Assembly: GCA_964436015.1 (NCBI GenBank) | Contig: CAYTAR010000001.1 | Location: 28,321-92,320, forward strand | Origin: an uncultured Candidatus Saccharibacteria bacterium | Lineage (GTDB): Bacteria > Patescibacteriota > Minisyncoccia > Phycocordibacterales > GCA-2401445 | DNA length: 64,000 nt | Direction of reading: 5' to 3' | Shown: positions 1 to 64,000 of the stretch, one piece after another | How positions within the stretch are numbered: the stretch's first letter is position 1 | Layout of the letters: the number at the start of each line of letters is the position of its first letter | Position numbers and translations under genes: made by a program | The notes under the pieces: generated by a model | Told to the model about the DNA's origin: nothing | The model's database searches: none | The model's input: the letters and a program-made list of their open reading frames with translations, nothing else

Positions 1-634
1 ACGACGTCATCCTTCAGTTGCGCCATTTATTTACGGCCAAAAAAATAAGACAGAGGTATTTAATTTGGAGAAAACAGTAACTCTTCTTGAGGATGCAGAA
101 GCTTTTATGGAGAAGCTTGGAAGTGAAGGGAAGGTTGTTCTCTTTGTTGCTAGCAAGAACGAGGCCCTTGATGCGGTTCGCTATGCTGGAGAGACTCTCA
201 ATATGCCATTCTGTGCTGGGCGTTGGATTGGTGGAAGTCTTACTAATTTCCCTGAAATTAAAAAGCGAGTTACATTACTTGAATCACTTCGTGAGCAGAG
301 CGCAAAGGGCGAGCTTGCACGATATACTAAGAAAGAGCAGTTGCTCATTAAGCGAGAGATGGAAGAACTTGAAAAGCGCTTTTCAGGCATTACCAGCCTT
401 AAGCGTGCACCAGACGCTCTTGTGGTAATTGATTCAAAGAAAGAATACATTGCAGTTGCAGAAGCTCAACAGAAAAATGTGCCAATCATTGCATATATGA
501 GTTCAGATTGTAATTTGCAAGATGCGGCGTACCCAGTTGTTGGAAATGACACTTCAAAAGAGAGTATTCGCTTTTTTATGGAGCATATGGTCAACGCATA
601 CTTGCGTGGCAAAAAAGCTCCTGTGCAAAAGTAG
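1..634 (+). CDS. rpsB: 30S ribosomal protein S2, 5'-partial (ORF continues upstream of window; no stop in frame from nt 2)
   Basis: Translation contains VFNLEKT (S2 'IINLEKT' motif upstream of annotated TTG) and GRWIGGSLTNF (S2 signature RW-GG-LTN); followed by tsf as in canonical rpsB-tsf operon. Confidence 0.85.
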   Translation, partial: RRHPSVAPFIYGQKNKTEVFNLEKTVTLLEDAEAFMEKLGSEGKVVLFVASKNEALDAVRYAGETLNMPFCAGRWIGGSLTNFPEIKKRVTLLESLREQSAKGELARYTKKEQLLIKREMEELEKRFSGITSLKRAPDALVVIDSKKEYIAVAEAQQKNVPIIAYMSSDCNLQDAAYPVVGNDTSKESIRFFMEHMVNAYLRGKKAPVQK

Positions 635-663
635 TCTTAGAAGCTAATTAATTTTATATTTTT

Positions 664-1242
664 ATGATTACCACTGAACAAGTGAAGGAACTTCGTGACC
701 AAACAGGTGTTTCAATTATGCAGTGCAAAAAGGCTCTTGAAGAGGTAGGAGGTGACATGGCTAAAGCCCTTGTAGTTCTTAAGAAAAAGAGTAGTGAAAT
801 TTCTGCAAAGAAGTCAGATCGCGAACTCAATGCTGGAACTATCGGCTCATACGTACATTCAAACGGCGTGGTAGCTGGTATGGTTGTCTTGTCATGTGAG
901 ACTGACTTTGTATCAAAGAATGAAGAGTTTCAACGAATGGCGTATGATATTGCAATGCAGGTTACCGCTATGAATCCAGAATACGTTTCGCGCGAAGAGA
1001 TTCCTGAAGATGCAATAAAAACTGCGAAAGAAGTATTTAAAAAGGAAGTTGAAGGAAAACCAAAGGACATCCAAGAGAAAATTTTAGAGGGTAAGATTGA
1101 GGCGTACTTTAAGGATAGAATTCTGCTTTCTCAACCCTTGATTAAGAATCCTGACATGACCGTACAGGGGCTCCTTGATATGGGCGTGCAGAAGTTTGGT
1201 GAAAAGATCAAAATCACCAAGTTTGTGCGCGTTGTTGTCTAA
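664..1242 (+). CDS. tsf: Elongation factor Ts (short form, 192 aa)
   Basis: N-terminal UBA-like EF-Ts motif TEQVKELRDQTGVSIMQCKKALEEVGGDMAKA; position after rpsB. Confidence 0.9.
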   Translation: MITTEQVKELRDQTGVSIMQCKKALEEVGGDMAKALVVLKKKSSEISAKKSDRELNAGTIGSYVHSNGVVAGMVVLSCETDFVSKNEEFQRMAYDIAMQVTAMNPEYVSREEIPEDAIKTAKEVFKKEVEGKPKDIQEKILEGKIEAYFKDRILLSQPLIKNPDMTVQGLLDMGVQKFGEKIKITKFVRVVV

Positions 1243-1613
1243 TGATAATTCTTTTTTATAGCTCTCTTGGGGTACTTGTTGCACTACTCACGCTCTCATA
1301 CATAGAAGGAAACAAAAATGAGCGTTTTTTTGGTTTACTCAGAAGTAAGCTTGATAATGCAACCTATACTTTTGTTACAGGTTTGTTACGTTCATTTACT
1401 ATCTTTTATCGTGAAGCGACAAAAACCATTCAATTAAAAACGAGTGCTTTTATTGAAAGAACAATTAGAGCAGTGGAACATGGTTTGGAGAAGTTGCTCG
1501 TGAAGCTACTTGATATGATTCGTGGTAAACGAGTGTTGCGCCACACATCAAATGGCCCCTCTGCTTTTTTGCAGGATGTTCGTGAATATAAAAATTCATT
1601 GCCACGCCGGTAG
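1242..1613 (+). CDS. Hypothetical small membrane protein (start overlaps tsf stop, ATGA coupling)
   Basis: ORF with N-terminal hydrophobic segment; translational coupling to tsf; no recognisable family. Confidence 0.3.
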   Translation: MIILFYSSLGVLVALLTLSYIEGNKNERFFGLLRSKLDNATYTFVTGLLRSFTIFYREATKTIQLKTSAFIERTIRAVEHGLEKLLVKLLDMIRGKRVLRHTSNGPSAFLQDVREYKNSLPRR

Positions 1614-1702
1614 TAGAAATTTTTATTCAACTGTGCTACTATATTTCGGTTGTTTGAAATAAATTCACATGATTCAACATGTGAATTATGTGAGAGTACA
1701 TT

Positions 1703-1735
1703 CCACCTTAGCTCAGCCTGCCTGCCGGTAGGTGG
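1703..1735 (+). pseudogene. tRNA remnant: 14 nt identical to 5' end of tRNA-Thr (ccaccttagctcag) whose acceptor 5' strand pairs directly with downstream aggtgg
   Basis: ccaccttagctcag at 1703-1716 identical to 1841-1854; CCACCT/AGGTGG pairing closes a mini-hairpin; rest of tRNA missing. Confidence 0.4.
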
Positions 1736-1839
1736 GTTGTAGAGGCGAGAAAGCATGTTATGTTTTTGAGCGGTTTTGTCCAAAACCGTTACAGGTTTGA
1801 GTGTACATTAATTTCAAAATAATATATTGTTATCCAATC

Positions 1840-1912
1840 GCCACCTTAGCTCAGTTGGTAGAGCAACGGTTTTGTAAACCGTAGGTCGTCAGTTCAAGCC
1901 TGACAGGTGGCT
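1840..1912 (+). tRNA. tRNA-Thr (anticodon TGT)
   Basis: Hand-folded cloverleaf: acceptor GCCACCT/AGGTGGC, D-arm GCTC-AGTTGGTA-GAGC, anticodon stem ACGGT/ACCGT with loop TTTGTAA (TGT), variable AGGTC, T-arm GTCAG-TTCAAGC-CTGAC; no encoded CCA. Confidence 0.85.
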
Positions 1913-2125
1913 CAAAGTCTGCACAGTTGGTGGAGGTGAGAGTCTATGGGGATAGACTCGAACGGTTTTGTAAACCGTAGGTCGTCAGTTCAAGCCTGAC
2001 AGGTGGCTCAAAGTCTGCACAGTTGGTGGAGGTGAGAGTCTATGGGGATAGACTCGAACGGTTTTGTAAACCTGATAGTCGTCAGGCGCAATTTCTCAGG
2101 TTGGCTCAAAGTCAGCTCAGTTTTG
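1865..2125 (+). repeat. Tandem direct repeats (period 96 nt; copy 1 1865-1960 includes the 3' half of tRNA-Thr, copy 2 1961-2056 identical, copy 3 2057-~2125 degenerate)
   Basis: Unit aacggttttgtaaaccgtaggtcgtcagttcaagcctgacaggtggctcaaagtctgcacagttggtggaggtgagagtctatggggatagactcg occurs twice perfectly, third copy diverged. Confidence 0.85.
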
Positions 2126-2164
2126 TTACGGTTTTATTTTTAAAACACTACGTGTGTTTTATTT

Positions 2165-2893
2165 ATGTTGTTTTTTCTGTATAATGCTTTTATGTCACGA
2201 GCGCGGCGCCAGTATATTCATCCTATTACTCAAGTTACTCATACCATTGTTAGCACATTAACCACGCTTGGTTTTTCAGCAGTACTTGGTCCAGAACGAG
2301 AAACAGAGTATTACAATTTTGATGCGGTCAATATTCCTTTTGATCATCCATCACGAGACATGCAAGATACGTTTTGGTTGACGGACAAAACTCTTTTAAG
2401 AACACACACAAGTGCGGTGCAGGTGCGATACATGGAAGAGCACGCGCCTCCTCTTGCAATTGTAGTTCCAGGGAAGGTGTACCGAAATGAAGCAACAGAT
2501 GCAACTCATGAGGTTCAGTTCCATCAAATAGAGGTCCTGTATGTGAACAAGAATGTATCTATTGCTCAGCTTAAAGGAATAATTACAAAACTACTTACGA
2601 CAATATTTTCCTCGGACGTTAAAATTCGTTTTAGACAAAGTTATTTTTCGTTTACCGAACCTTCTATTGAGGTAGACGTTTCAAGCCCACGAATAAAAAA
2701 TGGTGCTTGGATTGAGGTGCTTGGCGCAGGTTTAGTTCATCCAAATGTTCTTAAAAATGGGGGAATTGACCCACATGAGTGGAGTGGTTTTGCGTTTGGA
2801 ATAGGCGTGGAGCGTATTGCAATGATTCTTTATGGAATAACAGATATACGCGCTTTCTACGATGGTGATATTCGTTTTTTAAAACAATTTTAG
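2165..2893 (+). CDS. pheS: Phenylalanine--tRNA ligase alpha subunit (catalytic core only, 242 aa)
   Basis: Class II core motifs FDHPSRDMQDTFW, HTSAVQVR, FRQSYFSFTEPS, GFAFGIGVERIAM; immediately followed by pheT. Confidence 0.9.
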   Translation: MLFFLYNAFMSRARRQYIHPITQVTHTIVSTLTTLGFSAVLGPERETEYYNFDAVNIPFDHPSRDMQDTFWLTDKTLLRTHTSAVQVRYMEEHAPPLAIVVPGKVYRNEATDATHEVQFHQIEVLYVNKNVSIAQLKGIITKLLTTIFSSDVKIRFRQSYFSFTEPSIEVDVSSPRIKNGAWIEVLGAGLVHPNVLKNGGIDPHEWSGFAFGIGVERIAMILYGITDIRAFYDGDIRFLKQF

Positions 2894-2894
2894 T

Positions 2895-4853
2895 ATGAAA
2901 TTTTCCTTTGAGTGGTTACAGTCATATATCGGAGAATCTCTTCCTCATCCAGAAAAACTTGCGGAGGTTATTACTCAAAAACTCGCAGAGGTTGAATCAG
3001 TTACCGAGCTTTCAAATGGCGATTTTTGCTTTGATGTAAAAGTGTTACCTGACCGTGCGTGTTATTTACTATCTCACCGTGGTTTAGCATATGAAATTGC
3101 AGCTATTACTGGATTGCCATATCGAGATAAGACTCTTGAATACGGAACATTTAATGAATCCCTTCCGGCACCAGACATCCTTGTTGATCAATTGAGTGAG
3201 TTGGCACGATATTCTCTCGTACGAATTGACGGATTATCCTCAGACACAACACCGCCGTGGATGAAGCAACGGTTACTTGCGGTTGGTCAAAAATCAATTC
3301 ATCCGATTGTTGATGCGATAAACTATATACTTTTTGATATTGGTCAACCGTTGCATGCTTTTGATGCCGACCTAGTCTCAGGGGTAGTCCACGTAAGGTA
3401 TGCAAAACCCGGTGAGTCATTTACAACCCTTGATGGAAAAGAAATTCCACTTACAGTAACAAACGTAGTGATAGCAGATGATTCCGGCATACTCGCGCTT
3501 GCTGGCATAAAGGGTGGAAACCGGGCTGGGGTTAGTAGTACAACGACACGTATCCTTCTTGAGTCAGCTTCATTTAATGCTTCTTATGTGAGGCGCGCTT
3601 CAGGTTCGGTTGGCATTCAAACTGATGCTTCAAAACGTTTTGAGAATAACGTAACGAGCGCATTGGTAATGGTAGGAATGAAGCTCGCTATACAATTATT
3701 GAGAGATATTGCAGGAACTTCACAGACCGAGGTGAGTAAAGCTTCTTCAGTTGTTACTAATCAAGAAAATCGACTTCCTGTAGAATTAAGTCTTTCAAAG
3801 TTGCAAAGTGCGCTAGGTGTGTCAATTGATTCTTCTCAAATTGAACGTTACTTAACTCAACTTCGCTTTGCATATGAAAAAACAGTAGATGGGTATAGTA
3901 TCACTCCGCCTGTGTTTAGAAATGACATTGTAATTCCTGAGGATGTAATAGAGGAAATTGCTCGATTGTACGGATTTGATGAAATCCCTATTGAAGATCT
4001 TGATCTTTCTACAGTAAAAAATAATTCTTCTACACTTTTTGAGCTCATCTCTAGCATGAAATCCTTTTTCATTGAGAGGGGCTACTTAGAGCATTACGGC
4101 AGGGTTCTTATTGGGACAGGGGATATAGCTGTATTGAAGTCATACGCAGAAGATAAAAAATACTTAAGAAATTCACTTTCCCCGGGAATAGTGGCTGTAC
4201 TTGAGCAGAATATTCAACATACTTTATTTGATACTGATAGTGTTGCAATGTTTGAGATAGGCACTGTTTTTAAAAGGGATTCTGAAGAGATAAGGTGCAT
4301 TATTGCTGTTGGACAAAAAACACACAAGAAAAATTCAACTCAAAAAGACATTGAAACCATACTAGATGTTCTGATTGAAGAATATGGAATTTCCGTTACT
4401 CGTAGTGTTTTGCTCGATCATTTAAAATCAACAATTGTTTCTACTCAAACAATTACGTATGTTGAGTTTTCTCTTGCTGATTTAGAAGCGCATGTTTCAA
4501 AAATCCCTTCATCAGACATACTTACTACTTCGCATACTATTACCGAGTACTACACACCGTTCTCTGTGTATCCGAGAATAATTCGCGATGTTGCACTTTT
4601 TACACCACCTGATGTAGATCCTGCGGTAGTTGCGGAACAAATAAGGAAGTCTGCAGGAGAGTATTGCACGGAAGGCCCTGCTCTTTTTGATGTCTATCAG
4701 AAACGTAATGCGCATGGTGATATTGAACAGCAATCCCTCGCTTTTAGGATGGCTTTCCAGTCTACTAGTCGCACACTAACAGATGAGGAAGTTGAAGTGT
4801 TTATGGCTTCTGTGTATCAAAATTTGACGGCAAATGGGTATACAATTAGGTAG
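2895..4853 (+). CDS. pheT: Phenylalanine--tRNA ligase beta subunit (compact, 652 aa)
   Basis: B3/B4 and B5 domain similarity, C-terminal FDVYQ...AFR anticodon-binding-like region; pheS-pheT synteny. Confidence 0.9.
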   Translation: MKFSFEWLQSYIGESLPHPEKLAEVITQKLAEVESVTELSNGDFCFDVKVLPDRACYLLSHRGLAYEIAAITGLPYRDKTLEYGTFNESLPAPDILVDQLSELARYSLVRIDGLSSDTTPPWMKQRLLAVGQKSIHPIVDAINYILFDIGQPLHAFDADLVSGVVHVRYAKPGESFTTLDGKEIPLTVTNVVIADDSGILALAGIKGGNRAGVSSTTTRILLESASFNASYVRRASGSVGIQTDASKRFENNVTSALVMVGMKLAIQLLRDIAGTSQTEVSKASSVVTNQENRLPVELSLSKLQSALGVSIDSSQIERYLTQLRFAYEKTVDGYSITPPVFRNDIVIPEDVIEEIARLYGFDEIPIEDLDLSTVKNNSSTLFELISSMKSFFIERGYLEHYGRVLIGTGDIAVLKSYAEDKKYLRNSLSPGIVAVLEQNIQHTLFDTDSVAMFEIGTVFKRDSEEIRCIIAVGQKTHKKNSTQKDIETILDVLIEEYGISVTRSVLLDHLKSTIVSTQTITYVEFSLADLEAHVSKIPSSDILTTSHTITEYYTPFSVYPRIIRDVALFTPPDVDPAVVAEQIRKSAGEYCTEGPALFDVYQKRNAHGDIEQQSLAFRMAFQSTSRTLTDEEVEVFMASVYQNLTANGYTIR

Positions 4854-4928
4854 CTTGCCAGTGTAGTATTTATTCTCAATTTTTGCTATACTATGCGAAT
4901 ATTTGACACATTGTGTTGAAATTATTGT

Positions 4929-6998
4929 ATGGCAAAAGAAGAAGAAAAAAAAGCAAAAAAGAGTAGTTACGGAGCGGATGATATCACCGTTCTTGAAGGC
5001 CTTGATCCTGTTCGTAAGCGACCGGGAATGTATATCGGCACTACGGGTCAAGATGGTTTACATACACTCATTAGGGAGATTTTTGACAATGGTCGCGATG
5101 AGGCCATGGGTGGCTTTGCGAATGATATAGAAATTGTCCTTCTTCCAAACAACCGAGTTCGAGTCGTTGATAATGGACGAGGTATTCCGGTAGATAAGCA
5201 CAAAAAGACGAAAGTGTCTGCGTTGGAGACCATTATGACCACACTCCATGCAGGAGGTAAGTTTGGTGGGGAGGGATATAAAGTGTCTGGTGGTCTTCAC
5301 GGAGTAGGTGCGTCAGTAGTGAATGCGCTTTCAATATATACTCGAGTTGAGGTGCATCGTGACGGTGGTAAATATGTTCAAGAGTATTCACAGGGAAAAA
5401 AGAAAGCCGATGTAAAAAAGATTGGATCATCTGACAAAAACGGAACCATTGTTACTTTTGAGCCTGATGTTGAAATTTTCAAAGAAATAAAGTATAGCTG
5501 GAATTGGCTCGTGAATCACGTGAGACAACAAGCATACCTTGTAAAAGGAATGCGGGTGAGTGTTATCGATGCGCGTGAATTAAATGAGGTGTATGACCAA
5601 GATTGCTTCTACCTTCGTGAGCTTATGCTCGATGCTCCGTCAATGACGTTTTACTTTGAAGGAGGATTGCAATCAATGGTTCGATTCTATAATGAAATTT
5701 TCAAACCTGTTCATAAGAATATTTTTTATGTAGAAAGAGAAAATATTGATGACAATGTTGTGTCTGTTGAAATTGCTCTTCAGTATGCCGATGATATATC
5801 TTCTCGCGTACTGGCGTTCGCAAACAACATCTACAATAGCGAGGGAGGAACACACCTTACGGGATTTAAAACTGCACTCACTCGTACAATTAATGCGTAT
5901 TTAAAAAAGAATAACCTCCTGAAGGCAGGAGATGAGCCGTTTACTGGAGACGATGTACTTGAAGGATTAACCGCGGTTGTGTCAGTTAAGCTTCGTGATA
6001 TTCAATTTGAAGGTCAAACTAAAGGAAAATTAGGTAGCGTTGAAGCTCGAAGTGCGGTTGAGGCGGTGTTCGGCGAAGCATTTTCAGAGTATCTTGAAGA
6101 ACATCCTGACGATGCTCGCATGATGATACAGAAGACACTGCTCGCAATGCGTGCACGAAAGGCTGCAAAAGCCGCCAAAGACAACGTGTTGCGAAAAGGT
6201 GCGCTTGAGGGTATTACGCTCCCTGGTAAACTTGCTGATTGTCAGACAAAGAAAGCAGAGGATTCAGAGATATTTATTGTAGAAGGAGATTCTGCTGGCG
6301 GATCTGCGAAACAAGGTCGTGATAGGAAAACTCAAGCGATTATGCCTTTACGAGGTAAGATTCTGAATGTTGAGCGTGCACGTTTGGATAAAATGCTCGC
6401 ACATACAGAAATTAAGGCGTTAGTGATTGCATTCGGAACTGCAATTGGTGATGTGTTTGATATTTCTAGATTGAGGTACCATAAAATTATCATTGCAACA
6501 GATGCTGACGTGGATGGTGCGCACATTAGAACCCTACTTCTCACTCTTTTTTATCGTTACTTTAAACCGTTGATAGAAGGGGGGTATGTTTATATTGCAC
6601 AACCGCCACTATACAAGGTAAAAAGAGGAAAAGATATTAACTATTTCTATACTGAATCGGAAAAGAACCAGTATTTGAAAAAAGAGAAGATAGAATTAGA
6701 TACAGAATCTGAAGTTATGGAGTCAGACCAGCCACAAGAGAATGAAGAGGTGGCGGATGAGGTAGTAAGCAAGAAGAGTCCAAAAGTAAGTATTCAACGA
6801 TATAAAGGTTTGGGAGAAATGAACCCTGAAGAGCTTTGGGAAACAACGATGGATCCTGCACGTCGCGTGCTTAAACAGGTAACTATTGAAGATGGGCAAG
6901 AGGCTGATAAGGTATTTGATATATTGATGGGTGTTGATGTCGCTTCACGAAAGTCGTTCATTCAAGATAATGCAAAACTTGCAACTATAGATATATAA
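4929..6998 (+). CDS. gyrB: DNA gyrase subunit B
   Basis: GHKL ATPase motifs (LEGLDPVRKRPGMYIGTT, DNGRGIP, GGLHGVGASVVNALS), Toprim EGDSAGGSAKQGRDR, C-terminal QRYKGLGEMNPEELWETTMDP. Confidence 0.9.
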   Translation: MAKEEEKKAKKSSYGADDITVLEGLDPVRKRPGMYIGTTGQDGLHTLIREIFDNGRDEAMGGFANDIEIVLLPNNRVRVVDNGRGIPVDKHKKTKVSALETIMTTLHAGGKFGGEGYKVSGGLHGVGASVVNALSIYTRVEVHRDGGKYVQEYSQGKKKADVKKIGSSDKNGTIVTFEPDVEIFKEIKYSWNWLVNHVRQQAYLVKGMRVSVIDARELNEVYDQDCFYLRELMLDAPSMTFYFEGGLQSMVRFYNEIFKPVHKNIFYVERENIDDNVVSVEIALQYADDISSRVLAFANNIYNSEGGTHLTGFKTALTRTINAYLKKNNLLKAGDEPFTGDDVLEGLTAVVSVKLRDIQFEGQTKGKLGSVEARSAVEAVFGEAFSEYLEEHPDDARMMIQKTLLAMRARKAAKAAKDNVLRKGALEGITLPGKLADCQTKKAEDSEIFIVEGDSAGGSAKQGRDRKTQAIMPLRGKILNVERARLDKMLAHTEIKALVIAFGTAIGDVFDISRLRYHKIIIATDADVDGAHIRTLLLTLFYRYFKPLIEGGYVYIAQPPLYKVKRGKDINYFYTESEKNQYLKKEKIELDTESEVMESDQPQENEEVADEVVSKKSPKVSIQRYKGLGEMNPEELWETTMDPARRVLKQVTIEDGQEADKVFDILMGVDVASRKSFIQDNAKLATIDI

Positions 6999-7028
6999 AA
7001 AAACCGACCACACGGTCGGTTTTTTTAT
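6996..7028. terminator. Bidirectional rho-independent terminator between convergent gyrB and surface-protein gene
   Basis: aaaaaaccgaccacacggtcggttttttt: GC stem accgacc/ggtcggt flanked by A- and T-runs. Confidence 0.7.
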
Positions 7029-8147
7029 TTAGTTTTGTGTAAAGAGGGGGACGACAAGTTTGTTGTTGTCTGGATTATCTCCCGAAACCTGTTTGCCAGG
7101 GTCAACATTTATAGTTACTGCTTTTTCACCCGCGGTGACTTGATCAAATGCAATAGTAAATTCAATTCTTTCCCCTGGATTGAGTGATTGTTGTGTATCA
7201 GAGGTATACATGTATGCAGGGTAGGTAGGAAGCTGTGCGCTAAAGTACCAGTTGTTTGCACGTGCAGTTCCTGTGTTTGTTACTTCAAAGCGAATCGCTA
7301 CTCGATCTACACGAGAGAAGCTCGTTGTTGCAGTGTACTCATTAGTAAGTCGGTCAAGTGTTCCAGTATCTAAAAGCTTTGGCTCAAGCTCGGGCTTTCC
7401 ACCAGGAACAGCAGTTGGTGTAGTGTTTGGAACAGGGATTCGTATTACTGTTTCAACAGGTGTTTGCTCAAGTGGCTGTGTTGGTGATTGAGTGCTCTGG
7501 CTTACAGGGAGAGCTATTACTTCTTCAGTAGCATCGGTTGAGGTACTAAAGAGAGAATCAGTATTGAGTGAATTTGAATCACTGCTAGTTGATGTACCGC
7601 TATTCGTTGTTGCAGGTAGAGATTCATTTGTAACAGTAATGGTGTTTGTGCCTCTCACCACAATGGTTGCGCCATCAAAGTAGCTTACAAACACAGATAC
7701 TTCAGCGTTCTGAATAGCTGGTGATGAAAGCGTAACTTGAATAGGCATACTAATATCCTTTATCCTGTAGTATGACCCACAACGTACTTGTTCTTCTGTC
7801 GGACTAAAGATTGCAGTAGGGTCAATTCTGTACGTAACATCAGTTACGCATCCAAATGCTATTGCATAGACTCCATCATCTGATGATGGGTTGTTGTGTA
7901 CGACACTTATTGTTGAACTTCCGCCGGTCTCAAGTAGGGAAGGGTTGACGTTAATCGTAATAGATTCTTCATTACCTGAGAAAAGATTTGTAATGAGAGC
8001 TATACTTCTTTCTGCAATTGAGGCAAGAGTAGGGGATGTTTTAGTTAGAATAATTCCCCAAAAACCTATAGCAAAAAACGCAATAACTACCACACTGGTG
8101 ATAAGTGCAATTTTCGCACGTTTTTCTGTTTTTTCTTTGTTTTCCAT
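7029..8147 (-). CDS. Membrane-anchored secreted protein with Ser/Thr-rich linker (cell-surface protein, unknown function)
   Basis: N-terminal TM (ALITSVVVIAFFAIGFWGIIL), long S/T-rich low-complexity region, beta-rich C-terminal domain; no homolog recognised. Confidence 0.55.
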   Translation of the reverse strand: MENKEKTEKRAKIALITSVVVIAFFAIGFWGIILTKTSPTLASIAERSIALITNLFSGNEESITINVNPSLLETGGSSTISVVHNNPSSDDGVYAIAFGCVTDVTYRIDPTAIFSPTEEQVRCGSYYRIKDISMPIQVTLSSPAIQNAEVSVFVSYFDGATIVVRGTNTITVTNESLPATTNSGTSTSSDSNSLNTDSLFSTSTDATEEVIALPVSQSTQSPTQPLEQTPVETVIRIPVPNTTPTAVPGGKPELEPKLLDTGTLDRLTNEYTATTSFSRVDRVAIRFEVTNTGTARANNWYFSAQLPTYPAYMYTSDTQQSLNPGERIEFTIAFDQVTAGEKAVTINVDPGKQVSGDNPDNNKLVVPLFTQN

Positions 8148-8199
8148 ATGTTTTTTAGTATACTATCATACTTTTATGCTTATGTCAATAGTCTGATGT

Positions 8200-8228
8200 T
8201 TGACAAAGTTAAAATAATAGTGTATGAT
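8200..8228 (+). promoter_or_regulatory. Sigma70-like promoter upstream of sortase (-35 TTGACA 8200-8205, 17-nt spacer, -10 TATGAT 8223-8228); SD AGGTGAGG at 8241-8248
   Basis: Consensus hexamers and spacing read directly; RBS 8 nt upstream of ATG 8257. Confidence 0.5.
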
Positions 8229-8256
8229 GTTTTATATGAAAGGTGAGGCAATAATA

Positions 8257-8904
8257 ATGTCAAAGGAGGCATTTTATATTTATTTTTTGATGATATCTTC
8301 TGTGAGTATCATTGCGCTTTTTATGATTGGCATACTTCCATTTAAGAACGTGGAGGCTGACAATGTGCCTTTAGAATTGACACCTATAAAGGCAGAAAAC
8401 AGTGTGATTACTACTGAACAAGTGATTATTCCAGACATTGAATCAGGTATGGTTGAGTATCCAGAGTATCCACGAGAGCTTTACATTCCTCAACTTGAGC
8501 GTAGAATCCAAATTAGTAATCCAATTGAGAGTGATTTGAGCGTGTTAGAGCAAGAACTGCTTACTGGCGCGGTACGTTATCCAACTTCAGCACGCGTGGG
8601 TGAGCCTGGAACTGTTTTTATATTTGGCCACAGTAGCTCTTTGCCAGTGGTAAGAAATCAGAACTTCAAAGCATTTAATGGTATACAAAATCTCCATACT
8701 GGTGATCTTGTACTACTGTATTCAGAAACTGCAGAATATACATACGCAGTTAGTTCCGTTCGAGAGGCTACCGTAGACGGTGGAACAGTACCGCTGATAA
8801 GTGATGGTTTTTATCTAGTGTTGTCTACTTGTAATAATTTAAAAAGTAAAGAAGACAGGTTTATCGTTACGGCAGAATTGGTAGCGGTACGTCAATTACC
8901 TTAA
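8257..8904 (+). CDS. Sortase (transpeptidase; ORF track start 8224, RBS-supported start 8257)
   Basis: N-terminal TM anchor; catalytic His in IFGHSSS, catalytic Cys in LVLSTC (TLxTC motif), conserved Arg in RFIVTAELV. Confidence 0.8.
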   Translation: MSKEAFYIYFLMISSVSIIALFMIGILPFKNVEADNVPLELTPIKAENSVITTEQVIIPDIESGMVEYPEYPRELYIPQLERRIQISNPIESDLSVLEQELLTGAVRYPTSARVGEPGTVFIFGHSSSLPVVRNQNFKAFNGIQNLHTGDLVLLYSETAEYTYAVSSVREATVDGGTVPLISDGFYLVLSTCNNLKSKEDRFIVTAELVAVRQLP

Positions 8905-8914
8905 TAACAAATAT

Positions 8915-11701
8915 ATGAAATATTTTTTCGCAATAGTTATAGTGTTCGCAGGACTTGTGTTGCCACAAGTGTCTTATTCAACAGGAGGACACGGCTGTGT
9001 TCTTGAAATCACCAAATCTGTGTCTAAGACAGAGGTAAAGCCTGGTGATTCAGTAGAGTTTACTCTTGATTTTAAGAATAGTGGGACTGGTAACTGTACG
9101 GGAGGAGGAGTTCGAGTACAAGACGTACTTGACTCAAATCTCACCTTTGTGAGCGCTACGAAATCTTCAAACGTGACACTTGGGTATTACAACGGAGTGC
9201 CGTTATACAATTCACAAAACAATACAGTTAGTTTTAATGCAAACACGCTGAGTCCTGGAGAGGTGGGTTGGGCAAAAATTGTTGCAACCGTGAATCAAAT
9301 TTCAGCTTGTGGCATAACTGAGATAAAGAATAAGGCACAGATTACTTCAAAAGAAATAGCGGGAAGCAGTGTAACTTCTTCAAATCCTTCTGTGTGGGTT
9401 ACGAGTAATGAGGTAGTTATGTCATACAATAAAGTATGTACTCCACCCCTTACCGCTATTTGCGAAGCTGACCCTGCATCAGTGCTCACTAATGAACCGG
9501 TTACCTGGTCTGCATTTGCAACTGGAGGAACTGGATCGTACACGTACGCGTGGAGTGGGGATCAAGGATTGAGTGGTGCTGGTGATACGGTAACCCATTC
9601 ATATGGTTTTGATGGAACAAAGCAAGCGCAAGTTATTGTAACTTCTGGGTCAGACCAATATACCGCTAACTGTAGTGTGAAGGTAACTGAACAACCCCTT
9701 TCGGAAGCGTGTCCGTTCGTACCAGCTCTCAATAGAACAATAATTTCTTTTGGTAATAAGAAAATTTTTGCGAATAGAACTCCCGCAGAGACTTATGTTG
9801 GACCAGTATCAGTAACTGTGCCGTCAGGCACCTACGTAGTTAGTTTGGCGTCATACGATGGCTACACGGGACGACGAACAGCGGTACAAACAAGCGAACG
9901 GTGGTTTCTTGAGCTTGCAAACTCAACACAAAAAGTAGAATCGGGCATTATCGCTGATGTTCCAGATCCAACCAATTCTGATTATGCAAAAATTGAGGAA
10001 ATGGTAAATCAAGCACTCTACATACCTTTCGACGTGACTCATGCCTACGCTCGTCACGCGGTTGTTTTTGGTGGAATATCAGGAACTGGAGCAAATAGCT
10101 TAAACCCGATATGTGCATCTCTTGATCTAGTTAATACAGAAACAGATATTTCACTTGTCTGCGAAGCTGACCCTGCATCAGTGCTCACTAATGAACCGGT
10201 TACCTGGTCTGCATTTGCAACTGGAGGAACTGGATCGTACACGTACGCGTGGAGTGGGGATCAAGGATTGAGTGGTACAAGCAGTTCACTTATGAAGTCG
10301 TATACAACGACGGGAGTAAAAAATGCTTCAGTTACAGTTACTTCAGGTACAAAAACTAAAACAGTAGAATGTAGTGTACAGGTCACACAAAGTACAACAA
10401 ATCCACCTTTAAATGCAGTCTGCGAAGCTGACCCTGCATCAGTGCTCACTAATGAACCGGTTACCTGGTCTGCATTTGCAACTGGAGGAACTGGATCGTA
10501 CACGTACGCGTGGAGTGGGGATGGAGGAGTAAACGCTACTACGAGTACCTTTACTAATACATACTCAACATCTGGTACTAAGAAAAATGAAGTAATTGTT
10601 GTTTCTGGTAGTGATCAGGTTACTCGCGAGTGTACCGTTGAGGTAACTTCAGGAGGAACGGGTGGTTCTCCGTTTGATGCAGTGTGTAAAGTAAGTGCGT
10701 CATCTGTGGGAATTGGATCTCTCGTTACCTATACCGCAGAGGCTGTAGGAGGAACAGGAAATTACACATACCTTTGGAGTGGAGATCAGGTTGATGGTAA
10801 TACGCAAGCGGGCGTTAATACTTCGTATACTTCAGTAGGAACTAAAAACGCGAGCGTTGCAGTAACTTCTGGTAGCGAGACCATTTCTTTGTCATGTAGT
10901 ACGTTGGTTACCGGTGGTGGAGGTGGATGTGTGGGTGGATGTGGTGGGGGTGGACCAACACCGCCTGTAGTAACTTTGCTTAAAAAGTTTTTCCCAGCAG
11001 AAGTAGTGCCACAAGATGAGTATCTTTCAATATACTTGAGTGCAGTTCCATACACCGGACTTGGTCCAACAGCTAAGACGATGATCGTTATCCTCTCTGC
11101 GTTAGTTTTGAGTGCTGGAATTGCATTTCTTCTTTCAAAGAAAATAGCAACACCAGGTGTTGCGCCACTTCGCACAAGAGATGCTCGTACAGAGAATCAT
11201 CCGCTTGCATCGTTTGGTATATTTGAACGGTCTGAAGTAAAGAATACTTCAAAACCTTACACGGAGTTTCTTCCAACTGAAGGCGAAATTCCTTCATACA
11301 TGCGACACGACGCTCACGAAGATACGACTAACGTAAATTATGAAAATGGTTTAAAAGCTACTACTCACACGGTGCATAGTGATGCGCGCGCACTGCTTAC
11401 CGCAATCGCACACAAAGATAGTGGTTCTGCCTTTGCGATTATTCGTGCAGAGCGTGCAAATGAGGTTAAGTTTGCAGAGTACATGACCGAAGTGGTATCT
11501 GCGCTCGATGCGGTATACCGAGAACGAATTGAAGGTAAGTATGCAAATGCAGACCATGAACTCAGTATGTTGTTCTCACGTTGGAGTAGTGAACAATTGG
11601 AGAGATTGATTACTCAGTTACTCCGTGCGGTAAATATGACCTATGCCGATGCGTACACCGCAACTCAGTTAGCTCTCGTTAGTGCACTCAATACTAATTA
11701 A
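8915..11701 (+). CDS. Large surface protein with signal peptide, four PKD-like repeat modules, Gly/Cys-rich stalk, internal sorting-signal-like segment (VPYTG + TM + KK) and 190-aa C-terminal domain
   Basis: Signal peptide MKYFFAIVIVFAGLVLPQVSYS; repeated CEADPASVLTNEPVTWSAFATGGTGSYTYAWSGD modules; GGGGGCVGGCGGGGPTPP; VPYTG-LGPTAKTM-IVILSALVLSAGIAFLL-SKK; adjacent to sortase. Confidence 0.75.
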   Translation: MKYFFAIVIVFAGLVLPQVSYSTGGHGCVLEITKSVSKTEVKPGDSVEFTLDFKNSGTGNCTGGGVRVQDVLDSNLTFVSATKSSNVTLGYYNGVPLYNSQNNTVSFNANTLSPGEVGWAKIVATVNQISACGITEIKNKAQITSKEIAGSSVTSSNPSVWVTSNEVVMSYNKVCTPPLTAICEADPASVLTNEPVTWSAFATGGTGSYTYAWSGDQGLSGAGDTVTHSYGFDGTKQAQVIVTSGSDQYTANCSVKVTEQPLSEACPFVPALNRTIISFGNKKIFANRTPAETYVGPVSVTVPSGTYVVSLASYDGYTGRRTAVQTSERWFLELANSTQKVESGIIADVPDPTNSDYAKIEEMVNQALYIPFDVTHAYARHAVVFGGISGTGANSLNPICASLDLVNTETDISLVCEADPASVLTNEPVTWSAFATGGTGSYTYAWSGDQGLSGTSSSLMKSYTTTGVKNASVTVTSGTKTKTVECSVQVTQSTTNPPLNAVCEADPASVLTNEPVTWSAFATGGTGSYTYAWSGDGGVNATTSTFTNTYSTSGTKKNEVIVVSGSDQVTRECTVEVTSGGTGGSPFDAVCKVSASSVGIGSLVTYTAEAVGGTGNYTYLWSGDQVDGNTQAGVNTSYTSVGTKNASVAVTSGSETISLSCSTLVTGGGGGCVGGCGGGGPTPPVVTLLKKFFPAEVVPQDEYLSIYLSAVPYTGLGPTAKTMIVILSALVLSAGIAFLLSKKIATPGVAPLRTRDARTENHPLASFGIFERSEVKNTSKPYTEFLPTEGEIPSYMRHDAHEDTTNVNYENGLKATTHTVHSDARALLTAIAHKDSGSAFAIIRAERANEVKFAEYMTEVVSALDAVYRERIEGKYANADHELSMLFSRWSSEQLERLITQLLRAVNMTYADAYTATQLALVSALNTN
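9461..9577 (+). repeat. Intragenic nucleotide-identical repeat copy 1 (117 nt) encoding PKD-like module start
   Basis: tgcgaagctgaccctgcatcagtgctcactaatgaaccggttacctggtctgcatttgcaactggaggaactggatcgtacacgtacgcgtggagtggggatcaaggattgagtggt identical to 10160-10276; antisense ORFs share identical peptide MYDPVPPVANADQVTGSLVSTDAGSASQ. Confidence 0.9.
10160..10276 (+). repeat. Intragenic repeat copy 2 (117 nt, identical to copy 1)
   Basis: Direct reading of sequence. Confidence 0.9.
10421..10522 (+). repeat. Intragenic repeat copy 3 (~101 nt identical, then diverges)
   Basis: Direct reading of sequence. Confidence 0.9.
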
Positions 11702-11712
11702 TTCATATAAAT

Positions 11713-11740
11713 AAAAAAATGCCCGATAGGGCATTTTTTT
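11713..11740. terminator. Bidirectional rho-independent terminator between convergent surface-protein gene and dnaE
   Basis: aaaaaaatgcccgatagggcattttttt: stem atgccc/gggcat with flanking A/T runs. Confidence 0.7.
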
Positions 11741-14700
11741 ATGCTTCCTTTGACACAAGTTGCTTTACTTTCTCAATAATTATACTTGGTGTTCCGTTGC
11801 GTTTGGAAAGCTTTCCTTTAACCGCTACGCATGTATCAAGTGCAATTATGTTACCGTATTCAACACACACATCTGGAAATACGACCGCTTCTATTGTTGC
11901 ACTGTAATCTGCAATAGAGATAAACATCATGTGCTTACCTTTCTTTGTAATTATCGGCTTTACTTCTGTGATAATGCCTGGAACTAAAACAGTGCTTCCT
12001 TCAAATCCTGATGTTGCTATGTGGGAGATGGTTGTGGTTTGTTTTGAAAAAATATCAGGAAACGCATCAAGCGGGTGACCGCTAATGTATAAACCAAGTA
12101 GTTCTTTTTCCCACGCAAGAAGTGTACTTGGAGGGAGTTTTTCTGCTTCAGGAAGCTTGATATCTTCAATAGATGTCTCAATAGTAGAGAAAAGCGAATC
12201 TTGATTAAGGGGCTTTCTAGTGGCTTCGCGATTATATGCGAGCAGGTTTTCCAAATGCATTAAGAGCGATGAGCGTTCACCAAAACTATCTAGTGCTCCC
12301 GCTTTGATTAATGATTCCAGTGATTTCTTGTTGAGGTTCTTATCAGTGATACGTGATAAGAAGTTTGAGAGAGAGGTAAAGGCACCGCGCTCTTCACGTT
12401 CAGTAATGATTGAATGGGCGATACCCTCACCAAAATTTTTAATCGTCGTGAGACCAAAACGAATGTGTTCAGTTTTGTCTGATTCAATAACTGAAAATCC
12501 TTCAAAACTGTAATTTACATCAGGTGGGAGAACTGGGATATTCATTCGCTTACACTCGCTAATTATTTCACTTATTTTTTCTACATCGCCTGATTCAGCG
12601 GTGAGAACAGCGGACATGTAAATTGCAGGGAAATTTGCTTTCATGTATGCCGTTTGATACGCCACCCGGCCATAGCTTGCCGCGTGCGCTTTGTTAAAAC
12701 CGTATGCGGCAAAAGGCTCAATTAACTTCCACAGCTTTTCACTTTTCTCAGTACTTAACCCACCAGCAAGGAATCCAGTTCTTAATTTTTCCTTCTGTGC
12801 TTCCATTTCTTCAGGTATTTTTTTACCCATAGCCTTACGTAGCTTGTCTGCTTCAAGCCATGAATAACCCGCAAGGTGAATCGCAATAAGCATGACGTCG
12901 TCCTGATAGGTAATTACACCGTATGACTGTTCAAGTATTGAGCGGAGTCTTTCATCTAGGTACGTTACTAGTTCAGGATTATGTTTTCGTTCAATGTATT
13001 GCGGAATCGACTCCATCGGTCCTGGTCGGTAGAGGGCAACCATTGCGTTGATGTCGTGTATGGTTGAAGGTTTAAGTTCTTTAAGAAATCGAGTCATGCC
13101 GGTACCGTTTAGCTGAAACAGACCTACGGTTTCTCCCCGAGCAAGCATTGCAAATGTTTTCTTGTCAGTGAGATCAATTTTTTCTATATCTATATCAATG
13201 TTTTTGTACTTTTTCACTCGAGCGACTGCATCCGCGAGAATAGAGAGGTTCCGCAAGCCAAGGAAGTCGAATTTTAAAAGCCCCGCATCTTCAACCCCGT
13301 GCATATCATACTGTGTAATGAGCTTCATTTCGCCCTTTGTATCAAACTGGAGTGGGGTAAAGTCAGTAAGTGTGGTTGGAGCAATTACTACACCAGCCGC
13401 ATGCACTGAAATGTGTCGTGCGCATCCTTCAATCTTTTTTGCCATATCAATAATCTCCTTCACCTCATCATCCGATTTGTAGAGTTTCTTTAGTTCCTCT
13501 TCAATTTCAAGGGCTCGGTCAAGCGTCATGGGAAATCCTTGTGAGCCCATAGGGATCAGTTTAGCTATTCTATCGCCAATGGTGTATTCAAAACCGAGCG
13601 CACGAGCAACGTCACGAACTGCACCACGTGCCATCATTGTTCCAAATGTTCCAATTTGAGCAACACAATCTGCACCATACTTAGCTCTGGCATACTCTAT
13701 CATTTCATCTCTCCTTATATCGGCATAATCCATATCAATATCTGGAGCAGAAGGTCGTTCGGGGTTAAGGAATCGCTCAAAGGGAAGTTTATACTCAAGT
13801 GGGTTTACGTTGGTAATACCAGAAAGGTAGGTAACTAGTGACCCTGCAACCGAACCTCTAATTGTAGTAAGAATATTTTTTGAATGAGCAAAATTAAGCA
13901 AGTCAGCCACTACAAGGAAGTAGGGGGCGTATCCCTTCTTTTTTATAATATCAAGCTCGTACTCAATGCGTGCGGTAACCTCAGGAGTATTCTCAAGGTT
14001 TCTTTTTTCAATTCCTTTGTACACCTTATCTCGAAGCGCATCGTCATGTGTCGGGAAGCCATACGTTTCTATTTGAGGAAATACCCATGTCCCAAGTTCA
14101 AGTTCAACAGTGCATGCGTCTGCAATAAGTGTTGTATTGGTTACTGCTTCGGGAATATATGAAAAAGCCGTACACATCTCATCAATGTTCTTAAATGAAA
14201 AATCTTCATTAGGATTGAGTGTGCGTTCACGTCCGCCACCAGACTGTACTGACATAAGTGTTTGCCGTGCAAGACGGTCTTCTTTTTCTAGGTAGTACAG
14301 TGCGTGTGTTGCAACCACAGGTATGTTGAGCTTTCGAGCAAGCTCAATAGTCGCCTTCATAAAAGTATCATGGTTTTCAAGTTCTGTATGACTAGAAAGT
14401 GCGACATAGAGGTTATCTTGGAATGTTTTTTTGTACCAAGAGAGTAATGCCTCTGCTTTGAGTAAGTCATTATCTCGTATCGCGTGTGCGACATCACTGG
14501 TTTCTGCGGGAACAATGGCAATTAGTCCGTCTTTGTACTCTTGTAACAACTCTTTGTCTGCACGGGGTTTGTAGTAGAAGCCTTCAAGGTGTGCTTTTGT
14601 AGTAATTTGAATAAGGTGCTTATAACCCACATTATTTTTTGCTAGCAGAACCACACGTGTGCGTCTGTTATCAATACCCGCTTGCTTATCAAAACGTGTT

Positions 14701-14921
14701 CTTTCTGCGAGGTAGCAATCGATTCCAAGGATAGGTTTTATGTCATTCTTTTTACACTCTTTATAGAACTCAATCGCTCCATACATATTCCCATCATCCG
14801 TTAATGCGAGCGCGGTCATGTTTGATTTTTTGGCATACGCCACAAGTTCCTTGATTTTCGGTAATGCGGAAAGCAGGCTGTAGTGGCTATGGACGTGCAG
14901 ATGGACAAAGTCTTTTTTCAT
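11739..14921 (-). CDS. dnaE: DNA polymerase III alpha subunit (start chosen at MKKDFVHLHVHS; ORF track extends to 15056)
   Basis: PHP domain HLHVHSHYSLLSA at N-terminus, polymerase core motifs (GLLKFDFLGLRNL, PDIDMD), OB-fold C-terminus. Confidence 0.9.
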   Translation of the reverse strand: MKKDFVHLHVHSHYSLLSALPKIKELVAYAKKSNMTALALTDDGNMYGAIEFYKECKKNDIKPILGIDCYLAERTRFDKQAGIDNRRTRVVLLAKNNVGYKHLIQITTKAHLEGFYYKPRADKELLQEYKDGLIAIVPAETSDVAHAIRDNDLLKAEALLSWYKKTFQDNLYVALSSHTELENHDTFMKATIELARKLNIPVVATHALYYLEKEDRLARQTLMSVQSGGGRERTLNPNEDFSFKNIDEMCTAFSYIPEAVTNTTLIADACTVELELGTWVFPQIETYGFPTHDDALRDKVYKGIEKRNLENTPEVTARIEYELDIIKKKGYAPYFLVVADLLNFAHSKNILTTIRGSVAGSLVTYLSGITNVNPLEYKLPFERFLNPERPSAPDIDMDYADIRRDEMIEYARAKYGADCVAQIGTFGTMMARGAVRDVARALGFEYTIGDRIAKLIPMGSQGFPMTLDRALEIEEELKKLYKSDDEVKEIIDMAKKIEGCARHISVHAAGVVIAPTTLTDFTPLQFDTKGEMKLITQYDMHGVEDAGLLKFDFLGLRNLSILADAVARVKKYKNIDIDIEKIDLTDKKTFAMLARGETVGLFQLNGTGMTRFLKELKPSTIHDINAMVALYRPGPMESIPQYIERKHNPELVTYLDERLRSILEQSYGVITYQDDVMLIAIHLAGYSWLEADKLRKAMGKKIPEEMEAQKEKLRTGFLAGGLSTEKSEKLWKLIEPFAAYGFNKAHAASYGRVAYQTAYMKANFPAIYMSAVLTAESGDVEKISEIISECKRMNIPVLPPDVNYSFEGFSVIESDKTEHIRFGLTTIKNFGEGIAHSIITEREERGAFTSLSNFLSRITDKNLNKKSLESLIKAGALDSFGERSSLLMHLENLLAYNREATRKPLNQDSLFSTIETSIEDIKLPEAEKLPPSTLLAWEKELLGLYISGHPLDAFPDIFSKQTTTISHIATSGFEGSTVLVPGIITEVKPIITKKGKHMMFISIADYSATIEAVVFPDVCVEYGNIIALDTCVAVKGKLSKRNGTPSIIIEKVKQLVSKEA

Positions 14922-14946
14922 ACAGAATAGTATACTATACGAGTAT

Positions 14947-15621
14947 ATGAATCGGCGAAAAATCATTGTTGGGGTTGATGAGGTGGGCCGTGGACCGATT
15001 GCTGGTCCTGTAACGGTAGGGATGGTGGTTATATATAAAACCATTCCCACATCCAAATTGCGGGGACTTAAAGACTCAAAAAAACTTTCAGCAAAAAAGC
15101 GTCATGAGTGGGTGGGGAACATACATACATTACGGTCTAAAGGATATTTGACATTTGATTGTGTCTCTATTAACGCAACAGAAATTGATTCAAAAGGAAT
15201 ACGGGCTTGTGTAACGAAGGGGGTAAAAATGCTTGTGAGAAGGCTTAAATTGCATCCAGAAGGAGTCGTCATGCATCTTGATTACGGGATTTCAGCGCCT
15301 CCTCAGTTTACTCAGACACAATACGTCAAAGGTGATGAACGTTTTAGTGAGATTGCTCTCGCTTCAATTCTTGCAAAAGAGACTAGAGACGCATATATGA
15401 TTTCACAGGCGCGAGTGTATCCTAAGTACGGGTTTGAACGTCACAAAGGATACGGTACTCTATTTCACCGTAATAAAGTGAGACAGTACGGTCTTTCTCC
15501 GCTACATAGAAAAACCTTCTGCACAAACAGTTTTGCACTATCTAGACAAAAGGGGATTTCAATGGGGGAAAATAGTAGCATGAGGCCAAAAGCTAAGCAC
15601 TTGCCAAAAAAGAGTCTATAG
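14947..15621 (+). CDS. rnhB: Ribonuclease HII
   Basis: IVGVDEVGRGPIAGPV catalytic DEVGRG motif, DSKKLS motif. Confidence 0.9.
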   Translation: MNRRKIIVGVDEVGRGPIAGPVTVGMVVIYKTIPTSKLRGLKDSKKLSAKKRHEWVGNIHTLRSKGYLTFDCVSINATEIDSKGIRACVTKGVKMLVRRLKLHPEGVVMHLDYGISAPPQFTQTQYVKGDERFSEIALASILAKETRDAYMISQARVYPKYGFERHKGYGTLFHRNKVRQYGLSPLHRKTFCTNSFALSRQKGISMGENSSMRPKAKHLPKKSL

Positions 15622-15638
15622 GGTATGCTATTTCAACT

Positions 15639-15914
15639 ATGACAGTACGAATGCGACATACCCGTTCACATACGGCAAACCGAAGAAGCCACCATGCGCT
15701 TTCTGGAACTCGAATTTCACTTGAAAACGGCGTTCCTCATCAGCGACATCGTGCGAGTGCGGTTACCGGTATGTATCGTGGGAAAAAAGTTATTGATGTT
15801 GATAAAAAAATCAACAAGCGAATGGCAAAGCAAAAACAGCACGCAGAAACTGATCCTGCACATTCACACGACGAGGCTTCAGGAGAAGTAAAAACTCTTC
15901 CAGCAGGTAAGTAA
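15639..15914 (+). CDS. rpmF: 50S ribosomal protein L32 (Cys-less variant with C-terminal basic extension, 91 aa)
   Basis: N-terminus MTVRMRHTRSHTANRRSHHAL matches L32 (MAV..R.S.S...RRSHHAL); canonical CxxC pairs absent. Confidence 0.75.
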   Translation: MTVRMRHTRSHTANRRSHHALSGTRISLENGVPHQRHRASAVTGMYRGKKVIDVDKKINKRMAKQKQHAETDPAHSHDEASGEVKTLPAGK

Positions 15915-15935
15915 TTTATTTTAGAAATACACAGA

Positions 15936-15975
15936 ACGCGAAGTTGTCCTCTGGATAACTTCGCGTTTTTGCTGT
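15936..15975 (+). terminator. Rho-independent terminator after rpmF
   Basis: acgcgaagttgtcctctggataacttcgcgtttttg: 10-bp stem acgcgaagtt/aacttcgcgt plus T-run. Confidence 0.7.
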
Positions 15976-15997
15976 ACTATTCTAAACATAGAATTGT

Positions 15998-16912
15998 TTG
16001 AGAAATATGGCAAATCGGCACCTTTCACGTTCAATTGTTCTTCAGACCCTCTTTGAGTGGGATTTTAATAACTCTCCTAAATCTAATTTTAGCTCAATGG
16101 TTAAGCGTAACATTGAGGAGTTTGCTCCAGGCCTCTCAGACACCTCGTTTATCAATACGCTTATTGATAGTATTGTTCAAAAGAAACCCGATTTGGATTT
16201 AATAATTCAAAAAGCTGCGCCCGAGTGGCCTATTGATAAGATATCAATAGTTGATAGAAATATTCTTAGAATTGGTTTATATGAACTTCTTTTTTCAGAC
16301 AGAAAGGAAGTTCCGGCAAAAGTAGCTATTAACGAATCTGTTGAACTAGCTAAGGCTTTTGGAGGAGAAAATAGTAGTAAGTTTGTTAATGGTGTTCTTG
16401 GTGCAGTGTACAAAGAAATCGGTGAACCGGGCAAGGATGAGGTAAGTAAAAAGAAGCAAAAGAAGAGTATTCCAGATATTCCTTACGAAGAAATGCCTAT
16501 TGAAAAACTAGGGGGTGCGGTTGTGTATTCAAAACATGAGGGAGAAATATATCTCGCACTCATTCATGACATCTTTGGCCACTGGACTCTTTCTAAAGGT
16601 CACTACAAAGAGGGAGAGGATGATGCATCAGGAACTGCTCGGGTAGTGTTAGAGGAAATGGGGTTAGGTGGTTTGGTGCTTAAAGATGAGCTTGGAAAAA
16701 ACGAGTACATTGCAAAAAATCCAGAAAAGGGAAAGATACGAAAACAGGTAGTATATCACTTGGCAGAAGTTCCGTATGCGCCAGTTGTTCTTGGAAAAAA
16801 ACAAGGATTAGATGATGCACGATGGTTTAAATTAACTGAAATACTTGACCTTAATTTTTATGACGATATACTGCCACTTATAACCAAAGCAGTTGGTATA
16901 TTAACAGCATAA
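15998..16912 (+). CDS. nusB: NusB (N-terminal ~150 aa) fused to a C-terminal NUDIX hydrolase domain
   Basis: NusB-like helical N-domain (RSIVLQTLFEWDF...DRNILRIGLYELLF..PAKVAINESVELAKAFGGENSSKFVNGVLG); C-domain carries Nudix box GHYKEGEDDASGTARVVLEEMGL (Gx5Ex7RxUxEExGU, with V at the RE position). Confidence 0.75.
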   Translation: MRNMANRHLSRSIVLQTLFEWDFNNSPKSNFSSMVKRNIEEFAPGLSDTSFINTLIDSIVQKKPDLDLIIQKAAPEWPIDKISIVDRNILRIGLYELLFSDRKEVPAKVAINESVELAKAFGGENSSKFVNGVLGAVYKEIGEPGKDEVSKKKQKKSIPDIPYEEMPIEKLGGAVVYSKHEGEIYLALIHDIFGHWTLSKGHYKEGEDDASGTARVVLEEMGLGGLVLKDELGKNEYIAKNPEKGKIRKQVVYHLAEVPYAPVVLGKKQGLDDARWFKLTEILDLNFYDDILPLITKAVGILTA

Positions 16913-16928
16913 CTTCTAGGGGCGATAT

Positions 16929-17666
16929 ATGGAGGGTGAAGGTATTCACCATCGATCTATCGTTCATAGTCACTCTATGAATTTTAAATCTTTTGAAGAA
17001 CGACTCGGGTTCGTTTTTACTAACCCAAAGTTGCTTGAGCAGGCTTTTACTCACCGTTCGTACTTAAACGAGAATAGAAACTTTAATGCACCGCACAATG
17101 AACGGTTAGAGTTTTTGGGTGATGCAGTTCTAGAGCTTGTTGTTACTGATTACTTGTACAAGGAGTTTCCTACGGATAATGAAGGGGTGTTGACTGCATA
17201 CCGCTCAGCGCTTGTTAACGCACAACTACTAGCTGAAGTCGCGCTACAGTTTGGAATGAATGATCATTTGTTGCTATCTAAGGGAGAAGCAAAAGATACC
17301 GGGCGAGCACGTCAGTATATTCTTGCAAATACTTTTGAATCTGTTACAGGCGCGATTTATTTAGATCAGGGATATGATCGGGCAAAAGATTTTATTTTGA
17401 AAAGTGTCATCCCGCAACTTCCACGAATTCTCAAAGAGCGACTCTGGCAGGATGCAAAAAGTTACTTTCAAGAAAAAGCTCAGGAGGTGCACGGTCAAAC
17501 CCCTGCGTATGTTCTTATTGGTGAATCTGGACCAGATCATGATAAATGTTTTACCGTCGCAGTAAAAATTGGGAATGATCAAATTGCGTCTGGACAGGGA
17601 AAAAGTAAGCAAGAAGCTGAACAAGACGCCGCACGAGTTGGCCTCAAGGTTAAGCAGTGGCTGTAG
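16929..17666 (+). CDS. rnc: Ribonuclease III (alternative start at 16977, MNFKSFEERLG)
   Basis: RNase III signature ERLEFLGDAVLELVVTDYLY, C-terminal dsRBD (GPDHDKCFTVAVKIGNDQIASGQGKSKQEAEQDAA). Confidence 0.9.
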   Translation: MEGEGIHHRSIVHSHSMNFKSFEERLGFVFTNPKLLEQAFTHRSYLNENRNFNAPHNERLEFLGDAVLELVVTDYLYKEFPTDNEGVLTAYRSALVNAQLLAEVALQFGMNDHLLLSKGEAKDTGRARQYILANTFESVTGAIYLDQGYDRAKDFILKSVIPQLPRILKERLWQDAKSYFQEKAQEVHGQTPAYVLIGESGPDHDKCFTVAVKIGNDQIASGQGKSKQEAEQDAARVGLKVKQWL

Positions 17667-17714
17667 TGTTTTATTTCTCCACACGAGAGTAACGTGTAGT
17701 GGTATACTAGTATC

Positions 17715-19979
17715 ATGTATTTAAAATCCCTTGAGTTAAGTGGATTTAAATCCTTTGCAAAAAAGGAGTCCCTTTCTTTTACTGAGTCGGTTACCGCTAT
17801 TGTTGGTCCAAATGGCTCGGGTAAATCAAATACCGCAGAGGCCTTTCGTTTTGTGCTGGGTGAGCAGTCTATTAAGTCTATGCGAGGAAAAAGAGGAGAG
17901 GATTTAATTTGGAGTGGTTCTAAACTGGTTCCTAAAGGAAATAGAGCAAGTGTAAAGGTGGTATTTGATAATGCGAGCCGATTGCTTTCAATTGACCACG
18001 ATGAGGTTTCTTTTGAACGTGTTGTTCACCGAGACGGGGTGAATGAATATTTTATCAATGGATCACCGGTTCGTCTGAAAGATATTTCTGAACTACTTGC
18101 TCATGCAAATATTGGCTCTTCTGGGCATCATATTATCTCGCAAGGAGAGGCCGACAGAATTCTTTCTGTTCAACCAAAGGAGAGAAGGGAAATGATTGAG
18201 GACGCACTTGGTCTTAAGGTGTACCAGTACAAGCGAATTGAAAGCGAAAAGAAGCTTTTAAAAACAAGAGAAAATATTCAATCAGTTCAATCTCTTAGGC
18301 GTGAGATTGCTCCACATATAAAGTTTCTTAAAAAACAGATGGAGAGAATTGAGCGGGTTGCAAAAATGCGAGAAGAGCTTGTGGGGGCATATGCTGAGTA
18401 TCTTAAACGAGAATCAGTGTATTTGTCGTTTGAAAAGAATGCGATTGCACAGAGTCGTGATCCGCTCAAATCTGAACGCTCAATACTTGAGGATCGCATT
18501 ACTCAGACAAAACAACTTATTGAAAAGGACAACCACTCATCTCATGAGTCTGAACAATTGGTTGTAATAGAAACTAAACTCCGAGAGTTGCGTCAGGAAA
18601 AGGAGGTCTACGTTAAGACGATAGGACGCGTAGAAGGTGTAATTGGAGCACTTACGCGAGAGCATGAGCGGAGGATTAAAGAACATGAGTCGAGTGGGGG
18701 AGTCGTTCCGTTTGAAGAGGTTCGTGAGTTTACTGCCTCTCTCCACTTGATAGTTGATGGGGGCTTGGGTGAGACTGACATTGGTAATGTTAAGCGTGCG
18801 CTCGAATCAGTGAAGCATGCAATTTCCACTTTTTTTAAACAACATGAGTGTAGTGCTCATGCGCGCGATATACAGGAATCATTTGAACATGCACGTTCTG
18901 CAGCTGAAGCTGAACGAGCTCATGCTGAAAAAAAACTTGCAGAACTTACTACCACAGAACAAAATCTACTTGCGGAACTTGAATCAGTGAGGCATTCAAT
19001 TGTTAGAACAGAACACGATAGTAGGGACGCTGAACGTTCACTGTTTGAGTCAATGGGTCGCCTGAATGAAATTGCACTCCAATTGAGTGCGCTTTCAAAT
19101 CGAGAGCACATGTACGAGAAGGATGTAAGTGAATTTACTCGTGAATGTGAGGAAGGTGTAGTTTTGGTTGGGCGTTCAATTAAAAACTATGAGCAATTTG
19201 AGGTCGATGTTAATTCTGTTACTGCTGAGGATCGGAGTATTCAACTTGAGCGTAGGAGAAATCTTGAAAAACTTAAAATAAGAATTGAGGATATGGGAGG
19301 TGGAGATTCTGAGGAGATTCAAAAGGAGTACACTGAGGCTGTAGAGCGTGATTCTTTTCTTGAAAAAGAAATTAGTGACCTTGAGCAATCAGCAGAGTCG
19401 CTCACGCAGTTAATTGCTGACTTGGTAGAGAAAATTGAAACGGAGTTTAAGTCAGGCGTGACAAAGATAAATACAGCATTTAATGATTTCTTTACACTCA
19501 TGTTTGGTGGTGGGAAGGCGGGGATCCATGTTGTTGCGCAGAAGAAGAGAGTTCGAAAAAAGAGTGAGATTGAAGAGGTTTTATTAACAGAAGATGATTC
19601 TGAAGAAGAAGAGAAGGATGCTGATGTGGGAATAGATGTTGATGTGTCACTACCACATAAACGAACTAAAGGGCTTATGATGCTCTCAGGTGGTGAACGA
19701 GCATTAACTTCGATTGCGCTTCTTTTCGCTATATCACAAGTAAATCCACCCCCCTTTATTATTCTTGATGAAACTGACGCTGCGCTTGATGAGGCAAACA
19801 GCAGAAAGTATGGAGATATGATTGAAAGTCTTGCGCTTCATTCTCAGCTTATTTTGATTACGCACAACAGGGAAACTATGTCACGCGCACAAGTGCTGTA
19901 TGGGGTAACTATGGGAGGGGATGGCGCCTCAAAGGTTCTTTCGGTACAGTTTGAAGAGGCGGTTGCTGTTGCAAAATAA
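17715..19979 (+). CDS. smc: SMC-family chromosome condensation ATPase (compact, 754 aa; shortened coiled coil/hinge)
   Basis: N-terminal MYLKSLELSGFKSFAKK...AIVGPNGSGKSN (Walker A), C-terminal LSGGERALTSIALLFAI (signature) and FIILDETDAALD (Walker B); scpA/scpB present downstream in window. Confidence 0.8.
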   Translation: MYLKSLELSGFKSFAKKESLSFTESVTAIVGPNGSGKSNTAEAFRFVLGEQSIKSMRGKRGEDLIWSGSKLVPKGNRASVKVVFDNASRLLSIDHDEVSFERVVHRDGVNEYFINGSPVRLKDISELLAHANIGSSGHHIISQGEADRILSVQPKERREMIEDALGLKVYQYKRIESEKKLLKTRENIQSVQSLRREIAPHIKFLKKQMERIERVAKMREELVGAYAEYLKRESVYLSFEKNAIAQSRDPLKSERSILEDRITQTKQLIEKDNHSSHESEQLVVIETKLRELRQEKEVYVKTIGRVEGVIGALTREHERRIKEHESSGGVVPFEEVREFTASLHLIVDGGLGETDIGNVKRALESVKHAISTFFKQHECSAHARDIQESFEHARSAAEAERAHAEKKLAELTTTEQNLLAELESVRHSIVRTEHDSRDAERSLFESMGRLNEIALQLSALSNREHMYEKDVSEFTRECEEGVVLVGRSIKNYEQFEVDVNSVTAEDRSIQLERRRNLEKLKIRIEDMGGGDSEEIQKEYTEAVERDSFLEKEISDLEQSAESLTQLIADLVEKIETEFKSGVTKINTAFNDFFTLMFGGGKAGIHVVAQKKRVRKKSEIEEVLLTEDDSEEEEKDADVGIDVDVSLPHKRTKGLMMLSGGERALTSIALLFAISQVNPPPFIILDETDAALDEANSRKYGDMIESLALHSQLILITHNRETMSRAQVLYGVTMGGDGASKVLSVQFEEAVAVAK

Positions 19980-19982
19980 TCT

Positions 19983-21950
19983 TTATGTAGTAATAGGGGC
20001 AAGTGTGTAATCAATCTGTCTCTCTTCAAGACGGACCGCGGTAACAACAAATGCTACTTGGTCACCTAGTTGAAATTTCTTTTTTCCGGTTTTACCAATA
20101 AGCGCATACTCCTTTTTATCAAAGGTGTAGTAGTCATCTTTCATACTTCTAAGTGAAATCAAACCTTCAGTTTTTGTTGATTCATCCTCCACGTACATAC
20201 CCCATTCAGCCATTCCGCTTATTATGCCAACTCTTCGTTCACCTACGTGTTGTTGCATAAATTCAACTTGCTTGTAACGTATAGATTGGCGTTCTGCGTC
20301 AACTACCTGAAGTTCTCGTTCTGCAATGTGGACACTGAGACGGGGAAGTGTACGTACAAAATCTTTTTGAGGAAGTGTTCTTTCGAGAGCGTGTGCAAGA
20401 AGTCGGTGGACCACTAAATCAGCGTATCTTCTAATAGGTGAGGTGAAGTGGGTGTACGTATCAAACGCAAGTCCAAAATGACCAATATTTTGAGTAGAGT
20501 ATATTGCCTTGCTCATAGTACGGAGAGCTGCGGTACGGATAACTCCAGCTTCTGGTGTTCCATCTACTTTTTTTAAAAGGGAGGTAATATCATCAGCGGA
20601 AACTCGATGTGCTTCTGGAAACGAATACCCAAGCGCTCGCACAAACTGACCAAATGTTTGCATTCGCTCTTTGTGTGGGGCATCATGAACCCGATAGAGG
20701 AAATACAGTGGTATATGAGCTGGATGTTTTTTTGTAAAATCTTCCATGAATTCCGCCACTCTCTTGTTTGCAAGTAGCATGAATTCTTCGACAAGCTTAT
20801 GTGCATCCAGACGAATCTTCTTTTCTATCGACCGAACGCTTCCATCGGGATTGAGATTAAAAGCTACTTCAGAGTCAGCAAAATCAATTGAACCTTGTTT
20901 CGAGCGAGTACGCTGAAGATCTTTTGCAATAATATTGAGCGTGCGTAGGTGTTCATGGTGTTCCTTTTGTGGATCCAAAATAGTTTCTTGTGCTTCCTCA
21001 TATGTAAAGCGGTACATGGAATGAATAATGCTTCTTCCAAACCATTCAGATACAACTTCATTCTTTGTATTGAGCTCAAAAAGTGTTGAAAATGCGAGAC
21101 GGTCAACGTTGGGCTTCAAGCTACACAAGTTGTTTGAAAGTGATTCAGGAAGCATTGGTATTGTTCTGTCTACCAGGTACACAGAAAATGCTCTATTCCT
21201 CGCTTCAAGGTCAAGTGCTGAATTTGGGGTAACAAAGTGTGATACATCGGCAATATGCACGCCAATTTCAGTGTTTCCATTGGGAAGCTTCCTGAATGAA
21301 ATAGCATCATCAAAATCCTTCGCGTTGTAAGGATCAATGGTATACGTAGGAAGTGTGCGAAGGTCTTTTCTAATATGAAGTTCGTGGTTAAGAATGTCAT
21401 TCCACGCGGTTACAAATTCCTCACCCTCGTCTGTCGCAGCAGGAGGAAAATTTGTATCAATTGAGTGCTCAAAGAGAATTGAGTTCATTTCAGTTGCGTG
21501 GTCGTTTTGCTTTCCAAGTGTTTCCTCCACTTCTCCAAAGGGAAGTCCTTGCTTCCATGTTGTAATACGAACGATAACCTTGGTGCCAGACGCGTATGGC
21601 TTTTTTTGATCCAAAAGTGCTATTGGTGCGTACATTCGTTTGCTATCTGCTTTTACCACCATATCCTTTCCTTGTAACGTAACTGTTCCAGCGAATTTCA
21701 TACGCTTACGTTTCTTAATAGACGTTACGTACGCTCCAAGCACTCCTTTGTGAGGAAGTGATACAAGCACCGTGTCGCCGTCGAGTGCAGTGTTAAGGTC
21801 ATTAAAGGCGATAATATACTCTTTTCCATCATGAGTTACGATACCTTCACCACGTCCTAATACGGTAATTATTGATTCAACACCACCTTGTGTACGGAGA
21901 GAGGGTTTTCTTTCTTTTCTGCCACCCCTCTTCTTTTTCATGTATTTCAT
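19983..21950 (-). CDS. rnr: Ribonuclease R (RNB-family 3'-5' exoribonuclease with C-terminal S1 domain)
   Basis: RNB catalytic motifs TIDPYNAKDFDDAIS, HIADVSHFV, C-terminal S1 domain GERRVGIISGMAEWGMYV. Confidence 0.9.
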   Translation of the reverse strand: MKYMKKKRGGRKERKPSLRTQGGVESIITVLGRGEGIVTHDGKEYIIAFNDLNTALDGDTVLVSLPHKGVLGAYVTSIKKRKRMKFAGTVTLQGKDMVVKADSKRMYAPIALLDQKKPYASGTKVIVRITTWKQGLPFGEVEETLGKQNDHATEMNSILFEHSIDTNFPPAATDEGEEFVTAWNDILNHELHIRKDLRTLPTYTIDPYNAKDFDDAISFRKLPNGNTEIGVHIADVSHFVTPNSALDLEARNRAFSVYLVDRTIPMLPESLSNNLCSLKPNVDRLAFSTLFELNTKNEVVSEWFGRSIIHSMYRFTYEEAQETILDPQKEHHEHLRTLNIIAKDLQRTRSKQGSIDFADSEVAFNLNPDGSVRSIEKKIRLDAHKLVEEFMLLANKRVAEFMEDFTKKHPAHIPLYFLYRVHDAPHKERMQTFGQFVRALGYSFPEAHRVSADDITSLLKKVDGTPEAGVIRTAALRTMSKAIYSTQNIGHFGLAFDTYTHFTSPIRRYADLVVHRLLAHALERTLPQKDFVRTLPRLSVHIAERELQVVDAERQSIRYKQVEFMQQHVGERRVGIISGMAEWGMYVEDESTKTEGLISLRSMKDDYYTFDKKEYALIGKTGKKKFQLGDQVAFVVTAVRLEERQIDYTLAPITT

Positions 21951-21993
21951 ATGTATACTCTAGCAGATTCAAACGGTATCCGCATGGGGACTA

Positions 21994-22022
21994 TTGACTG
22001 AAATATAAGTGTTTGTTATTAT
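21994..22022 (+). promoter_or_regulatory. Sigma70-like promoter for rpsP (-35 TTGACT 21994-21999, 17-nt spacer, -10 TATTAT 22017-22022); start codon 8 nt downstream suggests leaderless or near-leaderless transcript
   Basis: Direct reading; divergent from rnr start. Confidence 0.45.
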
Positions 22023-22029
22023 TGCGAGC

Positions 22030-22395
22030 ATGTTAAAAGTCAGATTACAGCGAGTTGGCAGAAAGAATGTACCGGCATTTCGTGTCGTTCTTACTGATTC
22101 ACACAACGGCCCAAAAAGTGGTAAGGTGCTTGAGGTGCTTGGTTTTTACCATGCACAAACAGGTGTATCAGAAATTAATGGAGAGAGAATAAAGCACCAC
22201 ATTTCACTTGGTGCTCAGGTGTCGGACACCATTCATAATATGCTTGTAGAACAAAAGATTATTACAGGCAAAAAGATTAATGTTCTCCCTAGAAAATCTC
22301 CTCTTAAAAAAGATGTTGATGAGTCTGCTACAGAGCAGTCAGCTCCTGCAACAGAAGAAGCTACAAAGCCAGCTGAAGCAGAGGTTGTTGCTTAG
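22030..22395 (+). CDS. rpsP: 30S ribosomal protein S16 with acidic/Ala-rich C-terminal tail (ORF track start 22009)
   Basis: MLKVRLQRVGRKNVPAFRVVLTDSHNGPKSGKVLEVLGFY matches S16 N-terminus. Confidence 0.9.
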   Translation: MLKVRLQRVGRKNVPAFRVVLTDSHNGPKSGKVLEVLGFYHAQTGVSEINGERIKHHISLGAQVSDTIHNMLVEQKIITGKKINVLPRKSPLKKDVDESATEQSAPATEEATKPAEAEVVA

Positions 22396-22492
22396 TGCGA
22401 GGGTATTGACCAAGTAGTAGGTTCTTTCGTAGAATGGTATATGTCGAGCGTGTTGCACGATAATTATTCGTAACTGTAAGTAATAGAAACGT

Positions 22493-22819
22493 ATGGAAAA
22501 AGATATTGAGTTTTTGGATTATGTAGTAAAGGCGTTGGTTGATAATCCAAATGAAGTGAAGCTTAACCGAGTGGTTGATGAGATGGGAGTTTTGATTACT
22601 CTTGATGTGCATCCTGATGACATGGGAAAAATAATTGGACGGTCAGGAAACACTGCAAAAGCTATCAGAACATTACTCCGTGTTGTTGGAATGAAGAATA
22701 ACGCTCGAGTTAATTTAAAGATAAATGAACCAGCAGGAAGCACACGACCAAGTCCTGCTCCTCAGTCACCAGCATCAAAGACTGTAGATGAGGCAATGGA
22801 TGAGCTTAAGCTAGACTAG
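22493..22819 (+). CDS. KH-domain RNA-binding protein (YlqC/UPF0109 family) with Pro/Ser-rich tail
   Basis: KH motif IGRSGNTAKAIRTLL; conserved position between rpsP and trmD. Confidence 0.8.
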   Translation: MEKDIEFLDYVVKALVDNPNEVKLNRVVDEMGVLITLDVHPDDMGKIIGRSGNTAKAIRTLLRVVGMKNNARVNLKINEPAGSTRPSPAPQSPASKTVDEAMDELKLD

Positions 22820-22863
22820 ACCTTATTTGTATAGGCAATAAATCTCAAATATAGACTTAATAC

Positions 22864-22897
22864 AAAAAATGTGGTATGTTCATACCACATTTTTTGT
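22864..22897. terminator. Perfect 15-bp inverted repeat hairpin flanked by A/T runs (attenuator/terminator between KH gene and trmD)
   Basis: aaaaaatgtggtatg ttc ataccacatttttt. Confidence 0.6.
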
Positions 22898-22907
22898 ATA
22901 TATACGT

Positions 22908-23558
22908 ATGATACATTTTCACATCATAACTTTATTTCCGGAAACAGTAACGCCATATCTTGGCGCTTCTATGATGTGGCGCGCTCAGAAAGAAAAAAAG
23001 GTACGTGTATCGGTGTATAATCCTCGTGAGTTTACAAAAAACAAGCATAGAAAAGTAGACGGAAAGCCTTACGGAGGTGGTCCTGGAATGGTAATGTCGG
23101 TGCAACCTATAGTAAGCGCAGTACGTAAAGCGGTTGGAAGGAAGAAGGGTGTTCTTATATTACTAACTTCGCCTCAAGGTGAATTATTTAACAATATTCG
23201 TGCCGAGAAGTATGCATTGCAGTATAAGCATATAGTTATTATTGCGGGACACTATGAAGGGATTGATGCTCGAGTAAAAAAGATTCTTAGAGCAAAAGAG
23301 GTCTCAATTGGAGAATATGTGCTTACGGGAGGTGAGTTACCTGCACTTGTAATACTTGATGCTGTAGTACGCCAAATTCCGGGAGTTCTTGGAAATAGTG
23401 AATCACTTGAAAACCTTAGAGACACTAATGGGGAGTGTTACACTCGTCCAGAAGTGTATGTCCATAATAAAAAGAAGTACCGCGTACCCAAAATACTTCT
23501 TTCGGGAAGGCATAAGGAAATAGAGTTGTGGAGATCAAAAAAGAGTACTAATAACTAA
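22908..23558 (+). CDS. trmD: tRNA (guanine37-N1)-methyltransferase (ORF track start 22869 lies inside the hairpin; ATG 22908 chosen)
   Basis: MIHFHIITLFPE N-terminus, SPOUT motifs GGGPGMVM, IIAGHYEGIDARV, GEYVLTGGELPALV. Confidence 0.9.
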   Translation: MIHFHIITLFPETVTPYLGASMMWRAQKEKKVRVSVYNPREFTKNKHRKVDGKPYGGGPGMVMSVQPIVSAVRKAVGRKKGVLILLTSPQGELFNNIRAEKYALQYKHIVIIAGHYEGIDARVKKILRAKEVSIGEYVLTGGELPALVILDAVVRQIPGVLGNSESLENLRDTNGECYTRPEVYVHNKKKYRVPKILLSGRHKEIELWRSKKSTNN

Positions 23559-23631
23559 TTAAGTACTTTGGCTCAGACACTCATCAAAATACCGCCCTTG
23601 AACATAAAAAGTGTGTTTATCCACAGGGGTA

Positions 23632-23659
23632 TTGACAAGTCTTCAAATATGAGTAAAAT
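23632..23659 (+). promoter_or_regulatory. Sigma70-like promoter of rpoB-rpoC (-35 TTGACA 23632-23637, 16-nt spacer, -10 TAAAAT 23654-23659) followed by ~165-nt leader
   Basis: Direct reading of hexamers and spacing. Confidence 0.5.
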
Positions 23660-23823
23660 TACGCCAACTACACGAGATTGAGTTGCGGGTGTGATGTAGG
23701 TGTTACATTTAATAGCAGTATACGTTGCGACACACTACAAAAAACTACTAAAGGGTGAGTGAGAGGAATCGTTAAGATGCCTCTTTTCTTGTTGTGTGTG
23801 CGACGCTACTTAACAAAATACTC

Positions 23824-26800
23824 ATGGAGAAAAAGTATTTTTCGCGGTATACCAAACCGCTTGTGCCGGTTCCTAATCTGGTTCAAGATCAGATTAAGTC
23901 TTTTGACTGGGTAATAGAGAGTGGTTTAAAAGAAATTTTTAAAGAGTTTTCACCAATAGGTGATTATTCTGGAAAAAAGTTTGAACTATCTTTTGCAAGT
24001 TTTGAAATCGGTGAACCAAAGTTTGACGAGTTCTATGCAAAAGCAAACAAGCTTTCATACGATGCGCCACTAAAAGCGAACATTGTATTACGAAATAAAC
24101 TAAAGGGAACAGAGAAGGAGCAAAAAATCTTCCTCACTGATTTTCCTTTGATGACGAAAAATGGAACATTTGTTATCAACGGCGTTGAGCGAGTGATCGT
24201 ACCGCAACTCATACGATCATTCGGAGTCTCTTTCACTATGCAAGAAGCAAAAGGGAAGCGTCTTTTTGGTGCAAAAATTATTCCATCTCGCGGTGCGTGG
24301 ATAGAGATAGAGTCAGATGCAGATGGAGCTCTCTATGTCAGAATTGATAGAAAGCGTAAGTTTGCACTTACTTCACTTTTACGAGCACTTGGAAGCAAGG
24401 ACGATGCGGCAATCATTGAACTATTTAAGGGAAATGAACTCGCTGTTTCAGCAATACAAAAAACCCTTGAACTAGACCCTGCAAAAACCACCCTTGATGC
24501 GTATATTGAAATTCACAAGAAGCTTCGCGATGGCGATCTCGCAACACCCGAGAATGCACGTGAATTCATTGACTCAATCTTCTCTGAAGAGCGCTACGAT
24601 CTCTCCAACGTAGGGCGCTTCCGTTTTAATAAGCGCTTCAATCTTCCAGTCACTGGAAAAGAAGTAGAGCGACGAACAATTTCACTTGATGATGTTACAA
24701 GAATCGTCAAGCACATTGTAGAGCTTAACAACACACCACACTCCCTCCCTGATGATATTGACCACTTGGGTTCACGACGTGTTCGCTACGTAGGTGAAAT
24801 GATGCAAATGAAGCTTCGTGTTGGTATGTCACACATGAAGAGAAATATTCAGGATAGAATGTCAACGATTGATGTTGATGCTACTCTTCCGGTTCAGTTT
24901 GTAAACCCACGACCGCTCCAAGCACGAATTAAGGAGTTCTATACTACAAACCAATTGTCTCAGTTCATGAACCAAGAGAACATCTTGGCAGAACTTGAGC
25001 ACCTGAGAACTCTTTCGGCACTTGGTCCAGGCGGACTTGAACGAGAACGAGCGGGAATTGAAGTACGTGACGTACACCCAAGCCACTACGGTCGCGTATG
25101 TCCTATTCACACACCTGAAGGTCCAAACATTGGTCTTATTCTAAGACTTTCTACATATGCTCGATTGAATGAATTTGGAATTATTGAAACTCCATACGCA
25201 AAAGTTGAAAATGGTAAAATTACCAATGAGATTGTATACCTAAATGCACTTGAAGAAGAGCAGTATGTTATTGCGCACGCGGCCCTTGAGAAAGATAAGG
25301 ACGGATATATTCTCGGAGATAACATTGAAGTACGAACTAAAGGAAACCGATCAGTAGCTACACGTGATCAGGTTCAGTTTATTGATGTTGCTGCTAATCA
25401 GGCATTTTCAATTGCTACATCAACTATTCCTTTTCTTAACCACGATGATGCAAACCGTGCACTCATGGGTTCAAACATGCAAAAACAAGCTACTCCATGT
25501 ATCATGCCGGAGGCACCACTCGTTGCTACGGGTATAGAAGAGCAAGCGGCTCGAGATATTGGAAGATTAGTTTATTCAGATGAATCAGGAGTGGTAACGT
25601 ATGTTGACGCAAATAAAATCATCGTTACTAATGAGAAGAAAAAAGACACTGAGTACAAATTGATTACATTTACGCGCACAAACGGTTTTACCGCGTATCA
25701 TCACCGACCGGCAGTAACACTTAACCAAAAAGTAAAGAAAGGTGATCTTCTTGCAGATACTTCATCATCTGACAGGGGACAGATTGCCCTTGGACAAAAC
25801 GTCCTTGTGGCATTTATGTCATGGTCAGGAAATAACTATGAGGACGCAATCATTCTTTCTAGTCGTCTAGTAAAGAATAGCAAATTTACTTCAATACACA
25901 TTGATGAGTTCTCAGTGAACGTGCACGACACAAAACTTGGTCCAGAAGTTACTACACACGATATTCCAAATGTCGGAGAATCAAAACTCAAAAACATTGA
26001 TGAAGACGGTATCGTGCGAATCGGTGCGGAAGTTCGTGCGGGAGATATATTGGTTGGTAAAATTACTCCAAAGGGCGAAACACAACTAACCCCAGAAGAG
26101 CGACTCCTTCGTTCCATCTTTGGTGAGAAGGCTCGTGATGTAAAAGACACCTCACTCCGAATGCCTAACGGTAAGGAAGGTAGAATCATTGATGTTAAGG
26201 TATTTTCTCGAGAAAAGGGTGACGAGCTTGAAAGTGGGGTTATTAAGAAAATATACATTCAGGTTGCACAGCTCCGATCTATTAGCGTCGGTGACAAACT
26301 TGCCGGACGACACGGAAACAAAGGTGTTATTTCAAAGATACTTCCAGAAGAAGACATGCCTTACATGAAGGACGGACGACCGGTTGATGTTATCTTAACA
26401 CCACTTGGTGTACCGTCTCGTATGAACTTGGGGCAGATTATGGAAATGCACCTTGGACTTGCTGCACATACGCTTAATTACCAAGCGATAGTTCCAGCAT
26501 TCGAAGGGGCTACAGATTCAGAAATAAAGGATGAACTTGAAAAGTCAGGATATCCGCGTGATGGAAAGATTCAGCTTTTTGATGGAAGAACTGGAGACCC
26601 ATTCAATCAGAAGAGCGCGGTTGGATACATGTACATCCTTAAGCTTCACCACATGGTTGAAGATAAGATTCACATGCGTTCAATTGGTCCATACTCACTT
26701 ATTACACAACAACCACTTGGTGGTAAAGCACAAGGTGGAGGACAGCGCTTCGGAGAAATGGAAGTCTGGGCACTCCTCGGGTATGGCGCAGCGCATACTC

Positions 26801-26997
26801 TTCGTGAAATTCTTACTATCAAGTCTGATGACATTGTAGGACGATCAGCAGCGTTTGATTCAATAGTTCGTGGTGCTCCGATTGATCAGCCAAATATTCC
26901 AGCCTCATTCAACATTCTCCTTAACAATCTTCGTGGTTTAGCATTGGACGTTGAGCTTGTACATCCAAAACCAGCAGAAGTATCACATAAAGCCTAA
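23824..26997 (+). CDS. rpoB: DNA-directed RNA polymerase subunit beta (compact, ~1058 aa; ORF track start 23794)
   Basis: Hallmark motifs FGEKARDVKDTSLRMPNG, GRHGNKGVISKI, MRSIGPYSLITQQPLGGKAQGGGQRFGEMEVWAL. Confidence 0.95.
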   Translation: MEKKYFSRYTKPLVPVPNLVQDQIKSFDWVIESGLKEIFKEFSPIGDYSGKKFELSFASFEIGEPKFDEFYAKANKLSYDAPLKANIVLRNKLKGTEKEQKIFLTDFPLMTKNGTFVINGVERVIVPQLIRSFGVSFTMQEAKGKRLFGAKIIPSRGAWIEIESDADGALYVRIDRKRKFALTSLLRALGSKDDAAIIELFKGNELAVSAIQKTLELDPAKTTLDAYIEIHKKLRDGDLATPENAREFIDSIFSEERYDLSNVGRFRFNKRFNLPVTGKEVERRTISLDDVTRIVKHIVELNNTPHSLPDDIDHLGSRRVRYVGEMMQMKLRVGMSHMKRNIQDRMSTIDVDATLPVQFVNPRPLQARIKEFYTTNQLSQFMNQENILAELEHLRTLSALGPGGLERERAGIEVRDVHPSHYGRVCPIHTPEGPNIGLILRLSTYARLNEFGIIETPYAKVENGKITNEIVYLNALEEEQYVIAHAALEKDKDGYILGDNIEVRTKGNRSVATRDQVQFIDVAANQAFSIATSTIPFLNHDDANRALMGSNMQKQATPCIMPEAPLVATGIEEQAARDIGRLVYSDESGVVTYVDANKIIVTNEKKKDTEYKLITFTRTNGFTAYHHRPAVTLNQKVKKGDLLADTSSSDRGQIALGQNVLVAFMSWSGNNYEDAIILSSRLVKNSKFTSIHIDEFSVNVHDTKLGPEVTTHDIPNVGESKLKNIDEDGIVRIGAEVRAGDILVGKITPKGETQLTPEERLLRSIFGEKARDVKDTSLRMPNGKEGRIIDVKVFSREKGDELESGVIKKIYIQVAQLRSISVGDKLAGRHGNKGVISKILPEEDMPYMKDGRPVDVILTPLGVPSRMNLGQIMEMHLGLAAHTLNYQAIVPAFEGATDSEIKDELEKSGYPRDGKIQLFDGRTGDPFNQKSAVGYMYILKLHHMVEDKIHMRSIGPYSLITQQPLGGKAQGGGQRFGEMEVWALLGYGAAHTLREILTIKSDDIVGRSAAFDSIVRGAPIDQPNIPASFNILLNNLRGLALDVELVHPKPAEVSHKA

Positions 26998-26998
26998 T

Positions 26999-29900
26999 AT
27001 GACTACTATGCAAAAGAAAACAATAGATCAAGGAAATAATTTTGAATTACTGTCACTACGACTTGCGTCGCCTGACAGGATTCTTGACTGGTCACACGGA
27101 GAAGTTACAAAACCAGAAACAATAAACTACCGAACACAGAGAAGTGAAAAGGGTGGTTTGTTTGATGAGAAAATCTTTGGGCCAGAAAAAGATTTTGAGT
27201 GTTACTGTGGAAAGTATCGTGGTATTCGATACAAGAATATCGTTTGTGAAAAGTGTGGAGTTGAAGTAACTCGTTCAATCGTGAGACGAGAGCGAATGGG
27301 GCACATTACTCTTGCTACTCCGGTGTCACACATTTGGTTTCTTCGTGGAGTGCCATCTCGTATTGGTATGCTTCTTGGACTGAACACTGCAGATTTGGAG
27401 CGAGTAATTTACTTTGCAGGGTATATTGTTACCAACGTTATCCAATCAGAAAAAGAGCGAATTCAACGTGAAATTGATAGTGAATTTAAGTCAAAAGTAA
27501 AGACACTTCAGGATGAACGATCAAAAGAGAAACTAAAAGAGCTACTTCAGAATGCAAAACGAGAAGTGGATTCAATTGTTGAGGGGGCAGTTCTTGATGA
27601 AGTTCAGTACCATAAATTCTCAATGAAGTATGGAACCATGTTTGAAGCAGGAATTGGAGCAGAAGCAATACACGAAATATTTAGAAAACTTGATTTGAAC
27701 AAACTTTCAGAACGCTTGCAAGAACAAATTTCAAAAGCGGGTGCAGTTGATCGAGTAAAGCTTAACCGAAGACACTCAGTGGTAAAGGCGATGATAAGTA
27801 ATAACATCAGACCTGAATGGATGTTCTTAACAAACATTCCGGTTATTCCACCTGGTCTTCGCCCTATGGTTGCGCTCGTTGGAGGTAGACACGCGACATC
27901 AGATGTAAACGATCTTTACCGACGGGTACTCAACAGAAATAATCGTCTCAAGAAACTTCTTGATATTAGTGCTCCAGATGTAATTCTTCGTAACGAAAAA
28001 AGAATTCTTCAAGAAGCAGTTGATGCTTTGATAGACAATTCAATCCGTCATGGAAATGCAATGTTCTCAGCAATGAGTCAGGCACAACGTCGTCCACTCA
28101 AGTCTTTATCTGACAACCTTAAAGGAAAGCAGGGACTTTTGAGACAAAACTTGCTTGGTAAGCGAGTAGACTATTCAGGTCGTTCGGTAATTGTAGTTGG
28201 TCCTGAGTTGAAACTTAATCAGTGTGGACTTCCGAAACATATGGCGCTTGAGTTGTTCCGTCCATTCGTAATCTCAGGTCTCTTGAAGCGTGAACTTGCA
28301 TTCAACATCAGAGGAGCAGGAAAACTTATTGATGAAGGAAGGGATGAGGTGTGGGCTATTCTTGAAGAAGTCATTAAAGATAAGCATGTTCTTTTGAACC
28401 GAGCACCGACCCTCCACCGACTCGGTATACAAGCATTCCAACCGATTCTGATTGAAGGAAATGCGATCCAGGTACACCCACTCGTCTGTACTGCTTTTAA
28501 CGCAGACTTTGACGGTGACCAGATGGCAGTACACGTTCCGCTTTCAAAGGAAGCTCAATCTGAAGCAGCGCATATCATGGCGTCAAATAAGAACTTGCTT
28601 GGACCAGGAAACGGCGAATCAATCGTTTCTCCAAAGCTTGATATTGTATTGGGCGCGTACTGGATGACAAAGGAGGTACAAGGAGAGAAGGGAGAAGGAA
28701 AATATTTTGCAACTCCAAATGATGCAATAACCGCGTTTGATTTCGGTGATGTTGCATTTAGAGCAAAAATCAAAGTTATGCCAACCGACAAACCTCGGTA
28801 TGCAAAGTTTGAAGGTAAAGTATTTGAAACAACCGTAGGACGATTGCTCTTCAACTCAGTACTTCCAAAAGATTACGCATACATCAACATAGAAGTGAAC
28901 AAGAAAGAAATGTCTATGATGATTGACGACCTAATCAACCGTTATGGAATTGATGCAGTTCCACCGGTGCTTGATAAGGTGAAGGCGTTCGGATTTAAGT
29001 ACGTTACCTATTCTGGAGTTACCTGGGGAATTGATGAAATTATTGTTCCTGCTGAAAAACCAACCATTATTGCAGAAGCTCGCAAGAAGTCAGAAGAAAT
29101 CATTGCTCAGTTCAATGATGGTCTCTTGTCTGAAGAAGAGCGATACAGAAAGAATATTGAGATCTGGCACGGAGCAAAAAGCGCAGTTGAGTCCCTCGTT
29201 CCAGCATCTCTTGATCCAAACGGTTCAGCGAGTGACATGTACAAGTCTGGAGCTCGAGGAACACTTAACTCAATTTCACAAATGAGTGGAATGAAAGGTT
29301 TGATTCAGAACACTTCTGGAGAAACAATTGAGTATCCGGTAATTTCATCTATGAAAGAAGGACTTACTCCAATTGAATACTTTACAACTACACACGGTTC
29401 ACGAAAAGGTCTTGCCGATACCGCGCTCAATACTGCTAAAGCAGGATACCTCACGAGACGTCTTTTCGTTGTTGCTCAGGAGGCAATCATCAGTAGCGAA
29501 GACTGTAAGACAAAAACTGGTATTGTTGTAAAACGAGACAATATGTCAGGTATTGATATTCCTCTATCAAGGAATATTCGTGGCAGACACCTCTCTGAAG
29601 ATGTTGTTGATTCAAAAGGAGAGATGCTCTTTAAGAAAGGACATTTCCTCTCTAAATTTGACGCACTTGAAATTGAAAAAGCTGGCGTTTCTGAGGTGTC
29701 AGTATTTTCTCCGCTAACGTGTAAGACTCCTCGTGGTGTTTGTAAGAAATGTTACGGAATGGATCTCGGAACAAATAAATTGATTGAAGTCGGTGAAGCG
29801 GTGGGAACTGTTGCCGCGCAAGCGATTGGTGAGCCAGGAACACAGCTTACTATGCGTACGTTCCACTCTGGAGGTACTGCGCAGGTTGGAGGAGATATTA

Positions 29901-30703
29901 CCGCAGGTCTTCCTCGTGTTGAAGAAGTATTTGAACGACGAATTCCACGAAATCCCGCGATTGTATCAACGGTAAGTGGTTTAGTTTCAGAAATACGAAC
30001 AACAGGAAAAGAGAAAATGATTGTTGTTACTCCAGACCTTGAGGATAAAGGAAAGGCAAAGAAAGGAAAGGAAAGTATTGAATACCCACTTCACTTCCGA
30101 CGAACTCCAATTGTGCGCGTGGGAGAGAAAGTTGTTAAGGGTCAATTATTGACTGATGGTTCTGCTGATATTCAAGAAATATTCAAGTATGGTGGAAAGA
30201 TTGCAGCACAGGAGTACATCATTCATGAAATTAGTAAAATTTATGAACTTCAAGGTGCTTCTATTTCACGAAAGCATATTGAAGTGATTGTGCGACAAAT
30301 GTTCTCACGAAGAAAGATTATTGACAGAGGCACTACCAAGTTCTCACAAGGAGATGTGGTAGAGGAAGCACTCTTTGTTGAAGAAAATGAAAGAGTGAGT
30401 GCAGAGGGTGGAGAAGTTGCAAAGGGTGAAGAACTCATTATGGGAATTTCAGAAGTGTCATTGACACGAAAGAGTTTCCTTTCAGCTGCTTCGTTCCAAA
30501 ATACAACTAAGGTACTCATTAACGCATCAATCAGAGGAAGTAGTGATAAACTAACCGGACTCATGGAAAATGTTATTATTGGACGTTTGATTCCTGCAGG
30601 TACTGGATATGCGGGAAGTCCAAAAAACGCACTCGTTGAAGAAGTCCGCCGTACACAAGAAGCAGAGTATGTAGCCGTTAATGGAGTAGAAGAAGAAATA
30701 TAA
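26999..30703 (+). CDS. rpoC: DNA-directed RNA polymerase subunit beta' (ATG 26999 immediately after rpoB stop; ORF track start 26951 overlaps rpoB)
   Basis: Zn-binding CYCGKYRGIRYKNIVCEKCGVEV, catalytic NADFDGDQMAVHVP, trigger loop/bridge helix regions. Confidence 0.95.
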   Translation: MTTMQKKTIDQGNNFELLSLRLASPDRILDWSHGEVTKPETINYRTQRSEKGGLFDEKIFGPEKDFECYCGKYRGIRYKNIVCEKCGVEVTRSIVRRERMGHITLATPVSHIWFLRGVPSRIGMLLGLNTADLERVIYFAGYIVTNVIQSEKERIQREIDSEFKSKVKTLQDERSKEKLKELLQNAKREVDSIVEGAVLDEVQYHKFSMKYGTMFEAGIGAEAIHEIFRKLDLNKLSERLQEQISKAGAVDRVKLNRRHSVVKAMISNNIRPEWMFLTNIPVIPPGLRPMVALVGGRHATSDVNDLYRRVLNRNNRLKKLLDISAPDVILRNEKRILQEAVDALIDNSIRHGNAMFSAMSQAQRRPLKSLSDNLKGKQGLLRQNLLGKRVDYSGRSVIVVGPELKLNQCGLPKHMALELFRPFVISGLLKRELAFNIRGAGKLIDEGRDEVWAILEEVIKDKHVLLNRAPTLHRLGIQAFQPILIEGNAIQVHPLVCTAFNADFDGDQMAVHVPLSKEAQSEAAHIMASNKNLLGPGNGESIVSPKLDIVLGAYWMTKEVQGEKGEGKYFATPNDAITAFDFGDVAFRAKIKVMPTDKPRYAKFEGKVFETTVGRLLFNSVLPKDYAYINIEVNKKEMSMMIDDLINRYGIDAVPPVLDKVKAFGFKYVTYSGVTWGIDEIIVPAEKPTIIAEARKKSEEIIAQFNDGLLSEEERYRKNIEIWHGAKSAVESLVPASLDPNGSASDMYKSGARGTLNSISQMSGMKGLIQNTSGETIEYPVISSMKEGLTPIEYFTTTHGSRKGLADTALNTAKAGYLTRRLFVVAQEAIISSEDCKTKTGIVVKRDNMSGIDIPLSRNIRGRHLSEDVVDSKGEMLFKKGHFLSKFDALEIEKAGVSEVSVFSPLTCKTPRGVCKKCYGMDLGTNKLIEVGEAVGTVAAQAIGEPGTQLTMRTFHSGGTAQVGGDITAGLPRVEEVFERRIPRNPAIVSTVSGLVSEIRTTGKEKMIVVTPDLEDKGKAKKGKESIEYPLHFRRTPIVRVGEKVVKGQLLTDGSADIQEIFKYGGKIAAQEYIIHEISKIYELQGASISRKHIEVIVRQMFSRRKIIDRGTTKFSQGDVVEEALFVEENERVSAEGGEVAKGEELIMGISEVSLTRKSFLSAASFQNTTKVLINASIRGSSDKLTGLMENVIIGRLIPAGTGYAGSPKNALVEEVRRTQEAEYVAVNGVEEEI

Positions 30704-30707
30704 CTTC

Positions 30708-32396
30708 ATGAATTCAACCATAGAGCAAATCAAGGATAGGCTCTCTATAGTTGATGTGGTAAGTCAATACGTTACGCTAGAAAAATCGGGAAGCAACTAT
30801 AAAGGTCGTTCGCCGTTTACAAACGAGAAGACACCGTCTTTCTTTGTATCTGCCGAACGGAATTTGTACCACTGTTTCTCATCAGGTAAAGGGGGAGATA
30901 TATTTACCTTTATCTCTGAAATGGAGGGTGTGGACTTTAAGGGCGCGCTTCGCATACTAGCTGAGCGCGCTGGAGTCTCCCTTACTCCGACTGATAAAAG
31001 CCAAAGTGATCTTCGTGAAAGACTGTTTGCAGTCATGAAGGACTGCGCATACTTTTATCAGCAAAGTCTACTTCGTAAACCTGAAGCACTTACGTACCTT
31101 GAGTCTCGAGGTATTACGTCCGACACTATAAAAATGTTCGGTATTGGGTATGCTCCAAAACAATGGAATGGTGCATATACGTGGCTTCATACTAAAGCTC
31201 ATCATAAAAAGGAAGATATTGTTAGTGCGGGAGTAGCTAAGCAGGGCGAACGAGCAGATCCGTACGATCGTTTGAGAGAGCGAATAGTCTTTCCTATACG
31301 AGACGCAGCGGGGCGTGTCATTGCATTTACAGGAAGAATTTTGCCTGGTTCAACGGCAAAAGATGCGAATGCAAAGTACATCAATAGTCCAGAAACAGAT
31401 CTTTATAAAAAGTCAGAAGTACTATTTGGTTTTGATTTAGCAAAACAATCAATACGTACGCAAAAAACAGTGTTGGTTATGGAAGGTCAAATGGATGTTA
31501 TACTCGCACATCAATACGGGTACGCTAACGCAATTGCTCTTTCAGGTACTGCATTTTCAGATACACAGGTAACACTCATTGCAAGACTTGCCACATCGGT
31601 AGTGTTTGCACTTGATTCTGATACAGCTGGAAAAAAAGCTCTGTTAAAGAGCTCGTTTACGGCACTAAAACATGGTCTAATTGTGCACTCACTGTCACTA
31701 CCTGATGGAAAGGACCCTGCTGATATATTTTCAACCAATTCACGTGAGTGGGAAGAGTTATTTAGTAAAAGAAAGCATATTATAACGGCACTCATACAGG
31801 AGGTTACTGAGAAAGAACATGATAAACATGCAAGACAGCATGCAATAGCAAAAATGGTATACCCACTCATAAAAGCACTTCCATCAAAGACTGAACAGGG
31901 ATATTTCATCCATGAGGTAACCCGTGCGCTTGTTGGGGTGAACGAGGCTATGGTTCAATCTGAAATAGCTCGACTGCAGATTGATGATTTTGTTACCACA
32001 GAACATAGTGTTACATCACCCATTCCTGAACGTAACAATATTTCAGTAACCGCAGAAGAAATTTTTTCTGTAATTCGGTGGCAAAGAGGGCTCCAAACAC
32101 AAATGATACCTGTAGATGAAATTGAAGCAGAAGTATCGTCAATAATTAAGAAATACGAAATTGAACACGACCTTATCGTTGCGGTGTCCGAGCAAAAAAT
32201 TTTTGAAGTAGAGCTTAAGTACCAAGATAGTGATGAGGATTTACATAAAAAGGTACGAGGGTTAATTGAGGTATTTAGAAAACGATGTGTTGATTGGAAG
32301 CGAAATAAAATACAACAACAAATTGCAGATGCGGAACGAAAAGAGGATGTTGAGAAACTTGAAAAATTAAAGAAAGAGTATCAACAAATATCATGA
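30708..32396 (+). CDS. dnaG: DNA primase (zinc-ribbon ligands largely substituted)
   Basis: N-terminal EKTPSFFVS...YHCFSSGKGGD (canonical CPFH...CFGCG), Toprim domain (VLVMEGQMDVI, ALDSDTAGKKA); 4 nt after rpoC stop. Confidence 0.9.
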   Translation: MNSTIEQIKDRLSIVDVVSQYVTLEKSGSNYKGRSPFTNEKTPSFFVSAERNLYHCFSSGKGGDIFTFISEMEGVDFKGALRILAERAGVSLTPTDKSQSDLRERLFAVMKDCAYFYQQSLLRKPEALTYLESRGITSDTIKMFGIGYAPKQWNGAYTWLHTKAHHKKEDIVSAGVAKQGERADPYDRLRERIVFPIRDAAGRVIAFTGRILPGSTAKDANAKYINSPETDLYKKSEVLFGFDLAKQSIRTQKTVLVMEGQMDVILAHQYGYANAIALSGTAFSDTQVTLIARLATSVVFALDSDTAGKKALLKSSFTALKHGLIVHSLSLPDGKDPADIFSTNSREWEELFSKRKHIITALIQEVTEKEHDKHARQHAIAKMVYPLIKALPSKTEQGYFIHEVTRALVGVNEAMVQSEIARLQIDDFVTTEHSVTSPIPERNNISVTAEEIFSVIRWQRGLQTQMIPVDEIEAEVSSIIKKYEIEHDLIVAVSEQKIFEVELKYQDSDEDLHKKVRGLIEVFRKRCVDWKRNKIQQQIADAERKEDVEKLEKLKKEYQQIS

Positions 32397-32455
32397 ATCT
32401 ATAATACGTCAACTATTCACAAATTTTATAAACAGTGTATAACTGTACCATATAT

Positions 32456-33703
32456 ATGAAAACTAAAAAAAAGAAGCTCGGAGCGAAAAAGAAACCAGTC
32501 ACTAAAAAACAGGTTAAAAAAATAGCAAAGAAGGTTATTAAGAAGACTAAGAAAACTGCGGTAAAGAAAGCAGAAAAGAAAAGTGCGCCAAAAAAGCAAC
32601 CGAAGGTAAAAGCACCAAAACTTTCAAAAAAAGAGCGTGAGCGAAATACACACATAAATCGTTTGGTTGCGAAAGGAAAAGAGCGTGGCTTTGTTACTTA
32701 TGATGAAATTCTAAAGGAGTTTCCAACTATTGAGGATGATATTGTCTTTTTGGAGGAGCTCTATGAGCATTTGAGTGTATCTGGTATTGATCTTCTTGAA
32801 GGTGGTAACTTGCTTGAGCTTGAACCTGAGCCTGCACATGGTAAGTACTTGTACACGCGTAACGAGAGCTCGTACGACTCAATTCAAATGTATTTGAAGG
32901 GTATTGGACAATATTCTCTTCTTACTGGTGGTCAAGAAAAAGAATTAGCAAAACGTATTGTTGCAGGAGATCCTGAAGCAAAGAACTTGCTTGCACGGGC
33001 AAACTTGCGTCTGGTTGTTTCTATCGCGAAGAAGTATGTGGGACGAAGCCCTGACCTAACCCTTCTGGACCTTATTCAAGAAGGAAACCTTGGTCTTTTT
33101 AAAGCAGTAGATAAGTTTGATTGGACAAAGGGATATAAGTTTTCAACATACGCGACATGGTGGATTAGACAAGCAATCACGAGAGCGCTCGCTGACCAAT
33201 CACGGACCATTCGTATCCCAGTACACATGGTAGAAACGATAGCGAAGTATAAGCAGGTAGTACGCCGACTTTCACAAGACTTGGGACGTGACCCTCTTCC
33301 TGATGAGATTGCGATTGAAATGGGTGTAGAAATAGAAAAAATTCATACGATTGAGAAAATTAGCCAAGACACGATTTCGCTTGAGGCGCCGGTCGGAGAT
33401 GATACTGATGATTCAAAATCAACACTGAGAGACTTTATTCCTGATGAGAAAATTCTTTCTCCTGATCAAGAGTCATCACGTAGAATTTTATCAGACCAGA
33501 TAAAGACAGTACTGTCTGACCTATCAGAAAAAGAGCGAAAAATCCTTGAGATGCGAAATGGTCTTCTTGATGGAATCACACACACGCTTGAAGAGGTGGG
33601 GAAGGAGTTCGGTGTTACTCGTGAGCGTATCAGACAAATTGAGGCAAAAGCACACGAAAAAATTCGTCAGCACGAAATGACGGAGCAACTCAAGAGTTAC
33701 TAG
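32456..33703 (+). CDS. rpoD: RNA polymerase sigma factor RpoD with histone-H1-like Lys-rich N-terminal region (ORF track start 32435)
   Basis: Region 2 ([40 protein letters not shown]), region 3/4 ([15 protein letters not shown]...[23 protein letters not shown]); N-terminal ~60 aa are K/A/P-rich. Confidence 0.9.
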
Positions 33704-34115
33704 GTCATCAATAGAGACCTATTGACGCACTATAGTGATGCGTGGTATTTTCCTTTTGGAAGAAATTCACTCTCGTATCAAAAACCACCCTCGCCTGAAG
33801 TGAGGTAATGGTGGCCTGAAGCCATTTTACAAAGTGGAAAAACACAACTGAATATGCTTGACCCTTACTCCATTGTCACTTTGGATGAAAGTCCATCCAT
33901 GCTTGACATGTACGCTCTTACTTCGTTCGCGAAAAGGAATTCACTCTTGAAGAGATCGAGGCACTCTCCGGTGGAGCTTTTGAATAAGGTAAGAAAATCG
34001 CTTCATGACATATATGTTGCGTGCGGTTTGCTTATTCTCTTCGTCTGTGTACTCGGCATTGCGCTTGTCGGTATGACACAAAATTCCTCCGTTACGGTTT
34101 TCGGACTCGTCGTGT

Positions 34116-34520
34116 GTGGGTTTACACATTGCAGGTGTTGTTGTATACGGCGGAGTTCTGTTTACAAGTAAAAACAGATACTCCAGATTAATGGAGCACT
34201 TATGCTCTCCTCCGCATGAAGTGAGTCGCGAATACGAAGTACTACTTATTGCGAGAAATCTTAACCTGGGAATTCTTTCTCTACTGTCAATGCGCGAAAG
34301 TGAGTTACGACGACTAGTTGATGCTTGCTTGTTCTCCATCACTCAGGAGATACTTCGGATTGAAAATGAAGGAAAGAGAGCTGGCTCATCTTATTCCGAA
34401 CTGCGAGAAGAGTTTGCTCAGAAGCATCGTTTATTCTTGAAATACGAACTTGCAGGAGAAGATTGGGGATATTATTTCAGAAAGGCGGAAATGCTTCTCA
34501 GTCGACCACTTGAATCTTAA
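34116..34520 (+). CDS. Hypothetical protein (region 33854-34520 has two overlapping frames; possible degraded gene)
   Basis: ORF ends 8 nt before a strong terminator; upstream ORF 33854-34171 in another frame; no family recognised. Confidence 0.3.
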   Translation: MGLHIAGVVVYGGVLFTSKNRYSRLMEHLCSPPHEVSREYEVLLIARNLNLGILSLLSMRESELRRLVDACLFSITQEILRIENEGKRAGSSYSELREEFAQKHRLFLKYELAGEDWGYYFRKAEMLLSRPLES

Positions 34521-34527
34521 GTGGTTA

Positions 34528-34560
34528 GCAAAACCCAAGCGCATGCGCTTGGGTTTTTTC
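34528..34560 (+). terminator. Rho-independent terminator
   Basis: aaacccaagcgcatgcgcttgggttttttc: 11-bp stem cccaagcgcat/atgcgcttggg plus T-run. Confidence 0.75.
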
Positions 34561-34779
34561 TATAGACAACATAGTAAAATGTATTAGTTTGTTTTATACT
34601 TTATGTAGTATGAATTCTACAGAAAACATCAAATCAACATGTGAAAAGACTTAGAGACTGTCCAAAACCTCACGTCGGAATGAAATGTTCAAATTTTTAA
34701 GTAAAAATAGATATTTTGAGGAATAATATATGGATATGGTGACGAGAAATAGCCATTTTGTAGCGAGAATTTGAGTATT

Positions 34780-35060
34780 TCAGCCGGCGAGCGTGTTTGG
34801 TTTTCCTTTACGGTGAAGTATTAGCTTTTGCGCGAACCCACTTTGCACGCGCGGAGCGCGTGGTGACTTGAAACTGCGTCTTACGCTCCGATTGCGTGGA
34901 AATGCTAACCAATGCGGCTCGGCCGCGCGCGCCTTGCTCGCGCGGGGCAAAACCCAAAAATTTCCTTTTCATTTTTTGTCGGCCCCCCACACACCCGCCG
35001 CGAAGCGGAAGATTTGAAAGGAAAGAAATTTTATGGTTTTACTGCCGCCGCTTCAATTTC
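34780..35060. other. GC-rich (~60% GC) non-coding segment with multiple GC stems in an otherwise AT-rich locus; unidentified (candidate structured RNA or foreign remnant)
   Basis: Runs such as ggctcggccgcgcgcgccttgctcgcgcgggg, ggccccccacacacccgccgcgaagcgg; ORFs here are Arg-rich artefacts. Confidence 0.4.
34812..34847 (-). repeat. Left copy of 36-bp inverted repeat (32/36 identical to 41445-41480 in opposite orientation)
   Basis: + strand ggtgaagtattagcttttgcgcgaacccactttgca = reverse complement of tgcaaagtgggttcgcgcaaaagctaatacttcacc; right copy tgcgaagtgggttcgcgcaaaggctaatacatcacc. Confidence 0.85.
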
Positions 35061-35068
35061 AACATACT

Positions 35069-35115
35069 TGTAATATATTACATTATTGTCATAGGACACA
35101 ATATTTGGCTATAAT
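35069..35115 (+). promoter_or_regulatory. Promoter of XRE-led operon (-35 TTGTCA 35086-35091, -10 TATAAT 35110-35115) overlapped by a 14-bp perfect palindrome TGTAATATATTACA (35069-35082), candidate XRE operator
   Basis: Direct reading. Confidence 0.5.
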
Positions 35116-35121
35116 ACATCT

Positions 35122-35334
35122 GTGAATATGAAAACCCCAACATCCAAACTTAGCAAGAACATCAAGCGAATACGCGAGCAAAAAGAAATGACACAAGGTG
35201 ATATTTGTCGTGCGGTCGGGCTTGATCGTGCTCAAATGAGCAACATTGAAGCGGGCAAAGGCAATCCCACGCTTGCCACTATTGAGAAAATCGCCCAAGC
35301 GTTGGGAGTATCAAGTGACGAGCTTTTGAAATAA
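35122..35334 (+). CDS. XRE-family helix-turn-helix transcriptional regulator (70 aa)
   Basis: Canonical HTH_3: LSKNIKRIREQKEMTQGDICRAVGLDRAQMSNIEAGKGNPTLATIEKIAQALGVSSDELL. Confidence 0.85.
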   Translation: MNMKTPTSKLSKNIKRIREQKEMTQGDICRAVGLDRAQMSNIEAGKGNPTLATIEKIAQALGVSSDELLK

Positions 35335-35338
35335 ATTT

Positions 35339-36409
35339 ATGAAGAAATCTAAAAAAATAAAAGTTGCGCTTGTTGGTATAGGAAATTGCGCAAGTTCTCT
35401 TGTTCAAGGTGTTTCATTTTATTCAAGATCAGAAAATACGACAGTCGGGTTAATGCATCCCAATTTTGCCGGATTTAAGGTGTCTGATATTGAATTTGTT
35501 ACCGCGTTTGATGTCGATAAAAGAAAAGTGGGAAAAGATCTCGCAGAAGCAATATTTCAAAAACCTAACTGTGCCAAGAAGTTTCAAGGGGTTGAACTAT
35601 TAAATATCAAGGTATTGAAGGGACACGTTTTAGATGGTGTAGCACCTCATATGCAAGAATACTTTATTGTCGATGACGAACAGAAATCAGTTGACATTGC
35701 GCAGGAATTACATAAAAGCGGCGCAGAAATGCTCATCTCTTATTTACCAGTGGGTAGTGCTGAAGCGTCGAGATTTTATGCTAATGAGGCAATAAAGGCT
35801 GGAGTCGGATTTATTAACGCTATTCCTGAATTTATTTGTTCTAAGCCAGAATGGATAGCTAAATTTAAAGAAAAAGGAATACCTTGTGCTGGTGATGATA
35901 TAAAATCACAATTTGGCGCAACTATTTTGCATAGGATTGTAACAAGATTTATTGAAGATCGTGGACATAAGATTGATAACACATATCAATTAAATATCGG
36001 CGGGAATACAGATTTTTTAAACATGAAAGATGAAAGTCGATTGGCTTCAAAAAGATTATCAAAAACGAATGCGGTGACTTCAATACTTGGAGAAAAAGAG
36101 TTCGGGGTTCGAATTGGTCCTAGTGATTACATACCACACCTTAATGACAATAAAATTTGCTATATAAATGTTAAAGGTAAACAATTTGGAGGACTACCTT
36201 TTGAATTAGATATTAAATTAAGTGTTGAAGATAGCCCGAATAGTGCTGGTGTTATGATAGATGTTATTAGAGCCATGAGAGTTGCCCTTGATTGTGGAAT
36301 CTCGGGAAACTTAGAAGCAATTAGTGCATACTATTTTAAGTCACCAGAAGTTCAATATAGAGACGATATTGCTAGGACAATGGTTGAAGACTTTATCAAT
36401 TTTAATTAA
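35339..36409 (+). CDS. ino1: myo-Inositol-1-phosphate synthase (short archaeal/bacterial type, 356 aa)
   Basis: NAD-binding KVALVGIGNCASSLVQG (yeast Ino1 LVGLGGNNGSTL), QLNIGGNTDF (SYNHLGNNDG), SKRLSKTNAV (SKEISKSNVV). Confidence 0.8.
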   Translation: MKKSKKIKVALVGIGNCASSLVQGVSFYSRSENTTVGLMHPNFAGFKVSDIEFVTAFDVDKRKVGKDLAEAIFQKPNCAKKFQGVELLNIKVLKGHVLDGVAPHMQEYFIVDDEQKSVDIAQELHKSGAEMLISYLPVGSAEASRFYANEAIKAGVGFINAIPEFICSKPEWIAKFKEKGIPCAGDDIKSQFGATILHRIVTRFIEDRGHKIDNTYQLNIGGNTDFLNMKDESRLASKRLSKTNAVTSILGEKEFGVRIGPSDYIPHLNDNKICYINVKGKQFGGLPFELDIKLSVEDSPNSAGVMIDVIRAMRVALDCGISGNLEAISAYYFKSPEVQYRDDIARTMVEDFINFN

Positions 36410-36418
36410 TAAGATTTT

Positions 36419-37639
36419 ATGATTTACATACATAAAAAAGAATTATTAGAGCCTGAGTATGAATTTGTCGAACGTAAAGGTCTTGGACACCCAGACACCT
36501 TGTCGGATGCTCTTGCTGAGTTTTTGTCAGTTAACTATTCAAACTATACTCTGAAGAATTTCGGCGCAGTCTTACATCATAATTTTGATAAAGTTGGATT
36601 ACTTGGAGGTGCTTCATTTGTAAAATTTGGTGAGGGATACTTAACAAAACCTATAAGAGTATTACTTAACGGTCGCGCTTCAACAAAATTCGGGGATAAA
36701 AATATTCCTGTTGAAGATTTGTTAAAATCTTGGGTTAGTGAATTTCTGCTAAACAAATTTAGAGATCTAATAAAAGAAAGTGATCTGGAAATTCATTATA
36801 ATTTAAGTACTCAAAGTAGCCCTGGTAAAACTGAAGACTTTAAGTCTACAAATACTCCTCGAAAGTTTTGGTTTGAACCAAGAAATTTTGACGATCTTCC
36901 GGAGACTAAAAAATTATTCTCCAATGATACTTCTTTGGGTGTAGGTTACGCTCCTCATTCTAAATTAGAGAGACTTGTTTTAGATATTGAAGAAACTTTA
37001 AACTCTAAGAGTTTTAAAAAGGATCATCCGTGGATAGGATCCGATATTAAAATAATGGGCACGAGGCATGGTCAGCAGTTTGGTATAACTTTATGCATAC
37101 CGCAAATAGCTAACTACGTACATTCGGTTGATGAATATAGACAAAATTTAGAGCAGACTAAACAAGTTATTTTCAGGATTTCTCAAAATGTTGGAATAAA
37201 TAATCTTGAGTTATCGTGTAATACTCGTGATAATTTAGAGACAAAAGAACTTTATCTTACGGCGATCGGTTCATCAATAGAAAGCGGTGATGAAGGTTTG
37301 GTTGGTAGAGGGAATAGAGTAAACGGGATAATTTCACCTACAAGACTTATGAGCATGGAAGGGGCTTGCGGTAAAAATCCTGTTTATCATATCGGCAAGA
37401 TTTACTATGTGGCTGCCAACGAGATTAGTAAAAAAATATTTGAAAAGTTTGGCGTCGCAAATGAAGTTTCTTTGATTAGCCAAAGTGGCCGAGATTTACT
37501 TGATCCATGGAAGACCTTCGTTACTTTATACAATTCAGATATAAGCGAAGAACTGGTTCTGATTTTTGTTGAAAACGAGTTAAAAAATATTCCAGAAATA
37601 ACCAGAGGCCTATTAGAGAATAAATTAAGGCTATTTTAA
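36419..37639 (+). CDS. mat: S-adenosylmethionine synthetase, archaeal type (PF01941-like), 406 aa
   Basis: Near-colinear with archaeal MAT: [79 protein letters not shown]; lacks bacterial MetK GHPDKIxDQISD and GGGAFSGKD motifs. Confidence 0.85.
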
Positions 37640-37650
37640 ATTTTAATGTT

Positions 37651-38775
37651 ATGGAAAAGATGCCTAATCAAGAAAAAGAAATAACAAGACTGGAATATTT
37701 GACTACCCATGTTGGTCTAGTCAGGCAACTTGATGAAAAATATTTGCTTGATGAGAAAGTATATTCAACAGATATTCAAAATGAAAGCTTATTAGAACAC
37801 ATACCGACAATTAAGCCGGATAGAGTGATTAGACAGGAAGGAGACACGACTATTTTTACTTCAGCTGGTATTCAGCACCTTGAAACTCTTGAACGTGACA
37901 AAATTAATTTAGAAAGGGAGAAGTTCAAAATTGCACAACCGGTTGTTCGCAGTCAGTTTATGGATAAGATCAAAGAAGGTTATTCGACATCTTTTATAGA
38001 TGAGGCCACCACTCAACTCGGAGTATCTGATGAAGATTTTTTTAGTATGTGTAAACAAATGGTAATCAATTCGTTAAATCATGATGCGGATATACAAAAA
38101 TACCATTTAACAATTGAGGCTCAGGATGATCGTTGGGGTCAAAAAAAGTTCACCAAATTAGTCGTTACTTTGTATTATGATGGGAACGAAGTGTCAGAAG
38201 GTGTATATATAGATAAATTTCCTAAAATTGATGGGCAGACTGTCTCTGTTGCCGAAACAACCCACAGCGCCGAAAGATTTAATTGGATTCACAGAGAAAA
38301 TCGAGACCGACCATATTTTATTGGCTTTGAAGAATTCTATAATACTGATAATAAAGATGATGTCGCAAGAATTATAGATCCCGTCAGAACTGCTACATTG
38401 ATGCTCATGCAAGGAGTTGTTCCATCACATAAGGATCCCGGATTCAGATTAAGACAGCTGATTAAAAGATTTGTGGAAAGAAATGCCGAGACTTCTTTTT
38501 CTGAAGATAGACTTTTAAATTTATCACATGATTTTTGGTTAGGAAATAACGTTGAAGGAATTGTTGATAAGGTCGAGATTCGTGAATTGTTAAAGAAAGA
38601 AATGACACGTGCTCAAAATGTACACATTGTCAGTTGGGTCGAGATAAATACTGGTAAGAAAATTAAGGTTGATGTGAATCTAAGCACAGATGAATTTCTT
38701 AAAAGGATCTATTCTTCATCACCAGAGGAGATTATTGGGGTAGTAAAAAGTATTAATTTAAAAAAATATGAGTAA
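37651..38775 (+). CDS. Alanyl-tRNA synthetase catalytic-domain paralog (truncated, 374 aa; motif 3 degenerate) - putative amino acid ligase
   Basis: Colinear matches to E. coli AlaRS N-terminal region: TTIFTSAGIQ (LLFTNAGMNQ), AQPVVRSQ (SQRCVRAG), RIIDPVRTATLMLMQGVVPSHKDPGFRLRQLIKRFVER ([39 protein letters not shown]); position of DTGMGLERI occupied by ETTHSAERF; no editing or C-Ala domains. Confidence 0.7.
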   Translation: MEKMPNQEKEITRLEYLTTHVGLVRQLDEKYLLDEKVYSTDIQNESLLEHIPTIKPDRVIRQEGDTTIFTSAGIQHLETLERDKINLEREKFKIAQPVVRSQFMDKIKEGYSTSFIDEATTQLGVSDEDFFSMCKQMVINSLNHDADIQKYHLTIEAQDDRWGQKKFTKLVVTLYYDGNEVSEGVYIDKFPKIDGQTVSVAETTHSAERFNWIHRENRDRPYFIGFEEFYNTDNKDDVARIIDPVRTATLMLMQGVVPSHKDPGFRLRQLIKRFVERNAETSFSEDRLLNLSHDFWLGNNVEGIVDKVEIRELLKKEMTRAQNVHIVSWVEINTGKKIKVDVNLSTDEFLKRIYSSSPEEIIGVVKSINLKKYE

Positions 38776-39445
38776 ACTTTTTTTAAGCGGTGGTGGCGAT
38801 ATAGAGACATCTTATCCGTTCGATAGTCTATTCTTTGATTCACTGCCACAGAGCGCGAATATTCTTTATATTCCCATTGCAATGGCAACCACCATGGCTA
38901 GAACAGAAGCATCTTTTGACTGGTTTTCAAAATTGATTTCAAGTCATTCAAGTAGCGACAAACACTTGGACTTTACTGTGTGGAATACTGGAGATTCTTT
39001 ACCTATCCTACATAATTACAATGCTGTATATGTTGGTGGTGGTAATACATATAGACTCTTGATGATGTTAGAAAAACCAGGAATGCTTGATGCTCTAAAA
39101 AAATATATCAGAAATGGTGGTATCTATTATGGTGGGAGCGCCGGTGCCGTGATTGTTGGTAAAAGCTTACGGACAGTGGATGAAGAAAATTTAGAAAATT
39201 ATTCAAAGCGTGATGGTATGAATCTTATTAATAATCTTTCTATATTCCCACATTTTTCAGATAGTGAGGAGCAAAAAAATATCATTAGAAATATCTGTGG
39301 CAATTATGCTTTAACGATAGCCGCGCTTCCTGAAGGCTCAGGTCTTGTTCTCGATGAGCGAGGCATAAGTGTTTACGGTAATATGTATTTATATGAACAA
39401 GAAAAGAAAACTCTTTTTTATACATCTGGGCAAATTATCAAGTAA
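38768..39445 (+). CDS. Peptidase S51 family protein (peptidase E / cyanophycinase-like serine hydrolase)
   Basis: VYVGGGNTYRLL, nucleophile motif YGGSAGAV, His in IFPHFSD; overlaps upstream gene by 8 nt. Confidence 0.7.
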   Translation: MSKLFLSGGGDIETSYPFDSLFFDSLPQSANILYIPIAMATTMARTEASFDWFSKLISSHSSSDKHLDFTVWNTGDSLPILHNYNAVYVGGGNTYRLLMMLEKPGMLDALKKYIRNGGIYYGGSAGAVIVGKSLRTVDEENLENYSKRDGMNLINNLSIFPHFSDSEEQKNIIRNICGNYALTIAALPEGSGLVLDERGISVYGNMYLYEQEKKTLFYTSGQIIK

Positions 39446-40595
39446 TTCTGGTCATACAGCGCGATTGCGGTATGAGTTAAAGGATATCAGCAAGACGGCG
39501 GATATTTCGATTCTGTCTTTGACAAATGAGCCTGACCAATCTTTCATCAATAAAAATCCAAATATACATTTTTATGTTTTGCCGATTAAGTTTAATGGCT
39601 GGAAAGTCGTTAATTTGGGTCATATTGTAGGGCAGATAAATGAAATAATCAGCTTTTGTAAGCCAGATATTGTTATTTTGTGTGTTGAGATCTGGGATTT
39701 AATTTTAGGGTTACATAAAAAAATATCTGACAAAGTAGTGTTTTGTGCTATATGCCACGCAATGCCATTTTTGGGTTCACCCTTGAATCCAACAAAATCC
39801 TTTGAATCAGATGTAAGGAAATTTGCTAATAAGCAAACGCTAAAATACAGAAAAAACTATATTACCAAACATTACAGAGAATTTCCTAAAATTATAAACT
39901 CTGGCTTACTAATTGCAAATAATGCAACCGTTGCTTTTTATTTCAAAAATTATTTCCCGAGGTCATCGTTTTGGAGACAAGTGCCTCATGTTACAGTTGA
40001 TCCGCTTAAAACGTCTAAAACCCTAGATATTGAGTATGATTTTTGTTATATGGCGAGAATGGAGAAAGGAAAAGGAGTAGAATATCTGCAAGATTTGTTT
40101 AGCAGAATTTCAATCAAGTTGGGTAGAAAAATCAGTGTGGCAATCATGGGCAGAGCTGATGATAAGTACTCCCAAGAAGAACTTAGAGGGCTACTTGAAA
40201 GTGAAGGTGAATCTTTTTCCGTTCGTTTTTTCGGTTGGGCTGATGATAAAACCAAAGCTGAAGTGTTGAGTAAAAGTGGTTGTTTTATTTATCCGTCAAC
40301 TTACGATAATTTTCCGACAGTGGTTAATGAAGCTATGGCTCATAGCTTACCTGTGGCAATGTGGGATACTCTTTTTTATAAAGTTAACTATTCTGACATA
40401 AAGTCTGTATCTGTGGCTACTCCTTTTAATGTTGAGCATCTGGCTTCAGTGGCCGTGAATCTGTTACAAGGAAAATCTACCTTACGTCGCCATTCTATAG
40501 AATACATAAAGGAAAATGGTGGCTCCAGATCAGTCGCAAAAGATGATCTTATACTATTTGATGAGATAATTAAGCGTTATGAAAGAAATAAATAA
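39393..40595 (+). CDS. Glycosyltransferase family 4 (GT-B; MshA/PIG-A-like retaining GT); ORF track start 39369
   Basis: C-terminal GT4 signature FIYPSTYDNFPTVVNEAMAHSLPVAMWD (EX7E-type motif). Confidence 0.8.
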   Translation: MNKKRKLFFIHLGKLSSNSGHTARLRYELKDISKTADISILSLTNEPDQSFINKNPNIHFYVLPIKFNGWKVVNLGHIVGQINEIISFCKPDIVILCVEIWDLILGLHKKISDKVVFCAICHAMPFLGSPLNPTKSFESDVRKFANKQTLKYRKNYITKHYREFPKIINSGLLIANNATVAFYFKNYFPRSSFWRQVPHVTVDPLKTSKTLDIEYDFCYMARMEKGKGVEYLQDLFSRISIKLGRKISVAIMGRADDKYSQEELRGLLESEGESFSVRFFGWADDKTKAEVLSKSGCFIYPSTYDNFPTVVNEAMAHSLPVAMWDTLFYKVNYSDIKSVSVATPFNVEHLASVAVNLLQGKSTLRRHSIEYIKENGGSRSVAKDDLILFDEIIKRYERNK

Positions 40596-41352
40596 TAACT
40601 TTGAAAGAATTTTCCCGAAAAAGAATGTTATTGTAATGCTTCATGCTCACGCTGATGATGAATCTTTCTTGTCGGCTGGTACTATAAATGAATTTATAGT
40701 ACGCAATTATAATGTCTTATTGATCTATTTGGCTACAGGTCTTATTGAAGAAGAAAAAAGAACAACAATTAGACGGAAAGAGCTCACCGAAGCTTTAAAG
40801 GTCTTGGGAGTAAAAAATGTAGAGTTTCTTGAGTATTGTGAACCTAAATATACCGTAAATGGTAAACCTCTTTATTTACAATCAATAAAAGAAATTTCAA
40901 ATAACATTAGAACAATTATTGAAAAAAGAGGTATAAAACATTATACGCTTTTTTCATATGATAAAAACGGTGGCTACGGCAATAAAGATCATCTCGTAGT
41001 ACATAAGGCAGGTAGGTTGTTATTCGTAAATTCGTCACCGGTTAGTCTACTATTTGAGATGACAATCCCAAGAGATGTATACTTGCGTTGGATCGGAAAA
41101 TATAAAAATAATGTTCCTGAATTATATTTACCGAAACTAAATTACTGGTCTACAGAATTTGGACTAAAAAACGAAGAGATTGATTATTTTTTTTTATTAA
41201 ACTCTCTACAAATAAAATTAAAGAAAAAAGCTCTTAGTAAACATGTCTCACAAATAAAGAATAAGGAATTCCCATTATCTCTCACTAATGCCGATTTTAT
41301 AGAATTATTCGGTAGAGAATATTTTGCTTATATTGATACATCGATTCTGTAA
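40579..41352 (+). CDS. PIG-L/LmbE-family N-acetylglucosaminyl deacetylase (MshB/BshB-like)
   Basis: VIVMLHAHADDESFLSAGTI (AHPDDE motif), GNKDHLVVHKAG (HxDH zinc ligands); overlaps upstream gene by 17 nt. Confidence 0.8.
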   Translation: MKEINNNFERIFPKKNVIVMLHAHADDESFLSAGTINEFIVRNYNVLLIYLATGLIEEEKRTTIRRKELTEALKVLGVKNVEFLEYCEPKYTVNGKPLYLQSIKEISNNIRTIIEKRGIKHYTLFSYDKNGGYGNKDHLVVHKAGRLLFVNSSPVSLLFEMTIPRDVYLRWIGKYKNNVPELYLPKLNYWSTEFGLKNEEIDYFFLLNSLQIKLKKKALSKHVSQIKNKEFPLSLTNADFIELFGREYFAYIDTSIL

Positions 41353-41444
41353 GGTGTCACTAACTTGACCGAAGCACAGAGCGAACATGAAGAAAGCACC
41401 GGAGAGGCTCTGTGAACGAATGTGAGCGGCGAGTGCAAGGTGCT

Positions 41445-41480
41445 TGCGAAGTGGGTTCGCGCAAAGGCTAATACATCACC
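41445..41480 (+). repeat. Right copy of 36-bp inverted repeat (pairs with 34812-34847), followed by weak hairpin/T-run 41487-41512
   Basis: tgcgaagtgggttcgcgcaaaggctaatacatcacc; lies in 5' leader of helicase gene. Confidence 0.85.
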
Positions 41481-41538
41481 AATCAACCCGTCAGAATGGC
41501 GGGTTTTTTTGCGCGAGGATACAAGGTATACTACTGCA

Positions 41539-44451
41539 ATGAGTACTGAATTTGAGAAACGGTATAAATCCCTTAATACCGAGCAGAGGTCCGCCGTTGA
41601 TACTACAGAGGGACCAGTAATGGTTGTAGCAGGTCCAGGAACGGGCAAAACTACGATATTAACGCTCCGAATTGCAAACATACTCCGTACTACCGATACG
41701 CCTCCACACGCTATTCTAGCAATTACCTACACTGACGCTGGTGTACGTGCAATACGTAAGAAGCTAACTGAAATTATAGGTGACCGAGCTGCAGAGGTGG
41801 CCATACACACATTTCACAGTTTTTCCCATTCAGTGCTCACAGAGTTCAAAGACCATGTTCCTCATGTAAGTGAAAGTGAGCAAATGAATGATACAGAGAT
41901 TGAGCACATGATTCACTCAATCCTTGATAAAAAAAAGTATGCAATTCTTAGACCGCTCGGACGCCCAGATCTCTATGTAAACGACATTATTCGTGGTATC
42001 AGCTCTCTAAAAAAGGACGCTATTTCTCCTGATGACTTGCGAACATTTGCGAGGAGGGGGATTGAAATGGTTTCTACAAGTGAAGATTCAATTTCAACTC
42101 GTGGAAAATCAAAAGGGTCGCTTAAGGCAGAAGCTAAAAAGCAAATTCAAAAATACGAAAAGACGCTACTTCTTGCAGATATGTATCAAGAATACGAAGA
42201 GAGAAAAAGAGAGGAATCACGCATTGACTACGATGATCTAATCCTTGAATTACTCGCCGTGTTCTCTCAAGACGAGTTATTGCTTCAGTTACTCCAAGAA
42301 AAGTTTTTGTATGTACACATAGATGAGCATCAGGATACAAATGATTCGCAAAATCTGATACTCCAAAGTATTATTTCTTTTTTTACAACACCAAATATTT
42401 TTATTGTTGGAGATGAGAAACAAGCAATATACCGTTTTCAAGGCGCATCGGTAAAAAACTTTTTACATTTTTCTGAAAAGTATCCTACTATTCAAACCAT
42501 TCCACTTACTCATAACTATCGTTCTAATCAACGCATCCTTGATGCATCACATGCGGTCATAATGCACAACTACACCGAAGCTAATTCTGCTACACTACTC
42601 ATTCCACTTACCGGCTCAAAAACTGAAGCCCCTACACAACCACTTACGGTTATCACTGGAGGAACTGAAGGAGACACGTTGTCTGCGCTTGTTGAAGATA
42701 TTACTCTTAAGCCCGATCAAGAAACGGTGGCTGTAATTGTAAGAAAGAATGCTGAAGTTGACTCTCTGCTTTCATTTTTGCAAGCACGCGGAGTATCTGC
42801 GTCTGCAGAAAGGGGAGTTGATATTCTTTCACACCCGCTCACTCTGTTGTTTTTTGCATTACTTCGTGTCGCGGTCGACTCAAGCGATACGGAAGCGCTC
42901 GCTATAACGGTGTCACATGGCTTGTGGAACCTTTCATTCGCGGATTCAGTGGTAGCGCTTTCACTAATAAAGAAAGGTGATACGGAAAGTGTTGTGCAGA
43001 TGATTCCACAATTAAAGTTAATCACAAAAGAAAAAACAAAGGAGGGGGTTATCTCATTTCTTATCTACCTCGCTGAAGTAAGTACATTTCTTGCAAAAGT
43101 AACCGCGCATCCTCTTTCCTCCGAAGTGTGGCGAAATATTCTCACATTAAGTGAACATATTGCGACTGCAAAGAAAACGCGTGATCCACATACAGTTGTG
43201 TCACACTTGCTTTCATATCAAGGAGGTAAGCGAGTTAAGAAAATTTTTTATACCGTTGGAGCGGAATCCGCCCGCGTATTTGTTATGACTGCGCACGGAA
43301 GTAAGGGGCTGGAGTATGATCATGTGTATATACCATACGCCACTGAAGAATCGTGGATACGAACCAAGACTCATGCGGAGTTCTTTATACTTCCAAGTAC
43401 GGGTTTTGATAGTCATCATTTACAAGACGAAAGGCGCCTATTTTATGTCGCGCTTACTCGCGCACGAAAGACAGTAACGTTTGGTTGTATGGAAAGAATG
43501 AATGATGGACGTACTGTCTCTCCATTGCGTTTTATTTCTGATATTCCCAATGAGCTTGTTGTTAACAAAACTGCACCTTATACGACGGCATATACCTTGC
43601 ATACTACTCACGGAAACTATGAATACGCAGAAAAAGAAATTCGTGATTATACAGAACAAGTGTTGCGTTCAAAAGGTATTTCAGTAACCGCTCTGAATCA
43701 CTTCATGGACTGTCCGAGAAAATTTTACTATCAAAGTATTCTTAAAATTCCTCACCCTCCGAATCCTAGTTCTGAAAAGGGAAATGCGATGCACCATGCA
43801 ATATCAGCAGTATGGAATACAAAAAAATTCTCAGAACGTGCAATTCTTGAAACGCTAGATTCATCAATACTACAGTTCCTAAAGAAATCAGATCTACGGA
43901 AAAGTGATTCTGAAGTTCTCTATGACGAGTTAGCTGAAATCATTCCTGCACTCTCAAAATCGCTCGTGGGGCACTTTAACCAAAGTGGAGTAGTTAAATC
44001 AGAGTCATGGGTAGAATCAGCATTTGTGCATAAAGGGGAGAGTTTTAAGTTGCATGGAAAAATGGACACGATAATTGAAACAGAATCAGAAATTCAGGTC
44101 TATGATTATAAAACAAAAAAAGCGATGTCTGATAACGAAATTCTTGGACTTACGAAGGGAAGTGATGGTGCATATTGGAGACAGCTTATATTCTATTCTC
44201 GACTACTCGCTGATACTAGTTCGCGTATAAAGAAAAAGGTTACCCCGTATCTCATGTTTATAATTCCAAATGAGCGTGGTGACTGTAAGACCTATACCCA
44301 CGAGATTACCAATGATGATATTTCTCGAGTTGAGGGAGAACTTACAAAGCTTATTGATTCGGTTCAAGATGGTACGTTCCTCACCATGTCTTGCAATAAA
44401 AAAGAATGCGAGTGGTGCGCTCTTTCAAGTAAGAATGACCAGAAAGACTAA
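41539..44451 (+). CDS. UvrD/PcrA-family SF1 helicase fused to C-terminal Cas4/AddB-like PD-(D/E)xK nuclease with 4-Cys cluster (ORF track start 41422 includes the repeat)
   Basis: Helicase motifs VVAGPGTGKTT (I), VHIDEHQDTNDSQ (II), IVGDEKQAIYRFQGAS (III), HNYRSNQRI (IV), HGSKGLEYDHVYIP, RRLFYVALTRARK (VI); nuclease region MDCPRKFYY...VYDYKTKK...YWRQLIFYSRLL...CNKKECEWC. Confidence 0.85.
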   Translation: MSTEFEKRYKSLNTEQRSAVDTTEGPVMVVAGPGTGKTTILTLRIANILRTTDTPPHAILAITYTDAGVRAIRKKLTEIIGDRAAEVAIHTFHSFSHSVLTEFKDHVPHVSESEQMNDTEIEHMIHSILDKKKYAILRPLGRPDLYVNDIIRGISSLKKDAISPDDLRTFARRGIEMVSTSEDSISTRGKSKGSLKAEAKKQIQKYEKTLLLADMYQEYEERKREESRIDYDDLILELLAVFSQDELLLQLLQEKFLYVHIDEHQDTNDSQNLILQSIISFFTTPNIFIVGDEKQAIYRFQGASVKNFLHFSEKYPTIQTIPLTHNYRSNQRILDASHAVIMHNYTEANSATLLIPLTGSKTEAPTQPLTVITGGTEGDTLSALVEDITLKPDQETVAVIVRKNAEVDSLLSFLQARGVSASAERGVDILSHPLTLLFFALLRVAVDSSDTEALAITVSHGLWNLSFADSVVALSLIKKGDTESVVQMIPQLKLITKEKTKEGVISFLIYLAEVSTFLAKVTAHPLSSEVWRNILTLSEHIATAKKTRDPHTVVSHLLSYQGGKRVKKIFYTVGAESARVFVMTAHGSKGLEYDHVYIPYATEESWIRTKTHAEFFILPSTGFDSHHLQDERRLFYVALTRARKTVTFGCMERMNDGRTVSPLRFISDIPNELVVNKTAPYTTAYTLHTTHGNYEYAEKEIRDYTEQVLRSKGISVTALNHFMDCPRKFYYQSILKIPHPPNPSSEKGNAMHHAISAVWNTKKFSERAILETLDSSILQFLKKSDLRKSDSEVLYDELAEIIPALSKSLVGHFNQSGVVKSESWVESAFVHKGESFKLHGKMDTIIETESEIQVYDYKTKKAMSDNEILGLTKGSDGAYWRQLIFYSRLLADTSSRIKKKVTPYLMFIIPNERGDCKTYTHEITNDDISRVEGELTKLIDSVQDGTFLTMSCNKKECEWCALSSKNDQKD

Positions 44452-44457
44452 ACTTAA

Positions 44458-45138
44458 TTAACGAATTGATTCAATAAGTTCAATCATCTGATGCAAAGAT
44501 CGTGTACCTTGAATTTCACCAACAATATTCTTGTCTTTATAAACAAGCATAAATGGTGCACCTTGTGCCCCCGCATCTATTGCCTCAGTAGCATGCGTAC
44601 GTATCTTGTCGCTTAGGCGTGGATTACGCTCACATTGAGTTAATTGATTTTCACTAAGGGAGTGTAAATTAGCGATACTTTTAATAAAAGATACATGGTC
44701 TATGTTTTGAGGTAGGGGCTTTGCATTATGTAGCGCATCGAGCATATTCCAAAATCGGTAAGGTTCAGTATACATTGAACTCACACATTCAAGTGCGAGC
44801 GCTTCTCTTGGTGAATTTGGATTCTCGTTTGCAATGGGGAAGTGTCGGTAGACCCACGCAAGCTCTCCTTTCTTTCCGTAAGTTTCCATGAGTTTTCGTA
44901 CCACCGAGACATGGAAAGCAACACAGTACAAGCACTCTGTATCAGAGTACTCTACAATGACAATAGGGGCATCAGGATTCCCAAGCCAGTGATCTTCTGC
45001 GACTGAGGGGGAGTTTGTACCTGCAACTACCGTAGTATTGAGTATTGGAGCCGGTTCATCCGGAAGCAATAAAAAAGCGATTGCAATAATGACCGATGCT
45101 ACTATAACCGCTTTGTCACGAGCTTTAAAAAAAGTCAT
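44458..45138 (-). CDS. DsbA-like thioredoxin-fold thiol:disulfide oxidoreductase, membrane-anchored
   Basis: N-terminal TM; CxxC active site in YSDTECLYCVAFH; thioredoxin-fold length. Confidence 0.7.
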   Translation of the reverse strand: MTFFKARDKAVIVASVIIAIAFLLLPDEPAPILNTTVVAGTNSPSVAEDHWLGNPDAPIVIVEYSDTECLYCVAFHVSVVRKLMETYGKKGELAWVYRHFPIANENPNSPREALALECVSSMYTEPYRFWNMLDALHNAKPLPQNIDHVSFIKSIANLHSLSENQLTQCERNPRLSDKIRTHATEAIDAGAQGAPFMLVYKDKNIVGEIQGTRSLHQMIELIESIR

Positions 45139-45191
45139 ACATATACCTTAAATGTTTATATCCTACCGTTAGAATATGATACCATAGTAGC

Positions 45192-45986
45192 GTGAATATA
45201 ACTGATTCAATTATACTTGGGGTGGTTCAAGGGATTACTGAGTTTCTGCCAATTTCGTCAACCGGACACTTAATTCTCATGCGAGATTTTTTTGGTATCG
45301 CTGATACAGACGGTCTTGCGTTTGATGCAATACTGCATCTCTCAACCGCGCTCGCTATAGCCTTTTTCTTTAGAGTAGATATTGCTCGTATGTTACAAAA
45401 AATTCTGCGCCCCATTAATTTTATCCGAACAGGTGGTGTCAGACTTCTTGCGCCTTATATAATTGCAGGTGTTCCGGTAGTTATTGTAGGTTTGCTTGCC
45501 GAAGGGTATATTGAAAGTATATTTAGATCAAGCACTCTTGTTGCATTCATGCTTATTGCGGGGGGAGTGTTGTTTATTGTCTCTGAAAAAGTAGGGGACA
45601 AACGTCCCGCTCAAACAAACACCGTATCAATTAAACAGGCTTTCTTTATAGGACTTCTTCAAGTACTCGCACTTATCCCAGGAATGTCACGCTCAGGGTC
45701 TACTATCAGCGCGGGACTTATTTCTGGTGTGTCTAGAACGACTTCCGCGCGCTTTACTTTTCTTATGGCGCTTCCATTACTAATTGGAGCGGGTGCAAAG
45801 AAGTTTTTTGATATCAGCGGTGATGCTTCTTTTGAGTACGCTCCACTTATTGTTGCTTCTCTCACTTCGTTTGCTGTTGGGTATATTTCACTCAGGTGGC
45901 TGATGAGAATTCTTTCAAAAAAGTCGCTTATTCCTTTTGCGGTCTATCGTTTTGTACTTGCAGGAGTAATACTTGCCTTTTTCTGA
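45192..45986 (+). CDS. uppP: Undecaprenyl-diphosphatase
   Basis: LGVVQGITEFLPISSTGHLIL, PGMSRSGSTISAGL motifs; 8 TM profile. Confidence 0.9.
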   Translation: MNITDSIILGVVQGITEFLPISSTGHLILMRDFFGIADTDGLAFDAILHLSTALAIAFFFRVDIARMLQKILRPINFIRTGGVRLLAPYIIAGVPVVIVGLLAEGYIESIFRSSTLVAFMLIAGGVLFIVSEKVGDKRPAQTNTVSIKQAFFIGLLQVLALIPGMSRSGSTISAGLISGVSRTTSARFTFLMALPLLIGAGAKKFFDISGDASFEYAPLIVASLTSFAVGYISLRWLMRILSKKSLIPFAVYRFVLAGVILAFF

Positions 45987-46007
45987 TAATTATGTTATAA
46001 TATATAT

Positions 46008-46709
46008 ATGACATCAGAGACTACGAGATTTATGTTTGTCCTGCCGATACTGTTTCAGAGTATTATTTATATTGTTATATATATACCATTTAAGGTCTTT
46101 GCTCGTTTTAAAGTGCATGGACTAGAAGAGTTGTCTTTACAACCACAAGGGTTAATTTTTGCTCCGAATCACACCAGTGAGTGGGATCCGATACTTGTTC
46201 GTTTCGCACTTCCACTATTCTCAAGGAAGTTCAGTCCTATGTACTATGTGGCTCGGCAAAGACGTGAGTATACAGAATCAGGTTTGAGACAGTTTTTTTA
46301 TGGAGGTGTTTTTTTCAAATTAGTTGGCGGTTATCCTCGTTACTCAGGTAAAAAAAATTACAATTACTCACTGTTCAATCATATACATCTGTTAAAAAGA
46401 AAAAAAAATGTTACTATTTTCCCTGAAGGAAAAAAGTATGTTGGTGAGATTAATAGAAAAGTTCATGGAGGGGTAGCATTTCTCTCTCATGTAACCAGTA
46501 CACCAGTGATTCCTGTTGCAATCAAAGGTATAGAAAACTTCTCATTAATACGTTTCTTTTCTTTTAAAATGAGAATTTCTGTTACATTTGGAAAGCCAAT
46601 TGATCCACTTACTATTATTCCGCAAACAAATCCAGCTGTTGAAGACTACCAACTAGGTGCACAGTTTATATGGGAAAAAATTCTTGATTTACAACAGCAG
46701 AAACTATGA
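46008..46709 (+). CDS. plsC: 1-acyl-sn-glycerol-3-phosphate acyltransferase family (PlsC/OlsA-like)
   Basis: HxxxxD motif NHTSEWDP, FPEGKK motif, N-terminal TM. Confidence 0.75.
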   Translation: MTSETTRFMFVLPILFQSIIYIVIYIPFKVFARFKVHGLEELSLQPQGLIFAPNHTSEWDPILVRFALPLFSRKFSPMYYVARQRREYTESGLRQFFYGGVFFKLVGGYPRYSGKKNYNYSLFNHIHLLKRKKNVTIFPEGKKYVGEINRKVHGGVAFLSHVTSTPVIPVAIKGIENFSLIRFFSFKMRISVTFGKPIDPLTIIPQTNPAVEDYQLGAQFIWEKILDLQQQKL

Positions 46710-47458
46710 TTACAATAAAAAAACTGACTATTCTAGAGGGAAAGAATAAAAAAACAATAGAATTTGGTATAGCAAATACTCCTGAGGAATTAGAAAAAAT
46801 TTTTAAACTTAGATTTGAAGAGTACTCTAAAAGAGATTATATTTTCAATGAGCGTTACCAAGACAAAAGAGAAGTAGACTTCTATGATGGGCTTATAAGT
46901 ACAAAATATTTCTGTGCATTCCTAGAAGGAAAATTGATAGGTACTATACGGTTAATTACTGAAAAACCACTACCAACGGAACAATATTTTGATTTTACTC
47001 CTCCAGACGAAATAAAAAATCTTCCTAAAGAAAAGTTAGCAGAACTAGGTAGATTTATTGTAATTCCACCTGATCGAGACAAAAAAATTTTTTTACCAAG
47101 AAATGTAGTTTTACTTTTTTTAATAGAAGTGCTTGTCACTTACGCGAAAGAACAAGGTTTAGTGGGCGGATATGCATTTATAAAGCAGTCTTTGATTATA
47201 AAGTTAAAAAAGCTGTCTGCGCCAATTAAGCAAATACCTGTTTATAAAATGCATTATCCAGATGATGGTTCTTTATACAAGTATTTTTATCAAAAAGAAA
47301 ATCCCGTCTTTCCTTGTTATTATGTGTTAGAGGATTTTCAAAAGTACCTGAATAAATTAATTCATTCAGAATGGTTGTTCAAAAAGATAGGCATAGGTCA
47401 TTTTCAATTACGTAGCAACTTATATACTAAGTTTTTAAAAGTTTTTAAGGTATTATAA
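46706..47458 (+). CDS. GNAT-fold N-acyltransferase, N-acyl amino acid synthase / OlsB-like (putative)
   Basis: GKLIGTIRLI and ELGRFIV motifs resembling NAS/OlsB/exosortase-associated acyltransferases; start overlaps plsC stop (ATGA). Confidence 0.5.
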   Translation: MITIKKLTILEGKNKKTIEFGIANTPEELEKIFKLRFEEYSKRDYIFNERYQDKREVDFYDGLISTKYFCAFLEGKLIGTIRLITEKPLPTEQYFDFTPPDEIKNLPKEKLAELGRFIVIPPDRDKKIFLPRNVVLLFLIEVLVTYAKEQGLVGGYAFIKQSLIIKLKKLSAPIKQIPVYKMHYPDDGSLYKYFYQKENPVFPCYYVLEDFQKYLNKLIHSEWLFKKIGIGHFQLRSNLYTKFLKVFKVL

Positions 47459-47462
47459 AGGT

Positions 47463-48167
47463 ATGTTAAATGATACTTTCTGGGAAAAATATTTTTCTGT
47501 GTATGATGCCTTGAATAAATTAATACCTTATCAGGAATTATTAAATCAAATTGTCCTTTCGGCGGGAGAATTAAATGATAAAAAGATACTTGATGCGGGT
47601 TCTGGTACAGGTAATCTCTCTGTGTTGCTTTCTATGTCTGGGGCTACCGTTACGGGAATAGATTATTCTAGAGTAGGGGTATCTATACATAAATCAAAAT
47701 TGCCGAATAGTAAAGTGGTAGTTTCTAATTTGTGCGATTTGCTTCCATTCGAAAGTTCTGAATTTGATGTTGTGGTTTCAAATAATACACTTTACACGAT
47801 TCCTAGGAAGGAAAGAGAGTCTATAGCGCATGAGTTTTTTAGAGTATTAAAACCTGGTGGAAGGGTGGTTATATCTAATCTCAAAGTTAACTTTTCACCA
47901 TTAAAAATTTATATTGACCATTTACAAAAGTCTTTATCAGTAAATGGTTTCTTGAAGACAGTTTATACAGCTTGTAAACTCATACATCCTACAATTAAAA
48001 TTTTTTATTATAATAAATTAATTCAAAACGAAAACCGTAGTGGCTCATATGATTTTTTTGAAGATAATGAGCAATCAGAACTTTTAATTAGAGCCGGATT
48101 TTCGAAAATAACTCTTGTTAAAGATGTATATTCCAAGCAAGGTGAATTAGTGGTCGCTCTAAAATAA
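47463..48167 (+). CDS. Class I SAM-dependent methyltransferase
   Basis: Motif I ILDAGSGTGNLSVLL, motif post-I VTGIDYS, motif II FDVVVSNNTLY, LKPGGRVVIS. Confidence 0.8.
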   Translation: MLNDTFWEKYFSVYDALNKLIPYQELLNQIVLSAGELNDKKILDAGSGTGNLSVLLSMSGATVTGIDYSRVGVSIHKSKLPNSKVVVSNLCDLLPFESSEFDVVVSNNTLYTIPRKERESIAHEFFRVLKPGGRVVISNLKVNFSPLKIYIDHLQKSLSVNGFLKTVYTACKLIHPTIKIFYYNKLIQNENRSGSYDFFEDNEQSELLIRAGFSKITLVKDVYSKQGELVVALK

Positions 48168-49772
48168 ATGAATAGTTTTCTCAGCATTTTAATTTATTTT
48201 GTGTTAGTCACCAATGTTATATTGGGTGTTGTTATTCTTTCAAGAGGGATAAAAAATACACTTAATATACTATTCGGGATGCTTACATTTAGTGTATCTT
48301 TTTGGTGTATAAGTGTCATTGGTTTTTATTCACCTAATTTCCCACTTGAAACTAAATGGACGGCGTGGACACATCTGTTTGCATTACTAATAAGTTATAT
48401 TTTTTTCTTTTTCAGCACCCGTTTCCCCTCCAAGATGCGCATACGTAAATTAATTTACTTCATTGCCTTCATTCTATTTTTTGTAGTTGTTTATCTACTA
48501 TTTTACAGCAACATTATTGTAGGAAATACTATTGATTTTAAATATGAGGTCAACTTTGGTTACTACATCTACGCATTGATTATTTCTTTTTTCTTTTTAT
48601 CTGGCTACTATACATTTGCACTTCAGTATCGCAATCAGAGTGAACATGTAAAAAAGAATCAAATCAAATATATTTTTTTAGGCTCGTTTTTATCTTCTAT
48701 ACCAGCTATTATTACTAATCTTTTGCTTCCTGCTATAGGTATTTTTAACTATACGTGGCTTGGTCCAATATTTACAGTCTTTCTTGTGGGCTCTATCTTT
48801 ATAGCTATTTTTAGATTTCACCTCTTCAATATTAAAGTTATTATTACTGAAATAATTTCTATTTTCATAATTTCAGTTCTAACAATAGAGATGTTTTTAG
48901 CACAATCAGTTATTTCACTCCTAACAAAAACTTTTGTTTTGATGCTCTTTACTGTACTTTCTTATTTCCTTATAAGAAGTGTCTACAAAGAAGTTGAAGC
49001 AAAGGAGGAAAACTTTAAGCTTGCGGCTAATCTCTCTAAAGCAAATGCTAAACTCCGTGCGCTTGATAGGCAGAAATCAGAATTTCTTTCTATTGCGTCT
49101 CACCAAATACGAGGACCGCTCGCTTCTATCAAGGGTTACGCCTCGCTTATCTTAGAGGGGTCTTTTGGTAAGATTAATCCTAAAGCACGTGAAGCGGTTG
49201 AGCGTATCTTTAGTTCCAGTCACAACCTCGTCCTTGTGGTTAATGATTTCCTTGATGTGTCTCGAATTGATCAAGACAACATGAAGCTCACCCCGGTGTT
49301 GCTTGATTGGAGAAAGGTGGCTAAAGAAACTATTGATGAGCTCCAACCCTCAGTTGAGAAGCGTGGTCTTAAGATTAAGTTTTCAACTGACAAGAAGGTG
49401 TCCTACCCAATATATGCTGATATAGGTAAAGTAAAGCAAATAATTTCTAACCTTGTAGATAATGCTGTGAAATATACTCCAAAGGGAAGTATTGCAGTAT
49501 TCCTTGAAAAGAAAAAGGATGTATTTCGTCTTACCATTTCAGATACTGGTATTGGTATGAGTGAAGAAACAATTTCAGTATTGTTTGAAAAATTCAGTCG
49601 TGCAAAAGACGCTGGAAAAGTAAATATTATGGGCACCGGACTCGGTTTGTATGTCGTTAAGAAGCTTGCGATAATGCAAAAGGGTAAAGTGTGGGCAGAA
49701 TCAGATGGAGAAGGCAAGGGTTCTCGCTTTATAGTGGAATTTCCAATTCATACAGAAAAAAGTGCAACATAA
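48168..49772 (+). CDS. Sensor histidine kinase with 7-TM N-terminal sensor domain (orphan: no adjacent response regulator)
   Basis: HisKA H-box LSIASHQIRGPLASI; HATPase_c N-box DNAVKYT, G1 DTGIGM, G2 GTGLGLYVVKKL; start ATG immediately follows methyltransferase stop. Confidence 0.85.
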   Translation: MNSFLSILIYFVLVTNVILGVVILSRGIKNTLNILFGMLTFSVSFWCISVIGFYSPNFPLETKWTAWTHLFALLISYIFFFFSTRFPSKMRIRKLIYFIAFILFFVVVYLLFYSNIIVGNTIDFKYEVNFGYYIYALIISFFFLSGYYTFALQYRNQSEHVKKNQIKYIFLGSFLSSIPAIITNLLLPAIGIFNYTWLGPIFTVFLVGSIFIAIFRFHLFNIKVIITEIISIFIISVLTIEMFLAQSVISLLTKTFVLMLFTVLSYFLIRSVYKEVEAKEENFKLAANLSKANAKLRALDRQKSEFLSIASHQIRGPLASIKGYASLILEGSFGKINPKAREAVERIFSSSHNLVLVVNDFLDVSRIDQDNMKLTPVLLDWRKVAKETIDELQPSVEKRGLKIKFSTDKKVSYPIYADIGKVKQIISNLVDNAVKYTPKGSIAVFLEKKKDVFRLTISDTGIGMSEETISVLFEKFSRAKDAGKVNIMGTGLGLYVVKKLAIMQKGKVWAESDGEGKGSRFIVEFPIHTEKSAT

Positions 49773-50208
49773 TCATTTATCTCAAACTGAATATTCCTAT
49801 GGAGTTGTACCTTTCTTCAAAAACGAAGAAGGTAATATTGAAATACTTTTCGTGTGCCAGGTTGAAGGGAAATGGGGTTTTCCTAAGGGGCACTCTGAAG
49901 AAAATGAAGATCCGCTTATTACCGCACAACGTGAGTTTAGCGAGGAGACGGGAATAACTGATTTTGAATTGTTAGACCCATTTTTATTTACCGAAACATA
50001 CACTCATACGAAAGATGGCATTTCCAGAGTGAAGATAGTCGAATACGCTCCTGTGCTAGTACTATCAAAAGATACCGACATCCAAGAAGCTGAGATTGCT
50101 GAGATAGCGTGGGTTACTCTTTCTTCCACTCCAGCGTTTGAACTTACACCTGGAAGAGCGGAGGTGTATGTGCAGGCATGTAAATATGTCACCGAGAAGC
50201 ACCTTTAA
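49762..50208 (+). CDS. NUDIX hydrolase
   Basis: Nudix box GFPKGHSEENEDPLITAQREFSEETGI. Confidence 0.85.
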   Translation: MQHNHLSQTEYSYGVVPFFKNEEGNIEILFVCQVEGKWGFPKGHSEENEDPLITAQREFSEETGITDFELLDPFLFTETYTHTKDGISRVKIVEYAPVLVLSKDTDIQEAEIAEIAWVTLSSTPAFELTPGRAEVYVQACKYVTEKHL

Positions 50209-50214
50209 TTCTAT

Positions 50215-51207
50215 TTGTTTTTCTGGTACACTCAAAGGGTGAAAAAACGTCTGTTATCGGCAATAAAGCCCACTGGGGAGTTGCATATAGGCAACTATTT
50301 TGGTGCCATTAAACAGTTTGTAGCATTGCAGGATACGACAGAATCCTTTGTTTTTGTCGCAGACTACCATGCGCTCAACCATATACAGAATAAAGAAAAG
50401 ATGGAAGCTCACACTCTCTCTGTTACCGCAGGGTATATTGCTTGTGGAATGGACCCAGAGAAAGTAGTACTTTTTAAGCAGTCAGATGTGTCTGCACATG
50501 CTGAACTCGCGATCATATTTAACTCTATTACGACCATGCCGTACTTAATGCGCGCGCATGCGTTTAAAGACGCGGAAGCAAAAAATAAAGATATTAGTGT
50601 AGGCACATTTGATTATCCGATTCTTATGGCATCAGATATTTTGCTATATAGTCCGGATATTGTTCCAGTAGGGCAAGATCAAAAGCAACATATTGAAATT
50701 GCTCGTGACACCGCTGAGAAGTTTAATAGAATTTTCGGTGAGACATTCTCTCTTCCTGAACCATTTATTATTGAATCAGTTAAATCAGTCCCAGGAATTG
50801 ATGGTAGGAAGATGAGTAAGAGCTACAGCAATACTATCCCGCTTTTTGGCGAAGATGAAGAAATTAGGAAAGCGTGTATGAGTATTGTTACAAATTCAAA
50901 TGCAAAAGGAACTCCTAACGACCCGAATGATACACTCTTTACTCTTATTTCGTATTTTGTGGATGACACGGAAAAAGAAAATCTCAAAGACAGGTATATT
51001 GCAGGAGATCTTGGATACAAAGAAGCAAAGGAATTACTTACGGATAACATACTAGCTCATATCACTCCTTTCAGAGAAAAGTATAGAGAAATATTAGGCA
51101 AACCCGATTATATACATTCGCTTTTGCATAAGGGGGCGGAGAAGGTGCGCGGTATCGCATCACAAAAATTACTTGAAGCAAAAAGGGCAATAGGGGTCAA
51201 CGTATAA
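50215..51207 (+). CDS. trpS: Tryptophan--tRNA ligase
   Basis: Class I HIGH-type (PTGELHIGNYFGA) and KMSKS (GRKMSKSYSNTI) motifs; 330 aa. Confidence 0.9.
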   Translation: MFFWYTQRVKKRLLSAIKPTGELHIGNYFGAIKQFVALQDTTESFVFVADYHALNHIQNKEKMEAHTLSVTAGYIACGMDPEKVVLFKQSDVSAHAELAIIFNSITTMPYLMRAHAFKDAEAKNKDISVGTFDYPILMASDILLYSPDIVPVGQDQKQHIEIARDTAEKFNRIFGETFSLPEPFIIESVKSVPGIDGRKMSKSYSNTIPLFGEDEEIRKACMSIVTNSNAKGTPNDPNDTLFTLISYFVDDTEKENLKDRYIAGDLGYKEAKELLTDNILAHITPFREKYREILGKPDYIHSLLHKGAEKVRGIASQKLLEAKRAIGVNV

Positions 51208-51217
51208 CAAATAATGT

Positions 51218-52621
51218 ATGAAAGAAAGAATATATATAAAAAATCTTAGTCATCACATCGGGAATGAAGTAGTAGTATTGGGCTGGGTTGATATACGTAG
51301 AGATCACGGTAAACTTATTTTTTTAGACATTAGGGATGAAACTGGAAAAGTGCAAGCGGTCGCACTTCCAAACCGTACTGAAGCAAAAGCTATCGCGGAA
51401 AAACTTCGAACTGAATGGGTTGTTGAAATAGTTGCACTAGTAAATCCTCGACCCGAGAAAATGATTAAGGAAGGGGAGGCTAATGGTGCAATCGAGCTTG
51501 AACTTGTATCAATTACTGTTTTAAATGAAGCACTTACTCCAGCAATAAGTATTGATACTGATGGGTATGAGGTCGGAGAAGATGTTCGCCTTGCACATAG
51601 ATATCTTGATTTGAGACGCGCACGAATGCAACGAAACATACGCAAGCGCTACGAAGTCACAAAATTTATTCGTGACTACATGGACGCGAAAGGTTTTGTT
51701 GAAATAGAAACTCCACTATTGACCAAATCCACTCCAGAAGGGGCTCGAGACTACGTGGTTCCTTCTCGTCTTGAGAATGGCTCATTTTACGCTCTGCCAC
51801 AGTCCCCACAGCAATATAAACAGTTACTCATGGCTTCTGGGTTTGAAAAGTATTTTCAAATAGCTCGGTGTATGCGAGATGAAGACACGAGGGGTGACAG
51901 ACAGCCTGAATTTACTCAGCTTGATATGGAAATGTCCTTCACTACACGTGAGGAAGTAATGGCACTTAATGAAGAGCTTTTGATTGATGTGGTTAAGGTT
52001 CTATTTCCAGAAAAGAAAATACAACAAATTCCATTTCCACGACTTTCTTATAAAGAAGCAATGGAAAAATATGGAAATGACCGACCTGATTTAAGGGAAG
52101 ATAAAAAAGATCCAAACCTCCTTGCTTTTTGCTGGGTAATTGATTTTCCACTTTTTGAGAAAACTGATAATGGAAAACTTACTTTTAGTCACAATCCTTT
52201 TTGTTCACCGAGAGAAGAGTACGTCTCTCAGTTATCACAAAAAAAGAATTTAGAGTCTATCATTTCTAACCAATACGACATTGCATTAAATGGACTTGAA
52301 ATTGGTGGTGGAAGTATTCGTATCCATAATGCTGAGTTACAGCGCACCGTGTTTGAAATTCTTGGTCATTCCGATACTAATATTGATCAAAACTTTGGAC
52401 ATATGCTGAATGCCTTTAAAACCGGAACACCTCCACATGGGGGAATCGCATGGGGTTTTGACCGGTTCATGTCAATCTTGCTTAATGAACCAAACATTCG
52501 TGAAGTCATCGCTTTTCCTAAAACAGGAGAAGGCAAAGATTTACTCCTAACTGCCCCAAGTCAAATTTCACCGGAACAGCTTCTTGAGCTTGGAATATCA
52601 ATAAAAAAAGAAAAGAAATAA
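51218..52621 (+). CDS. aspS: Aspartate--tRNA ligase, bacterial-type catalytic core lacking the GAD insertion domain (467 aa)
   Basis: OB anticodon-binding N-domain; QSPQQYKQLLMASGFEKYFQIARCMRDEDTRGDRQPEFTQLDMEMSF (bacterial AspRS motif 2 region), motif 3 GGGSIRIHN...GIAWGFDRFMSILL. Confidence 0.85.
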   Translation: MKERIYIKNLSHHIGNEVVVLGWVDIRRDHGKLIFLDIRDETGKVQAVALPNRTEAKAIAEKLRTEWVVEIVALVNPRPEKMIKEGEANGAIELELVSITVLNEALTPAISIDTDGYEVGEDVRLAHRYLDLRRARMQRNIRKRYEVTKFIRDYMDAKGFVEIETPLLTKSTPEGARDYVVPSRLENGSFYALPQSPQQYKQLLMASGFEKYFQIARCMRDEDTRGDRQPEFTQLDMEMSFTTREEVMALNEELLIDVVKVLFPEKKIQQIPFPRLSYKEAMEKYGNDRPDLREDKKDPNLLAFCWVIDFPLFEKTDNGKLTFSHNPFCSPREEYVSQLSQKKNLESIISNQYDIALNGLEIGGGSIRIHNAELQRTVFEILGHSDTNIDQNFGHMLNAFKTGTPPHGGIAWGFDRFMSILLNEPNIREVIAFPKTGEGKDLLLTAPSQISPEQLLELGISIKKEKK

Positions 52622-53346
52622 TGACTGAGTTTTTAGTGCGAACAGAACAGTTTGAAGGACCGTTGGAAACACTTCTTACGCTTATTGAAAAGCGAAAGAT
52701 GCTAATCAACGACATCTCGCTTTCAGCAGTTACCGACGACTATATTACTCACTTGAAATCCTTAGGGCATTTTCCAACTGAACACACTGCTCAGTTTATT
52801 CTTATTGCCTCCACACTTCTACTCATTAAATCAAAGTCACTTCTACCAATTCTTTCATTTACCAATGAAGAGAAGGGAGATATGGCTAATTTGGAGCGCA
52901 GATTACGTGCATTTAAAATAATTCAAGAGGCGGGTTTTGAATTAAGAAAAAGGTTTGGATCAAACATGCTTTTTTCTCGTACTGCACGAAAAAGTATTGA
53001 TATAGTTTTTGCTCCATCACAAGACTTAACTCCCGAAAGACTTTTTCCTGCTCTAGAAGAGATGCTCAAAAGAGTGCCAGTGAAAACACCTCGCAAATCA
53101 GCCACAATACACACCACGGTTACTCTTGAAGAGATGATTGTAAAGCTTACTGAGCGAGTAACTCAAACACTTAAAACAAGTTTCAAAGAGTTTACAAAGG
53201 ACAGTACACAGAAGGTAGATATTATAGTAAGTTTTCTTGCCCTGCTTGAATTGGTAAAACAGGGTACTATAAAGGCAGAACAAGAGCACCGATTCTCAGA
53301 TATAGACATAGAATCACATAATGTATCACTTCCTCATTACGGATAA
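52621..53346 (+). CDS. scpA: Segregation and condensation protein A
   Basis: N-terminal FEGPLETLLTLIEKRKMLINDISLSAVTDDYI; ATG overlaps aspS stop. Confidence 0.85.
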   Translation: MTEFLVRTEQFEGPLETLLTLIEKRKMLINDISLSAVTDDYITHLKSLGHFPTEHTAQFILIASTLLLIKSKSLLPILSFTNEEKGDMANLERRLRAFKIIQEAGFELRKRFGSNMLFSRTARKSIDIVFAPSQDLTPERLFPALEEMLKRVPVKTPRKSATIHTTVTLEEMIVKLTERVTQTLKTSFKEFTKDSTQKVDIIVSFLALLELVKQGTIKAEQEHRFSDIDIESHNVSLPHYG

Positions 53347-53364
53347 ATACGCTACCATTATCCA

Positions 53365-53949
53365 ATGCATCAAACACATCGAGTAATTGAGACAATCTTG
53401 TTTTATACCGCAGAACCGCAAACGGTTGATGCTCTTTGTAGTATGCTGTCTTTAACTCGGGACCAGGTTGAGAAGGGAATACACGATTTAAAAAAAAGAC
53501 TTATTGATAGCGGAAGTGGAATAAGTGTAATTCGTCATAATGATACAGTTGAGCTTCGTACTCATTCAGATTTCGGCACGCTTATTGAGCAGATTCGTAA
53601 AGATGAACTTACCAGAGATATCGGTAAAGCAGGTTTGGAAACAGTGGCCATCTTACTCTATCTTGGAAATTCAACACGGAGTGATATAGACTATATACGA
53701 GGTGTGAACTCATCTTTTATACTTCGTAACTTAGTTATGAGAGGTTTGGTTACTAGAGTTGAGCATCCAACAGATCAAAGAACGCACCTATACTCACTCA
53801 CCACTGACGCGCTTGCTCATCTTGGAATAACTTCAAGTGAGCAACTTCCTGATTTTGAGAAAATACGACAGACACTCCGTAAAACTCTTGATGAACAAAA
53901 TGATACCGAAGAAGTGTCCACAACCACTGCTGAATCACCACAAGTATAG
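53365..53949 (+). CDS. scpB: Segregation and condensation protein B
   Basis: Tandem winged-helix ScpB pattern (IETILFYTAEPQTVDAL..., GLETVAILLYLGNSTRSDIDYIRGVN). Confidence 0.85.
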   Translation: MHQTHRVIETILFYTAEPQTVDALCSMLSLTRDQVEKGIHDLKKRLIDSGSGISVIRHNDTVELRTHSDFGTLIEQIRKDELTRDIGKAGLETVAILLYLGNSTRSDIDYIRGVNSSFILRNLVMRGLVTRVEHPTDQRTHLYSLTTDALAHLGITSSEQLPDFEKIRQTLRKTLDEQNDTEEVSTTTAESPQV

Positions 53950-53953
53950 TGTT

Positions 53954-54976
53954 ATGAAATTTATTACTCTTACAGAAGAACATAAAAAGCAAATTGGATC
54001 AATCCTTATCCCTCTCGCTTTGCTGTCAGTGATACCATTTACTCCTGATGCTACTGAAGTGGTTACTCCAGAGCCAGAGGATCAGATTGTGCAAGAAATA
54101 CCGGCTCCAAATGACCCTTTTGGTGATATTGTTGTTCACGCTCAATCAGCAATAGTTCTTGATGTCACCAAAAATGAGATACTGTTTGAAAAAAATGCTG
54201 ATGTACAATTACCACTTGCGTCTGTCACAAAACTTATGACCGCATATGTTGCTCACGAGCTAACAGAGCGGGGGAATGAAATAGTTATTACAGCAGAAGC
54301 GTTGAGGGAAGAAGGGGATTCTGGTTTGTACTTACATGAACGGTGGGATGTTCGTGACCTCATGGATTTTACGCTTTTAGTGTCATCAAATGATGGTGCA
54401 CGTGCTATTGCATCAGCAATTGGATCTCTCTTCGCCTCTCAAGTACATTCCGCATCCACTTCGCAAGTGGTAAATAGTAAAGTATCCTCTTTTATTTCAA
54501 GCAGCACAGTAGATACCAGTATCCCTCCGCACGACGTTTTCGTTGAACTTATGAATGTAGCGGCGAAAGACATGGGACTTGAATCTACTTATTTTCACAA
54601 TGCTTCAGGGCTAGATATAAGCGATTCTCAATCGGGTGCATATGGTTCTGCACGTGACATGGCACATTTGATATCTACCATGTACAAGAAAGATAATCAT
54701 ATGCTTGATGCTACTAAATACACCGAGCTTTCTTTTACTTCAATAGACGAACTTCCTCATGGAGCAACGAATACAAACGATGTTCTTGCTAATTTACCAA
54801 ATGTTCTTGGCTCAAAAACAGGCTATACTGATCTAGCTGGGGGCAATCTCGTAGTGTTGATTGATGCGGGTATTAACTATCCTATTGCAATTGCAGTACT
54901 TGGTTCAACCTATGACAAAAGATTCTCTGATGTTGAGTTACTAGCATGGAAAGCGCTTGAGCGCATTGCACAATAG
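53954..54976 (+). CDS. D-alanyl-D-alanine carboxypeptidase (PBP5/DacA-like serine peptidase); ORF track start 53837 overlaps scpB
   Basis: Signal/TM then SxxK active site LPLASVTKLMTAYVA, SxN (SSND), KTG (SKTGYT) motifs. Confidence 0.8.
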   Translation: MKFITLTEEHKKQIGSILIPLALLSVIPFTPDATEVVTPEPEDQIVQEIPAPNDPFGDIVVHAQSAIVLDVTKNEILFEKNADVQLPLASVTKLMTAYVAHELTERGNEIVITAEALREEGDSGLYLHERWDVRDLMDFTLLVSSNDGARAIASAIGSLFASQVHSASTSQVVNSKVSSFISSSTVDTSIPPHDVFVELMNVAAKDMGLESTYFHNASGLDISDSQSGAYGSARDMAHLISTMYKKDNHMLDATKYTELSFTSIDELPHGATNTNDVLANLPNVLGSKTGYTDLAGGNLVVLIDAGINYPIAIAVLGSTYDKRFSDVELLAWKALERIAQ

Positions 54977-55015
54977 CGTTTTGCGCTATTTAAGCTACGC
55001 CGTATAATACAGTGT

Positions 55016-56077
55016 ATGCTTGCAATTGCCGATATTGTTAAGATTTTCATTCCCGCACTTACCGCGTTTATTATTGGCATTTTGTGCACTCCGTTTCTCA
55101 CACACATTCTCTACAAGTACCAGTTATGGAAAAAAGAAGCGAGAACGGCTGGTTTAGGAGGTGGCTCTACTCCTATTTTTAATAATCTTCATAAAGAAAA
55201 AGAGGTGGGAACACCTAAAATGGGTGGGGTCATTATCTGGGGAAGCGTAACTGTAACGATATTCTTTTTCTTTATTCTTGCGCAACTGACAAATATTCCA
55301 CTTTTAGAAAAACTTGATTTTTTGAGCAGAAATCAAACATGGCTACCACTTTTTACACTTATTGTTGCCTCGCTACTTGGGTTGTTTGATGACTACTTAT
55401 CAGTCAAAGGAACTGGTGGTTACATCGCGGGTGGTTTGCCACTACGTGTGAGAATAGCCATGGTTCTTGCAATAGGCGCAGTAGGGGGGTGGTGGTTTCA
55501 ATATAAACTGGATGGATTTACAGAAATAGTATTTCCGTTCTTTGGTGTGGTAGATTTTGGTATTCTTTTTATTCCGTTCTTTGCGCTCATGATGCTTGCT
55601 ATATTCTCGGGTGGAGTAATTGACGGAATTGATGGTCTTGCGGGTGGGGTAATGGCAAGCTCATTTGCTGCGTATGCGATTATTGCTTTTGCGCAGAATC
55701 AAATAAATATCGCAACTTTTTGTACTGTAGTAGTTGGTGGCATTCTTGCGTTTCTTTGGTTTAATGTACCTCCTGCTCGTTTTTATATGTCTGAAACCGG
55801 CATGCTTGGACTTACCACTACACTTACTGTTATTGCATTTCTAACGAATGCAGTTATAGTTTTACCCCTAATTGCATTTCCTCTTATCATATCTTCACTT
55901 TCAGTAATCATACAGATACTTTCAAAAAAGATTTTCAAGAAAAAGTTCTTCCTTGTGGCTCCTATTCACCACCACTTTGAAGCAATTGGTTGGCCGGGGA
56001 GTAAGGTGGTTATGAGAACATGGATTTTATCAATCGTCTGTTCAATAGCGGGTACGATACTTGCCCTTGTCGCATAG
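55016..56077 (+). CDS. mraY: Phospho-N-acetylmuramoyl-pentapeptide-transferase
   Basis: MraY topology and motifs (TPKMGGVII, DDYLSV, NVPPARFYMSETG, HHHFE). Confidence 0.9.
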   Translation: MLAIADIVKIFIPALTAFIIGILCTPFLTHILYKYQLWKKEARTAGLGGGSTPIFNNLHKEKEVGTPKMGGVIIWGSVTVTIFFFFILAQLTNIPLLEKLDFLSRNQTWLPLFTLIVASLLGLFDDYLSVKGTGGYIAGGLPLRVRIAMVLAIGAVGGWWFQYKLDGFTEIVFPFFGVVDFGILFIPFFALMMLAIFSGGVIDGIDGLAGGVMASSFAAYAIIAFAQNQINIATFCTVVVGGILAFLWFNVPPARFYMSETGMLGLTTTLTVIAFLTNAVIVLPLIAFPLIISSLSVIIQILSKKIFKKKFFLVAPIHHHFEAIGWPGSKVVMRTWILSIVCSIAGTILALVA

Positions 56078-57176
56078 TATGAAAGAGCGCCGTGTTGATT
56101 TTTTATTTCTATCCTCAATCCTTGCGTTACTCATTGTAGGTTTTGTGATTTTTATTTCTGCATCAATGGGACTTTTTGCTCGCGAAGGTGCAGATTTTGT
56201 GCGTATCATTACCCGACAACTTATTTTTGGTTTTCTTTTTGGCGGTACCGCACTAGTACTTATGTCTCAGGTTCACTACAGAAACCTGCGTAGGTTTGCT
56301 TTTTACATTTTTCTCGCATCTATTGCTATATCTTTACTCGTTTTTGTGCCTGGTATTGGCTTTGAGAGCGGTGGTGCAAGACGTTGGATTTCACTCGGCA
56401 TAGTTTCATTCCAACCATCGGAGCTTCTAAAAATAGGCTTTGTTATCTACCTTTCTGCTTGGCTCTCAGGAATAAAAGGGAATATGCACTCATTTAAGTA
56501 TGGTGTTTTGCCTTTTATCTTACTCATTGGAGTAGTTGGAACTATTCTTTTCTTTGAACCAGATGGCGGAACTCTTCTCGTTATTGCGATAACCGCAGGA
56601 TGTATGTACATTGCAGCCGGTGCAAAAATAAAAAACATTCTCACCTTATTTGTATTTGGAGCTATCCTTGCTGGTCTCATTGTATGGCAAAAACCTTATA
56701 TCCTTGATCGTCTGACCACTTTTCTACAGCCTGAATTAGATTTACAAGGTTCAGGATATCAAATAAACCAGTCACTCATTGCCATAGGATCTGGGCAGTT
56801 TTTTGGTAGAGGGTTTGGTCAGAGTATACAAAAATTTAGTTACTTACCCGAACCGATTGGAGACTCAATATTTGCAGTTACAGCTGAAGAATTTGGATTT
56901 TTGGGTTCAGTTACACTATTAGCGCTCTACATGACATTTCTTGTATTTGGCTTACGTATTGCAAAGCATGCTCCAGATTTGTTCGGTGGACTACTGGTGG
57001 TAGGAATTGTTATACTAGTAGTGTCGCAGTCATTGATTAACATATCGGCAATGCTCGGCATTTTCCCATTATCAGGAATGCCTTTAATTTTTGTTAGTCA
57101 CGGTGGTACTGCGCTTGCGGTTACACTAGCATCTCTCGGTATTGTCTTGAATGTTTCTAAATATCAACGCAAATGA
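56061..57176 (+). CDS. ftsW: SEDS-family peptidoglycan glycosyltransferase FtsW/RodA (alternative start 56082)
   Basis: 10-TM profile, conserved RWISLGIVSFQPSELLKI, FGLRIAKHAPD, mraY-ftsW-murG synteny. Confidence 0.85.
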   Translation: MPLSHSMKERRVDFLFLSSILALLIVGFVIFISASMGLFAREGADFVRIITRQLIFGFLFGGTALVLMSQVHYRNLRRFAFYIFLASIAISLLVFVPGIGFESGGARRWISLGIVSFQPSELLKIGFVIYLSAWLSGIKGNMHSFKYGVLPFILLIGVVGTILFFEPDGGTLLVIAITAGCMYIAAGAKIKNILTLFVFGAILAGLIVWQKPYILDRLTTFLQPELDLQGSGYQINQSLIAIGSGQFFGRGFGQSIQKFSYLPEPIGDSIFAVTAEEFGFLGSVTLLALYMTFLVFGLRIAKHAPDLFGGLLVVGIVILVVSQSLINISAMLGIFPLSGMPLIFVSHGGTALAVTLASLGIVLNVSKYQRK

Positions 57177-58297
57177 AAATAGCTTTTACAGGAGGTTCGT
57201 CTGGAGGACATTTCTATCCACTTATTGCAGTGGCGGATGCTATTCGTGCAATCGAAGAAAGGGAACGTCTTGTGCCCGTACAACTTTACTTCATAGGCCC
57301 AGAGCCATATAACGAAAGAATGCTTTTTGAGCGGAATATTTCGTTTGTACGGCTTTCTGCAGGAAAAGTACGAACTTATTTTTCTTTACTGAATGTGCTG
57401 GATGTGTTCAAAACAATAAGTGGAAGCATGCACGCAGTACTCAAACTGTGGAGCCTGTATCCTGATGTAATATTCTCGAAAGGAAGTTATGCTTCCTTTC
57501 CCGTAATAATAGCGGCACGTATACTTAGAATACCAGTTATTATTCATGAATCTGACACTGTTCCTGGTAGGGCAAATATGTTTGCGTCATCTTTTGCTAA
57601 ACGCATTGCTATTTCGTACCCAAGTACCATGAGTTACTTTAAAAGAAAAGACGTAGTAGCTCACACTGGAAATCCTGTCAGAAATGAAATGAAATTCCCT
57701 GAAAAAAATGGTGCATTGGAGCATTTTAATCTTGAAAAAGGGATACCCACGATGCTTATACTTGGCGGATCGCAGGGGTCTCAGATCATAAATGAAGCAA
57801 TTTTAAATGCACTTCCTACACTTCTCTCTGAGGTACAAGTAATACATCAAGTAGGTAAAAACAACTTTGAGGAAACAAAAGTACTTGCTGATGTAATACT
57901 ACATGGACATCCGGAAAAAAAGAGGTACCACCAGTATCCATATTTGCCAGTTCTTGATATGAGATACGCAGCTGGAATCGCGGACATTGTTATAACTCGT
58001 GCAGGTTCTACACTTTTTGAAATAGCTCTTTGGGGAGTTCCTGCGATTATCATTCCAATTACAGAATCAAACGGCAACCATCAACGAGAAAATGCCTATG
58101 CATACGCAAGAAGTGGAGCAGGTCATGTAATAGAAGAAAAAAACCTAACTCCAGGAATTATTACAGCTGAAGTAAGAAAAATACTTTCTGACGAGACACT
58201 TAGAACGCGAATGTCATCCGCTGGAAAGGATTTTGGCAAACCAAATGCTGCAGATGTCATCGCACAAGAGCTTATTCGAATTGCAATCTCACATTAG
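57173..58297 (+). CDS. murG: UDP-GlcNAc:Mur-pentapeptide-PP-undecaprenol GlcNAc transferase
   Basis: MKIAFTGGSSGGHFYPLIAVADAI (G-loop), GGSQGSQ motif, C-terminal GT28 domain. Confidence 0.9.
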   Translation: MKIAFTGGSSGGHFYPLIAVADAIRAIEERERLVPVQLYFIGPEPYNERMLFERNISFVRLSAGKVRTYFSLLNVLDVFKTISGSMHAVLKLWSLYPDVIFSKGSYASFPVIIAARILRIPVIIHESDTVPGRANMFASSFAKRIAISYPSTMSYFKRKDVVAHTGNPVRNEMKFPEKNGALEHFNLEKGIPTMLILGGSQGSQIINEAILNALPTLLSEVQVIHQVGKNNFEETKVLADVILHGHPEKKRYHQYPYLPVLDMRYAAGIADIVITRAGSTLFEIALWGVPAIIIPITESNGNHQRENAYAYARSGAGHVIEEKNLTPGIITAEVRKILSDETLRTRMSSAGKDFGKPNAADVIAQELIRIAISH

Positions 58298-58298
58298 T

Positions 58299-59657
58299 AT
58301 GAACAGTGAACAAGAAAAGCAAATAGTAGTACGTTTTCCACCAAGCCCAACAGGCTTTCTTCATGTGGGGAGTGCGCGAACCGCATTGTTCAATTACTTG
58401 TTTGCAAAAAAGATGAACGGTAAACTCATTTTGAGAATTGAGGACACAGATACTGATCGCTCTGAAAAACATTTTGAAGAAAATATTATTGAAGGCCTTA
58501 ATTGGCTTGGTATTACATATGATGAATTTTATCGACAGTCCGAACGTACAGAAATATATACCTCTTACTTACATCGATTGGTTGAAAGTGGTCACGCCTA
58601 CGTATCAAATGAACCCGCAAAATCAGGGGAGGGTACAGTTGATGTAGTTCGTTTCAAAAATCCAAACACCTGTATTACTTTCACGGATGCGGTTCGTGGA
58701 GAAATTACTTTTGATACAACCGACCTTAAAGACTTTGTTATCGCAAAAAGTATGACGGAACCACTCTACCACCTTGCGGTAGTGGTTGATGATTTTGAAA
58801 TGGGGGTAACTCACATAATCAGAGGGGAAGACGGGATATCAAACACACCACGGCAAATTTTAATACAGGAAGCTTTAGGTGCACCAAGACCGGTATACGC
58901 ACACATACCACTTATACTTGGCCCCGACAGGTCCAAACTCTCCAAGCGGCACGGTGCTGAACCAATAACATCGCTCCGTGATGATGGGTACCTTGCTGAA
59001 TCAGTAATAAACCACCTTGCGTTTCTTGGATGGAACCCAGGAGATGAACGAGAGATTATGCGCATACATGAGCTAATTGACTCCTTTTCTCTTGATCACA
59101 TACAGAAAGGGGGTGCGATTTGGAATCAAGAAAAATTACTCTGGTATAACCATGAGTATCTAAAACTTCTTTCAGCACAAGACCGTTTTGATCTCGCAAA
59201 ACGATTTATTCCTTCTGACCTCATGAATATGGAGTCGTATACTGATGAAAAAATGAAAAAAGTGCTCACCGTTCTATCTGAGCGAGAAATCAAAAAACTG
59301 AGTGATATACCGCACTGCTATACGAGCGGTATGTTCTCATACTTTTTTGAGAAACCTACATTTGGAAGAAACATACTTTGCTTTAAGGAACAGTCCGCAG
59401 ACCACGCATCTCACCATTTATCTCAAATTGAAGAGAGGCTACAGTCTATTACAGAATCACAGTTTTCTGCAGCGAACATAAAAGAATCATTGTGGAATTA
59501 TGCAACTGAGCATGGTAGGGGAGAAGTCCTCTGGCCGTTTAGAGTGGCGCTTACTGGCAGAGAAAAGTCTCCTGATCCTTTTATCGTAGCTGAAATTGTA
59601 GGCAAGAAAGAAACATTCTCAAGAATAATCAATGCAAAAAAACTTTTATCACAGTAA
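58299..59657 (+). CDS. gltX: Glutamate--tRNA ligase (ATG 58299 two nt after murG stop; ORF track start 58233)
   Basis: Class I HIGH-type PSPTGFLHVGSARTALFNY, KMSKS-type KLSKRHG, 453 aa. Confidence 0.9.
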   Translation: MNSEQEKQIVVRFPPSPTGFLHVGSARTALFNYLFAKKMNGKLILRIEDTDTDRSEKHFEENIIEGLNWLGITYDEFYRQSERTEIYTSYLHRLVESGHAYVSNEPAKSGEGTVDVVRFKNPNTCITFTDAVRGEITFDTTDLKDFVIAKSMTEPLYHLAVVVDDFEMGVTHIIRGEDGISNTPRQILIQEALGAPRPVYAHIPLILGPDRSKLSKRHGAEPITSLRDDGYLAESVINHLAFLGWNPGDEREIMRIHELIDSFSLDHIQKGGAIWNQEKLLWYNHEYLKLLSAQDRFDLAKRFIPSDLMNMESYTDEKMKKVLTVLSEREIKKLSDIPHCYTSGMFSYFFEKPTFGRNILCFKEQSADHASHHLSQIEERLQSITESQFSAANIKESLWNYATEHGRGEVLWPFRVALTGREKSPDPFIVAEIVGKKETFSRIINAKKLLSQ

Positions 59658-60945
59658 ACAAAGTCTTTCTATCATTACTTTTATTGTTTTTGTGCTGTGT
59701 GCAGTAGCACTGTCTGTGTCCGCACAGAACGTTGATGACCTTCAGAATAAAATAGTTGAACGGGGAAGTCTTATTCAGCAACTTGAAGAAGAAATTGCTC
59801 GACAGCAACGAGAAATAGTTTTGGTACAAAAAGAGAAAATGTCTCTTGAAAATACCGTTCAAACATTGACCCTCTCTGAAAAAAAAATAAACACCGATAT
59901 TAGACTGACTGAAGCCAAAATAGCTCAGACAAGTAACAATATTGAAAGCCTAAATTTTGAAATAGGATTTAAACTTGCCGATATAACTAAGACAGAAACT
60001 GCTTTATCACGAAGTATTATCTCTATCAATGATTCAGATTCCTATTCACTTGTTGAACTCCTACTCAGGTATGACACGTTATCTGATTTCTGGAATGAGT
60101 ATGATGCAATATCACAGTTTCAAATTAGATTGCGAGAAAACTTACAAACACTGAAGCAACTCAAAGATGAACTTGAAGACAAGAAACGATTGCTTCTTGA
60201 AAGTAACAACAAGCTTTCAAATTTTAAAAAGGATTTAAGTGGCCAAAAGGAAGCTGTGGTCTACACCAAGACAGAAAAAAATTCTTTACTTGAGGATACA
60301 AAGAATAAAGAATCTGAGTACCAAAAAATCCTTAATGAAAAGATTGCTCAAAAAGCTAAGTTTGAAAAAGAACTTCAAGAGTTTGAAGCTCAATTAAAGT
60401 TTATTCTTGACCCAACCTCCATCCCTCGTCCTGGTACTCCTGTTTTTAGATGGCCACTAGCTTCTGTGCGTATTACTCAGATGTTTGGTAACAGTGAGTT
60501 TGCAAAAAATAATCCAAGCGTTTACGGGGGGCGAGCATATCACCCAGGGATTGATCTTGCTGCACCGATTGGAACGAGAATTGTAGCTCCTCTTGCTGGT
60601 GTAGTGGTTGCAACTGGCAATACCGACTCAAAGAAAGGTTGCTACTCATGGGGCAAATGGATTCTTATTACTCATCCAAATGGCCTCACGACACTATATG
60701 CACACCTCTCATCTATAAACGTGTCTACTGGAGAAACGGTCTCTACTGGAGATACTATTGGATATACTGGAAATACTGGATACAGCACCGGCCCACACCT
60801 TCACTTCACTGTATACGCAACTGAAGGAGTTGAAGTAGTTCCATTTGAAAGTATACGGACTACAACCGCATGTGCAGGCCTTACAACACCCGCAGCTGCA
60901 ACAAGTGCGTACCTTGATCCAATTGACTACCTTCCTAAGCTATAA
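59632..60945 (+). CDS. Peptidase M23 family murein hydrolase with N-terminal coiled coil (EnvC-like)
   Basis: Signal peptide, coiled-coil repeats, M23 catalytic motifs HPGIDLAAPIGT and GNTGYSTGPHLHF. Confidence 0.85.
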   Translation: MQKNFYHSKQSLSIITFIVFVLCAVALSVSAQNVDDLQNKIVERGSLIQQLEEEIARQQREIVLVQKEKMSLENTVQTLTLSEKKINTDIRLTEAKIAQTSNNIESLNFEIGFKLADITKTETALSRSIISINDSDSYSLVELLLRYDTLSDFWNEYDAISQFQIRLRENLQTLKQLKDELEDKKRLLLESNNKLSNFKKDLSGQKEAVVYTKTEKNSLLEDTKNKESEYQKILNEKIAQKAKFEKELQEFEAQLKFILDPTSIPRPGTPVFRWPLASVRITQMFGNSEFAKNNPSVYGGRAYHPGIDLAAPIGTRIVAPLAGVVVATGNTDSKKGCYSWGKWILITHPNGLTTLYAHLSSINVSTGETVSTGDTIGYTGNTGYSTGPHLHFTVYATEGVEVVPFESIRTTTACAGLTTPAAATSAYLDPIDYLPKL

Positions 60946-61315
60946 GGGTATTAGAATAGGGGAGTACTCCCTGTTACACGTATAAAAAACAATTCAGTTT
61001 TTTTGTTTTACTTCACTCGGATTAGTAGGAAAAACTTCTCACTAACTAAGTCCAGTTTGCAAATGTAATGTATGGCAAATTTTTATTTATATTTTTTGTT
61101 TTTCATGAATATAATATTCTAATGCATACTTGTATCATTCTATTTGTTAATAAATGAGTTATTGGTGAGGGAGTAAAAATATTTATATAGCAAAGCCTTT
61201 TCTGTATTGTTGTGTCGCAAAAGATATATTGTGCGACACATATATACTTTATATAACAAAGGAAAATCAATTACAGAAATACCCCGCCCTATATAGTGAC
61301 TCTGCGCAATTAGTA

Positions 61316-61348
61316 AAAAAACAGGCGCAATCTTTTGCGCCTGTTTAG
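61316..61348 (-). terminator. Rho-independent terminator downstream of minus-strand gene 61373-61843
   Basis: aaaaaaacaggcgcaatcttttgcgcctgttt: stem caggcgcaa/ttgcgcctg with T-run on minus strand. Confidence 0.65.
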
Positions 61349-61372
61349 AAACAACCGTACTTGTCTGATCCC

Positions 61373-61843
61373 CTAGCTTCGGTTGGCTGGAATTAGAAAA
61401 CCATGTATTTGTGCATACGACGAAGCTCCATGCACGTCACGTTTCTCAATTTTCCTGATCATCTCCAGACTATGTGTAATCATAGTCACCAACCCGTCGC
61501 CTTTCCCGTTCAGCTTTGTGAGCTCCTGGGGCGCCTCCATAAGCACTTGTTCAACCATACCTGTGGTTGAGCTAATGGTCTTGCACACCTGTTCGTACGT
61601 ACGACCGTGATAGATCCACACGTAGTACGTCATTCGTGCGAGCGTGCGAACTTTTGTGGAGATGCGCGACAGCGTGCGCAGGTATCCAGTGCGGCTAAAC
61701 CGTTCACACGCATCCTGCACTTCAGTACAGGTGCGGTTGATGATGAGCCTTTTTCTTTCTTCGGTCAAAACTCGCTCCTTACAGGTTTTCTTTGCATAGA
61801 ACAGTGAATTGGTTTTGCGTGCCGTAAACAGTTGCGTGTTCAT
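61373..61843 (-). CDS. Hypothetical protein with probable C-terminal HTH (sigma region-4-like) segment
   Basis: 156-aa ORF bounded by terminator; segment GRTYEQVCKTISSTTGMVEQVLMEA resembles HTH; no firm family. Confidence 0.4.
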   Translation of the reverse strand: MNTQLFTARKTNSLFYAKKTCKERVLTEERKRLIINRTCTEVQDACERFSRTGYLRTLSRISTKVRTLARMTYYVWIYHGRTYEQVCKTISSTTGMVEQVLMEAPQELTKLNGKGDGLVTMITHSLEMIRKIEKRDVHGASSYAQIHGFLIPANRS

Positions 61844-61904
61844 GTCTGGGATAATTAAACAATATCATTATGTATTTGTCAATTACGTTACTAAATCTAA
61901 GTTA

Positions 61905-61935
61905 ATACAAAAAACCGCCAATGGGCGGTTTTTTG
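61905..61935. terminator. Bidirectional rho-independent terminator
   Basis: aaaaaaccgccaatgggcggtttttt. Confidence 0.7.
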
Positions 61936-61936
61936 A

Positions 61937-62389
61937 TTAGTAGTACTTTTCCCAACAAGGCTTTGATGCACCCCATGGTGATAGTCCTTGATGCTCGTAT
62001 AAGTATTTAGCGTATAGAATATTCCCTTGTGGTGAAAATATATCAATGCCCATCTCTAGTGCTTTCTCACCGTGGTAATACTCATTGATCTGCATTATTC
62101 CGATATCGCGAGAATCAATCTCACCTCTCAGAACTTCTCCATTACCATCGTAGTGTCGCATACCAGATTCACATCTAGCAACGGCAACCATGCTTGGGAT
62201 ATCTTTAAACTCTTCAAAGAGTACCTCTTTCGCCTGTTTTGCCATTGTCTCCTTTTGTGTTTTTTCAATCCGAATACGTTCTATATACGATGCTTCACTC
62301 ATACCCATCTGTTGGTTCAACACCTCAGTTGAGGGTGAGTAACCAAAGAAAAGCATTGTAATTACTGTAGCAAATGTTGTTATTGTCAT
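61937..62389 (-). CDS. Lysozyme-like / lytic transglycosylase (SLT) domain protein with N-terminal TM
   Basis: Catalytic-region pattern AVARCESGMRHY...DIGIMQINEYY (E-S ... G-hMQI of SLT family). Confidence 0.65.
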   Translation of the reverse strand: MTITTFATVITMLFFGYSPSTEVLNQQMGMSEASYIERIRIEKTQKETMAKQAKEVLFEEFKDIPSMVAVARCESGMRHYDGNGEVLRGEIDSRDIGIMQINEYYHGEKALEMGIDIFSPQGNILYAKYLYEHQGLSPWGASKPCWEKYY

Positions 62390-62534
62390 AGTATGTGAAT
62401 ATTAAATTCACGTACATATTATAGCACATTAAACACTAATTTGTCAAGTATTTATGCCCATTTTTGTTATTATTAACCCCAAAAAACCATATGTAGAGCC
62501 ACATAAAAACAAAACTTATTGATAACTATTTGGC

Positions 62535-62846
62535 CTATTTTAGCGTAGATTCACTAACCACCCGAAGCAATGCCTCCCTATCGTCATCAGGAGCGACAGT
62601 ATTAACAAACTGGTGATTGCACTTTACACAAAGGAAGCGAATTCTTTCAATACTTCCCTTTCTTTCAATACAGATAGGCTTCATCAAGCCTTTGCAAAGG
62701 CAATTCCTATCTCCCGGATTAATATCAACGTGTTTACTGTACAGGCATGAAGGACAATGGTTTCTATACCCATTTCCACTCACGCTACAGCCACATGACT
62801 CACACGTAAAATCTTCAATATGCCTTTTAAATCGAGGAGTTTCCAT
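62535..62846 (-). CDS. RNHCP-domain zinc-ribbon protein (start chosen at METPRFKRH; ORF track extends to 62966)
   Basis: FTCESCGC...YRNHCPSC...CLCKG...CVKCNHQF Cys pattern with literal RNHCP motif. Confidence 0.55.
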   Translation of the reverse strand: METPRFKRHIEDFTCESCGCSVSGNGYRNHCPSCLYSKHVDINPGDRNCLCKGLMKPICIERKGSIERIRFLCVKCNHQFVNTVAPDDDREALLRVVSESTLK

Positions 62847-62871
62847 GTGTATATATTCACTGCACTGGAGA

Positions 62872-63117
62872 CTATGCGTGTGGTTTTCTTGAAAGCATAC
62901 TTCTATTCCCTGGATCGTTTGGCAAAATAAAGTACAAAACAATGTACGCGAGTCCAAATGGAACAAAACCGGTGCCTATAAGCAACACAATAAAGATTGC
63001 ACGCACAACTGTGGGGTCAACTCCGTAGTATGTAGCAATACCACCACATACTCCCAAGAACTTTTTATCAGTTGATGAAAGATACATTTTTTTCATAAAT
63101 CCATAATACCATACCAT
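62872..63117 (-). CDS. PspC-domain membrane protein (likely start MKKMYLSS at 63096)
   Basis: DKKFLGVCGGIATYYGVDPTVVRAIFIVL matches PspC domain; TM helix follows. Confidence 0.7.
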   Translation of the reverse strand: MVWYYGFMKKMYLSSTDKKFLGVCGGIATYYGVDPTVVRAIFIVLLIGTGFVPFGLAYIVLYFILPNDPGNRSMLSRKPHA

Positions 63118-63216
63118 CCCAAAGTAAAAAGCACACCCTTTTCAAATAGGCAAAACATTGCTATAATTCCCCGTGTTTTCGGTACTAAAAAGAAGAGATT
63201 AACACTAAAGAGAAAT

Positions 63217-63519
63217 ATGACCCAAACAGAGACCATACGAGATGCAGAAGAGAAAGCGAGTCAAAACATAGCGCAGGCACACACAGATGCACATGCGCTC
63301 ATTGCACAGGCGAAGCTTGATGCTCAATTAAAGATTTCTGCCCACAAAGAGGAGATGGTATCAACACGCACACGTGCCATTGAAGCAAAAAAAGCAGACT
63401 ATAAACAACTCTACAAAGAAATTCTAGTTGCTTCGGAAAGAAAAAAAGAAGAACTTACACGTACAGTCTATACTACCAAAGAAAAAGCAGTATCTTTTAT
63501 ACTCAAAGAGTTGATGTAG
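63217..63519 (+). CDS. Putative V/A-type ATP synthase small coiled-coil subunit (G/H-like)
   Basis: 100-aa, no TM, all-helical charged sequence; immediately precedes subunit-I-like gene. Confidence 0.45.
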   Translation: MTQTETIRDAEEKASQNIAQAHTDAHALIAQAKLDAQLKISAHKEEMVSTRTRAIEAKKADYKQLYKEILVASERKKEELTRTVYTTKEKAVSFILKELM

Positions 63520-63526
63520 TTTAATT

Positions 63527-64000
63527 ATGGCAGTAGTACCGCTAAAAAAAATACGACTATACATACACAAAAGTGCACGTGATATTGTGCTAGCCGAACT
63601 ACAGAATGTTGGTGCAATGTCATTTGAGGAAGTTTCGTCTGTTGACGGTCTTCAAAAATACTCTCAGACTGAGTTTGATCTTAACCGTGAACTAGCGAAT
63701 ATTGAGTTTGCAATTTCTTTCCTGAATACACATGTTCCAGAGAAGGTTTCTCTTAAGAAGAAACTTGAGGGAAATTTTATAACAACAACCGATGAAGAGT
63801 GCAGGAAAATTGAAAAGGAATTCCCTTACCAATCAATTGTTCAAGAATTGCAACACATGGAGCGTGAGTTAAATGTAATTCATTCAAGAACAACCGAAAT
63901 TGAAGGTCTTATAAATACACTTACTCCTTGGCAGTCTTATAAAGAAATACTTTCTGTTAGCCAAGATACCGCACAAACAATAGCTACATATATATACGGC
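63527..64000 (+). CDS. Putative V/A-type ATP synthase subunit I, 3'-partial (runs off window)
   Basis: Open frame from ATG 63527 to window end; N-terminus MAVVPLKKIRLYIHKSARDIVLAELQNVGAMSFEEV resembles subunit I N-terminal pattern (M..P.KK...........L.ELQ..G..H.E.). Confidence 0.45.
   Translation, partial: MAVVPLKKIRLYIHKSARDIVLAELQNVGAMSFEEVSSVDGLQKYSQTEFDLNRELANIEFAISFLNTHVPEKVSLKKKLEGNFITTTDEECRKIEKEFPYQSIVQELQHMERELNVIHSRTTEIEGLINTLTPWQSYKEILSVSQDTAQTIATYIYG

Follow-up and report, generated by a model that had tools for sequence, protein, structure and literature searches.

What are the inverted repeats that bracket a 6.7-kb operon between rpoD and a helicase gene in a Saccharibacteria genome, and how did this operon come to lie there? 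The organism belongs to the Patescibacteria (CPR), which have tiny genomes and are mostly uncultured. To our knowledge, descriptions of mobile elements in this group are very scarce. The original prediction took the repeats for the boundaries of a non-autonomous cassette or island with transposon-like ends or, alternatively, for paired regulatory sites. We analysed the surrounding 64-kb stretch of DNA (the window) and related loci. We conclude, with a probability of about 0.8, that the repeats represent recombination-site arms at the two ends of a gene cassette, and that this cassette comes from a large serine recombinase (LSR)-associated family widespread in Patescibacteria.

The inverted repeat and the operon between its arms

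In a repeat search, the two arms (35 of 39 nt matching, 90% complementary, 6591 nt apart) were the top inverted repeat of the local region and of the whole window. In the real window the longest inverted match of at least 90% identity reached 43 nt; across 20 shuffles none was longer than 24 nt. With a profile derived from diverse arm copies we found exactly two sites (E ~9e-13 each) with the next match at E > 2, so that the window holds two copies of the motif only. These results, and the presence of the same sequence in 78 other loci, make a chance similarity of the arms practically negligible. The predicted imperfect repeat is thus real, longer than first described and far beyond chance. 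We counted three mismatches in its first 36 nt instead of four, the fourth being position 37 of the 39-nt arm. The supposed ~11-nt internal expansion of the right copy did not hold up, since past 39 nt the two ends are different sequence: what adjoins the right arm is a truncated internal module (MODA), not a copy of the left GC-rich block (LEAD). The parts of the locus are listed in Table 1.

Table 1. Features of the locus in window coordinates
Feature	Position	Strand	Remark
rpoD stop to left arm, 1.1 kb	33704..34811		Missing from two nearest syntenic relatives
Left (XRE-side) inverted-repeat arm ("TIR")	34812..34850	+	Outer edge of conserved backbone
GC-rich leader LEAD	34851..35052	+	Conserved; 77-98% identical copies after arm in other loci
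Promoter-like site TTGTCA-18-TATAAT	35086..35115	+	Consensus match only; directly 5' of XRE gene
XRE-family HTH gene	35122..35334	+	Pfam HTH_3, 2.8e-15; end of conserved backbone, gene 1 of cassette operon
Cargo, six genes	35339..41352	+	34.4% GC
MODA remnant, truncated	41353..41441	-	Leader normally between MODA and arm absent
Right (MODA-side) inverted-repeat arm	41442..41480	-	97% identity to common form over 39 nt, 100% over central 36 nt
Terminator-like hairpin and T-run	41485..41511	+	Directly outside right arm

Within the leader is a long hairpin (about 34949-35041) that is AT-rich except for its C-rich tip. The leader is followed by a perfect palindrome, TGTAATATATTACA (about 35068-35081), just upstream of the promoter-like site, and this palindrome, which is distinct from the arms, is the likely XRE operator. 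The cargo encodes an inositol-3-phosphate synthase, an archaeal-type SAM synthetase, an AlaX-like protein, an S51 peptidase, a GT1/GT4 glycosyltransferase and a PIG-L (MshB-like) deacetylase. We found no homologues of these six genes among the other 80 loci. The statement that everything between the repeats differs in composition from the flanks was right for the cargo, with its lower GC content than the rpoD and helicase flanks (40-41%), but not for the two GC-rich end blocks (52-54%).

At the right end, positions 41358-41453 are 81% identical to the MODA of two other loci (L027 and L033). The junction between the MODA remnant and the arm falls in a repeat-like stretch (CACTTCGCAA.C) common to the MODA of L019 and the arm. 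The helicase start codon (41539) lies 3' of the terminator-like hairpin; several other arm copies also adjoin terminator hairpins or tRNA genes. As predicted, no transposase or integrase was found between the arms, and the absence of a target-site duplication was confirmed, as the flanks (cctttac/GG and CC/aatcaac, with the slash marking the arm edge) have nothing in common.

The rpoD-helicase spacer in relatives

The gene order dnaG-rpoD-helicase-dsbA is kept in three relatives (L026, L081 and L082). In the proposed comparison with an empty site, rpoD and the helicase gene are separated by 92 nt in L026 and by 33 nt in L081, both of them distant relatives (47-54% amino acid identity in the helicase), compared with 7.8 kb in the window. 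The third relative has its own unrelated ~1 kb at this place. The DNA that is extra relative to L026 and L081 (33704-41538) exceeds the repeat-bounded 6.7 kb by ~1.1 kb on the left. This left part contains a frameshifted hypothetical ORF (33854-34520) and a palindromic terminator (34530-34557), and it showed no homology to the small ORFs at the same position in L082. With a helicase identity of only 54% to the nearest available relative, the exact nucleotide of insertion cannot be given.

The same ends surround unrelated cargo in other genomes

A 23-nt core of the arm was found in 78 loci of very diverse Patescibacteria (25 in species-representative genomes and 53 metagenome loci), although the core pattern used in the scans itself fixes part of the apparent conservation. 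The submitters labelled these genomes Saccharibacteria, Paceibacteria/Parcubacteria, Gracilibacteria, Moranbacteria, Kaiserbacteria, Levybacteria, Peribacteria and others. The loci have a common backbone, in which the repeat is followed by a ~205-nt GC-rich leader, the XRE gene, unrelated cargo, a ~330-nt non-coding MODA and the inverted leader and repeat. Across phylum-level CPR lineages this backbone is 93-98% identical. Conservation begins sharply at GCGGTGA, and the DNA upstream is unrelated between loci. Homologues of the XRE protein are encoded at the equivalent position in at least 20 loci (96% amino acid identity in L050). The cargo, which ranges from DNA methylases to metabolic operons and includes metabolic or defence-type genes, is different in every locus, and similarity ends directly after the XRE gene and directly before MODA.

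Inward-facing pairs of arms with the shared backbone were seen in L007, L008, L037, L056, L067, L069 and contig CAZNKH010000017, and tandem arrays of cassettes in L008, L050 and L063. The ~70-nt tip of the leader hairpin occurs in both orientations. Among 57 distinct outside flanks, G stands at position -2 in 51 and C at -1 in 52, and the sequence further out is T-rich. The window arms depart from this near-universal GC before GGTGA, with AC and TT as the two outside nucleotides.

The motif is thus not limited to the two sites in the window. A dispersed repeat of the REP/BIME type was also considered and rejected: there are two copies in 64 kb, and elsewhere the arm was never free-standing but always the edge of one backbone of 250 nt or more.

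The GC-rich block had suggested a group II intron, a DGR, an IS110 bridge RNA or an IS605 omega-RNA. We dropped these ideas since there was no matching enzyme gene or Rfam model and since the serine recombinase association described below accounts for the ends. Rfam searches of both window ends and of the L017 leader plus MODA, at gathering and permissive thresholds, gave nothing credible. RNAalifold on 15 leaders returned a covariation term of about 0 (1 of 62 pairs with a double change), the sequences being too similar. With 17 MODA copies only two small hairpins had some double changes and gaps spoiled the prediction; therefore we make no RNA claim. The core pattern had 0 matches in IMG/VR, and the leader had no BLAST match among PLSDB plasmids and INPHARED phages. 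Searches of the open-access literature turned up no account of an element of this kind from Patescibacteria, which is not proof of novelty.

The arm is part of a serine recombinase reading frame

The LSR gene usually lies just outside the arm. It encodes Resolvase, Recombinase and Zn_ribbon_recom domains, is adjacent in at least 15 loci, and is present in or next to the cassette relatives L008, L030, L037, L056, L064, L066, L067, L069 and others. In L064 the recombinase ORF reads through the arm (SEVSFC/GDVLAFARTHFARAERVVALN, then stop), so that the arm encodes its tail (..FARTHF..). In L064 and L066 the ORF is continuous with the arm, an attP-like arrangement. In L037, L056, L067 and L070 the recombinase frame continues at the same codon position into antisense 3' ends of tRNA-Ser or tRNA-Arg genes. 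The recombinase-arm junction (TGCGG/TGATG) and the recombinase-tRNA junction (TGCGG/AGGGGG) part at the same point. Since the arm and the tRNA-antisense tails join the recombinase at one codon position, the outer edge of the arm is likely the recombination core. Dyad symmetry around this putative core is weak (13/30 at best).

In the window, an in-frame translation of positions 34812-34871 gives GEVLAFARTHFARAERVVT and then a stop codon, an orphan recombinase tail. The left arm differs from the common form at three positions, two of them synonymous (GCC>GCT, TTC>TTT) and one an Asp>Glu change. The window itself has no recombinase: seven family members used as tblastn queries (E up to 50) revealed neither an LSR nor a remnant of one in the 64 kb, including 33500-35000, and nhmmer profiles found no remnant of the recombinase 3' end outside the arms. 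One marginal Smith-Waterman match to the recombinase 3' end (p ~0.003 in ~40 comparisons) was treated as absent, as nhmmer gave none.

Members of the recombinase family number in the thousands (>5,500 clusters at E <= 1e-40). In the 120 closest clusters, the tail is tRNA-antisense in at least 47 and of the ..FART[HFY]F.. type in at least 10; the named clusters among these 120 are all from CPR lineages except one labelled Deltaproteobacteria. A 90-aa C-terminal query against the protein database matched only 24 short fragments, all annotated as hypothetical. The best NCBIfam matches of the recombinase were CcrB, XisF, CcrA and CcrC, all far under the cut-off (79.9 bits compared with 900 for Ccr), and the closest solved structure was SPbeta SprA/YokA (9dxh, E 5e-11). 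No circular contig, as judged by end overlaps, was found among 13 short contigs.

Alternative explanations

The ~39-nt inverted ends start with GGTGA and look superficially IS-like, with no enzyme inside, as would a MITE-like or composite element moved by a DDE transposase encoded elsewhere. We regard this as very unlikely: there is no target-site duplication at the window, the arm belongs to the reading frame of a serine recombinase, and the ends join tRNA 3' ends in a site-specific manner. Moreover, the recurrent neighbours of the ends in other loci, which were not systematically scanned for DDE transposases, are the serine recombinase and host genes, and the cassette interiors carry an XRE gene with metabolic or defence-type cargo. 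An integron cassette was rejected as well, as neither the window region nor the set of recurrent neighbours includes a tyrosine recombinase and the ends are not attC-like. The arms do bracket a single operon and each has a small internal hairpin (GCGAA-N5-TTCGC), which would suit XRE operators or 5'/3' RNA pairing without a role in mobility. However, the same arms bracket operons of unrelated content, occur singly beside recombinase and tRNA genes and are under protein-coding constraint, while the XRE operator is likely the separate palindrome. The regulatory alternative of the original prediction is thus hardly credible.

A more serious competitor, though still improbable, is an invertible segment in which the arms would be crossover sites of a Gin/Hin-type invertase that flips the whole cassette. 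The full copies of the arms (~250-400 nt with leader and recombinase 3' end) are indeed inverted around the segment, with the serine recombinase gene just outside. The divergent recombinase faces the XRE side in L037, L067 and L069 and the MODA side in L031, and in L066 its 3' end runs into the MODA side, as inversion would give, although these are different genomes and not one population. The two orientations of the leader-hairpin tip point the same way. But inversion leaves unexplained why the whole 7.8 kb is missing from relatives and why the same backbone sits at unrelated sites with unrelated cargo, and the window has no recombinase. In addition, flipping would alter little, since a promoter-like site lies inside the operon. 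The family may well be capable of inversion too, though this is not what defines the window locus.

Proposed mechanism and significance

The cassette reading builds on what was observed directly: the repeat itself, the architecture of the family, its association with a recombinase, the sequences at the junctions and an rpoD-helicase spacer that is short or otherwise occupied in relatives. The island boundaries of the original prediction are supported by the empty site, by the same ends around unrelated cargo elsewhere and by the lack of a recombinase in the window. The ends themselves are reinterpreted, from transposon-style termini to attachment-site arms of a serine recombinase that also encode its C-terminal tail. 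With serine recombinase chemistry, no target duplication is expected.

In the family layout, the recombinase gene lies just outside the XRE-side arm, and the enzyme would exchange strands at the outer edge of the arm, GC/GGTGA. In the unintegrated state the gene would read across the crossover, with the arm contributing ~20 codons at its end. Once integrated, the gene would instead continue from this codon position into host DNA, as a rule a tRNA gene 3' end. For the window, a cassette with a six-gene inositol/glucosamine-type pathway behind XRE would have entered the normally tiny rpoD-helicase spacer. Either the recombinase and cassette inserted together and the recombinase was lost later, or a double crossover at two inverted sites may have delivered the cassette alone. 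We read the window copy as a recombinase-less and probably stranded cassette. With no recombinase, no GC before both arms and a truncated right end, we infer that it is immobile now unless a recombinase acts in trans.

Several points count against the cassette reading. The recombinase link for the window comes wholly from relatives; both arms lack the GC before GGTGA; the further 1.1 kb on the left is likewise missing from relatives; and neither a circular nor an excised form was seen. Furthermore, single-site integration by an LSR yields one arm-type and one recombinase-end junction and not two inverted arm-type junctions, so a second event must be assumed.

We also consider a natural cassette-exchange platform, a tentative and rather doubtful idea. 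Here the recombinase gene would lie outside two inverted complete sites, each made of a recombinase 3' end and an arm, and a double crossover would deliver only the XRE-cargo-MODA part. Recombinase-less cassettes would be left with host DNA at both arms, which fits the window, L007, L033 and L050. The crossover would also swap the recombinase C-terminal tail (..FARTHF.. for tRNA-encoded residues), and this could set the direction of the reaction. Given the high backbone identity across phylum-level lineages, such a platform would be a currently active vehicle of cross-lineage gene sharing in organisms thought to be poor in mobile elements.

The narrower message for the window is that the 6.7-kb operon is horizontally acquired cargo and not core genome. 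More broadly, the locus points to a compact cassette system with a non-coding backbone that is near-identical in lineages as distant as Saccharibacteria, Paceibacteria and Peribacteria. If active, it would account for the movement of accessory pathways among Patescibacteria, such as the inositol-phosphate synthase/glycosyltransferase/PIG-L deacetylase set. It would also offer genetic parts (a recombinase, a ~40-nt site and tRNA targets) for organisms without tools. That the recombinase gene reads through the site at which its product would act gives a directly testable idea of how reaction direction is controlled.

Comparison with known systems

The SCC elements of staphylococci (SCCmec, pseudo-SCC) are variable-cargo cassettes moved site-specifically by Ccr LSRs, with short end repeats holding the crossover; they can form tandem arrays, and it is common for a cassette to have no recombinase but to retain the end repeats. 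The Patescibacteria family is similar in its variable cargo, LSR link, conserved end repeats, tandem arrays and recombinase-less copies. However, SCC uses one site (the 3' end of rlmH), carries the ccr genes inside and is defined by direct repeats, whereas here the recombinase gene is outside a pair of long inverted repeats, tRNA 3' ends and T-rich sites that follow terminators are among the targets, and the recombinase reading frame itself contains the crossover.

Prophages and elements with serine integrases (SPbeta SprA, phiC31, A118, TP901-1) have short attachment sites, no target duplication and a recombinase gene at the edge. The family shares the Resolvase, Recombinase and zinc ribbon architecture and a recombinase gene beside the attachment site at the element edge. 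Unlike the prophages, it has no phage genes, its elements are only 2-7 kb, and a second, inverted attachment-site arm with leader brackets the cargo. Tn4451/Tn5397-type elements encode their LSRs (TnpX/TndX) internally and form a circle with the ends joined at a GA core. They resemble the family as small LSR-moved cargo elements with loosely defined targets and a short core common to the ends; we know of no inverted leader pair or recombinase-gene read-through described for them.

The Gin/Hin/Cin segments rely on small serine invertases and an enhancer; they remain at a single locus and do not occur as insertions at unrelated sites. They nevertheless have inverted repeats around the segment, a serine recombinase just outside and a crossover in a coding sequence whose C-terminus comes from the segment, as seen here. 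Integrons rely on the tyrosine recombinase IntI and folded attC sites, which were not found here, but functionally their cassettes are alike in that a recombinase gene on the outside diverges from a promoter-proximal site that is followed by exchangeable cargo.

The inverted repeat bounds a cassette between rpoD and the helicase gene

The two arms (table) were the top inverted repeat in our search, both locally and across all 64 kb. The longest inverted match with at least 90% identity measured 43 nt in the real window and at most 24 nt in 20 shuffles of it. When searched with a profile built from diverse arm copies, the window gave these two sites only (E ~9e-13 each), the next best match having E > 2. 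The original prediction of 36-bp inverted repeats with four mismatches was correct as to the repeat, but not as to the count, since three mismatches lie within 36 nt and the fourth is at arm position 37. The 11-nt expansion ascribed to the right copy is not one, as past 39 nt the left and right ends are different sequence.

Coordinates of the window cassette, of inward-facing arm pairs in other loci, and the rpoD-helicase region of relatives (L numbers denote loci collected for comparison)
Locus	Feature	Position	Description
Window	Inverted-repeat arms	34812-34850 and 41442-41480	39 nt each, 35/39 complementary, 6591 nt apart (repeat search)
Window	XRE-family gene	35122-35334	Between arms
Window	Six co-directional cargo genes	35339-41352	Between arms, after XRE gene
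L007	Inward arm pair	3814 / 5993	Cargo PIF1-like helicase
L008	Inward arm pair	3523 / 5580	Cargo two small membrane proteins
L037	Inward arm pair	10089 / 13117	Cargo GTP cyclohydrolase II-methyltransferase fusion
L056	Inward arm pair	6793 / 9821	Cargo taken as that of L037 from identical recombinase C-terminus and flanks
L067	Inward arm pair	124 / 3010	Cargo C39-like peptidase, kinase, methyltransferase
L069	Inward arm pair	1069 / 4269	Cargo N6 DNA methylase
CAZNKH010000017 (L017 + L005)	Inward arm pair	L017 5700 / L005 2566	Cargo DsbD-HMA protein
L026 (JBBDJV010000008.1, Ca. Paceibacterota), nearest available	rpoD-helicase region		Helicase 54% identity; rpoC-dnaG-rpoD-[92 nt]-helicase-dsbA
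L081	rpoD-helicase region		Helicase 47% identity; gene order of L026, 33-nt spacer
L082	rpoD-helicase region		Helicase 46% identity; gene order of L026, spacer with ~1 kb of unrelated small ORFs

The GC content is 34.4% in the cargo, 40-41% in the flanks and 52-54% in the two end blocks. The cargo genes encode an inositol-3-phosphate synthase, an archaeal-type SAM synthetase, an AlaX-like protein, an S51 peptidase, a GT1/GT4 glycosyltransferase and a PIG-L deacetylase. The synthase matches the mycothiol_INO1 model with 418 bits, which is under that model's cut-off, and the best matches of the deacetylase are MshB/Mca/BshB. The cargo resembles a glucosaminyl-inositol (mycothiol-like) pathway; in a Patescibacterium such a pathway would be unusual. 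None of the window cargo proteins had a homologue in the other loci compared.

The cassette has dnaG and rpoD on its left and a UvrD/PD-(D/E)XK helicase gene and dsbA on its right, where 58 nt, with a terminator-like hairpin as their sole feature, separate the right arm from the helicase start codon. The whole spacer measures 7.8 kb (33704-41538), of which 6.7 kb is cassette and 1.1 kb lies to its left. A look for relatives with an empty site, rpoD beside the helicase gene, had been suggested. Such an arrangement is present in L026 and L081; the spacer of L082 holds other DNA. In the latter, another Paceibacterium, the ORFs (5018-5914) encode small membrane proteins. Accessory DNA may insert repeatedly into the rpoD-helicase spacer.

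The left 1.1 kb is missing from the syntenic relatives and showed no similarity to a recombinase or to any other locus. It contains two overlapping ORFs of 105 and 134 aa (33854-34520) with no family match, which look like one frameshifted membrane-protein gene, followed by a perfect 14+14-nt palindromic terminator (34530-34557).

Two more repeats were seen elsewhere in the window. The 96 nt at 1865-1960, which cover the 3' two-thirds of tRNA-Thr(tgt) (1840-1913) and 47 nt beyond, are duplicated exactly and in tandem at 1961-2056. The duplication could be a scar left by another integrative element at its attachment site, or an artefact of assembly. Within a 928-aa ORF (8915-11701), a 193-nt repeat occurs in three copies, 79-80% identical (9458-10610), presumably repeated protein domains.

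Arm and leader recur across Patescibacteria

The 23-nt core of the arm, GCNTTTGCGCGAACCCACTTNGC, was found at 25 loci in the species-representative genome collection and at 53 metagenome loci; L037, L056, L064 and L069 come from groundwater samples. Among the 25 loci, the labels given by submitters are Saccharibacteria, Paceibacterota/Parcubacteria, Gracilibacteria, Moranbacteria, Vogelbacteria, Nomurabacteria, Kaiserbacteria, Levybacteria and Peribacteria, except that three arm-bearing contigs (L012, L022, L025) were binned as Bdellovibrionales or Gammaproteobacteria. These three could be CPR contigs placed in the wrong bin, or could point to transfer into bacteria outside the CPR. The arm core had no match in IMG/VR, and the leader none in PLSDB or INPHARED.

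In every locus conservation starts sharply at (GC)GGTGATG and the upstream DNA is unrelated, often a terminator hairpin or a tRNA gene. Inward, the conserved stretch runs for ~245 nt and consists of the arm and a GC-rich leader with a long AT-rich hairpin at its end, arm and leader being 93-98% identical between lineages. The left GC-rich block of the window (34812 to ~35052) is a divergent copy with a 77% identical leader. Its nearest relative is L050, with 86.6% identity over 34807-35341 and a 96% identical XRE protein, and this similarity ends exactly where the XRE gene ends. In at least five loci (L043, L045, L051, L052, L063) the ~70-nt C-rich tip of the leader hairpin, equivalent to ~34975-35010 of the window, is flipped by a mini-inversion between the ~25-nt hairpin arms.

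A common plan with exchangeable cargo

When arm, leader, XRE gene, recombinase gene and a second conserved non-coding module, MODA (~330 nt, with a strong hairpin at its end), were mapped on all loci, one plan recurred: arm > leader > XRE > cargo ... < MODA < leader < arm. The cargo lies downstream of the XRE gene and in its direction in all cassettes. Besides the cargo listed in the table, we found C5/N6 methylases with a LexA-like protein, hydrolases, oxidoreductases and an SDR, an APH-type kinase and a nucleotidyltransferase. Some cassettes abut: four arms were mapped in L008, L050 carries a back-to-back pair separated by 45 nt, and in L063 two stand in tandem.

The right end of the window cassette departs from this plan, for the arm is joined straight to mid-MODA, and the leader and both MODA ends are absent. 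Positions 41358-41453 are 81% identical to the MODA of L027/L033, and the junction falls within the stretch CACTTCGCAA.C, common to the arm and an arm-like segment inside MODA. A comparable but independent deletion is present in L007. The arm-like segment of MODA is degenerate, for example GGTGGTAGCTCTAACATCCGCGAACCACAC in L017 (6040-6080) versus GGTGATGTATTAGCCTTTGCGCGAACCCAC in the arm. A ~80-nt stem is optional in MODA, which had no Rfam match: some copies include it, and it is cleanly missing from L008, L032, L037, L051, L063 and L066. Such clean presence or absence between copies is typical of structured RNAs.

The arm encodes the tail of a large serine recombinase

In at least 15 loci an arm adjoins the gene of a large serine recombinase (LSR), a protein of 510-580 aa that contains Resolvase, Recombinase and Zn_ribbon_recom domains. 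The gene usually lies just beyond the XRE-side arm and points away from it. The ~160 nt from its start codon to the arm are an inverted duplicate of its own final ~50 codons; in L037 the two 3'-end copies are identical over the comparable ~87 nt up to the core. In L064 the LSR frame continues through the arm (...SEVSFC, then GDVLAFARTHFARAERVVALN and stop), and in L066 it stops 12 nt into the arm. In L037, L056, L067 and L070, the LSR gene is instead fused at this position to an intact tRNA-Ser or tRNA-Arg gene, whose 3' end it meets in antisense. A tRNA cluster of L056 (Ile, Phe, Ser, Arg; 4666-12230) houses two distinct recombinase elements next to each other, fused to tRNA-Ser and tRNA-Arg respectively.

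There are two junction types, TGCGG followed by AGGGGGTGAGATTCGAAC and TGCGG followed by TGATGTATTAG, which diverge at one point. GC stands directly before GGTGA in 51-52 of 57 distinct outside flanks, with a T-rich stretch ahead of it. Together, the single point of divergence and this GC make it likely that strands are exchanged within GCGG, where the arm has its outer edge. The protein's behaviour would be that of a serine integrase whose attachment site has as its halves its own gene end and the inverted-repeat arm.

At E <= 1e-40 the LSR family comprises more than 5,500 clusters of 90% identity. Of the 120 closest ones listed, all that are named are CPR except one Deltaproteobacteria, and two are labelled just 'bacterium'. 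At least 47 of the 120 have tRNA-antisense tails (..GIRTH.., ..GIRTLE..); ten have the tail motif [GAD][DE][IV][LVI]x FART[HFY]F, and two more a near-variant of it. This motif is encoded by nucleotide-divergent versions of the arm. The arm is under coding constraint, and its copies vary in the same way (GAT/GAA/GAG, GTA/ATA, TTA/TTG/CTT, GCG/GCT, CAC/CAT, TTC/TTT). The left arm of the window differs from the common form at three positions, of which two are synonymous and the third changes Asp to Glu. This codon-type variation and the mostly synonymous left-arm differences show that the arm has evolved under the need to encode the recombinase tail, of which both window arms are orphan copies. 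The proposed reading of the repeats as mobile-cassette boundaries is supported, with the transposon-like mechanism corrected to an LSR-type one.

The window copy is most likely a stranded relic

An integrated, LSR-bearing form would have the order host, arm > leader > MODA ... XRE < leader < arm, duplicate 3' end, recombinase >, tRNA. L067 matches this form exactly and L037 is its mirror image. The MODA-side arm would be the true element-host junction, which fits the right arm of the window lying against host DNA. The XRE-side arm should lead into the duplicate 3' end and then the recombinase gene; we looked for both beside the XRE-side arm of the window and found neither. Either the recombinase of the window copy would have been deleted or replaced, or a second crossover at the XRE-side site would have brought in the cassette alone. 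In full elements that site is a complete attachment site, and recombinase-less XRE-side junctions are not rare (window, L007, L033/L027, L050, L063).

Both arrangements relative to the recombinase were seen, so the segment between the two sites probably also inverts in some members of the family. Such inversion does not account for the window locus. Three traits make the window copy most likely a stranded relic, with expression from its own predicted XRE-proximal promoter: it lacks a recombinase, its right end is truncated and neither arm is preceded by GC.

Comparison with known systems

By domain content and chemistry, the family is an LSR-mobilised integrative element. Full-text searches of one open-access library found no description of such a Patescibacteria element. 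The best NCBIfam matches of the recombinase are CcrB, XisF, CcrA and CcrC, all well under cut-off, and its closest solved relative is SPbeta SprA. The closest functional analogue is staphylococcal SCC, with which the family shares variable cassettes, arrays and recombinase-less pseudo-cassettes that retain end repeats. Unlike in the known SCC and serine-integrase systems, the recombinase gene here is located outside two long inverted repeats of site plus leader and its frame spans its own crossover site, a conserved XRE gene and a ~330-nt non-coding module are backbone parts, and phylum-level CPR lineages share a nearly identical non-coding backbone.

What the first reader, a model, noticed from the sequence alone, without database searches (positions are those of the whole stretch)
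35122..41352. Seven-gene operon resembling a mycothiol/GPI-type GlcN-inositol pathway, but with an AlaRS-derived ligase (candidate undescribed metabolite or glycolipid system)
Seven same-strand genes are tightly packed or overlapping (5-, 10- and 12-nt gaps, then 8-, 50- and 17-nt overlaps). They encode an XRE regulator, myo-inositol-1-phosphate synthase, archaeal-type SAM synthetase, a truncated AlaRS catalytic-domain paralog, an S51 serine peptidase, a GT4 glycosyltransferase and a PIG-L/LmbE deacetylase.

Established knowledge: mycothiol biosynthesis is Ino1 (MIPS), then MshA (GT4, GlcNAc transfer to Ins-1-P), then MshB (LmbE-family deacetylase giving GlcN-Ins), then MshC (a cysteinyl-tRNA-synthetase paralog that ligates Cys to the GlcN amine). 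GPI-anchor synthesis uses the same GT4 + PIG-L pair on phosphatidylinositol.

Seen here: MIPS + GT4 + PIG-L are together, and the only ATP-dependent ligase candidate is a class II AlaRS paralog rather than a class I CysRS paralog.

Inference: the operon makes an aminoacyl-(Ala/Ser/Gly?)-GlcN-inositol compound or a GlcN-inositol glycolipid by an independently evolved aaRS-like ligation. The S51 peptidase could act as an amidase or proofreader and the SAM synthetase could feed a modification step. Low GC relative to the neighbouring housekeeping genes and the flanking inverted repeats suggest horizontal acquisition.
Basis: partly seen in the sequence, partly recalled or inferred. Interest (0 to 1): 0.88.

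Follow-up and report, generated by a model that had tools for sequence, protein, structure and literature searches.

The report
Mobile biosynthetic operon with AlaRS-like enzyme
A 7.8-kb piece of foreign DNA in a tiny uncultured (Patescibacteria) bacterium carries a seven-gene operon for an unknown small molecule. Its heart is an undescribed three-enzyme team (a SAM synthetase, a remodelled fragment of alanyl-tRNA synthetase and a serine hydrolase), here joined to an inositol/amino-sugar module.

Summary
Seven tightly packed same-strand genes lie at 35122-41352 with the stated domains, and a structure model shows gene 4 is a real AlaRS catalytic plus tRNA-recognition fragment.

Across 43 independent related loci, the invariant unit is a trio: archaeal-type SAM synthetase, the AlaRS-like enzyme and an S51 hydrolase. 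Among 19 fully flanked loci, the synthetase is present in 19 and S51 in 18. GT4 + PIG-L (15/19) and the inositol-phosphate synthase MIPS (7/19, only alongside GT4/PIG-L) are nested add-ons. Natural fusions join the AlaRS-like enzyme to S51, to a glycosyltransferase and to a methyltransferase-like domain.

The AlaRS-like pocket keeps the class II nucleotide-binding residues. It replaces Asn212 with an acidic residue and, in this clade, Asp235/Gly237 with Glu/Thr, so it is not an alanine ligase of the housekeeping type.

A sister genome (RpoB 91% identical) has an empty site, so the island is a 7,823-nt insertion.

Best reading: a new family of small-molecule clusters. This member makes an aminoacylated GlcN-inositol-type compound that also consumes SAM. 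The chemistry of the trio is unresolved (ATP-dependent ligation or AcmF-like aminoacyl-tRNA transfer), and I found no published description.

The parts
33704..41526 (.). Inserted island of 7,823 nt, replacing an 80-nt rpoD-helicase spacer
   Evidence: The sister genome L068 (RpoB 91% identical) has RpoB-RpoC-DnaG-RpoD-[80 nt]-helicase-DsbA. Nucleotide homology ends at window 33703 and resumes at 41527. The operon inside the island has low GC.
34116..34520 (+). 134-aa ORF of unknown function inside the insert, followed by a perfect 14+14 hairpin with a T-run at 34530-34557
   Evidence: ORF list, inverted repeat I23, no Pfam hit. Whether it is a real gene was not tested.
34812..34850 (.). Left arm of the 39-nt inverted repeat
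   Evidence: 90% complementary to 41442-41480; confirmed by blastn.
34913..35059 (.). Cassette-associated, internally palindromic repeat element of about 150 nt
   Evidence: 75-87% identical copies lie next to the cassette in at least 10 other loci. Inverted copies flank the cassette in L036 and L035. DNA fold z = -2.6. No Rfam family matches.
35086..35115 (+). Promoter-like site TTGTCA-18-TATAAT (11 of 12), 6 nt upstream of the XRE start
   Evidence: This is a consensus match only.
35122..35334 (+). XRE/Cro-type HTH regulator (70 aa)
   Evidence: HTH_3 E 3e-15. Present only in the window's clade, and only 34-39% identical there while the enzymes are 75-97% identical.
35339..36409 (+). myo-Inositol-phosphate synthase (356 aa)
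   Evidence: Inos-1-P_synth E 4e-33. TIGR03450 gives 418 bits over its full length, below its equivalog cut-off of 638. Many invariant residues across 13 homologs.
36419..37639 (+). Archaeal-type methionine adenosyltransferase (SAM synthetase, 406 aa); core trio member
   Evidence: PF01941 at 350 bits. E about 1e-73 to solved archaeal MATs with the signature blocks intact. Next to the AlaRS-like gene in 19 of 19 fully flanked loci.
37651..38775 (+). Truncated AlaRS-derived enzyme (374 aa): aminoacylation domain plus the helical part of the tRNA-recognition domain; core trio member
   Evidence: AlphaFold model and Foldseek, profile against PDB, hhalign against E. coli AlaRS, superfamily conservation.
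38768..39445 (+). S51-family serine hydrolase (225 aa); core trio member, overlaps gene 4 by 8 nt
   Evidence: Peptidase_S51 E 6e-25. Ser124 (GGSAG) and His162 are invariant in 40 homologs. Fused to the AlaRS-like enzyme in P0166.
39396..40595 (+). GT4 (GT-B) glycosyltransferase, about 399 aa from ATG 39396
   Evidence: Glycos_transf_1 E 1e-17. No MshA hit and a weak BshA hit. Homologs are 400 aa.
40579..41352 (+). PIG-L/LmbE-family metal-dependent de-N-acetylase (257 aa)
   Evidence: PIG-L E 8e-17. The AHADDE motif (H24, D26, D27) and H138/H142 are invariant in 27 homologs. Best named relatives are MshB and Mca, far below their cut-offs.
41442..41480 (.). Right arm of the 39-nt inverted repeat
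41485..41514 (+). Intrinsic-terminator-like hairpin (9 bp, 5 GC) plus T-run, closing the operon
   Evidence: sequence read.

Best explanation
The feature is a horizontally inserted 7.8-kb island in a Paceibacteria (Patescibacteria) chromosome. It carries one operon that belongs to an undescribed, rare but widely scattered family of small-molecule biosynthetic clusters.

The family's obligatory core is three cooperating enzymes:
- an archaeal-type SAM synthetase;
- an AlaRS-derived enzyme that keeps the class II adenine-nucleotide site and the first helices of the tRNA-recognition domain, but has a remodelled, doubly acidic substrate pocket;
- an S51 serine hydrolase.

In this window the core is combined with an amino-sugar/inositol module. 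The most likely route is:
1. MIPS makes inositol phosphate.
2. GT4 adds an N-acetyl-hexosamine.
3. PIG-L removes the acetyl group to expose an amine. Steps 1-3 follow MshA/MshB logic and are inferred by analogy.
4. The AlaRS-derived enzyme installs an aminoacyl group as an amide on the growing molecule. It either activates the amino acid with ATP or takes it from an aminoacyl-tRNA.
5. S51 acts as its physically coupled hydrolytic partner, for trimming, proofreading or release.
6. SAM from the dedicated synthetase is consumed as a stoichiometric substrate. No other recognisable SAM-using enzyme is in this operon, so the consumer is probably the AlaRS-like/S51 pair.

Shown: gene identities, fold, conserved residues, linkage, fusions and the insertion. 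Inferred: every chemical step and the product, which I expect to be an aminoacylated GlcN-inositol-type metabolite with a SAM-derived part, and not mycothiol.
For: - Domains and fold.
- Linkage: 43 dereplicated loci. Among 19 with full flanks, MAT is present in 19, S51 in 18, GT4 in 15, PIG-L in 15 and MIPS in 7, and MIPS only where GT4 + PIG-L are present (raw maps).
- The trio persists in distant members found by the exhaustive profile search (L030-32).
- Fusions: AlaRS-like::S51, AlaRS-like::GT and AlaRS-like::MTase-like.
- PIG-L::GNAT fusion in L004-6, and a hexapeptide acyltransferase after PIG-L in L022. Both fit a sequence of deacetylation, acylation and re-acylation.
- Active sites are intact. 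In gene 4, Q96, P97, R100, F115 and R209 are 100% invariant in 160 family members, and positions 183 and 202 are acidic. S51 keeps its Ser and His, PIG-L its metal ligands, and MAT its signature blocks.
- One transcription unit.
- Insertion proven.
- No PADLOC hit for any enzyme, no viral contig, and no published description found.
Against: - No chemistry has been measured.
- GT4 and PIG-L are not orthologs of MshA/MshB (no PDB sequence hit for GT4), so the sugar and the acceptor are guesses.
- Four of 19 full loci lack GT4/PIG-L and 12 lack MIPS, so the trio must have a function that needs neither.
- No enzyme with a recognised SAM-binding fold is in this operon, so the role of SAM rests on an argument by elimination.
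- The invariant motif 2 Arg would sit poorly next to a sulfonium if SAM bound like an aminoacyl-adenylate.
- There is no transporter or resistance gene in the cassette, so it is unclear whether the product is secreted or intracellular.
- Loci were retrieved with patterns from this family and from MAGs or metagenome contigs, so the counts are biased towards relatives and the taxonomic labels may be mis-binned.
- The mapping of residues 183/202/204 to AlaRS N212/D235/G237 rests on a profile alignment at about 15% identity.
Confidence: 0.45

Rival explanations
1. AcmF-type mechanism with a nucleoside scaffold. The AlaRS-like enzyme no longer activates amino acids. It binds an adenosine-type nucleoside (SAM or a derivative made by the MAT) in the old adenylate pocket and transfers an aminoacyl group to it from an aminoacyl-tRNA. 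The product is an aminoacyl-nucleoside, possibly an aminoacyl-adenylate mimic that inhibits a tRNA synthetase. The sugars and inositol are decorations, and S51 is a dipeptidase-like processing enzyme.
For: - AcmF is a truncated AlaRS-like protein with the same two domains. It holds its nucleoside acceptor with the residues equivalent to R69, E209, N212 and D235, carries D235 to E as this protein does, and uses Ala-tRNA as donor, alongside a dedicated AlaRS and a hydrolase (PMC12945691).
- The tRNA-recognition helices are strongly conserved (D243, R246, G264, R268, K272; the PS[NH] motif).
- Complete or paralogous aaRS genes sit inside variant clusters: GlyRS (L022), SerRS (L031), GluRS-like (L015, L044), two HisRS-type genes plus a truncated class II aaRS-like gene, and an MccF-family S66 peptidase (L069/70).
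- It explains the obligatory MAT.
Against: - Both class II arginines, the stacking Phe and the motif 3 Glu are invariant, whereas AcmF is reported to have lost most ATP-binding residues.
- 131 of 160 family members keep Asp at the D235 position.
- The window's cassette has no extra aaRS.
- A hydrolase fused to the transferase fits poorly with an antagonistic immunity role.
- The region between motif 2 and the E-x-x-N strand is much shorter than the residue numbers reported for AcmF imply, so the two are probably independent derivations.
- The AcmF sequence could not be fetched for a direct comparison.
Confidence: 0.2
2. This is a mycothiol-like pathway in which the AlaRS paralog is simply an ATP-dependent ligase, analogous to MshC, that puts Ala, Ser or Gly on GlcN-inositol. 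The SAM synthetase and the S51 peptidase are accessory.
For: - MIPS + GT4 + PIG-L are together, and MIPS occurs only with GT4 + PIG-L.
- PIG-L's best named relatives are MshB, Mca and BshB.
- A PIG-L::GNAT fusion recalls MshD.
- The class II ATP-site residues are invariant.
Against: - MAT (19/19) and S51 (18/19, and fused in P0166) are more tightly tied to the AlaRS-like gene than GT4/PIG-L (15/19) or MIPS (7/19).
- The trio exists without any sugar or inositol genes (L015, L020, L029-32).
- The pocket residues that define alanine recognition are replaced.
- No MshA hit, and MshB far below its cut-off.
Confidence: 0.15
3. A cell-envelope glycolipid or glycoconjugate pathway of the GPI/PIM type (GlcN-phosphatidylinositol), or a surface-polymer modification.
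For: GT4 + PIG-L is also the GPI-anchor pair. GT4 enzymes give weak hits to EPS/LPS glycosyltransferases. Extra GTs occur in some variants.
Against: - The cassette has no phosphatidylinositol synthase, flippase, membrane protein or polymerase.
- No protein in it has an obvious membrane segment (read from the translations).
- This reading does not explain the MAT/AlaRS-like/S51 trio.
Confidence: 0.05
4. A tRNA-directed conflict, defence or RNA-modification system, in which the AlaRS-like protein acts on tRNA itself.
For: Mobile island with an XRE regulator. tRNA-recognition helices are conserved. There is a weak GT4-conflict Pfam hit (E 0.0075). aaRS genes lie nearby in variants.
Against: No PADLOC match for any enzyme. 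No nuclease, toxin or abortive-infection component. No viral contig. The tailoring enzymes are typical of metabolite pathways.
Confidence: 0.05
5. Nothing special: adjacent housekeeping genes, namely the N-terminal half of a split AlaRS and the cell's MetK.
For: No alaS or bacterial metK is visible in the 64-kb window.
Against: - The whole segment is absent from a sister genome with 91% identical RpoB.
- Gene 4 is about 15% identical to AlaRS, with altered pocket residues and no partner C-terminal half nearby.
- The same cassette is more than 85% identical in MAGs labelled Uhrbacteria, Saccharibacteria and Clostridia.
Confidence: 0.02

Closest known systems
Mycothiol biosynthesis (Ino1, MshA, MshB, MshC, MshD) and bacillithiol biosynthesis (BshA, BshB, BshC)
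   Same: The logic matches: inositol-phosphate synthase, a GT4 glycosyltransferase, a PIG-L/LmbE deacetylase that frees an amine, and an aaRS-derived enzyme as the only ligase candidate. A GNAT is fused to PIG-L in some relatives, which recalls MshD.
   Different: - The ligase derives from class II AlaRS, not class I CysRS.
- GT4 and PIG-L are not MshA/MshB orthologs.
- The obligatory partners are a SAM synthetase and an S51 hydrolase, which have no counterpart in the thiol pathways.
- The sugar/inositol genes are dispensable in part of the family.
- The host is a Patescibacteria bacterium, not an actinomycete.
AcmF/AcmD/AcmE of ascamycin biosynthesis (PMC12945691)
   Same: AcmF is a truncated AlaRS-like enzyme with the aminoacylation and tRNA-recognition domains only. 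It has Glu at the Asp235 position and a substituted Asn212 position. It works together with a hydrolase and (in variants here) with cluster-encoded aaRS genes. An adenosine-type compound is supplied by the cluster.
   Different: - Here the class II ATP-site arginines are invariant.
- Asn212 becomes Asp/Glu here, and Gln in AcmF.
- The hydrolase is S51 (class I glutamine-amidotransferase-like fold), not an alpha/beta hydrolase, and it can be fused to the enzyme.
- The nucleoside supply is a SAM synthetase, not sulfamoyl-adenosine biosynthesis.
- Sequence relatedness to AcmF was not tested.
Other aaRS paralogs that make amides or esters on non-tRNA acceptors: amino acid:carrier-protein ligases (SerRS-like), AsnA, PoxA/GenX, GluQ-RS (from my own knowledge)
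   Same: A class II (or class I) catalytic core is kept for adenylate chemistry, while the acceptor is no longer the tRNA 3' end used in translation.
   Different: None derives from AlaRS, none keeps AlaRS's tRNA-recognition helices, and none is tied to a SAM synthetase and an S51 hydrolase.
GT4 + PIG-L pairs of aminoglycoside pathways, such as BtrM/BtrD and the neomycin equivalents (from my own knowledge)
   Same: A GlcNAc is transferred to a cyclitol and then de-N-acetylated to give a pseudodisaccharide.
   Different: The cassette has no cyclitol aminotransferase or dehydrogenase. Its cyclitol source is MIPS, not a 2-deoxy-scyllo-inosose synthase.

Membership tests
Housekeeping alanyl-tRNA synthetase (AlaRS) | Scores above the curated family thresholds (Pfam tRNA-synt_2c; NCBIfam alaS) | tested here: not met
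   22.3 bits against a cut-off of 30.3; 19.3 bits against 457.
Housekeeping alanyl-tRNA synthetase (AlaRS) | Class II AlaRS fold of the aminoacylation plus tRNA-recognition domains | tested here: met
   The top 27 Foldseek PDB hits are AlaRS fragments, E 9e-12 to 5e-8. hhalign gives 94% probability over E. coli residues 2-435.
Housekeeping alanyl-tRNA synthetase (AlaRS) | Alanine pocket residues Asn212, Asp235 and Gly237 (E. coli numbering), plus the editing and C-Ala domains | tested here: not met
   The equivalents are E183, E202 and T204. Position 183 is Asp/Glu in 138 of 160 family members. The protein ends after the helical domain at 374 aa.
AcmF-like aminoacyl-tRNA-dependent AlaRS-like transferases | Truncated to the aminoacylation plus tRNA-recognition domains, with Asp235 to Glu and Asn212 substituted | tested here: met
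   Domain content; E202 and E183. However, 131 of 160 family members keep Asp at position 202.
AcmF-like aminoacyl-tRNA-dependent AlaRS-like transferases | Loss of the ATP-binding/alanine-activation residues, and use of aa-tRNA as donor | tested here: inconclusive
   The motif 2 Arg, the stacking Phe and the motif 3 Glu-Arg are invariant here, unlike the description of AcmF.
Mycothiol pathway | MshA and MshB orthologs (NCBIfam equivalogs) and a CysRS-derived MshC | tested here: not met
   No MshA hit at E < 0.1. MshB scores 43 bits against a cut-off of 224. There is no class I CysRS paralog in the cassette.
Mycothiol pathway | Inositol-3-phosphate synthase (Ino1) | tested here: inconclusive
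   TIGR03450 aligns over its full length at 418 bits but below the equivalog cut-off of 638. Pfam Inos-1-P_synth is clearly met.
Archaeal-type methionine adenosyltransferase (PF01941) | Family score and conserved signature blocks | tested here: met
   350 bits against a cut-off of 27. E about 1e-73 to solved archaeal MATs with [19 protein letters not shown] and [12 protein letters not shown]...GKNPV intact. The NCBIfam equivalog cut-offs are not reached (347 against 481). Activity was not tested.
Peptidase family S51 | Family score and the Ser/His catalytic residues | tested here: met
   88.5 bits against a cut-off of 23.9. S124 (GGSAG) and H162 are invariant in 40 homologs. The PepE equivalog is not met (69 against 156).
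PIG-L/LmbE de-N-acetylases | Family score and the metal-binding His/Asp motifs | tested here: met
   62 bits against a cut-off of 28. H24, D26, D27, H138 and H142 are invariant.
Known anti-phage defence systems (PADLOC) | Any enzyme of the cassette matching a defence-system model | tested here: not met
   Only the XRE protein matches generic HTH models. No relative was found on viral contigs.
GPI/PIM-type glycolipid pathway | A phosphatidylinositol acceptor: a PI(P) synthase or membrane-bound components linked to GT4/PIG-L | tested here: not met
   No such gene lies in the cassette or the insert. The acceptor specificity of GT4 itself cannot be tested here.

The most novel reading that the evidence does not exclude
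The AlaRS-derived enzyme, physically coupled to an S51 hydrolase, uses SAM (or a SAM-derived adenosyl or aminocarboxypropyl compound) directly as a substrate. That would be a reaction class not known for any aminoacyl-tRNA-synthetase fold. The MAT/AlaRS-like/S51 trio would then define a new, widespread class of natural-product pathways. The products would be aminoacyl-nucleosides or sulfonium-bearing amino-sugar-cyclitol compounds, possibly tRNA-synthetase inhibitors. The pathways are spread horizontally among Patescibacteria and other uncultured, small-genome bacteria.
Probability: 0.25. Interest if true: 0.9.

Novelty: new variant of a known kind. Interest (0 to 1): 0.78.

Why it matters
Patescibacteria are thought to have almost no specialised metabolism. 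Here a complete, recently acquired and evidently mobile biosynthetic operon sits in one of their chromosomes.

Its key enzyme is a second, independent example of AlaRS being recruited for small-molecule chemistry, after AcmF. It belongs to a family of at least 175 sequence clusters that nobody has described.

The strict three-way linkage with a dedicated SAM synthetase and an S51 hydrolase, including a natural fusion, points to chemistry that current pathway knowledge does not predict. The clusters are short (3 to 7 genes), so the question can be tested directly by heterologous expression and in-vitro reconstitution.

If the products are aminoacyl-adenylate mimics, they would be new tRNA-synthetase inhibitors. 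If they are intracellular GlcN-inositol conjugates, they would be a new kind of mycothiol-like cofactor outside the Actinobacteria.

Tried and rejected
- **Split or housekeeping AlaRS plus MetK.** Rejected, because the segment is absent from a sister genome, the pocket is remodelled and the cassette is mobile.
- **Known defence system or phage cargo.** PADLOC matched only the HTH protein, and the viral-contig scan was empty.
- **Riboswitch or known RNA in the 1.4-kb upstream non-coding DNA.** Rfam gave nothing at gathering thresholds and only sub-threshold hits on a terminator hairpin at relaxed thresholds.
- **'MIPS is confined to the window's clade'.** This was my interim reading. The metagenome loci overturned it: MIPS recurs in a clade with 32-38% gene 4 identity and in L059.
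- **hhalign in global mode.** It gave a nonsense alignment. Local mode with low mact worked, but the stretch between motif 2 and the E-x-x-N strand is unreliable. I therefore do not assign the AlaRS Trp170 equivalent.
- **Sequence search of GT4 against PDB.** No hit, so there is no structural inference about its acceptor.
- **Exact-sequence look-up of the window's gene 4 on contigs.** Not on record. The host was identified through RpoB instead.
- **Literature searches for the trio or for AlaRS-like + SAM.** Nothing relevant beyond AcmF.
- **S51 as a pure immunity hydrolase.** Made less likely by the AlaRS-like::S51 fusion.

Full report
**Observation**

- The spacers are 4, 9 and 11 nt.
- The overlaps are 8, 50 and 17 nt. 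The 50-nt figure assumes GT4 starts at ATG 39396, as the 400-aa homologs suggest.
- GC drops to 0.33-0.37 across the operon, against about 0.41 in the flanks.
- A 39-nt, 90% complementary inverted repeat brackets the genes at 34812-34850 and 41442-41480.
- A near-consensus promoter (TTGTCA-18-TATAAT, 35086-35115) and a strong terminator (41485-41505) frame one transcription unit.

**Gene identities**

Pfam and NCBIfam confirm six of the seven calls:

| Gene | Family | Score |
|---|---|---|
| XRE | HTH_3 | E 3e-15 |
| MIPS | Inos-1-P_synth | E 4e-33; TIGR03450 full length, 418 bits |
| MAT | Archaeal-type AdoMet_Synthase | 350 bits |
| S51 | Peptidase_S51 | E 6e-25 |
| GT4 | Glycos_transf_1 | E 1e-17 |
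| PIG-L | PIG-L | E 8e-17 |

The SAM synthetase aligns end to end with solved archaeal MATs (E about 1e-73), and every signature block is intact. Catalytic residues are invariant across homologs: Ser124 and His162 in S51, and H24/D26/D27 plus H138/H142 in PIG-L. GT4 and PIG-L are not MshA/MshB orthologs. There is no MshA hit, and MshB scores 43 bits against a cut-off of 224. GT4 has no sequence hit in the PDB.

**Gene 4**

By sequence alone it is a sub-threshold AlaRS hit (22 bits). The evidence that it is a real AlaRS fragment is structural:
- An AlphaFold model built from 20 homologs is confident (pLDDT 85, pTM 0.84).
- Its 27 best PDB matches are all AlaRS catalytic fragments, followed by GlyRS-alpha and PylRS.
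- The family profile finds E. coli AlaRS at E 9e-8.
- hhalign covers E. coli residues 2-435 at 94% probability (the E. coli sequence came).

The protein therefore comprises the class II aminoacylation domain plus the helical first part of the tRNA-recognition domain. It has no editing or C-Ala domains.

Active-site mapping onto E. coli AlaRS:

| Gene 4 | E. coli AlaRS | Note |
|---|---|---|
| R100 | R69 (motif 2) | kept |
| E180 | E209 | kept |
| E183 | N212 | changed |
| E202 | D235 | changed |
| T204 | G237 | changed |
| E208-R209 | motif 3 E-R | kept |

Across 160 members of the wider family:
- Q96, P97, R100, F115 and R209 are 100% invariant.
- Position 183 is Asp/Glu in 138 members.
- Position 202 is always acidic (Asp in 131, Glu in 29).

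The adenine-nucleotide (or nucleoside) site is therefore preserved. The amino-acid pocket carries two carboxylates and is not alanine-like.

**Family size**

The word-indexed search found only 32 relatives among 5.8 billion proteins. The exhaustive profile search found 175 clusters (50% identity level) at E <= 1e-30, 325 at E <= 1e-10 and 867 at E <= 1e-3, almost all 330-430 aa long. Only 18 of about 185,000 species genomes carry a member detectable with the family's peptide patterns. Most are Patescibacteria, but Omnitrophota, Gamma- and Alphaproteobacteria, Chloroflexota and Bacilli MAGs also appear. Viral contigs carry none.

**Comparative genomics: what the conserved unit is**

I mapped the window's genes onto 67 loci, which dereplicate to 43 groups at 95% gene 4 identity. 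Among the 19 groups with complete flanks:

| Gene | Groups with it |
|---|---|
| Archaeal-type MAT | 19 |
| S51 | 18 (a fused GlyRS alpha-beta replaces it in L022/L048) |
| GT4 | 15 |
| PIG-L | 15 |
| MIPS | 7, always together with GT4 + PIG-L |

- MIPS recurs in a clade whose gene 4 is only 32-38% identical to the window's (L049-55, L058) and in L059.
- The MAT is far better conserved (55-72% identity) than gene 4 (32-40%).
- Three distant members taken from the exhaustive search still carry the trio (L030-32).
- The architecture is nested: MIPS within GT4/PIG-L, within the MAT/AlaRS-like/S51 trio.

**Fusions and variants**

Natural fusions link the AlaRS-like enzyme to S51 (P0166), to a GT4-type glycosyltransferase (P0159) and to a class I methyltransferase-like domain (P0145).

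Variant clusters add:
- SAM-dependent methyltransferases, radical-SAM enzymes, a carbamoyltransferase, CofE-like ligases, second GTs and a DegT aminotransferase;
- strikingly, further aaRS genes: GlyRS, SerRS, GluRS-like paralogs, two HisRS-type genes, a truncated class II aaRS-like gene, and an MccF-family S66 peptidase.

PIG-L is fused to a GNAT domain in L004-6 and is followed by a hexapeptide acyltransferase in L022.

**Mobility**

The host is a Paceibacteria/Parcubacteria-type Patescibacteria bacterium. Its RpoB is 91% identical to a 'Candidatus Paceibacterota' MAG. That sister genome has the same gene order, RpoB-RpoC-DnaG-RpoD-helicase-DsbA, with only 80 nt between rpoD and the helicase. 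Homology stops at window 33703 and resumes at 41527, so 7,823 nt are an insertion.

Further signs of mobility:
- The cassette lies in unrelated neighbourhoods elsewhere.
- Its MAT is at least 90% identical in MAGs labelled Giovannonibacteria, Yanofskybacteria, Uhrbacteria and 'Clostridia'.
- A palindromic element of about 150 nt (window 34913-35059) accompanies the cassette in at least 10 loci and flanks it as inverted copies in L035 and L036.
- No transposase or integrase lies in the insert.

**How it most likely works**

Shown: the gene identities, the fold, the conserved active sites, the linkage, the fusions, the single transcription unit and the insertion.

Inferred:
1. MIPS supplies inositol phosphate.
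2. GT4 adds an N-acetyl-hexosamine.
3. PIG-L frees its amine, following MshA/MshB logic.
4. The AlaRS-derived enzyme installs an aminoacyl group as an amide.
5. S51 is its coupled hydrolytic partner. The fusion and the 8-nt overlap argue for cooperation, and against an antagonistic immunity role.
6. SAM from the obligatory MAT is a stoichiometric substrate. This operon has no recognisable SAM-using fold, so by elimination the AlaRS-like/S51 pair should consume it or its derivative.

I give this layered model a confidence of 0.45. The existence of a new biosynthetic cluster family centred on the trio is much more secure than any individual chemical step.

**Rival mechanisms**

- **AcmF precedent (confidence 0.2).** AcmF is a truncated AlaRS-like enzyme that binds a nucleoside in the adenylate pocket and takes alanine from Ala-tRNA (PMC12945691). 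This would explain the MAT, the conserved tRNA-recognition helices and the extra aaRS genes. The invariant class II arginines fit true adenylate chemistry better.
It does not explain why MAT and S51 are more tightly linked than the sugar/inositol genes.
- **Glycolipid (0.05), tRNA-directed conflict system (0.05) and housekeeping readings (0.02).** All are poorly supported.

**Comparison with known systems and novelty**

The operon works like the mycothiol/bacillithiol and aminoglycoside GT4 + PIG-L modules, and like aaRS-paralog ligases or transferases (MshC, AcmF). It is a member of none of these pathways. I found no publication describing the MAT/AlaRS-like/S51 trio. I rate it a new variant of a known kind, namely aaRS-paralog-dependent small-molecule biosynthesis. 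I give about a one-in-four chance that the trio performs chemistry new to the aaRS fold.

**Caveats**

- All related loci come from MAGs or metagenome contigs, so taxonomic labels may be wrong.
- Locus retrieval used family-derived patterns, so the linkage percentages describe the relatives that were found, not the whole superfamily.
- The residue equivalences rest on a low-identity profile alignment and a predicted structure.
- I could not obtain the AcmF sequence or structural coordinates for a direct comparison.

Noticed in passing
window 34913-35059; also L036 1841-1991 (+) and 8693-8548 (-), L035, L033, L045, L004, L007, L008-10, L038: A GC-rich, internally palindromic non-coding element of about 150 nt is conserved (75-87%) next to the cassette in many unrelated contigs. 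In L035 and L036 it flanks the cassette as inverted copies. It looks like the terminal repeat of a transposase-less mobile cassette. The window has only the left copy.
   Followed up: partly
window 34812-34850 and 41442-41480; L049/L050 about 2154-2180: The 39-nt inverted repeat bracketing the operon has a different sequence from the 150-nt element. Part of it (27 nt, 93%) also occurs about 2.3 kb upstream of the cassette in L049/L050. Its role (recombination site, or remnant of a longer terminal repeat) is unknown.
   Followed up: partly
window 33704-34560: The first roughly 850 nt of the inserted DNA hold overlapping ORFs with no Pfam match (33854-34171, 105 aa; 34116-34520, 134 aa). They end in a perfect 14+14 hairpin with a T-run (34530-34557). 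This segment has no counterpart in the sister genome or in the other cassette loci.
   Followed up: partly
window 46008-49772: A second low-GC patch (0.29-0.33) encodes a PlsC-type acyltransferase, a FeeM-like N-acyl amino acid synthase (autoinducer-synthase-like GNAT), a SAM methyltransferase and a 7TM-receptor histidine kinase (HisKA_7TM). It may be another acquired lipid or signal-molecule module in a Patescibacteria genome.
   Followed up: partly
L020 16897-18522; L032 4977-7286 and 9878-end; window 48168-49772: HisKA_7TM histidine kinases lie next to the MAT/AlaRS-like/S51 trio in two unrelated loci, and about 7 kb downstream of the cassette in the window. This may be a sensing link or a coincidence.
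   Followed up: no
L069 11497-16977 (and the same region in L070): Downstream of a radical-SAM - MAT - [AlaRS-like::S51 fusion] block lie two tandem HisRS-type genes, a methyltransferase, a 373-aa class II (Asp/Lys/Asn-type) aaRS-like gene without an anticodon-binding domain, and an S66 peptidase of the MccF (microcin C immunity) family. This hints at an aminoacyl-adenylate-mimic product in that variant.
   Followed up: no
L022 11027-14083 (and the same region in L048): A fused GlyRS alpha-beta gene (1018 aa) occupies the exact position of the S51 gene, between the AlaRS-like gene and the glycosyltransferases.
   Followed up: no
window 41422-44451: The longest ORF of the downstream AddA/UvrD-PD-(D/E)XK helicase-nuclease starts inside the inserted DNA (GTG 41422). 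Comparison with the sister genome puts the true start at ATG 41539, so the first 39 codons of the long ORF are an artefact of the insertion.
   Followed up: yes
window 8915-11701: A 928-aa protein with DUF11, PKD and SprB repeats, probably a large surface or adhesion protein, sits among housekeeping genes.
   Followed up: no
L001 1545-13740: In another Patescibacteria MAG (RpoD 51% identical), a MIPS-less version of the cluster (gene 4 40% identical) also lies a few kb downstream of dnaG-rpoD. This may be a recurrent integration region or a coincidence.
   Followed up: partly

Follow-up and report, generated by a model that had tools for sequence, protein, structure and literature searches.

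The methionine adenosyltransferases (MATs) of archaea have been solved from M. jannaschii (MjMAT, 7p83), T. kodakarensis (TkMAT, 4l4q), S. solfataricus (SsMAT, 4hpv) and P. furiosus (PfMAT, 6s81), and roles have been assigned to their active-site residues (PMC3853416, PMC9298006). Bacterial MetK (PF00438/PF02772/PF02773) catalyzes the same general type of reaction as the family to which they belong, and its three-domain fold is distantly related to theirs (PMC3853416). A second system of relevance here is the biosynthesis of mycothiol, which involves Ino1, the GT4 glycosyltransferase MshA, the PIG-L deacetylase MshB, the CysRS-like ligase MshC and MshD. Dedicated copies of SAM synthetase occur in biosynthetic clusters, and immunity to aminoacyl-nucleotide antibiotics such as microcin C and albomycin is provided by aaRS paralogs or proteins of the MccF type.

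We analyzed a window of 64,000 nucleotides (64 kb) from an uncultured Candidatus Saccharibacteria bacterium, in which an ATG-to-stop open reading frame on the + strand, extending exactly over 36419..37639, encodes a protein of 406 aa; an exact-sequence lookup of this protein returned no record. It belongs to the same fold family as the archaeal MATs and to the PF01941 (AdoMet_Synthase) superfamily, with a match above the gathering score (E=1.8e-104, 350 bits, cutoff 27) that runs end to end, residues 6-401 corresponding to model positions 10-394 of 395; thus the placement outside PF01941, named in the first-pass annotation as a ground for giving up its archaeal-type assignment, was not observed. 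The closest solved structures are the MATs of M. jannaschii (7p82/7p83, E about 1e-73), and those of P. furiosus, S. solfataricus and T. kodakarensis are matched as well, with about 40% identity over the full length. The archaeal motifs quoted in that annotation are found in the protein ([33 protein letters not shown], [34 protein letters not shown]), and the bacterial MetK signatures are missing, as it had also stated: PF01941 is the only Pfam family matched, the domains S-AdoMet_synt_N/M/C and the motifs GHPDK and GGGAFSGKD are absent from the 406 residues, and there is no detectable sequence match to bacterial MetK. The protein stays below the curated cutoffs (435-577) of the NCBIfam equivalog models for archaeal MATs, none of which gives it more than 347 bits; this top score is that of NF003362, whose cutoff is 481.

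In a neighbor-joining tree of 85 PF01941 proteins, 44 of them in group A and 41 in group B, the bipartition between the two groups has a bootstrap of 100/100, and the window protein lies in group B, where it clusters with copies from Patescibacteria and actinomycetes, apart from the characterized archaeal MAT lineages. Its closest non-CPR relatives are accessory copies from actinomycetes (44-49% identity, against 34-40% for archaea), and the bacterial MATs of the set with a canonical Leu/Ile pocket (Aquificota, Acidobacteria, Brocadia and others) belong to group A. A recent transfer from archaea was rejected, given that the nearest non-CPR relatives are actinomycete and that group B branches deeply and separately. 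The phylogeny sets group B apart from the true archaeal-type group A, and the near-colinearity with archaeal MATs that had been claimed is too simple a description, since this deep branch lacks the Leu/Ile pocket. Judged from its sequence, the window protein is a member of PF01941 yet not a typical archaeal MAT, and is assigned to a bacterial group-B subfamily.

The catalytic core of the protein is intact. It shares with the archaeal MATs the catalytic His of GHPD, the carboxylate binders HHN and NDTS, the ribose Asp, the stacking Tyr, GRGNR and GKNP; H24, H53, N55, N169, D209, Y279 and D291 are all in place, so that the catalytic His and the residues for the ribose, the adenine (Tyr), the triphosphate and the amino-acid backbone are accounted for. 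These positions are identical in 44/44 group-A proteins, except for the stacking Tyr, which is Phe in 3, and neither group A nor group B shows any change in the catalytic His, the carboxylate-holding His/Asn/Asn, both ribose Asp, GRGNR and GKNP. The gene has a dN/dS of 0.08 (against two relatives), denoting strong purifying selection, and 130 alignment columns are invariant over 16 CPR homologs.

In contrast, the S-alkyl pocket is polar/cationic and the gating loop is long. The loop is about 19 residues longer than in archaeal MATs and has no GSxDL motif (42-43 residues in the CPR and actinomycete group-B clades, 24 in group A), and the signatures CxPQ, GDEG and SQSGRxLxDPW are additional. The hydrophobic S-methyl pocket formed in MjMAT by L147 and I351 is not present, the Leu/Ile pair being replaced by Arg and Ser, residues R148 and S356 of the window protein. 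The L147 column is Leu in 44/44 group-A proteins and Arg in the window protein and in 35/35 CPR and actinomycete proteins, an equivalence that depends on the alignment of poorly aligning loops and is for this reason less certain, but is supported by an Asp-Arg dipeptide kept in actinomycetes. The I351 column is Ile in 44/44 group-A proteins, Ser in the window protein, and S/T/N/E/A/M in group B, with Ile in 0/41 of the tree set. The pocket also varies from subclade to subclade (HHN or HHQ, GDEG or GDIG, SQSG/SATG/SQNG/GQEG). The AF2 monomer model has low confidence at the gating loop (132-169) and at residues 288-324, and is uninformative on the S-methyl pocket.

The gene neighborhood is entirely different from that of archaeal MATs. 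The gene is the third of a seven-gene operon in the order HTH, Ino1, MAT-like, ALAX (a paralog of the AlaRS catalytic fragment), S51 serine hydrolase, GT4 and PIG-L deacetylase, and the flanking Ino1, GT4 and PIG-L genes agree with the inositol-glycoside setting implied by the first-pass annotation. All the genes are on the + strand. The first, from the ORF list, encodes an XRE-type helix-turn-helix protein of 70 aa (35122..35334), and directly upstream of it lies a sigma-70-like promoter match, TTGTCA-18-TATAAT (35086..35115, + strand), which at 11/12 consensus positions is the best in the region, total sites not exceeding the shuffled expectation. Ino1 (35339..36409), an inositol-3-phosphate synthase of actinobacterial type, matches PF01658 and PF07994 and has a dN/dS of 0.04. 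After the MAT-like gene and ALAX (37651..38775), the S51 gene (38768..39445; PF03575, E=6e-25) encodes a member of the PepE/cyanophycinase family that matches Lmo0363 (3l4e) and PepE (1fy2) in the PDB and keeps the GGSAGA nucleophile elbow and the PHF histidine; a role as a glutamine amidotransferase partner of ALAX was rejected, because the nucleophile in this PepE-type elbow is Ser and not Cys. The GT4 gene is listed at 39369..40595 (PF00534, PF13692), but its GTG start overlaps the S51 gene by 77 nt and therefore the true start may be further downstream. The last gene (40579..41352; PF02585) encodes a de-N-acetylase of the PIG-L family (GlcNAc-inositol type). A hairpin resembling an intrinsic terminator, with a 9-bp stem followed by a T-run (41485..41505, + strand; the best in the region), closes the operon.

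ALAX is a protein of 374 aa with an aminoacylation domain and tRNA-recognition helices, and without editing or C-Ala domains. Its match to PF01411 is faint, and its assignment comes from the AF2 model (pLDDT 85), for which the top PDB matches in Foldseek are all AlaRS catalytic fragments (E 1e-11 to 1e-8, TM 0.55-0.63), and from the family profile, which matches E. coli AlaRS (3hxu) with E=9e-8 in an alignment that takes in the FTNAGM-like, QxxVR (R69) and DxGxGxER (D235/motif 3) segments. R100, E208 and R209 are invariant, so ALAX has the class IIc core, that is, the motif 2 Arg, the motif 3 Glu-Arg and the tRNA-recognition domain. The fold, the three motifs and the tRNA-recognition helices are common to the AlaRS catalytic fragments of E. 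coli (3hxu) and A. fulgidus (2ztg); in contrast, ALAX is only 12-16% identical to them and stands alone, or is fused in some organisms to S51 (P0406), GT4 (P0399) or a methyltransferase. It is not a full alanyl-tRNA synthetase, scoring 19 bits against the cutoff of 457 of the alaS equivalog TIGR00344. The family, unannotated throughout, comprises about 175-325 clusters at 50% identity, and every source that names ALAX calls it a hypothetical protein.

Three enzyme families are common to this operon and mycothiol biosynthesis, and the logic is the same: an Ino1 of the M. tuberculosis type, a GT4, a PIG-L deacetylase and a ligase derived from an aminoacyl-tRNA synthetase. The window Ino1 matches that of M. 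tuberculosis (1gr0) with E=3e-108, as a mycothiol-type pathway demands, and stays below the equivalog cutoff (mycothiol_INO1, 418 bits, cutoff 638). GT4 and PIG-L fall in the right families, but do not come near the equivalog cutoffs (BshA, 15.9 against 273.7; MshB, 43 against 224): the NCBIfam matches of GT4 are weak, BshA being among them, and a sequence search of the PDB found no match for it, whereas PIG-L is below the cutoffs of both MshB and Mca and has MshB as its best, weak, PDB match. The two systems differ in that the mycothiol ligase derives from class I CysRS and that of the operon from class II AlaRS, and in that mycothiol biosynthesis has nothing equivalent to the MAT-like and S51 enzymes. 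Pfam detected in the operon neither an MshD acetyltransferase nor a Cys ligase (CysRS-like MshC or BshC), its ligase being AlaRS-like. An accessory MAT-family gene lying in a specialized cluster, with an S66 peptidase and paralogs of SerRS and further aaRSs in sister clusters, may be likened to clusters with a dedicated SAM synthetase and to microcin C/albomycin immunity; the cassette matched no known cluster type of this sort, and neither a product nor a precursor peptide was matched to it. Searches with the PADLOC defense-system models gave nothing better than E=0.004 for the cassette proteins, with two marginal PIG-L matches (0.004 and 0.009), and full-text literature searches on archaeal-type MATs (PF01941) in CPR and in Streptomyces clusters yielded no account of CPR or actinomycete PF01941 genes or of this cluster.

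The position of the gene inside such an operon had been considered unusual in the first-pass annotation; neighborhood comparisons indicate instead that linkage with gene sets of this kind is the rule for the group-B subfamily. In a profile scan of 90 PF01941 loci for ALAX and S51 neighbors, ALAX was found beside group-B genes in 28/40 assessable loci (11/15 CPR-type, 15/19 actinomycete and 2/6 other group-B loci) and beside group-A genes in 0/44. S51 is present in 14/15 CPR-type loci and in 0/44 group-A loci. When loci were picked via ALAX alone, a group-B PF01941 gene was within 4 kb in 4/4 distinct loci. The cassette MAT-ALAX-S51-GT4-PIGL recurs with MAT identities of 66-96% and unrelated flanks.

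Several features suggest that the cassette moves as a unit. It is bracketed by two arms of an inverted repeat of 39 nt each (34812..34850 and 41442..41480), found by a repeat search to be 90% complementary. The left arm lies within a conserved GC-rich non-coding element (about 34780-35070) that has no match in Rfam; in L011 and L001-3 this element is found again on the downstream side of the cassette, in inverted orientation. At the nucleotide level, L001 and L011 resemble the window only over 35329/35574-41392/41453; the operon is common to other Patescibacteria at 89-93% nucleotide identity with unrelated flanks, and near-identical copies of the MAT-like protein (95-96% amino-acid identity) sit in genomes whose flanks differ. 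The codon and GC comparison suggested earlier gave a divided answer: the cassette genes are low in GC (0.30-0.36 against 0.38-0.44 in core genes), but their synonymous codon usage is the same as that of core genes, and foreign codon usage was dropped as a test of foreign origin.

We favor, as on balance probable, the reading that the group-B PF01941 protein is a competent adenosyltransferase serving a conserved mobile gene set that comprises ALAX and GT4 and, in Patescibacteria, S51, PIG-L and often Ino1. It builds on the observed family membership, intact catalytic residues, altered pocket, synteny, fusions and signs of mobility. Within this reading we propose that the seven genes may constitute a self-contained, horizontally mobile transcription unit (about 34.8-41.5 kb). 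A role in an uncharacterized mobile biosynthetic pathway is more likely than general housekeeping, and between the two options offered in the first-pass annotation, a housekeeping enzyme or a dedicated, horizontally acquired copy, the evidence (low GC, the 39-nt repeats, and 89-93% identity with unrelated flanks) favors the second, the first being the less probable. An accessory role for group B is further suggested because MetK is already present in Streptomyces and on the contig L074.

For such a pathway we infer an order of steps, acceptors and a product as follows. The group-B enzyme would combine ATP with an alpha-amino-acid nucleophile that attacks the ribose C5', with displacement of triphosphate, and would in this way supply an adenosylated amino acid, either dedicated SAM or an analogue of SAM whose S-substituent is polar. 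Ino1 would produce inositol phosphate, to which GT4 would add GlcNAc, and PIG-L would unmask the amine. ALAX could activate a small amino acid as the adenylate and transfer it to the amine freed by PIG-L or to a tRNA-like/adenosine acceptor, and S51 may trim or transfer the aminoacyl, possibly aspartyl, group. Three observations count against a dedicated role: no SAM consumer is recognizable among the window cassette enzymes; the MAT-like protein is conserved far above its cassette neighbors (55-96% identity across CPR classes against 25-45%), which fits an enzyme of central metabolism; and some CPR loci have only MAT-S51, beside ProRS and DnaK, without ALAX, GT4 and PIG-L. SAM-related genes are present in other group-B loci, namely radical SAM enzymes, methyltransferases and, on the Shapirobacteria contig L074, an AdoMet decarboxylase with a BpsA-type aminopropyltransferase. 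A polar pocket is compatible with SAM as the product, since MjMAT L147A/I351A retains MAT function (PMC9298006) and the AdoMet-decarboxylase-linked group-B protein of L074 also has a polar pocket residue (Asn).

It is possible, though we consider it unlikely, that the gene encodes the sole MAT of the organism, in a non-orthologous replacement of MetK, and that the glycoside genes around it reflect meaningless operon packing. The window encodes SAM users (TrmD and a class I methyltransferase) and no MetK, a tblastn search of the 64 kb with E. coli MetK giving nothing (best E=2). In addition, the methionine backbone-binding residues are all kept, the clade, which is highly conserved, extends over Uhrbacteria, Paceibacteria, WWE3, Gracilibacteria and Parcubacteria, and its members bear the name methionine adenosyltransferase in the NCBI annotation. 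The best 120 MetK and the best 120 PF01941-B matches share no contig, as judged by longest-contig size (the closest pair, 787,776 and 787,846 bp, are different contigs), which is compatible with a complementary distribution; the named MetK matches among the best 120 are all from Microgenomates or Shapirobacteria. Against these points, bacterial MetK does exist in CPR, and L074 carries it 6 kb from a group-B gene, the only MetK among the 90 loci; other group-B members are accessory copies, both on this contig and in actinomycetes, which have their own MetK. Moreover, the gene moves with a low-GC, repeat-bracketed cassette whose flanks differ between near-identical copies, the bacterial Leu/Ile-pocket MATs belong to group A and not to group B, and the synteny with ALAX, consistent in both directions, is too regular for packing.

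The other reading that we hold only tentatively is that the enzyme adenosylates a nucleophile other than methionine, such as homocysteine, an S-carboxyalkyl-homocysteine (e.g. cystathionine) or the side-chain carboxylate of aspartate. It overlaps the favored reading, in which the product is left as SAM or an analogue. ALAX and GT4 would then help to build an amino-acid-adenosine conjugate, e.g. an aminoacyl-adenylate-like antimetabolite, with the aaRS paralogs and the S51/S66 hydrolases as immunity or processing factors. Consistent with it, the pocket has changed from hydrophobic (Leu, Ile) to cationic or polar (Arg, Ser/Thr/Asn/Glu) and diversified between subclades; SerRS paralogs are found in the actinomycete clusters and in that of L096; and L092 has an S66 peptidase of the MccF family together with two class IIa aaRS paralogs and a truncated class IIb one. 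The S51 enzymes PepE and cyanophycinase are aspartyl-specific hydrolases, and actinomycetes already possess MetK. However, this reading is purely inferential. Since every residue that binds the alpha-carboxylate or the alpha-amino group is kept, the substrate should be at least methionine-like; the link to AdoMet decarboxylase on L074 suggests a genuine SAM-type sulfonium there; and the ProRS of the CPR loci may be a plain housekeeping enzyme. In its boldest form, which we would regard as speculative and rather improbable, group-B PF01941, ALAX and GT4 would form an undescribed mobile system of Patescibacteria and actinomycetes that adenosylates a polar or anionic non-methionine amino acid to yield a glycosylated or aminoacylated adenosine-amino-acid conjugate, e.g. 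an aaRS-targeting mimic, with aaRS paralogs and S51/S66 for immunity or maturation.

That the protein is a decayed, non-catalytic homolog, a possibility named in the first-pass annotation as a diverged pseudo-enzyme, is effectively refuted and exceedingly improbable: the scores below the NCBIfam equivalog cutoffs and the low-confidence active-site loops of the AF2 model would fit it, but all catalytic and ligand-binding residues outside the S-alkyl pocket are invariant, the dN/dS and the invariant columns given above denote constraint, and low loop confidence is expected from a monomer model because the active site lies at the dimer interface.

If the enzyme is dedicated or re-specialized, it would represent a new functional branch of a family so far treated as archaeal SAM synthetase, and thousands of database entries for Patescibacteria and actinomycetes may carry the name methionine adenosyltransferase as an over-annotation; if it is the sole MAT, a non-orthologous replacement of MetK would be carried on a mobile cassette. 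The invariant partnership with an unannotated, free-standing AlaRS fragment points to an unexplored chemistry of amino-acid activation, adenosyl transfer and sugar/inositol modification, and in the ultra-small, host-dependent CPR the product could be one of the rare metabolites that such cells make themselves, for example a thiol-like glycoside with a protective role, a signal or a toxin. Some CPR lineages have actinomycete hosts, and since the system is common to both, the question of gene exchange between them is raised. The naturally altered S-alkyl pocket may interest engineers of SAM analogues.

Downstream of the operon, an AddA-like helicase-nuclease gene was rejected as a member of the system, given that it lies beyond the repeat arms and the terminator, that its GC is core-like and that related cassettes lack it; the terminator-like hairpin falls inside its ORF (GTG at 41422), and thus this gene probably starts further downstream. 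At the other end, a 70-aa HTH_3/HTH_19/HTH_26 gene also precedes Ino1 in L001-L003, and the operon of Kitasatospora has an HTH_31 regulator divergently upstream.

The ORF at 36419..37639 (+ strand, ATG start, 406 aa), which the first-pass annotation had described as an archaeal-type SAM synthetase (MAT) devoid of the signatures of the bacterial enzyme MetK, was found as placed, and both parts of that description held: PF01941 (AdoMet_Synthase) covers the full length of the protein (Pfam, E=1.8e-104), placing it inside this family, the closest solved structures are the archaeal MATs of M. jannaschii, P. furiosus, S. solfataricus and T. kodakarensis (E ~1e-68 to 1e-73), and the Pfam search detected no MetK domain. 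Across the 64 kb window, tblastn with an approximate E. coli MetK query gave no match. The idea of a diverged pseudo-enzyme can be dismissed, given that the core active-site residues are kept and dN/dS is 0.08. This value denotes strong purifying selection, and the protein is therefore predicted from its sequence to be an intact, active adenosyltransferase. More is involved than a single enzyme gained by horizontal transfer: the gene sits in an operon that is conserved, mobile and uncharacterised, and its most characteristic companion there encodes a stand-alone fragment of alanyl-tRNA synthetase (AlaRS) that carries no annotation, here named ALAX.

The assignment to the archaeal family stood, but the protein is not an ordinary archaeal-type MAT. 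The five NCBIfam archaeal-MAT models all match it, all below their curated cutoffs (<=347 bits vs 435-577). One genome per GTDB species was scanned with an alignment of homologs from Patescibacteria (CPR), and 80 loci were kept; identity to the MAT-like protein is 34-40% for true archaeal proteins and 44-49% for accessory copies of actinomycetes (Streptomyces, Kitasatospora, Nocardia, Lentzea and others). A neighbour-joining tree of 85 proteins shows two deep groups, separated in 100/100 bootstrap replicates: group A includes all archaeal lineages and some bacteria (Aquificota, Acidobacteria, Brocadia and others), and group B a CPR clade, an actinomycete clade and a few others, such as Moorena, Shapirobacteria and a second Uhrbacteria type. 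The MAT-like protein thus represents a bacterial lineage of the archaeal MAT family that had gone unrecognised and whose substrate pocket is remodelled. Three loci from MAGs labelled 'uncultured archaeon', 'Nanoarchaeota' and 'Woesearchaeota' (L014, L019, L021) have PF01941 proteins that nest within the CPR clade of group B, and L019 additionally carries ALAX and a Peptidase_S51 gene (S51); either these bins are misassigned or the cassette is also present in DPANN archaea. At another locus (L094, 11016-13372) the group-B gene is in two pieces, of 144 aa and 260 aa, with two small opposite-strand genes between them; an inserted segment, a genuine gene split or a misassembly could each account for this.

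Residue roles were taken from the structures of the archaeal enzymes TkMAT (PMC3853416) and MjMAT (PMC9298006), and MjMAT numbering is used for the two pocket residues. The core positions comprise the catalytic His in GHPD; three residues that bind the methionine carboxylate (His and Asn in LHHN, Asn in NDTS); a pair of Asp residues that contact the ribose, one of them also binding the alpha-amino group; the Tyr that stacks on adenine; and the motifs GRGNR and GKNP. They are kept in the MAT-like protein and in 35 CPR and actinomycete group-B proteins with one exception (E for D291, numbered as in the MAT-like protein), and in group A save for Phe in place of Tyr in three proteins; among the six remaining group-B sequences, a few depart from the pattern. 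In MjMAT, L147 and I351 form the hydrophobic S-methyl pocket and were changed to Ala to admit bulky S-substituents (PMC9298006). At the I351 column, group A has Ile throughout (44/44) and group B never does: CPR proteins have Ser, most actinomycetes Thr, and the rest Asn, Glu, Ala or Met. At the L147 column, every group-A protein has Leu (44/44) and every CPR and actinomycete protein Arg (35/35); this equivalence is less secure because the column falls in the gating loop, although it is supported by the preceding Asp, retained in actinomycetes (D/E-R vs D-L). With 42-43 residues, the loop of the CPR and actinomycete clades is longer than that of group A (24), and it carries a motif particular to these two clades, SSPG...R-x-x-WF-x-PR...DL-x-E. 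Further group-B signatures are CxPQ (vs AxA-F/M), GDEG (vs GDDG) and SQSGRxLxDPW, and the subclades vary at substrate-contacting positions (HHN vs HHQ, GDEG vs GDIG, S/T/N/E at the pocket).

Judged from these residues, the pocket change shows that the S-alkyl site is under selection differing from that in all other MATs. It is no proof of another substrate, since MjMAT L147A/I351A remains a MAT (PMC9298006) and since a group-B gene of Ca. Shapirobacteria (L074, region 574-10236) lies in an operon with AdoMet decarboxylase, a shikimate-DH-like gene and a BpsA-type aminopropyltransferase (BpsA_C, branched-chain polyamine synthase-like). Next to the decarboxylase and the aminopropyltransferase, the implied product of this gene is of the SAM type.

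Judged from its gene content, the window is core chromosome of a CPR bacterium: pheST, gyrB, dnaE, nusB, smc, rnr, rpsP, trmD, rpoB, rpoC, dnaG and rpoD precede the cassette, and an AddA-like helicase-nuclease, dsbA, uppP, aaRS genes, scpAB, mraY, ftsW and murG follow it. The operon consists of tightly packed genes, all on the + strand: an XRE-type HTH ORF (35122-35334), Ino1 (35339-36409; M. tuberculosis Ino1 match, E=3e-108), the MAT-like gene, ALAX (37651-38775; Pfam, AlphaFold2 fold match and profile match to AlaRS), S51 (38768-39445), a GT4 glycosyltransferase (39369-40595; Pfam) and a PIG-L deacetylase (40579-41352; Pfam). The nearest match to the MAT-like protein is in a Candidatus Uhrbacteria MAG (L011, 96% amino-acid identity). 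The MAT-ALAX-S51-GT4-PIGL block, with or without Ino1, recurs between wholly unlike flanks in relatives at 66-96% MAT identity, among them a MAG of Gracilibacteria and a JGI contig of 787 kb. In CPR members further away (WWE3, Parcubacteria), what is left is MAT-S51, with ProRS next.

All 90 loci were searched with profile HMMs derived from the proteins of the cassette. ALAX was found at 11/15 and S51 at 14/15 assessable CPR-type group-B loci; in actinomycetes ALAX was present at 15/19 and S51 was not detected; the other group-B loci had 2/6 for each, and group A 0/44 for each. The position of the gene, earlier called unusual, is therefore the rule for its subfamily (ALAX at 28/40 assessable group-B loci vs 0/44 in group A). 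A Kitasatospora operon contains PF01941, an APH/fructosamine-kinase-like kinase, a SerRS paralog, GT4 and ALAX, and in Streptomyces sp. NBC_01190 a radical SAM/SPASM gene (opposite strand) is followed by PF01941, UDP-GlcNAc 2-epimerase, a GMC oxidoreductase, GT4, a SerRS paralog and ALAX. In Kitasatospora kazusensis (L027, 3818-19491) the genes flanking the PF01941-kinase-SerRS-GT4-ALAX operon encode a relaxase, a phosphatase resembling ARMT1, a DNA methylase of the Dcm type and a restriction enzyme resembling Eco29kI, a setting that looks like a mobile or defence-island region and not a classical PKS/NRPS cluster. At a Ca. Gracilibacteria locus (L018, 8876-14983) the full six-gene cassette is present with ORFs that appear broken under translation table 11, consistent with the alternative genetic code reported for Gracilibacteria, with UGA as a sense codon.

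ALAX is labelled 'hypothetical protein' in every source that names it. The PDB fold search with its AlphaFold2 model (pLDDT 85) placed only AlaRS catalytic fragments at the top (E 1e-11 to 1e-8, TM 0.55-0.63), followed by GlyRS-alpha. The family profile matches E. coli AlaRS (E=9e-8) across an FTNAGM-like segment, the QxxVR motif-2 arginine (R69), DxGxGxER (D235 and motif 3) and the tRNA-recognition helices. From this modelled fold and alignment, ALAX is thus predicted to be a free-standing AlaRS aminoacylation core, lacking the editing and C-Ala domains, and is probably still adenylate-forming. A HMMER search of 1.84 billion representative proteins gave 175 ALAX representatives at E<=1e-30, rising to 325 when the threshold was E<=1e-10; among the 150 matches listed, nearly all are 320-440 aa long. 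Three of five longer proteins that were scanned are fusions, to S51 (P0406), GT4 (P0399) and a class I methyltransferase (P0385), so that ALAX is physically joined to S51 and to GT4; the other two (P0365, P0373) have ~350 extra residues each, with no Pfam match. When four ALAX proteins were picked regardless of MAT and their loci fetched, a PF01941 gene with the group-B signature lay <=4 kb away in 4/4 distinct loci. The linkage is therefore bidirectional. Other partners there were radical SAM enzymes, methyltransferases, a SerRS paralog, a DegT aminotransferase and a phosphatase, and one locus (L092) carried two class IIa aaRS paralogs, a truncated class IIb paralog and an MccF-family S66 peptidase.

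The suggestion of horizontal acquisition was borne out in part by comparison with the core genes: GC is lower in the six enzyme genes (0.30-0.36 vs 0.38-0.44 in surrounding core genes), but synonymous codon choice is not distinct. The cassette is a mobile unit. Nucleotide similarity to L001-3 or L011 (89-93%) is confined to it (35329 or 35574 to 41392 or 41453), and in this comparison the rpoD and AddA-like flanks have no counterpart in those loci. A 39-nt inverted repeat (34812-34850 and 41442-41480, 90% complementary) encloses the cassette, with the best promoter-like site (35086-35115) just inside its arms and the best terminator-like hairpin (41485-41505) just outside. The left arm lies within a conserved GC-rich non-coding element of ~250-290 nt (34780-35070), with stretches such as CGGCCGCGCGCGCCTTGCTCGCGCGGGGCAAAACCC and CCGCCGCGAAGCGG, which is inverted and downstream of the cassette in L011 (~9935-10190) and L001 (~7740-7930). 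Rfam gave no match for the element, which may represent a small RNA, a repeat or a site of recombination; no transposase or integrase was found within the cassette.

We lean towards a pathway-dedicated role for the MAT-like enzyme, because its gene rides on a mobile cassette, MetK is common in CPR Microgenomates and Shapirobacteria, the L074 contig holds MetK, 6 kb from the operon on the opposite strand, plus the group-B gene (two unrelated MAT-family genes), Streptomyces species have MetK besides the group-B copy, and, within the set, bacterial MATs with the canonical Leu/Ile pocket all belong to group A. That it is the sole MAT of the organism seems doubtful for a gene on a mobile accessory cassette; we keep this reading because the protein is far more conserved than its cassette neighbours, some CPR loci retain the gene without ALAX, GT4 or PIG-L, and the MetK and PF01941-B matches listed (best 120 each) share no contig.

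For a dedicated enzyme, we propose a pathway with a logic similar to that of mycothiol, in which inositol phosphate would be glycosylated with GlcNAc, the product de-N-acetylated and then aminoacylated by the aaRS-derived ligase, here class II and AlaRS-like, not CysRS-like; the MAT-like enzyme would supply SAM or a SAM analogue consumed by the pathway, and S51 may trim or transfer the aminoacyl group, possibly aspartyl. The adenosyltransferase core is intact in its conserved residues, as are the ATP and amino-acid motifs of the AlaRS core in ALAX, and S51 retains the PepE-type Ser/His site. A more radical alternative is that the system might make an amino-acid-adenosine conjugate targeting aaRSs, a reading compatible with the aaRS paralogs that recur in sister clusters and with the MccF-type peptidase found in one of them. 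The order in L092 (5456-16977) and L093 is radical SAM, PF01941, an ALAX::S51 fusion, a 38-aa ORF, two tRNA-synt_2b/HGTP_anticodon paralogs, a methyltransferase, a 373-aa tRNA-synt_2 paralog and Peptidase_S66, an arrangement like that of a gene cluster that makes a compound directed at aaRSs and carries its own immunity genes. The full-text literature searched for archaeal-type MAT/PF01941 in CPR and in Streptomyces clusters contained no description of this system.

The AddA-like UvrD/PD-(D/E)XK helicase-nuclease ORF (41422-44451) was called from GTG 41422; its start is probably downstream, since the right repeat arm and the terminator-like hairpin sit inside its 5' end, and its PADLOC GajB matches reflect the generic UvrD helicase fold. 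Between 33850 and 34520 there are only poorly supported ORFs, with no Pfam match, and directly 3' of one of them (34116-34520) a perfect 14+14 nt palindrome (34530-34557, AAAACCCAAGCGCA/TGCGCTTGGGTTTT) followed by T's is likely a terminator. GC is also low (0.29-0.35) in a second block (46008-49772), whose products are an acyltransferase similar to PlsC, an N-acyl amino acid synthase of the FeeM type, a class I methyltransferase and a 7TM histidine kinase; it is possibly a further accessory island, devoted to an N-acyl amino acid lipid.
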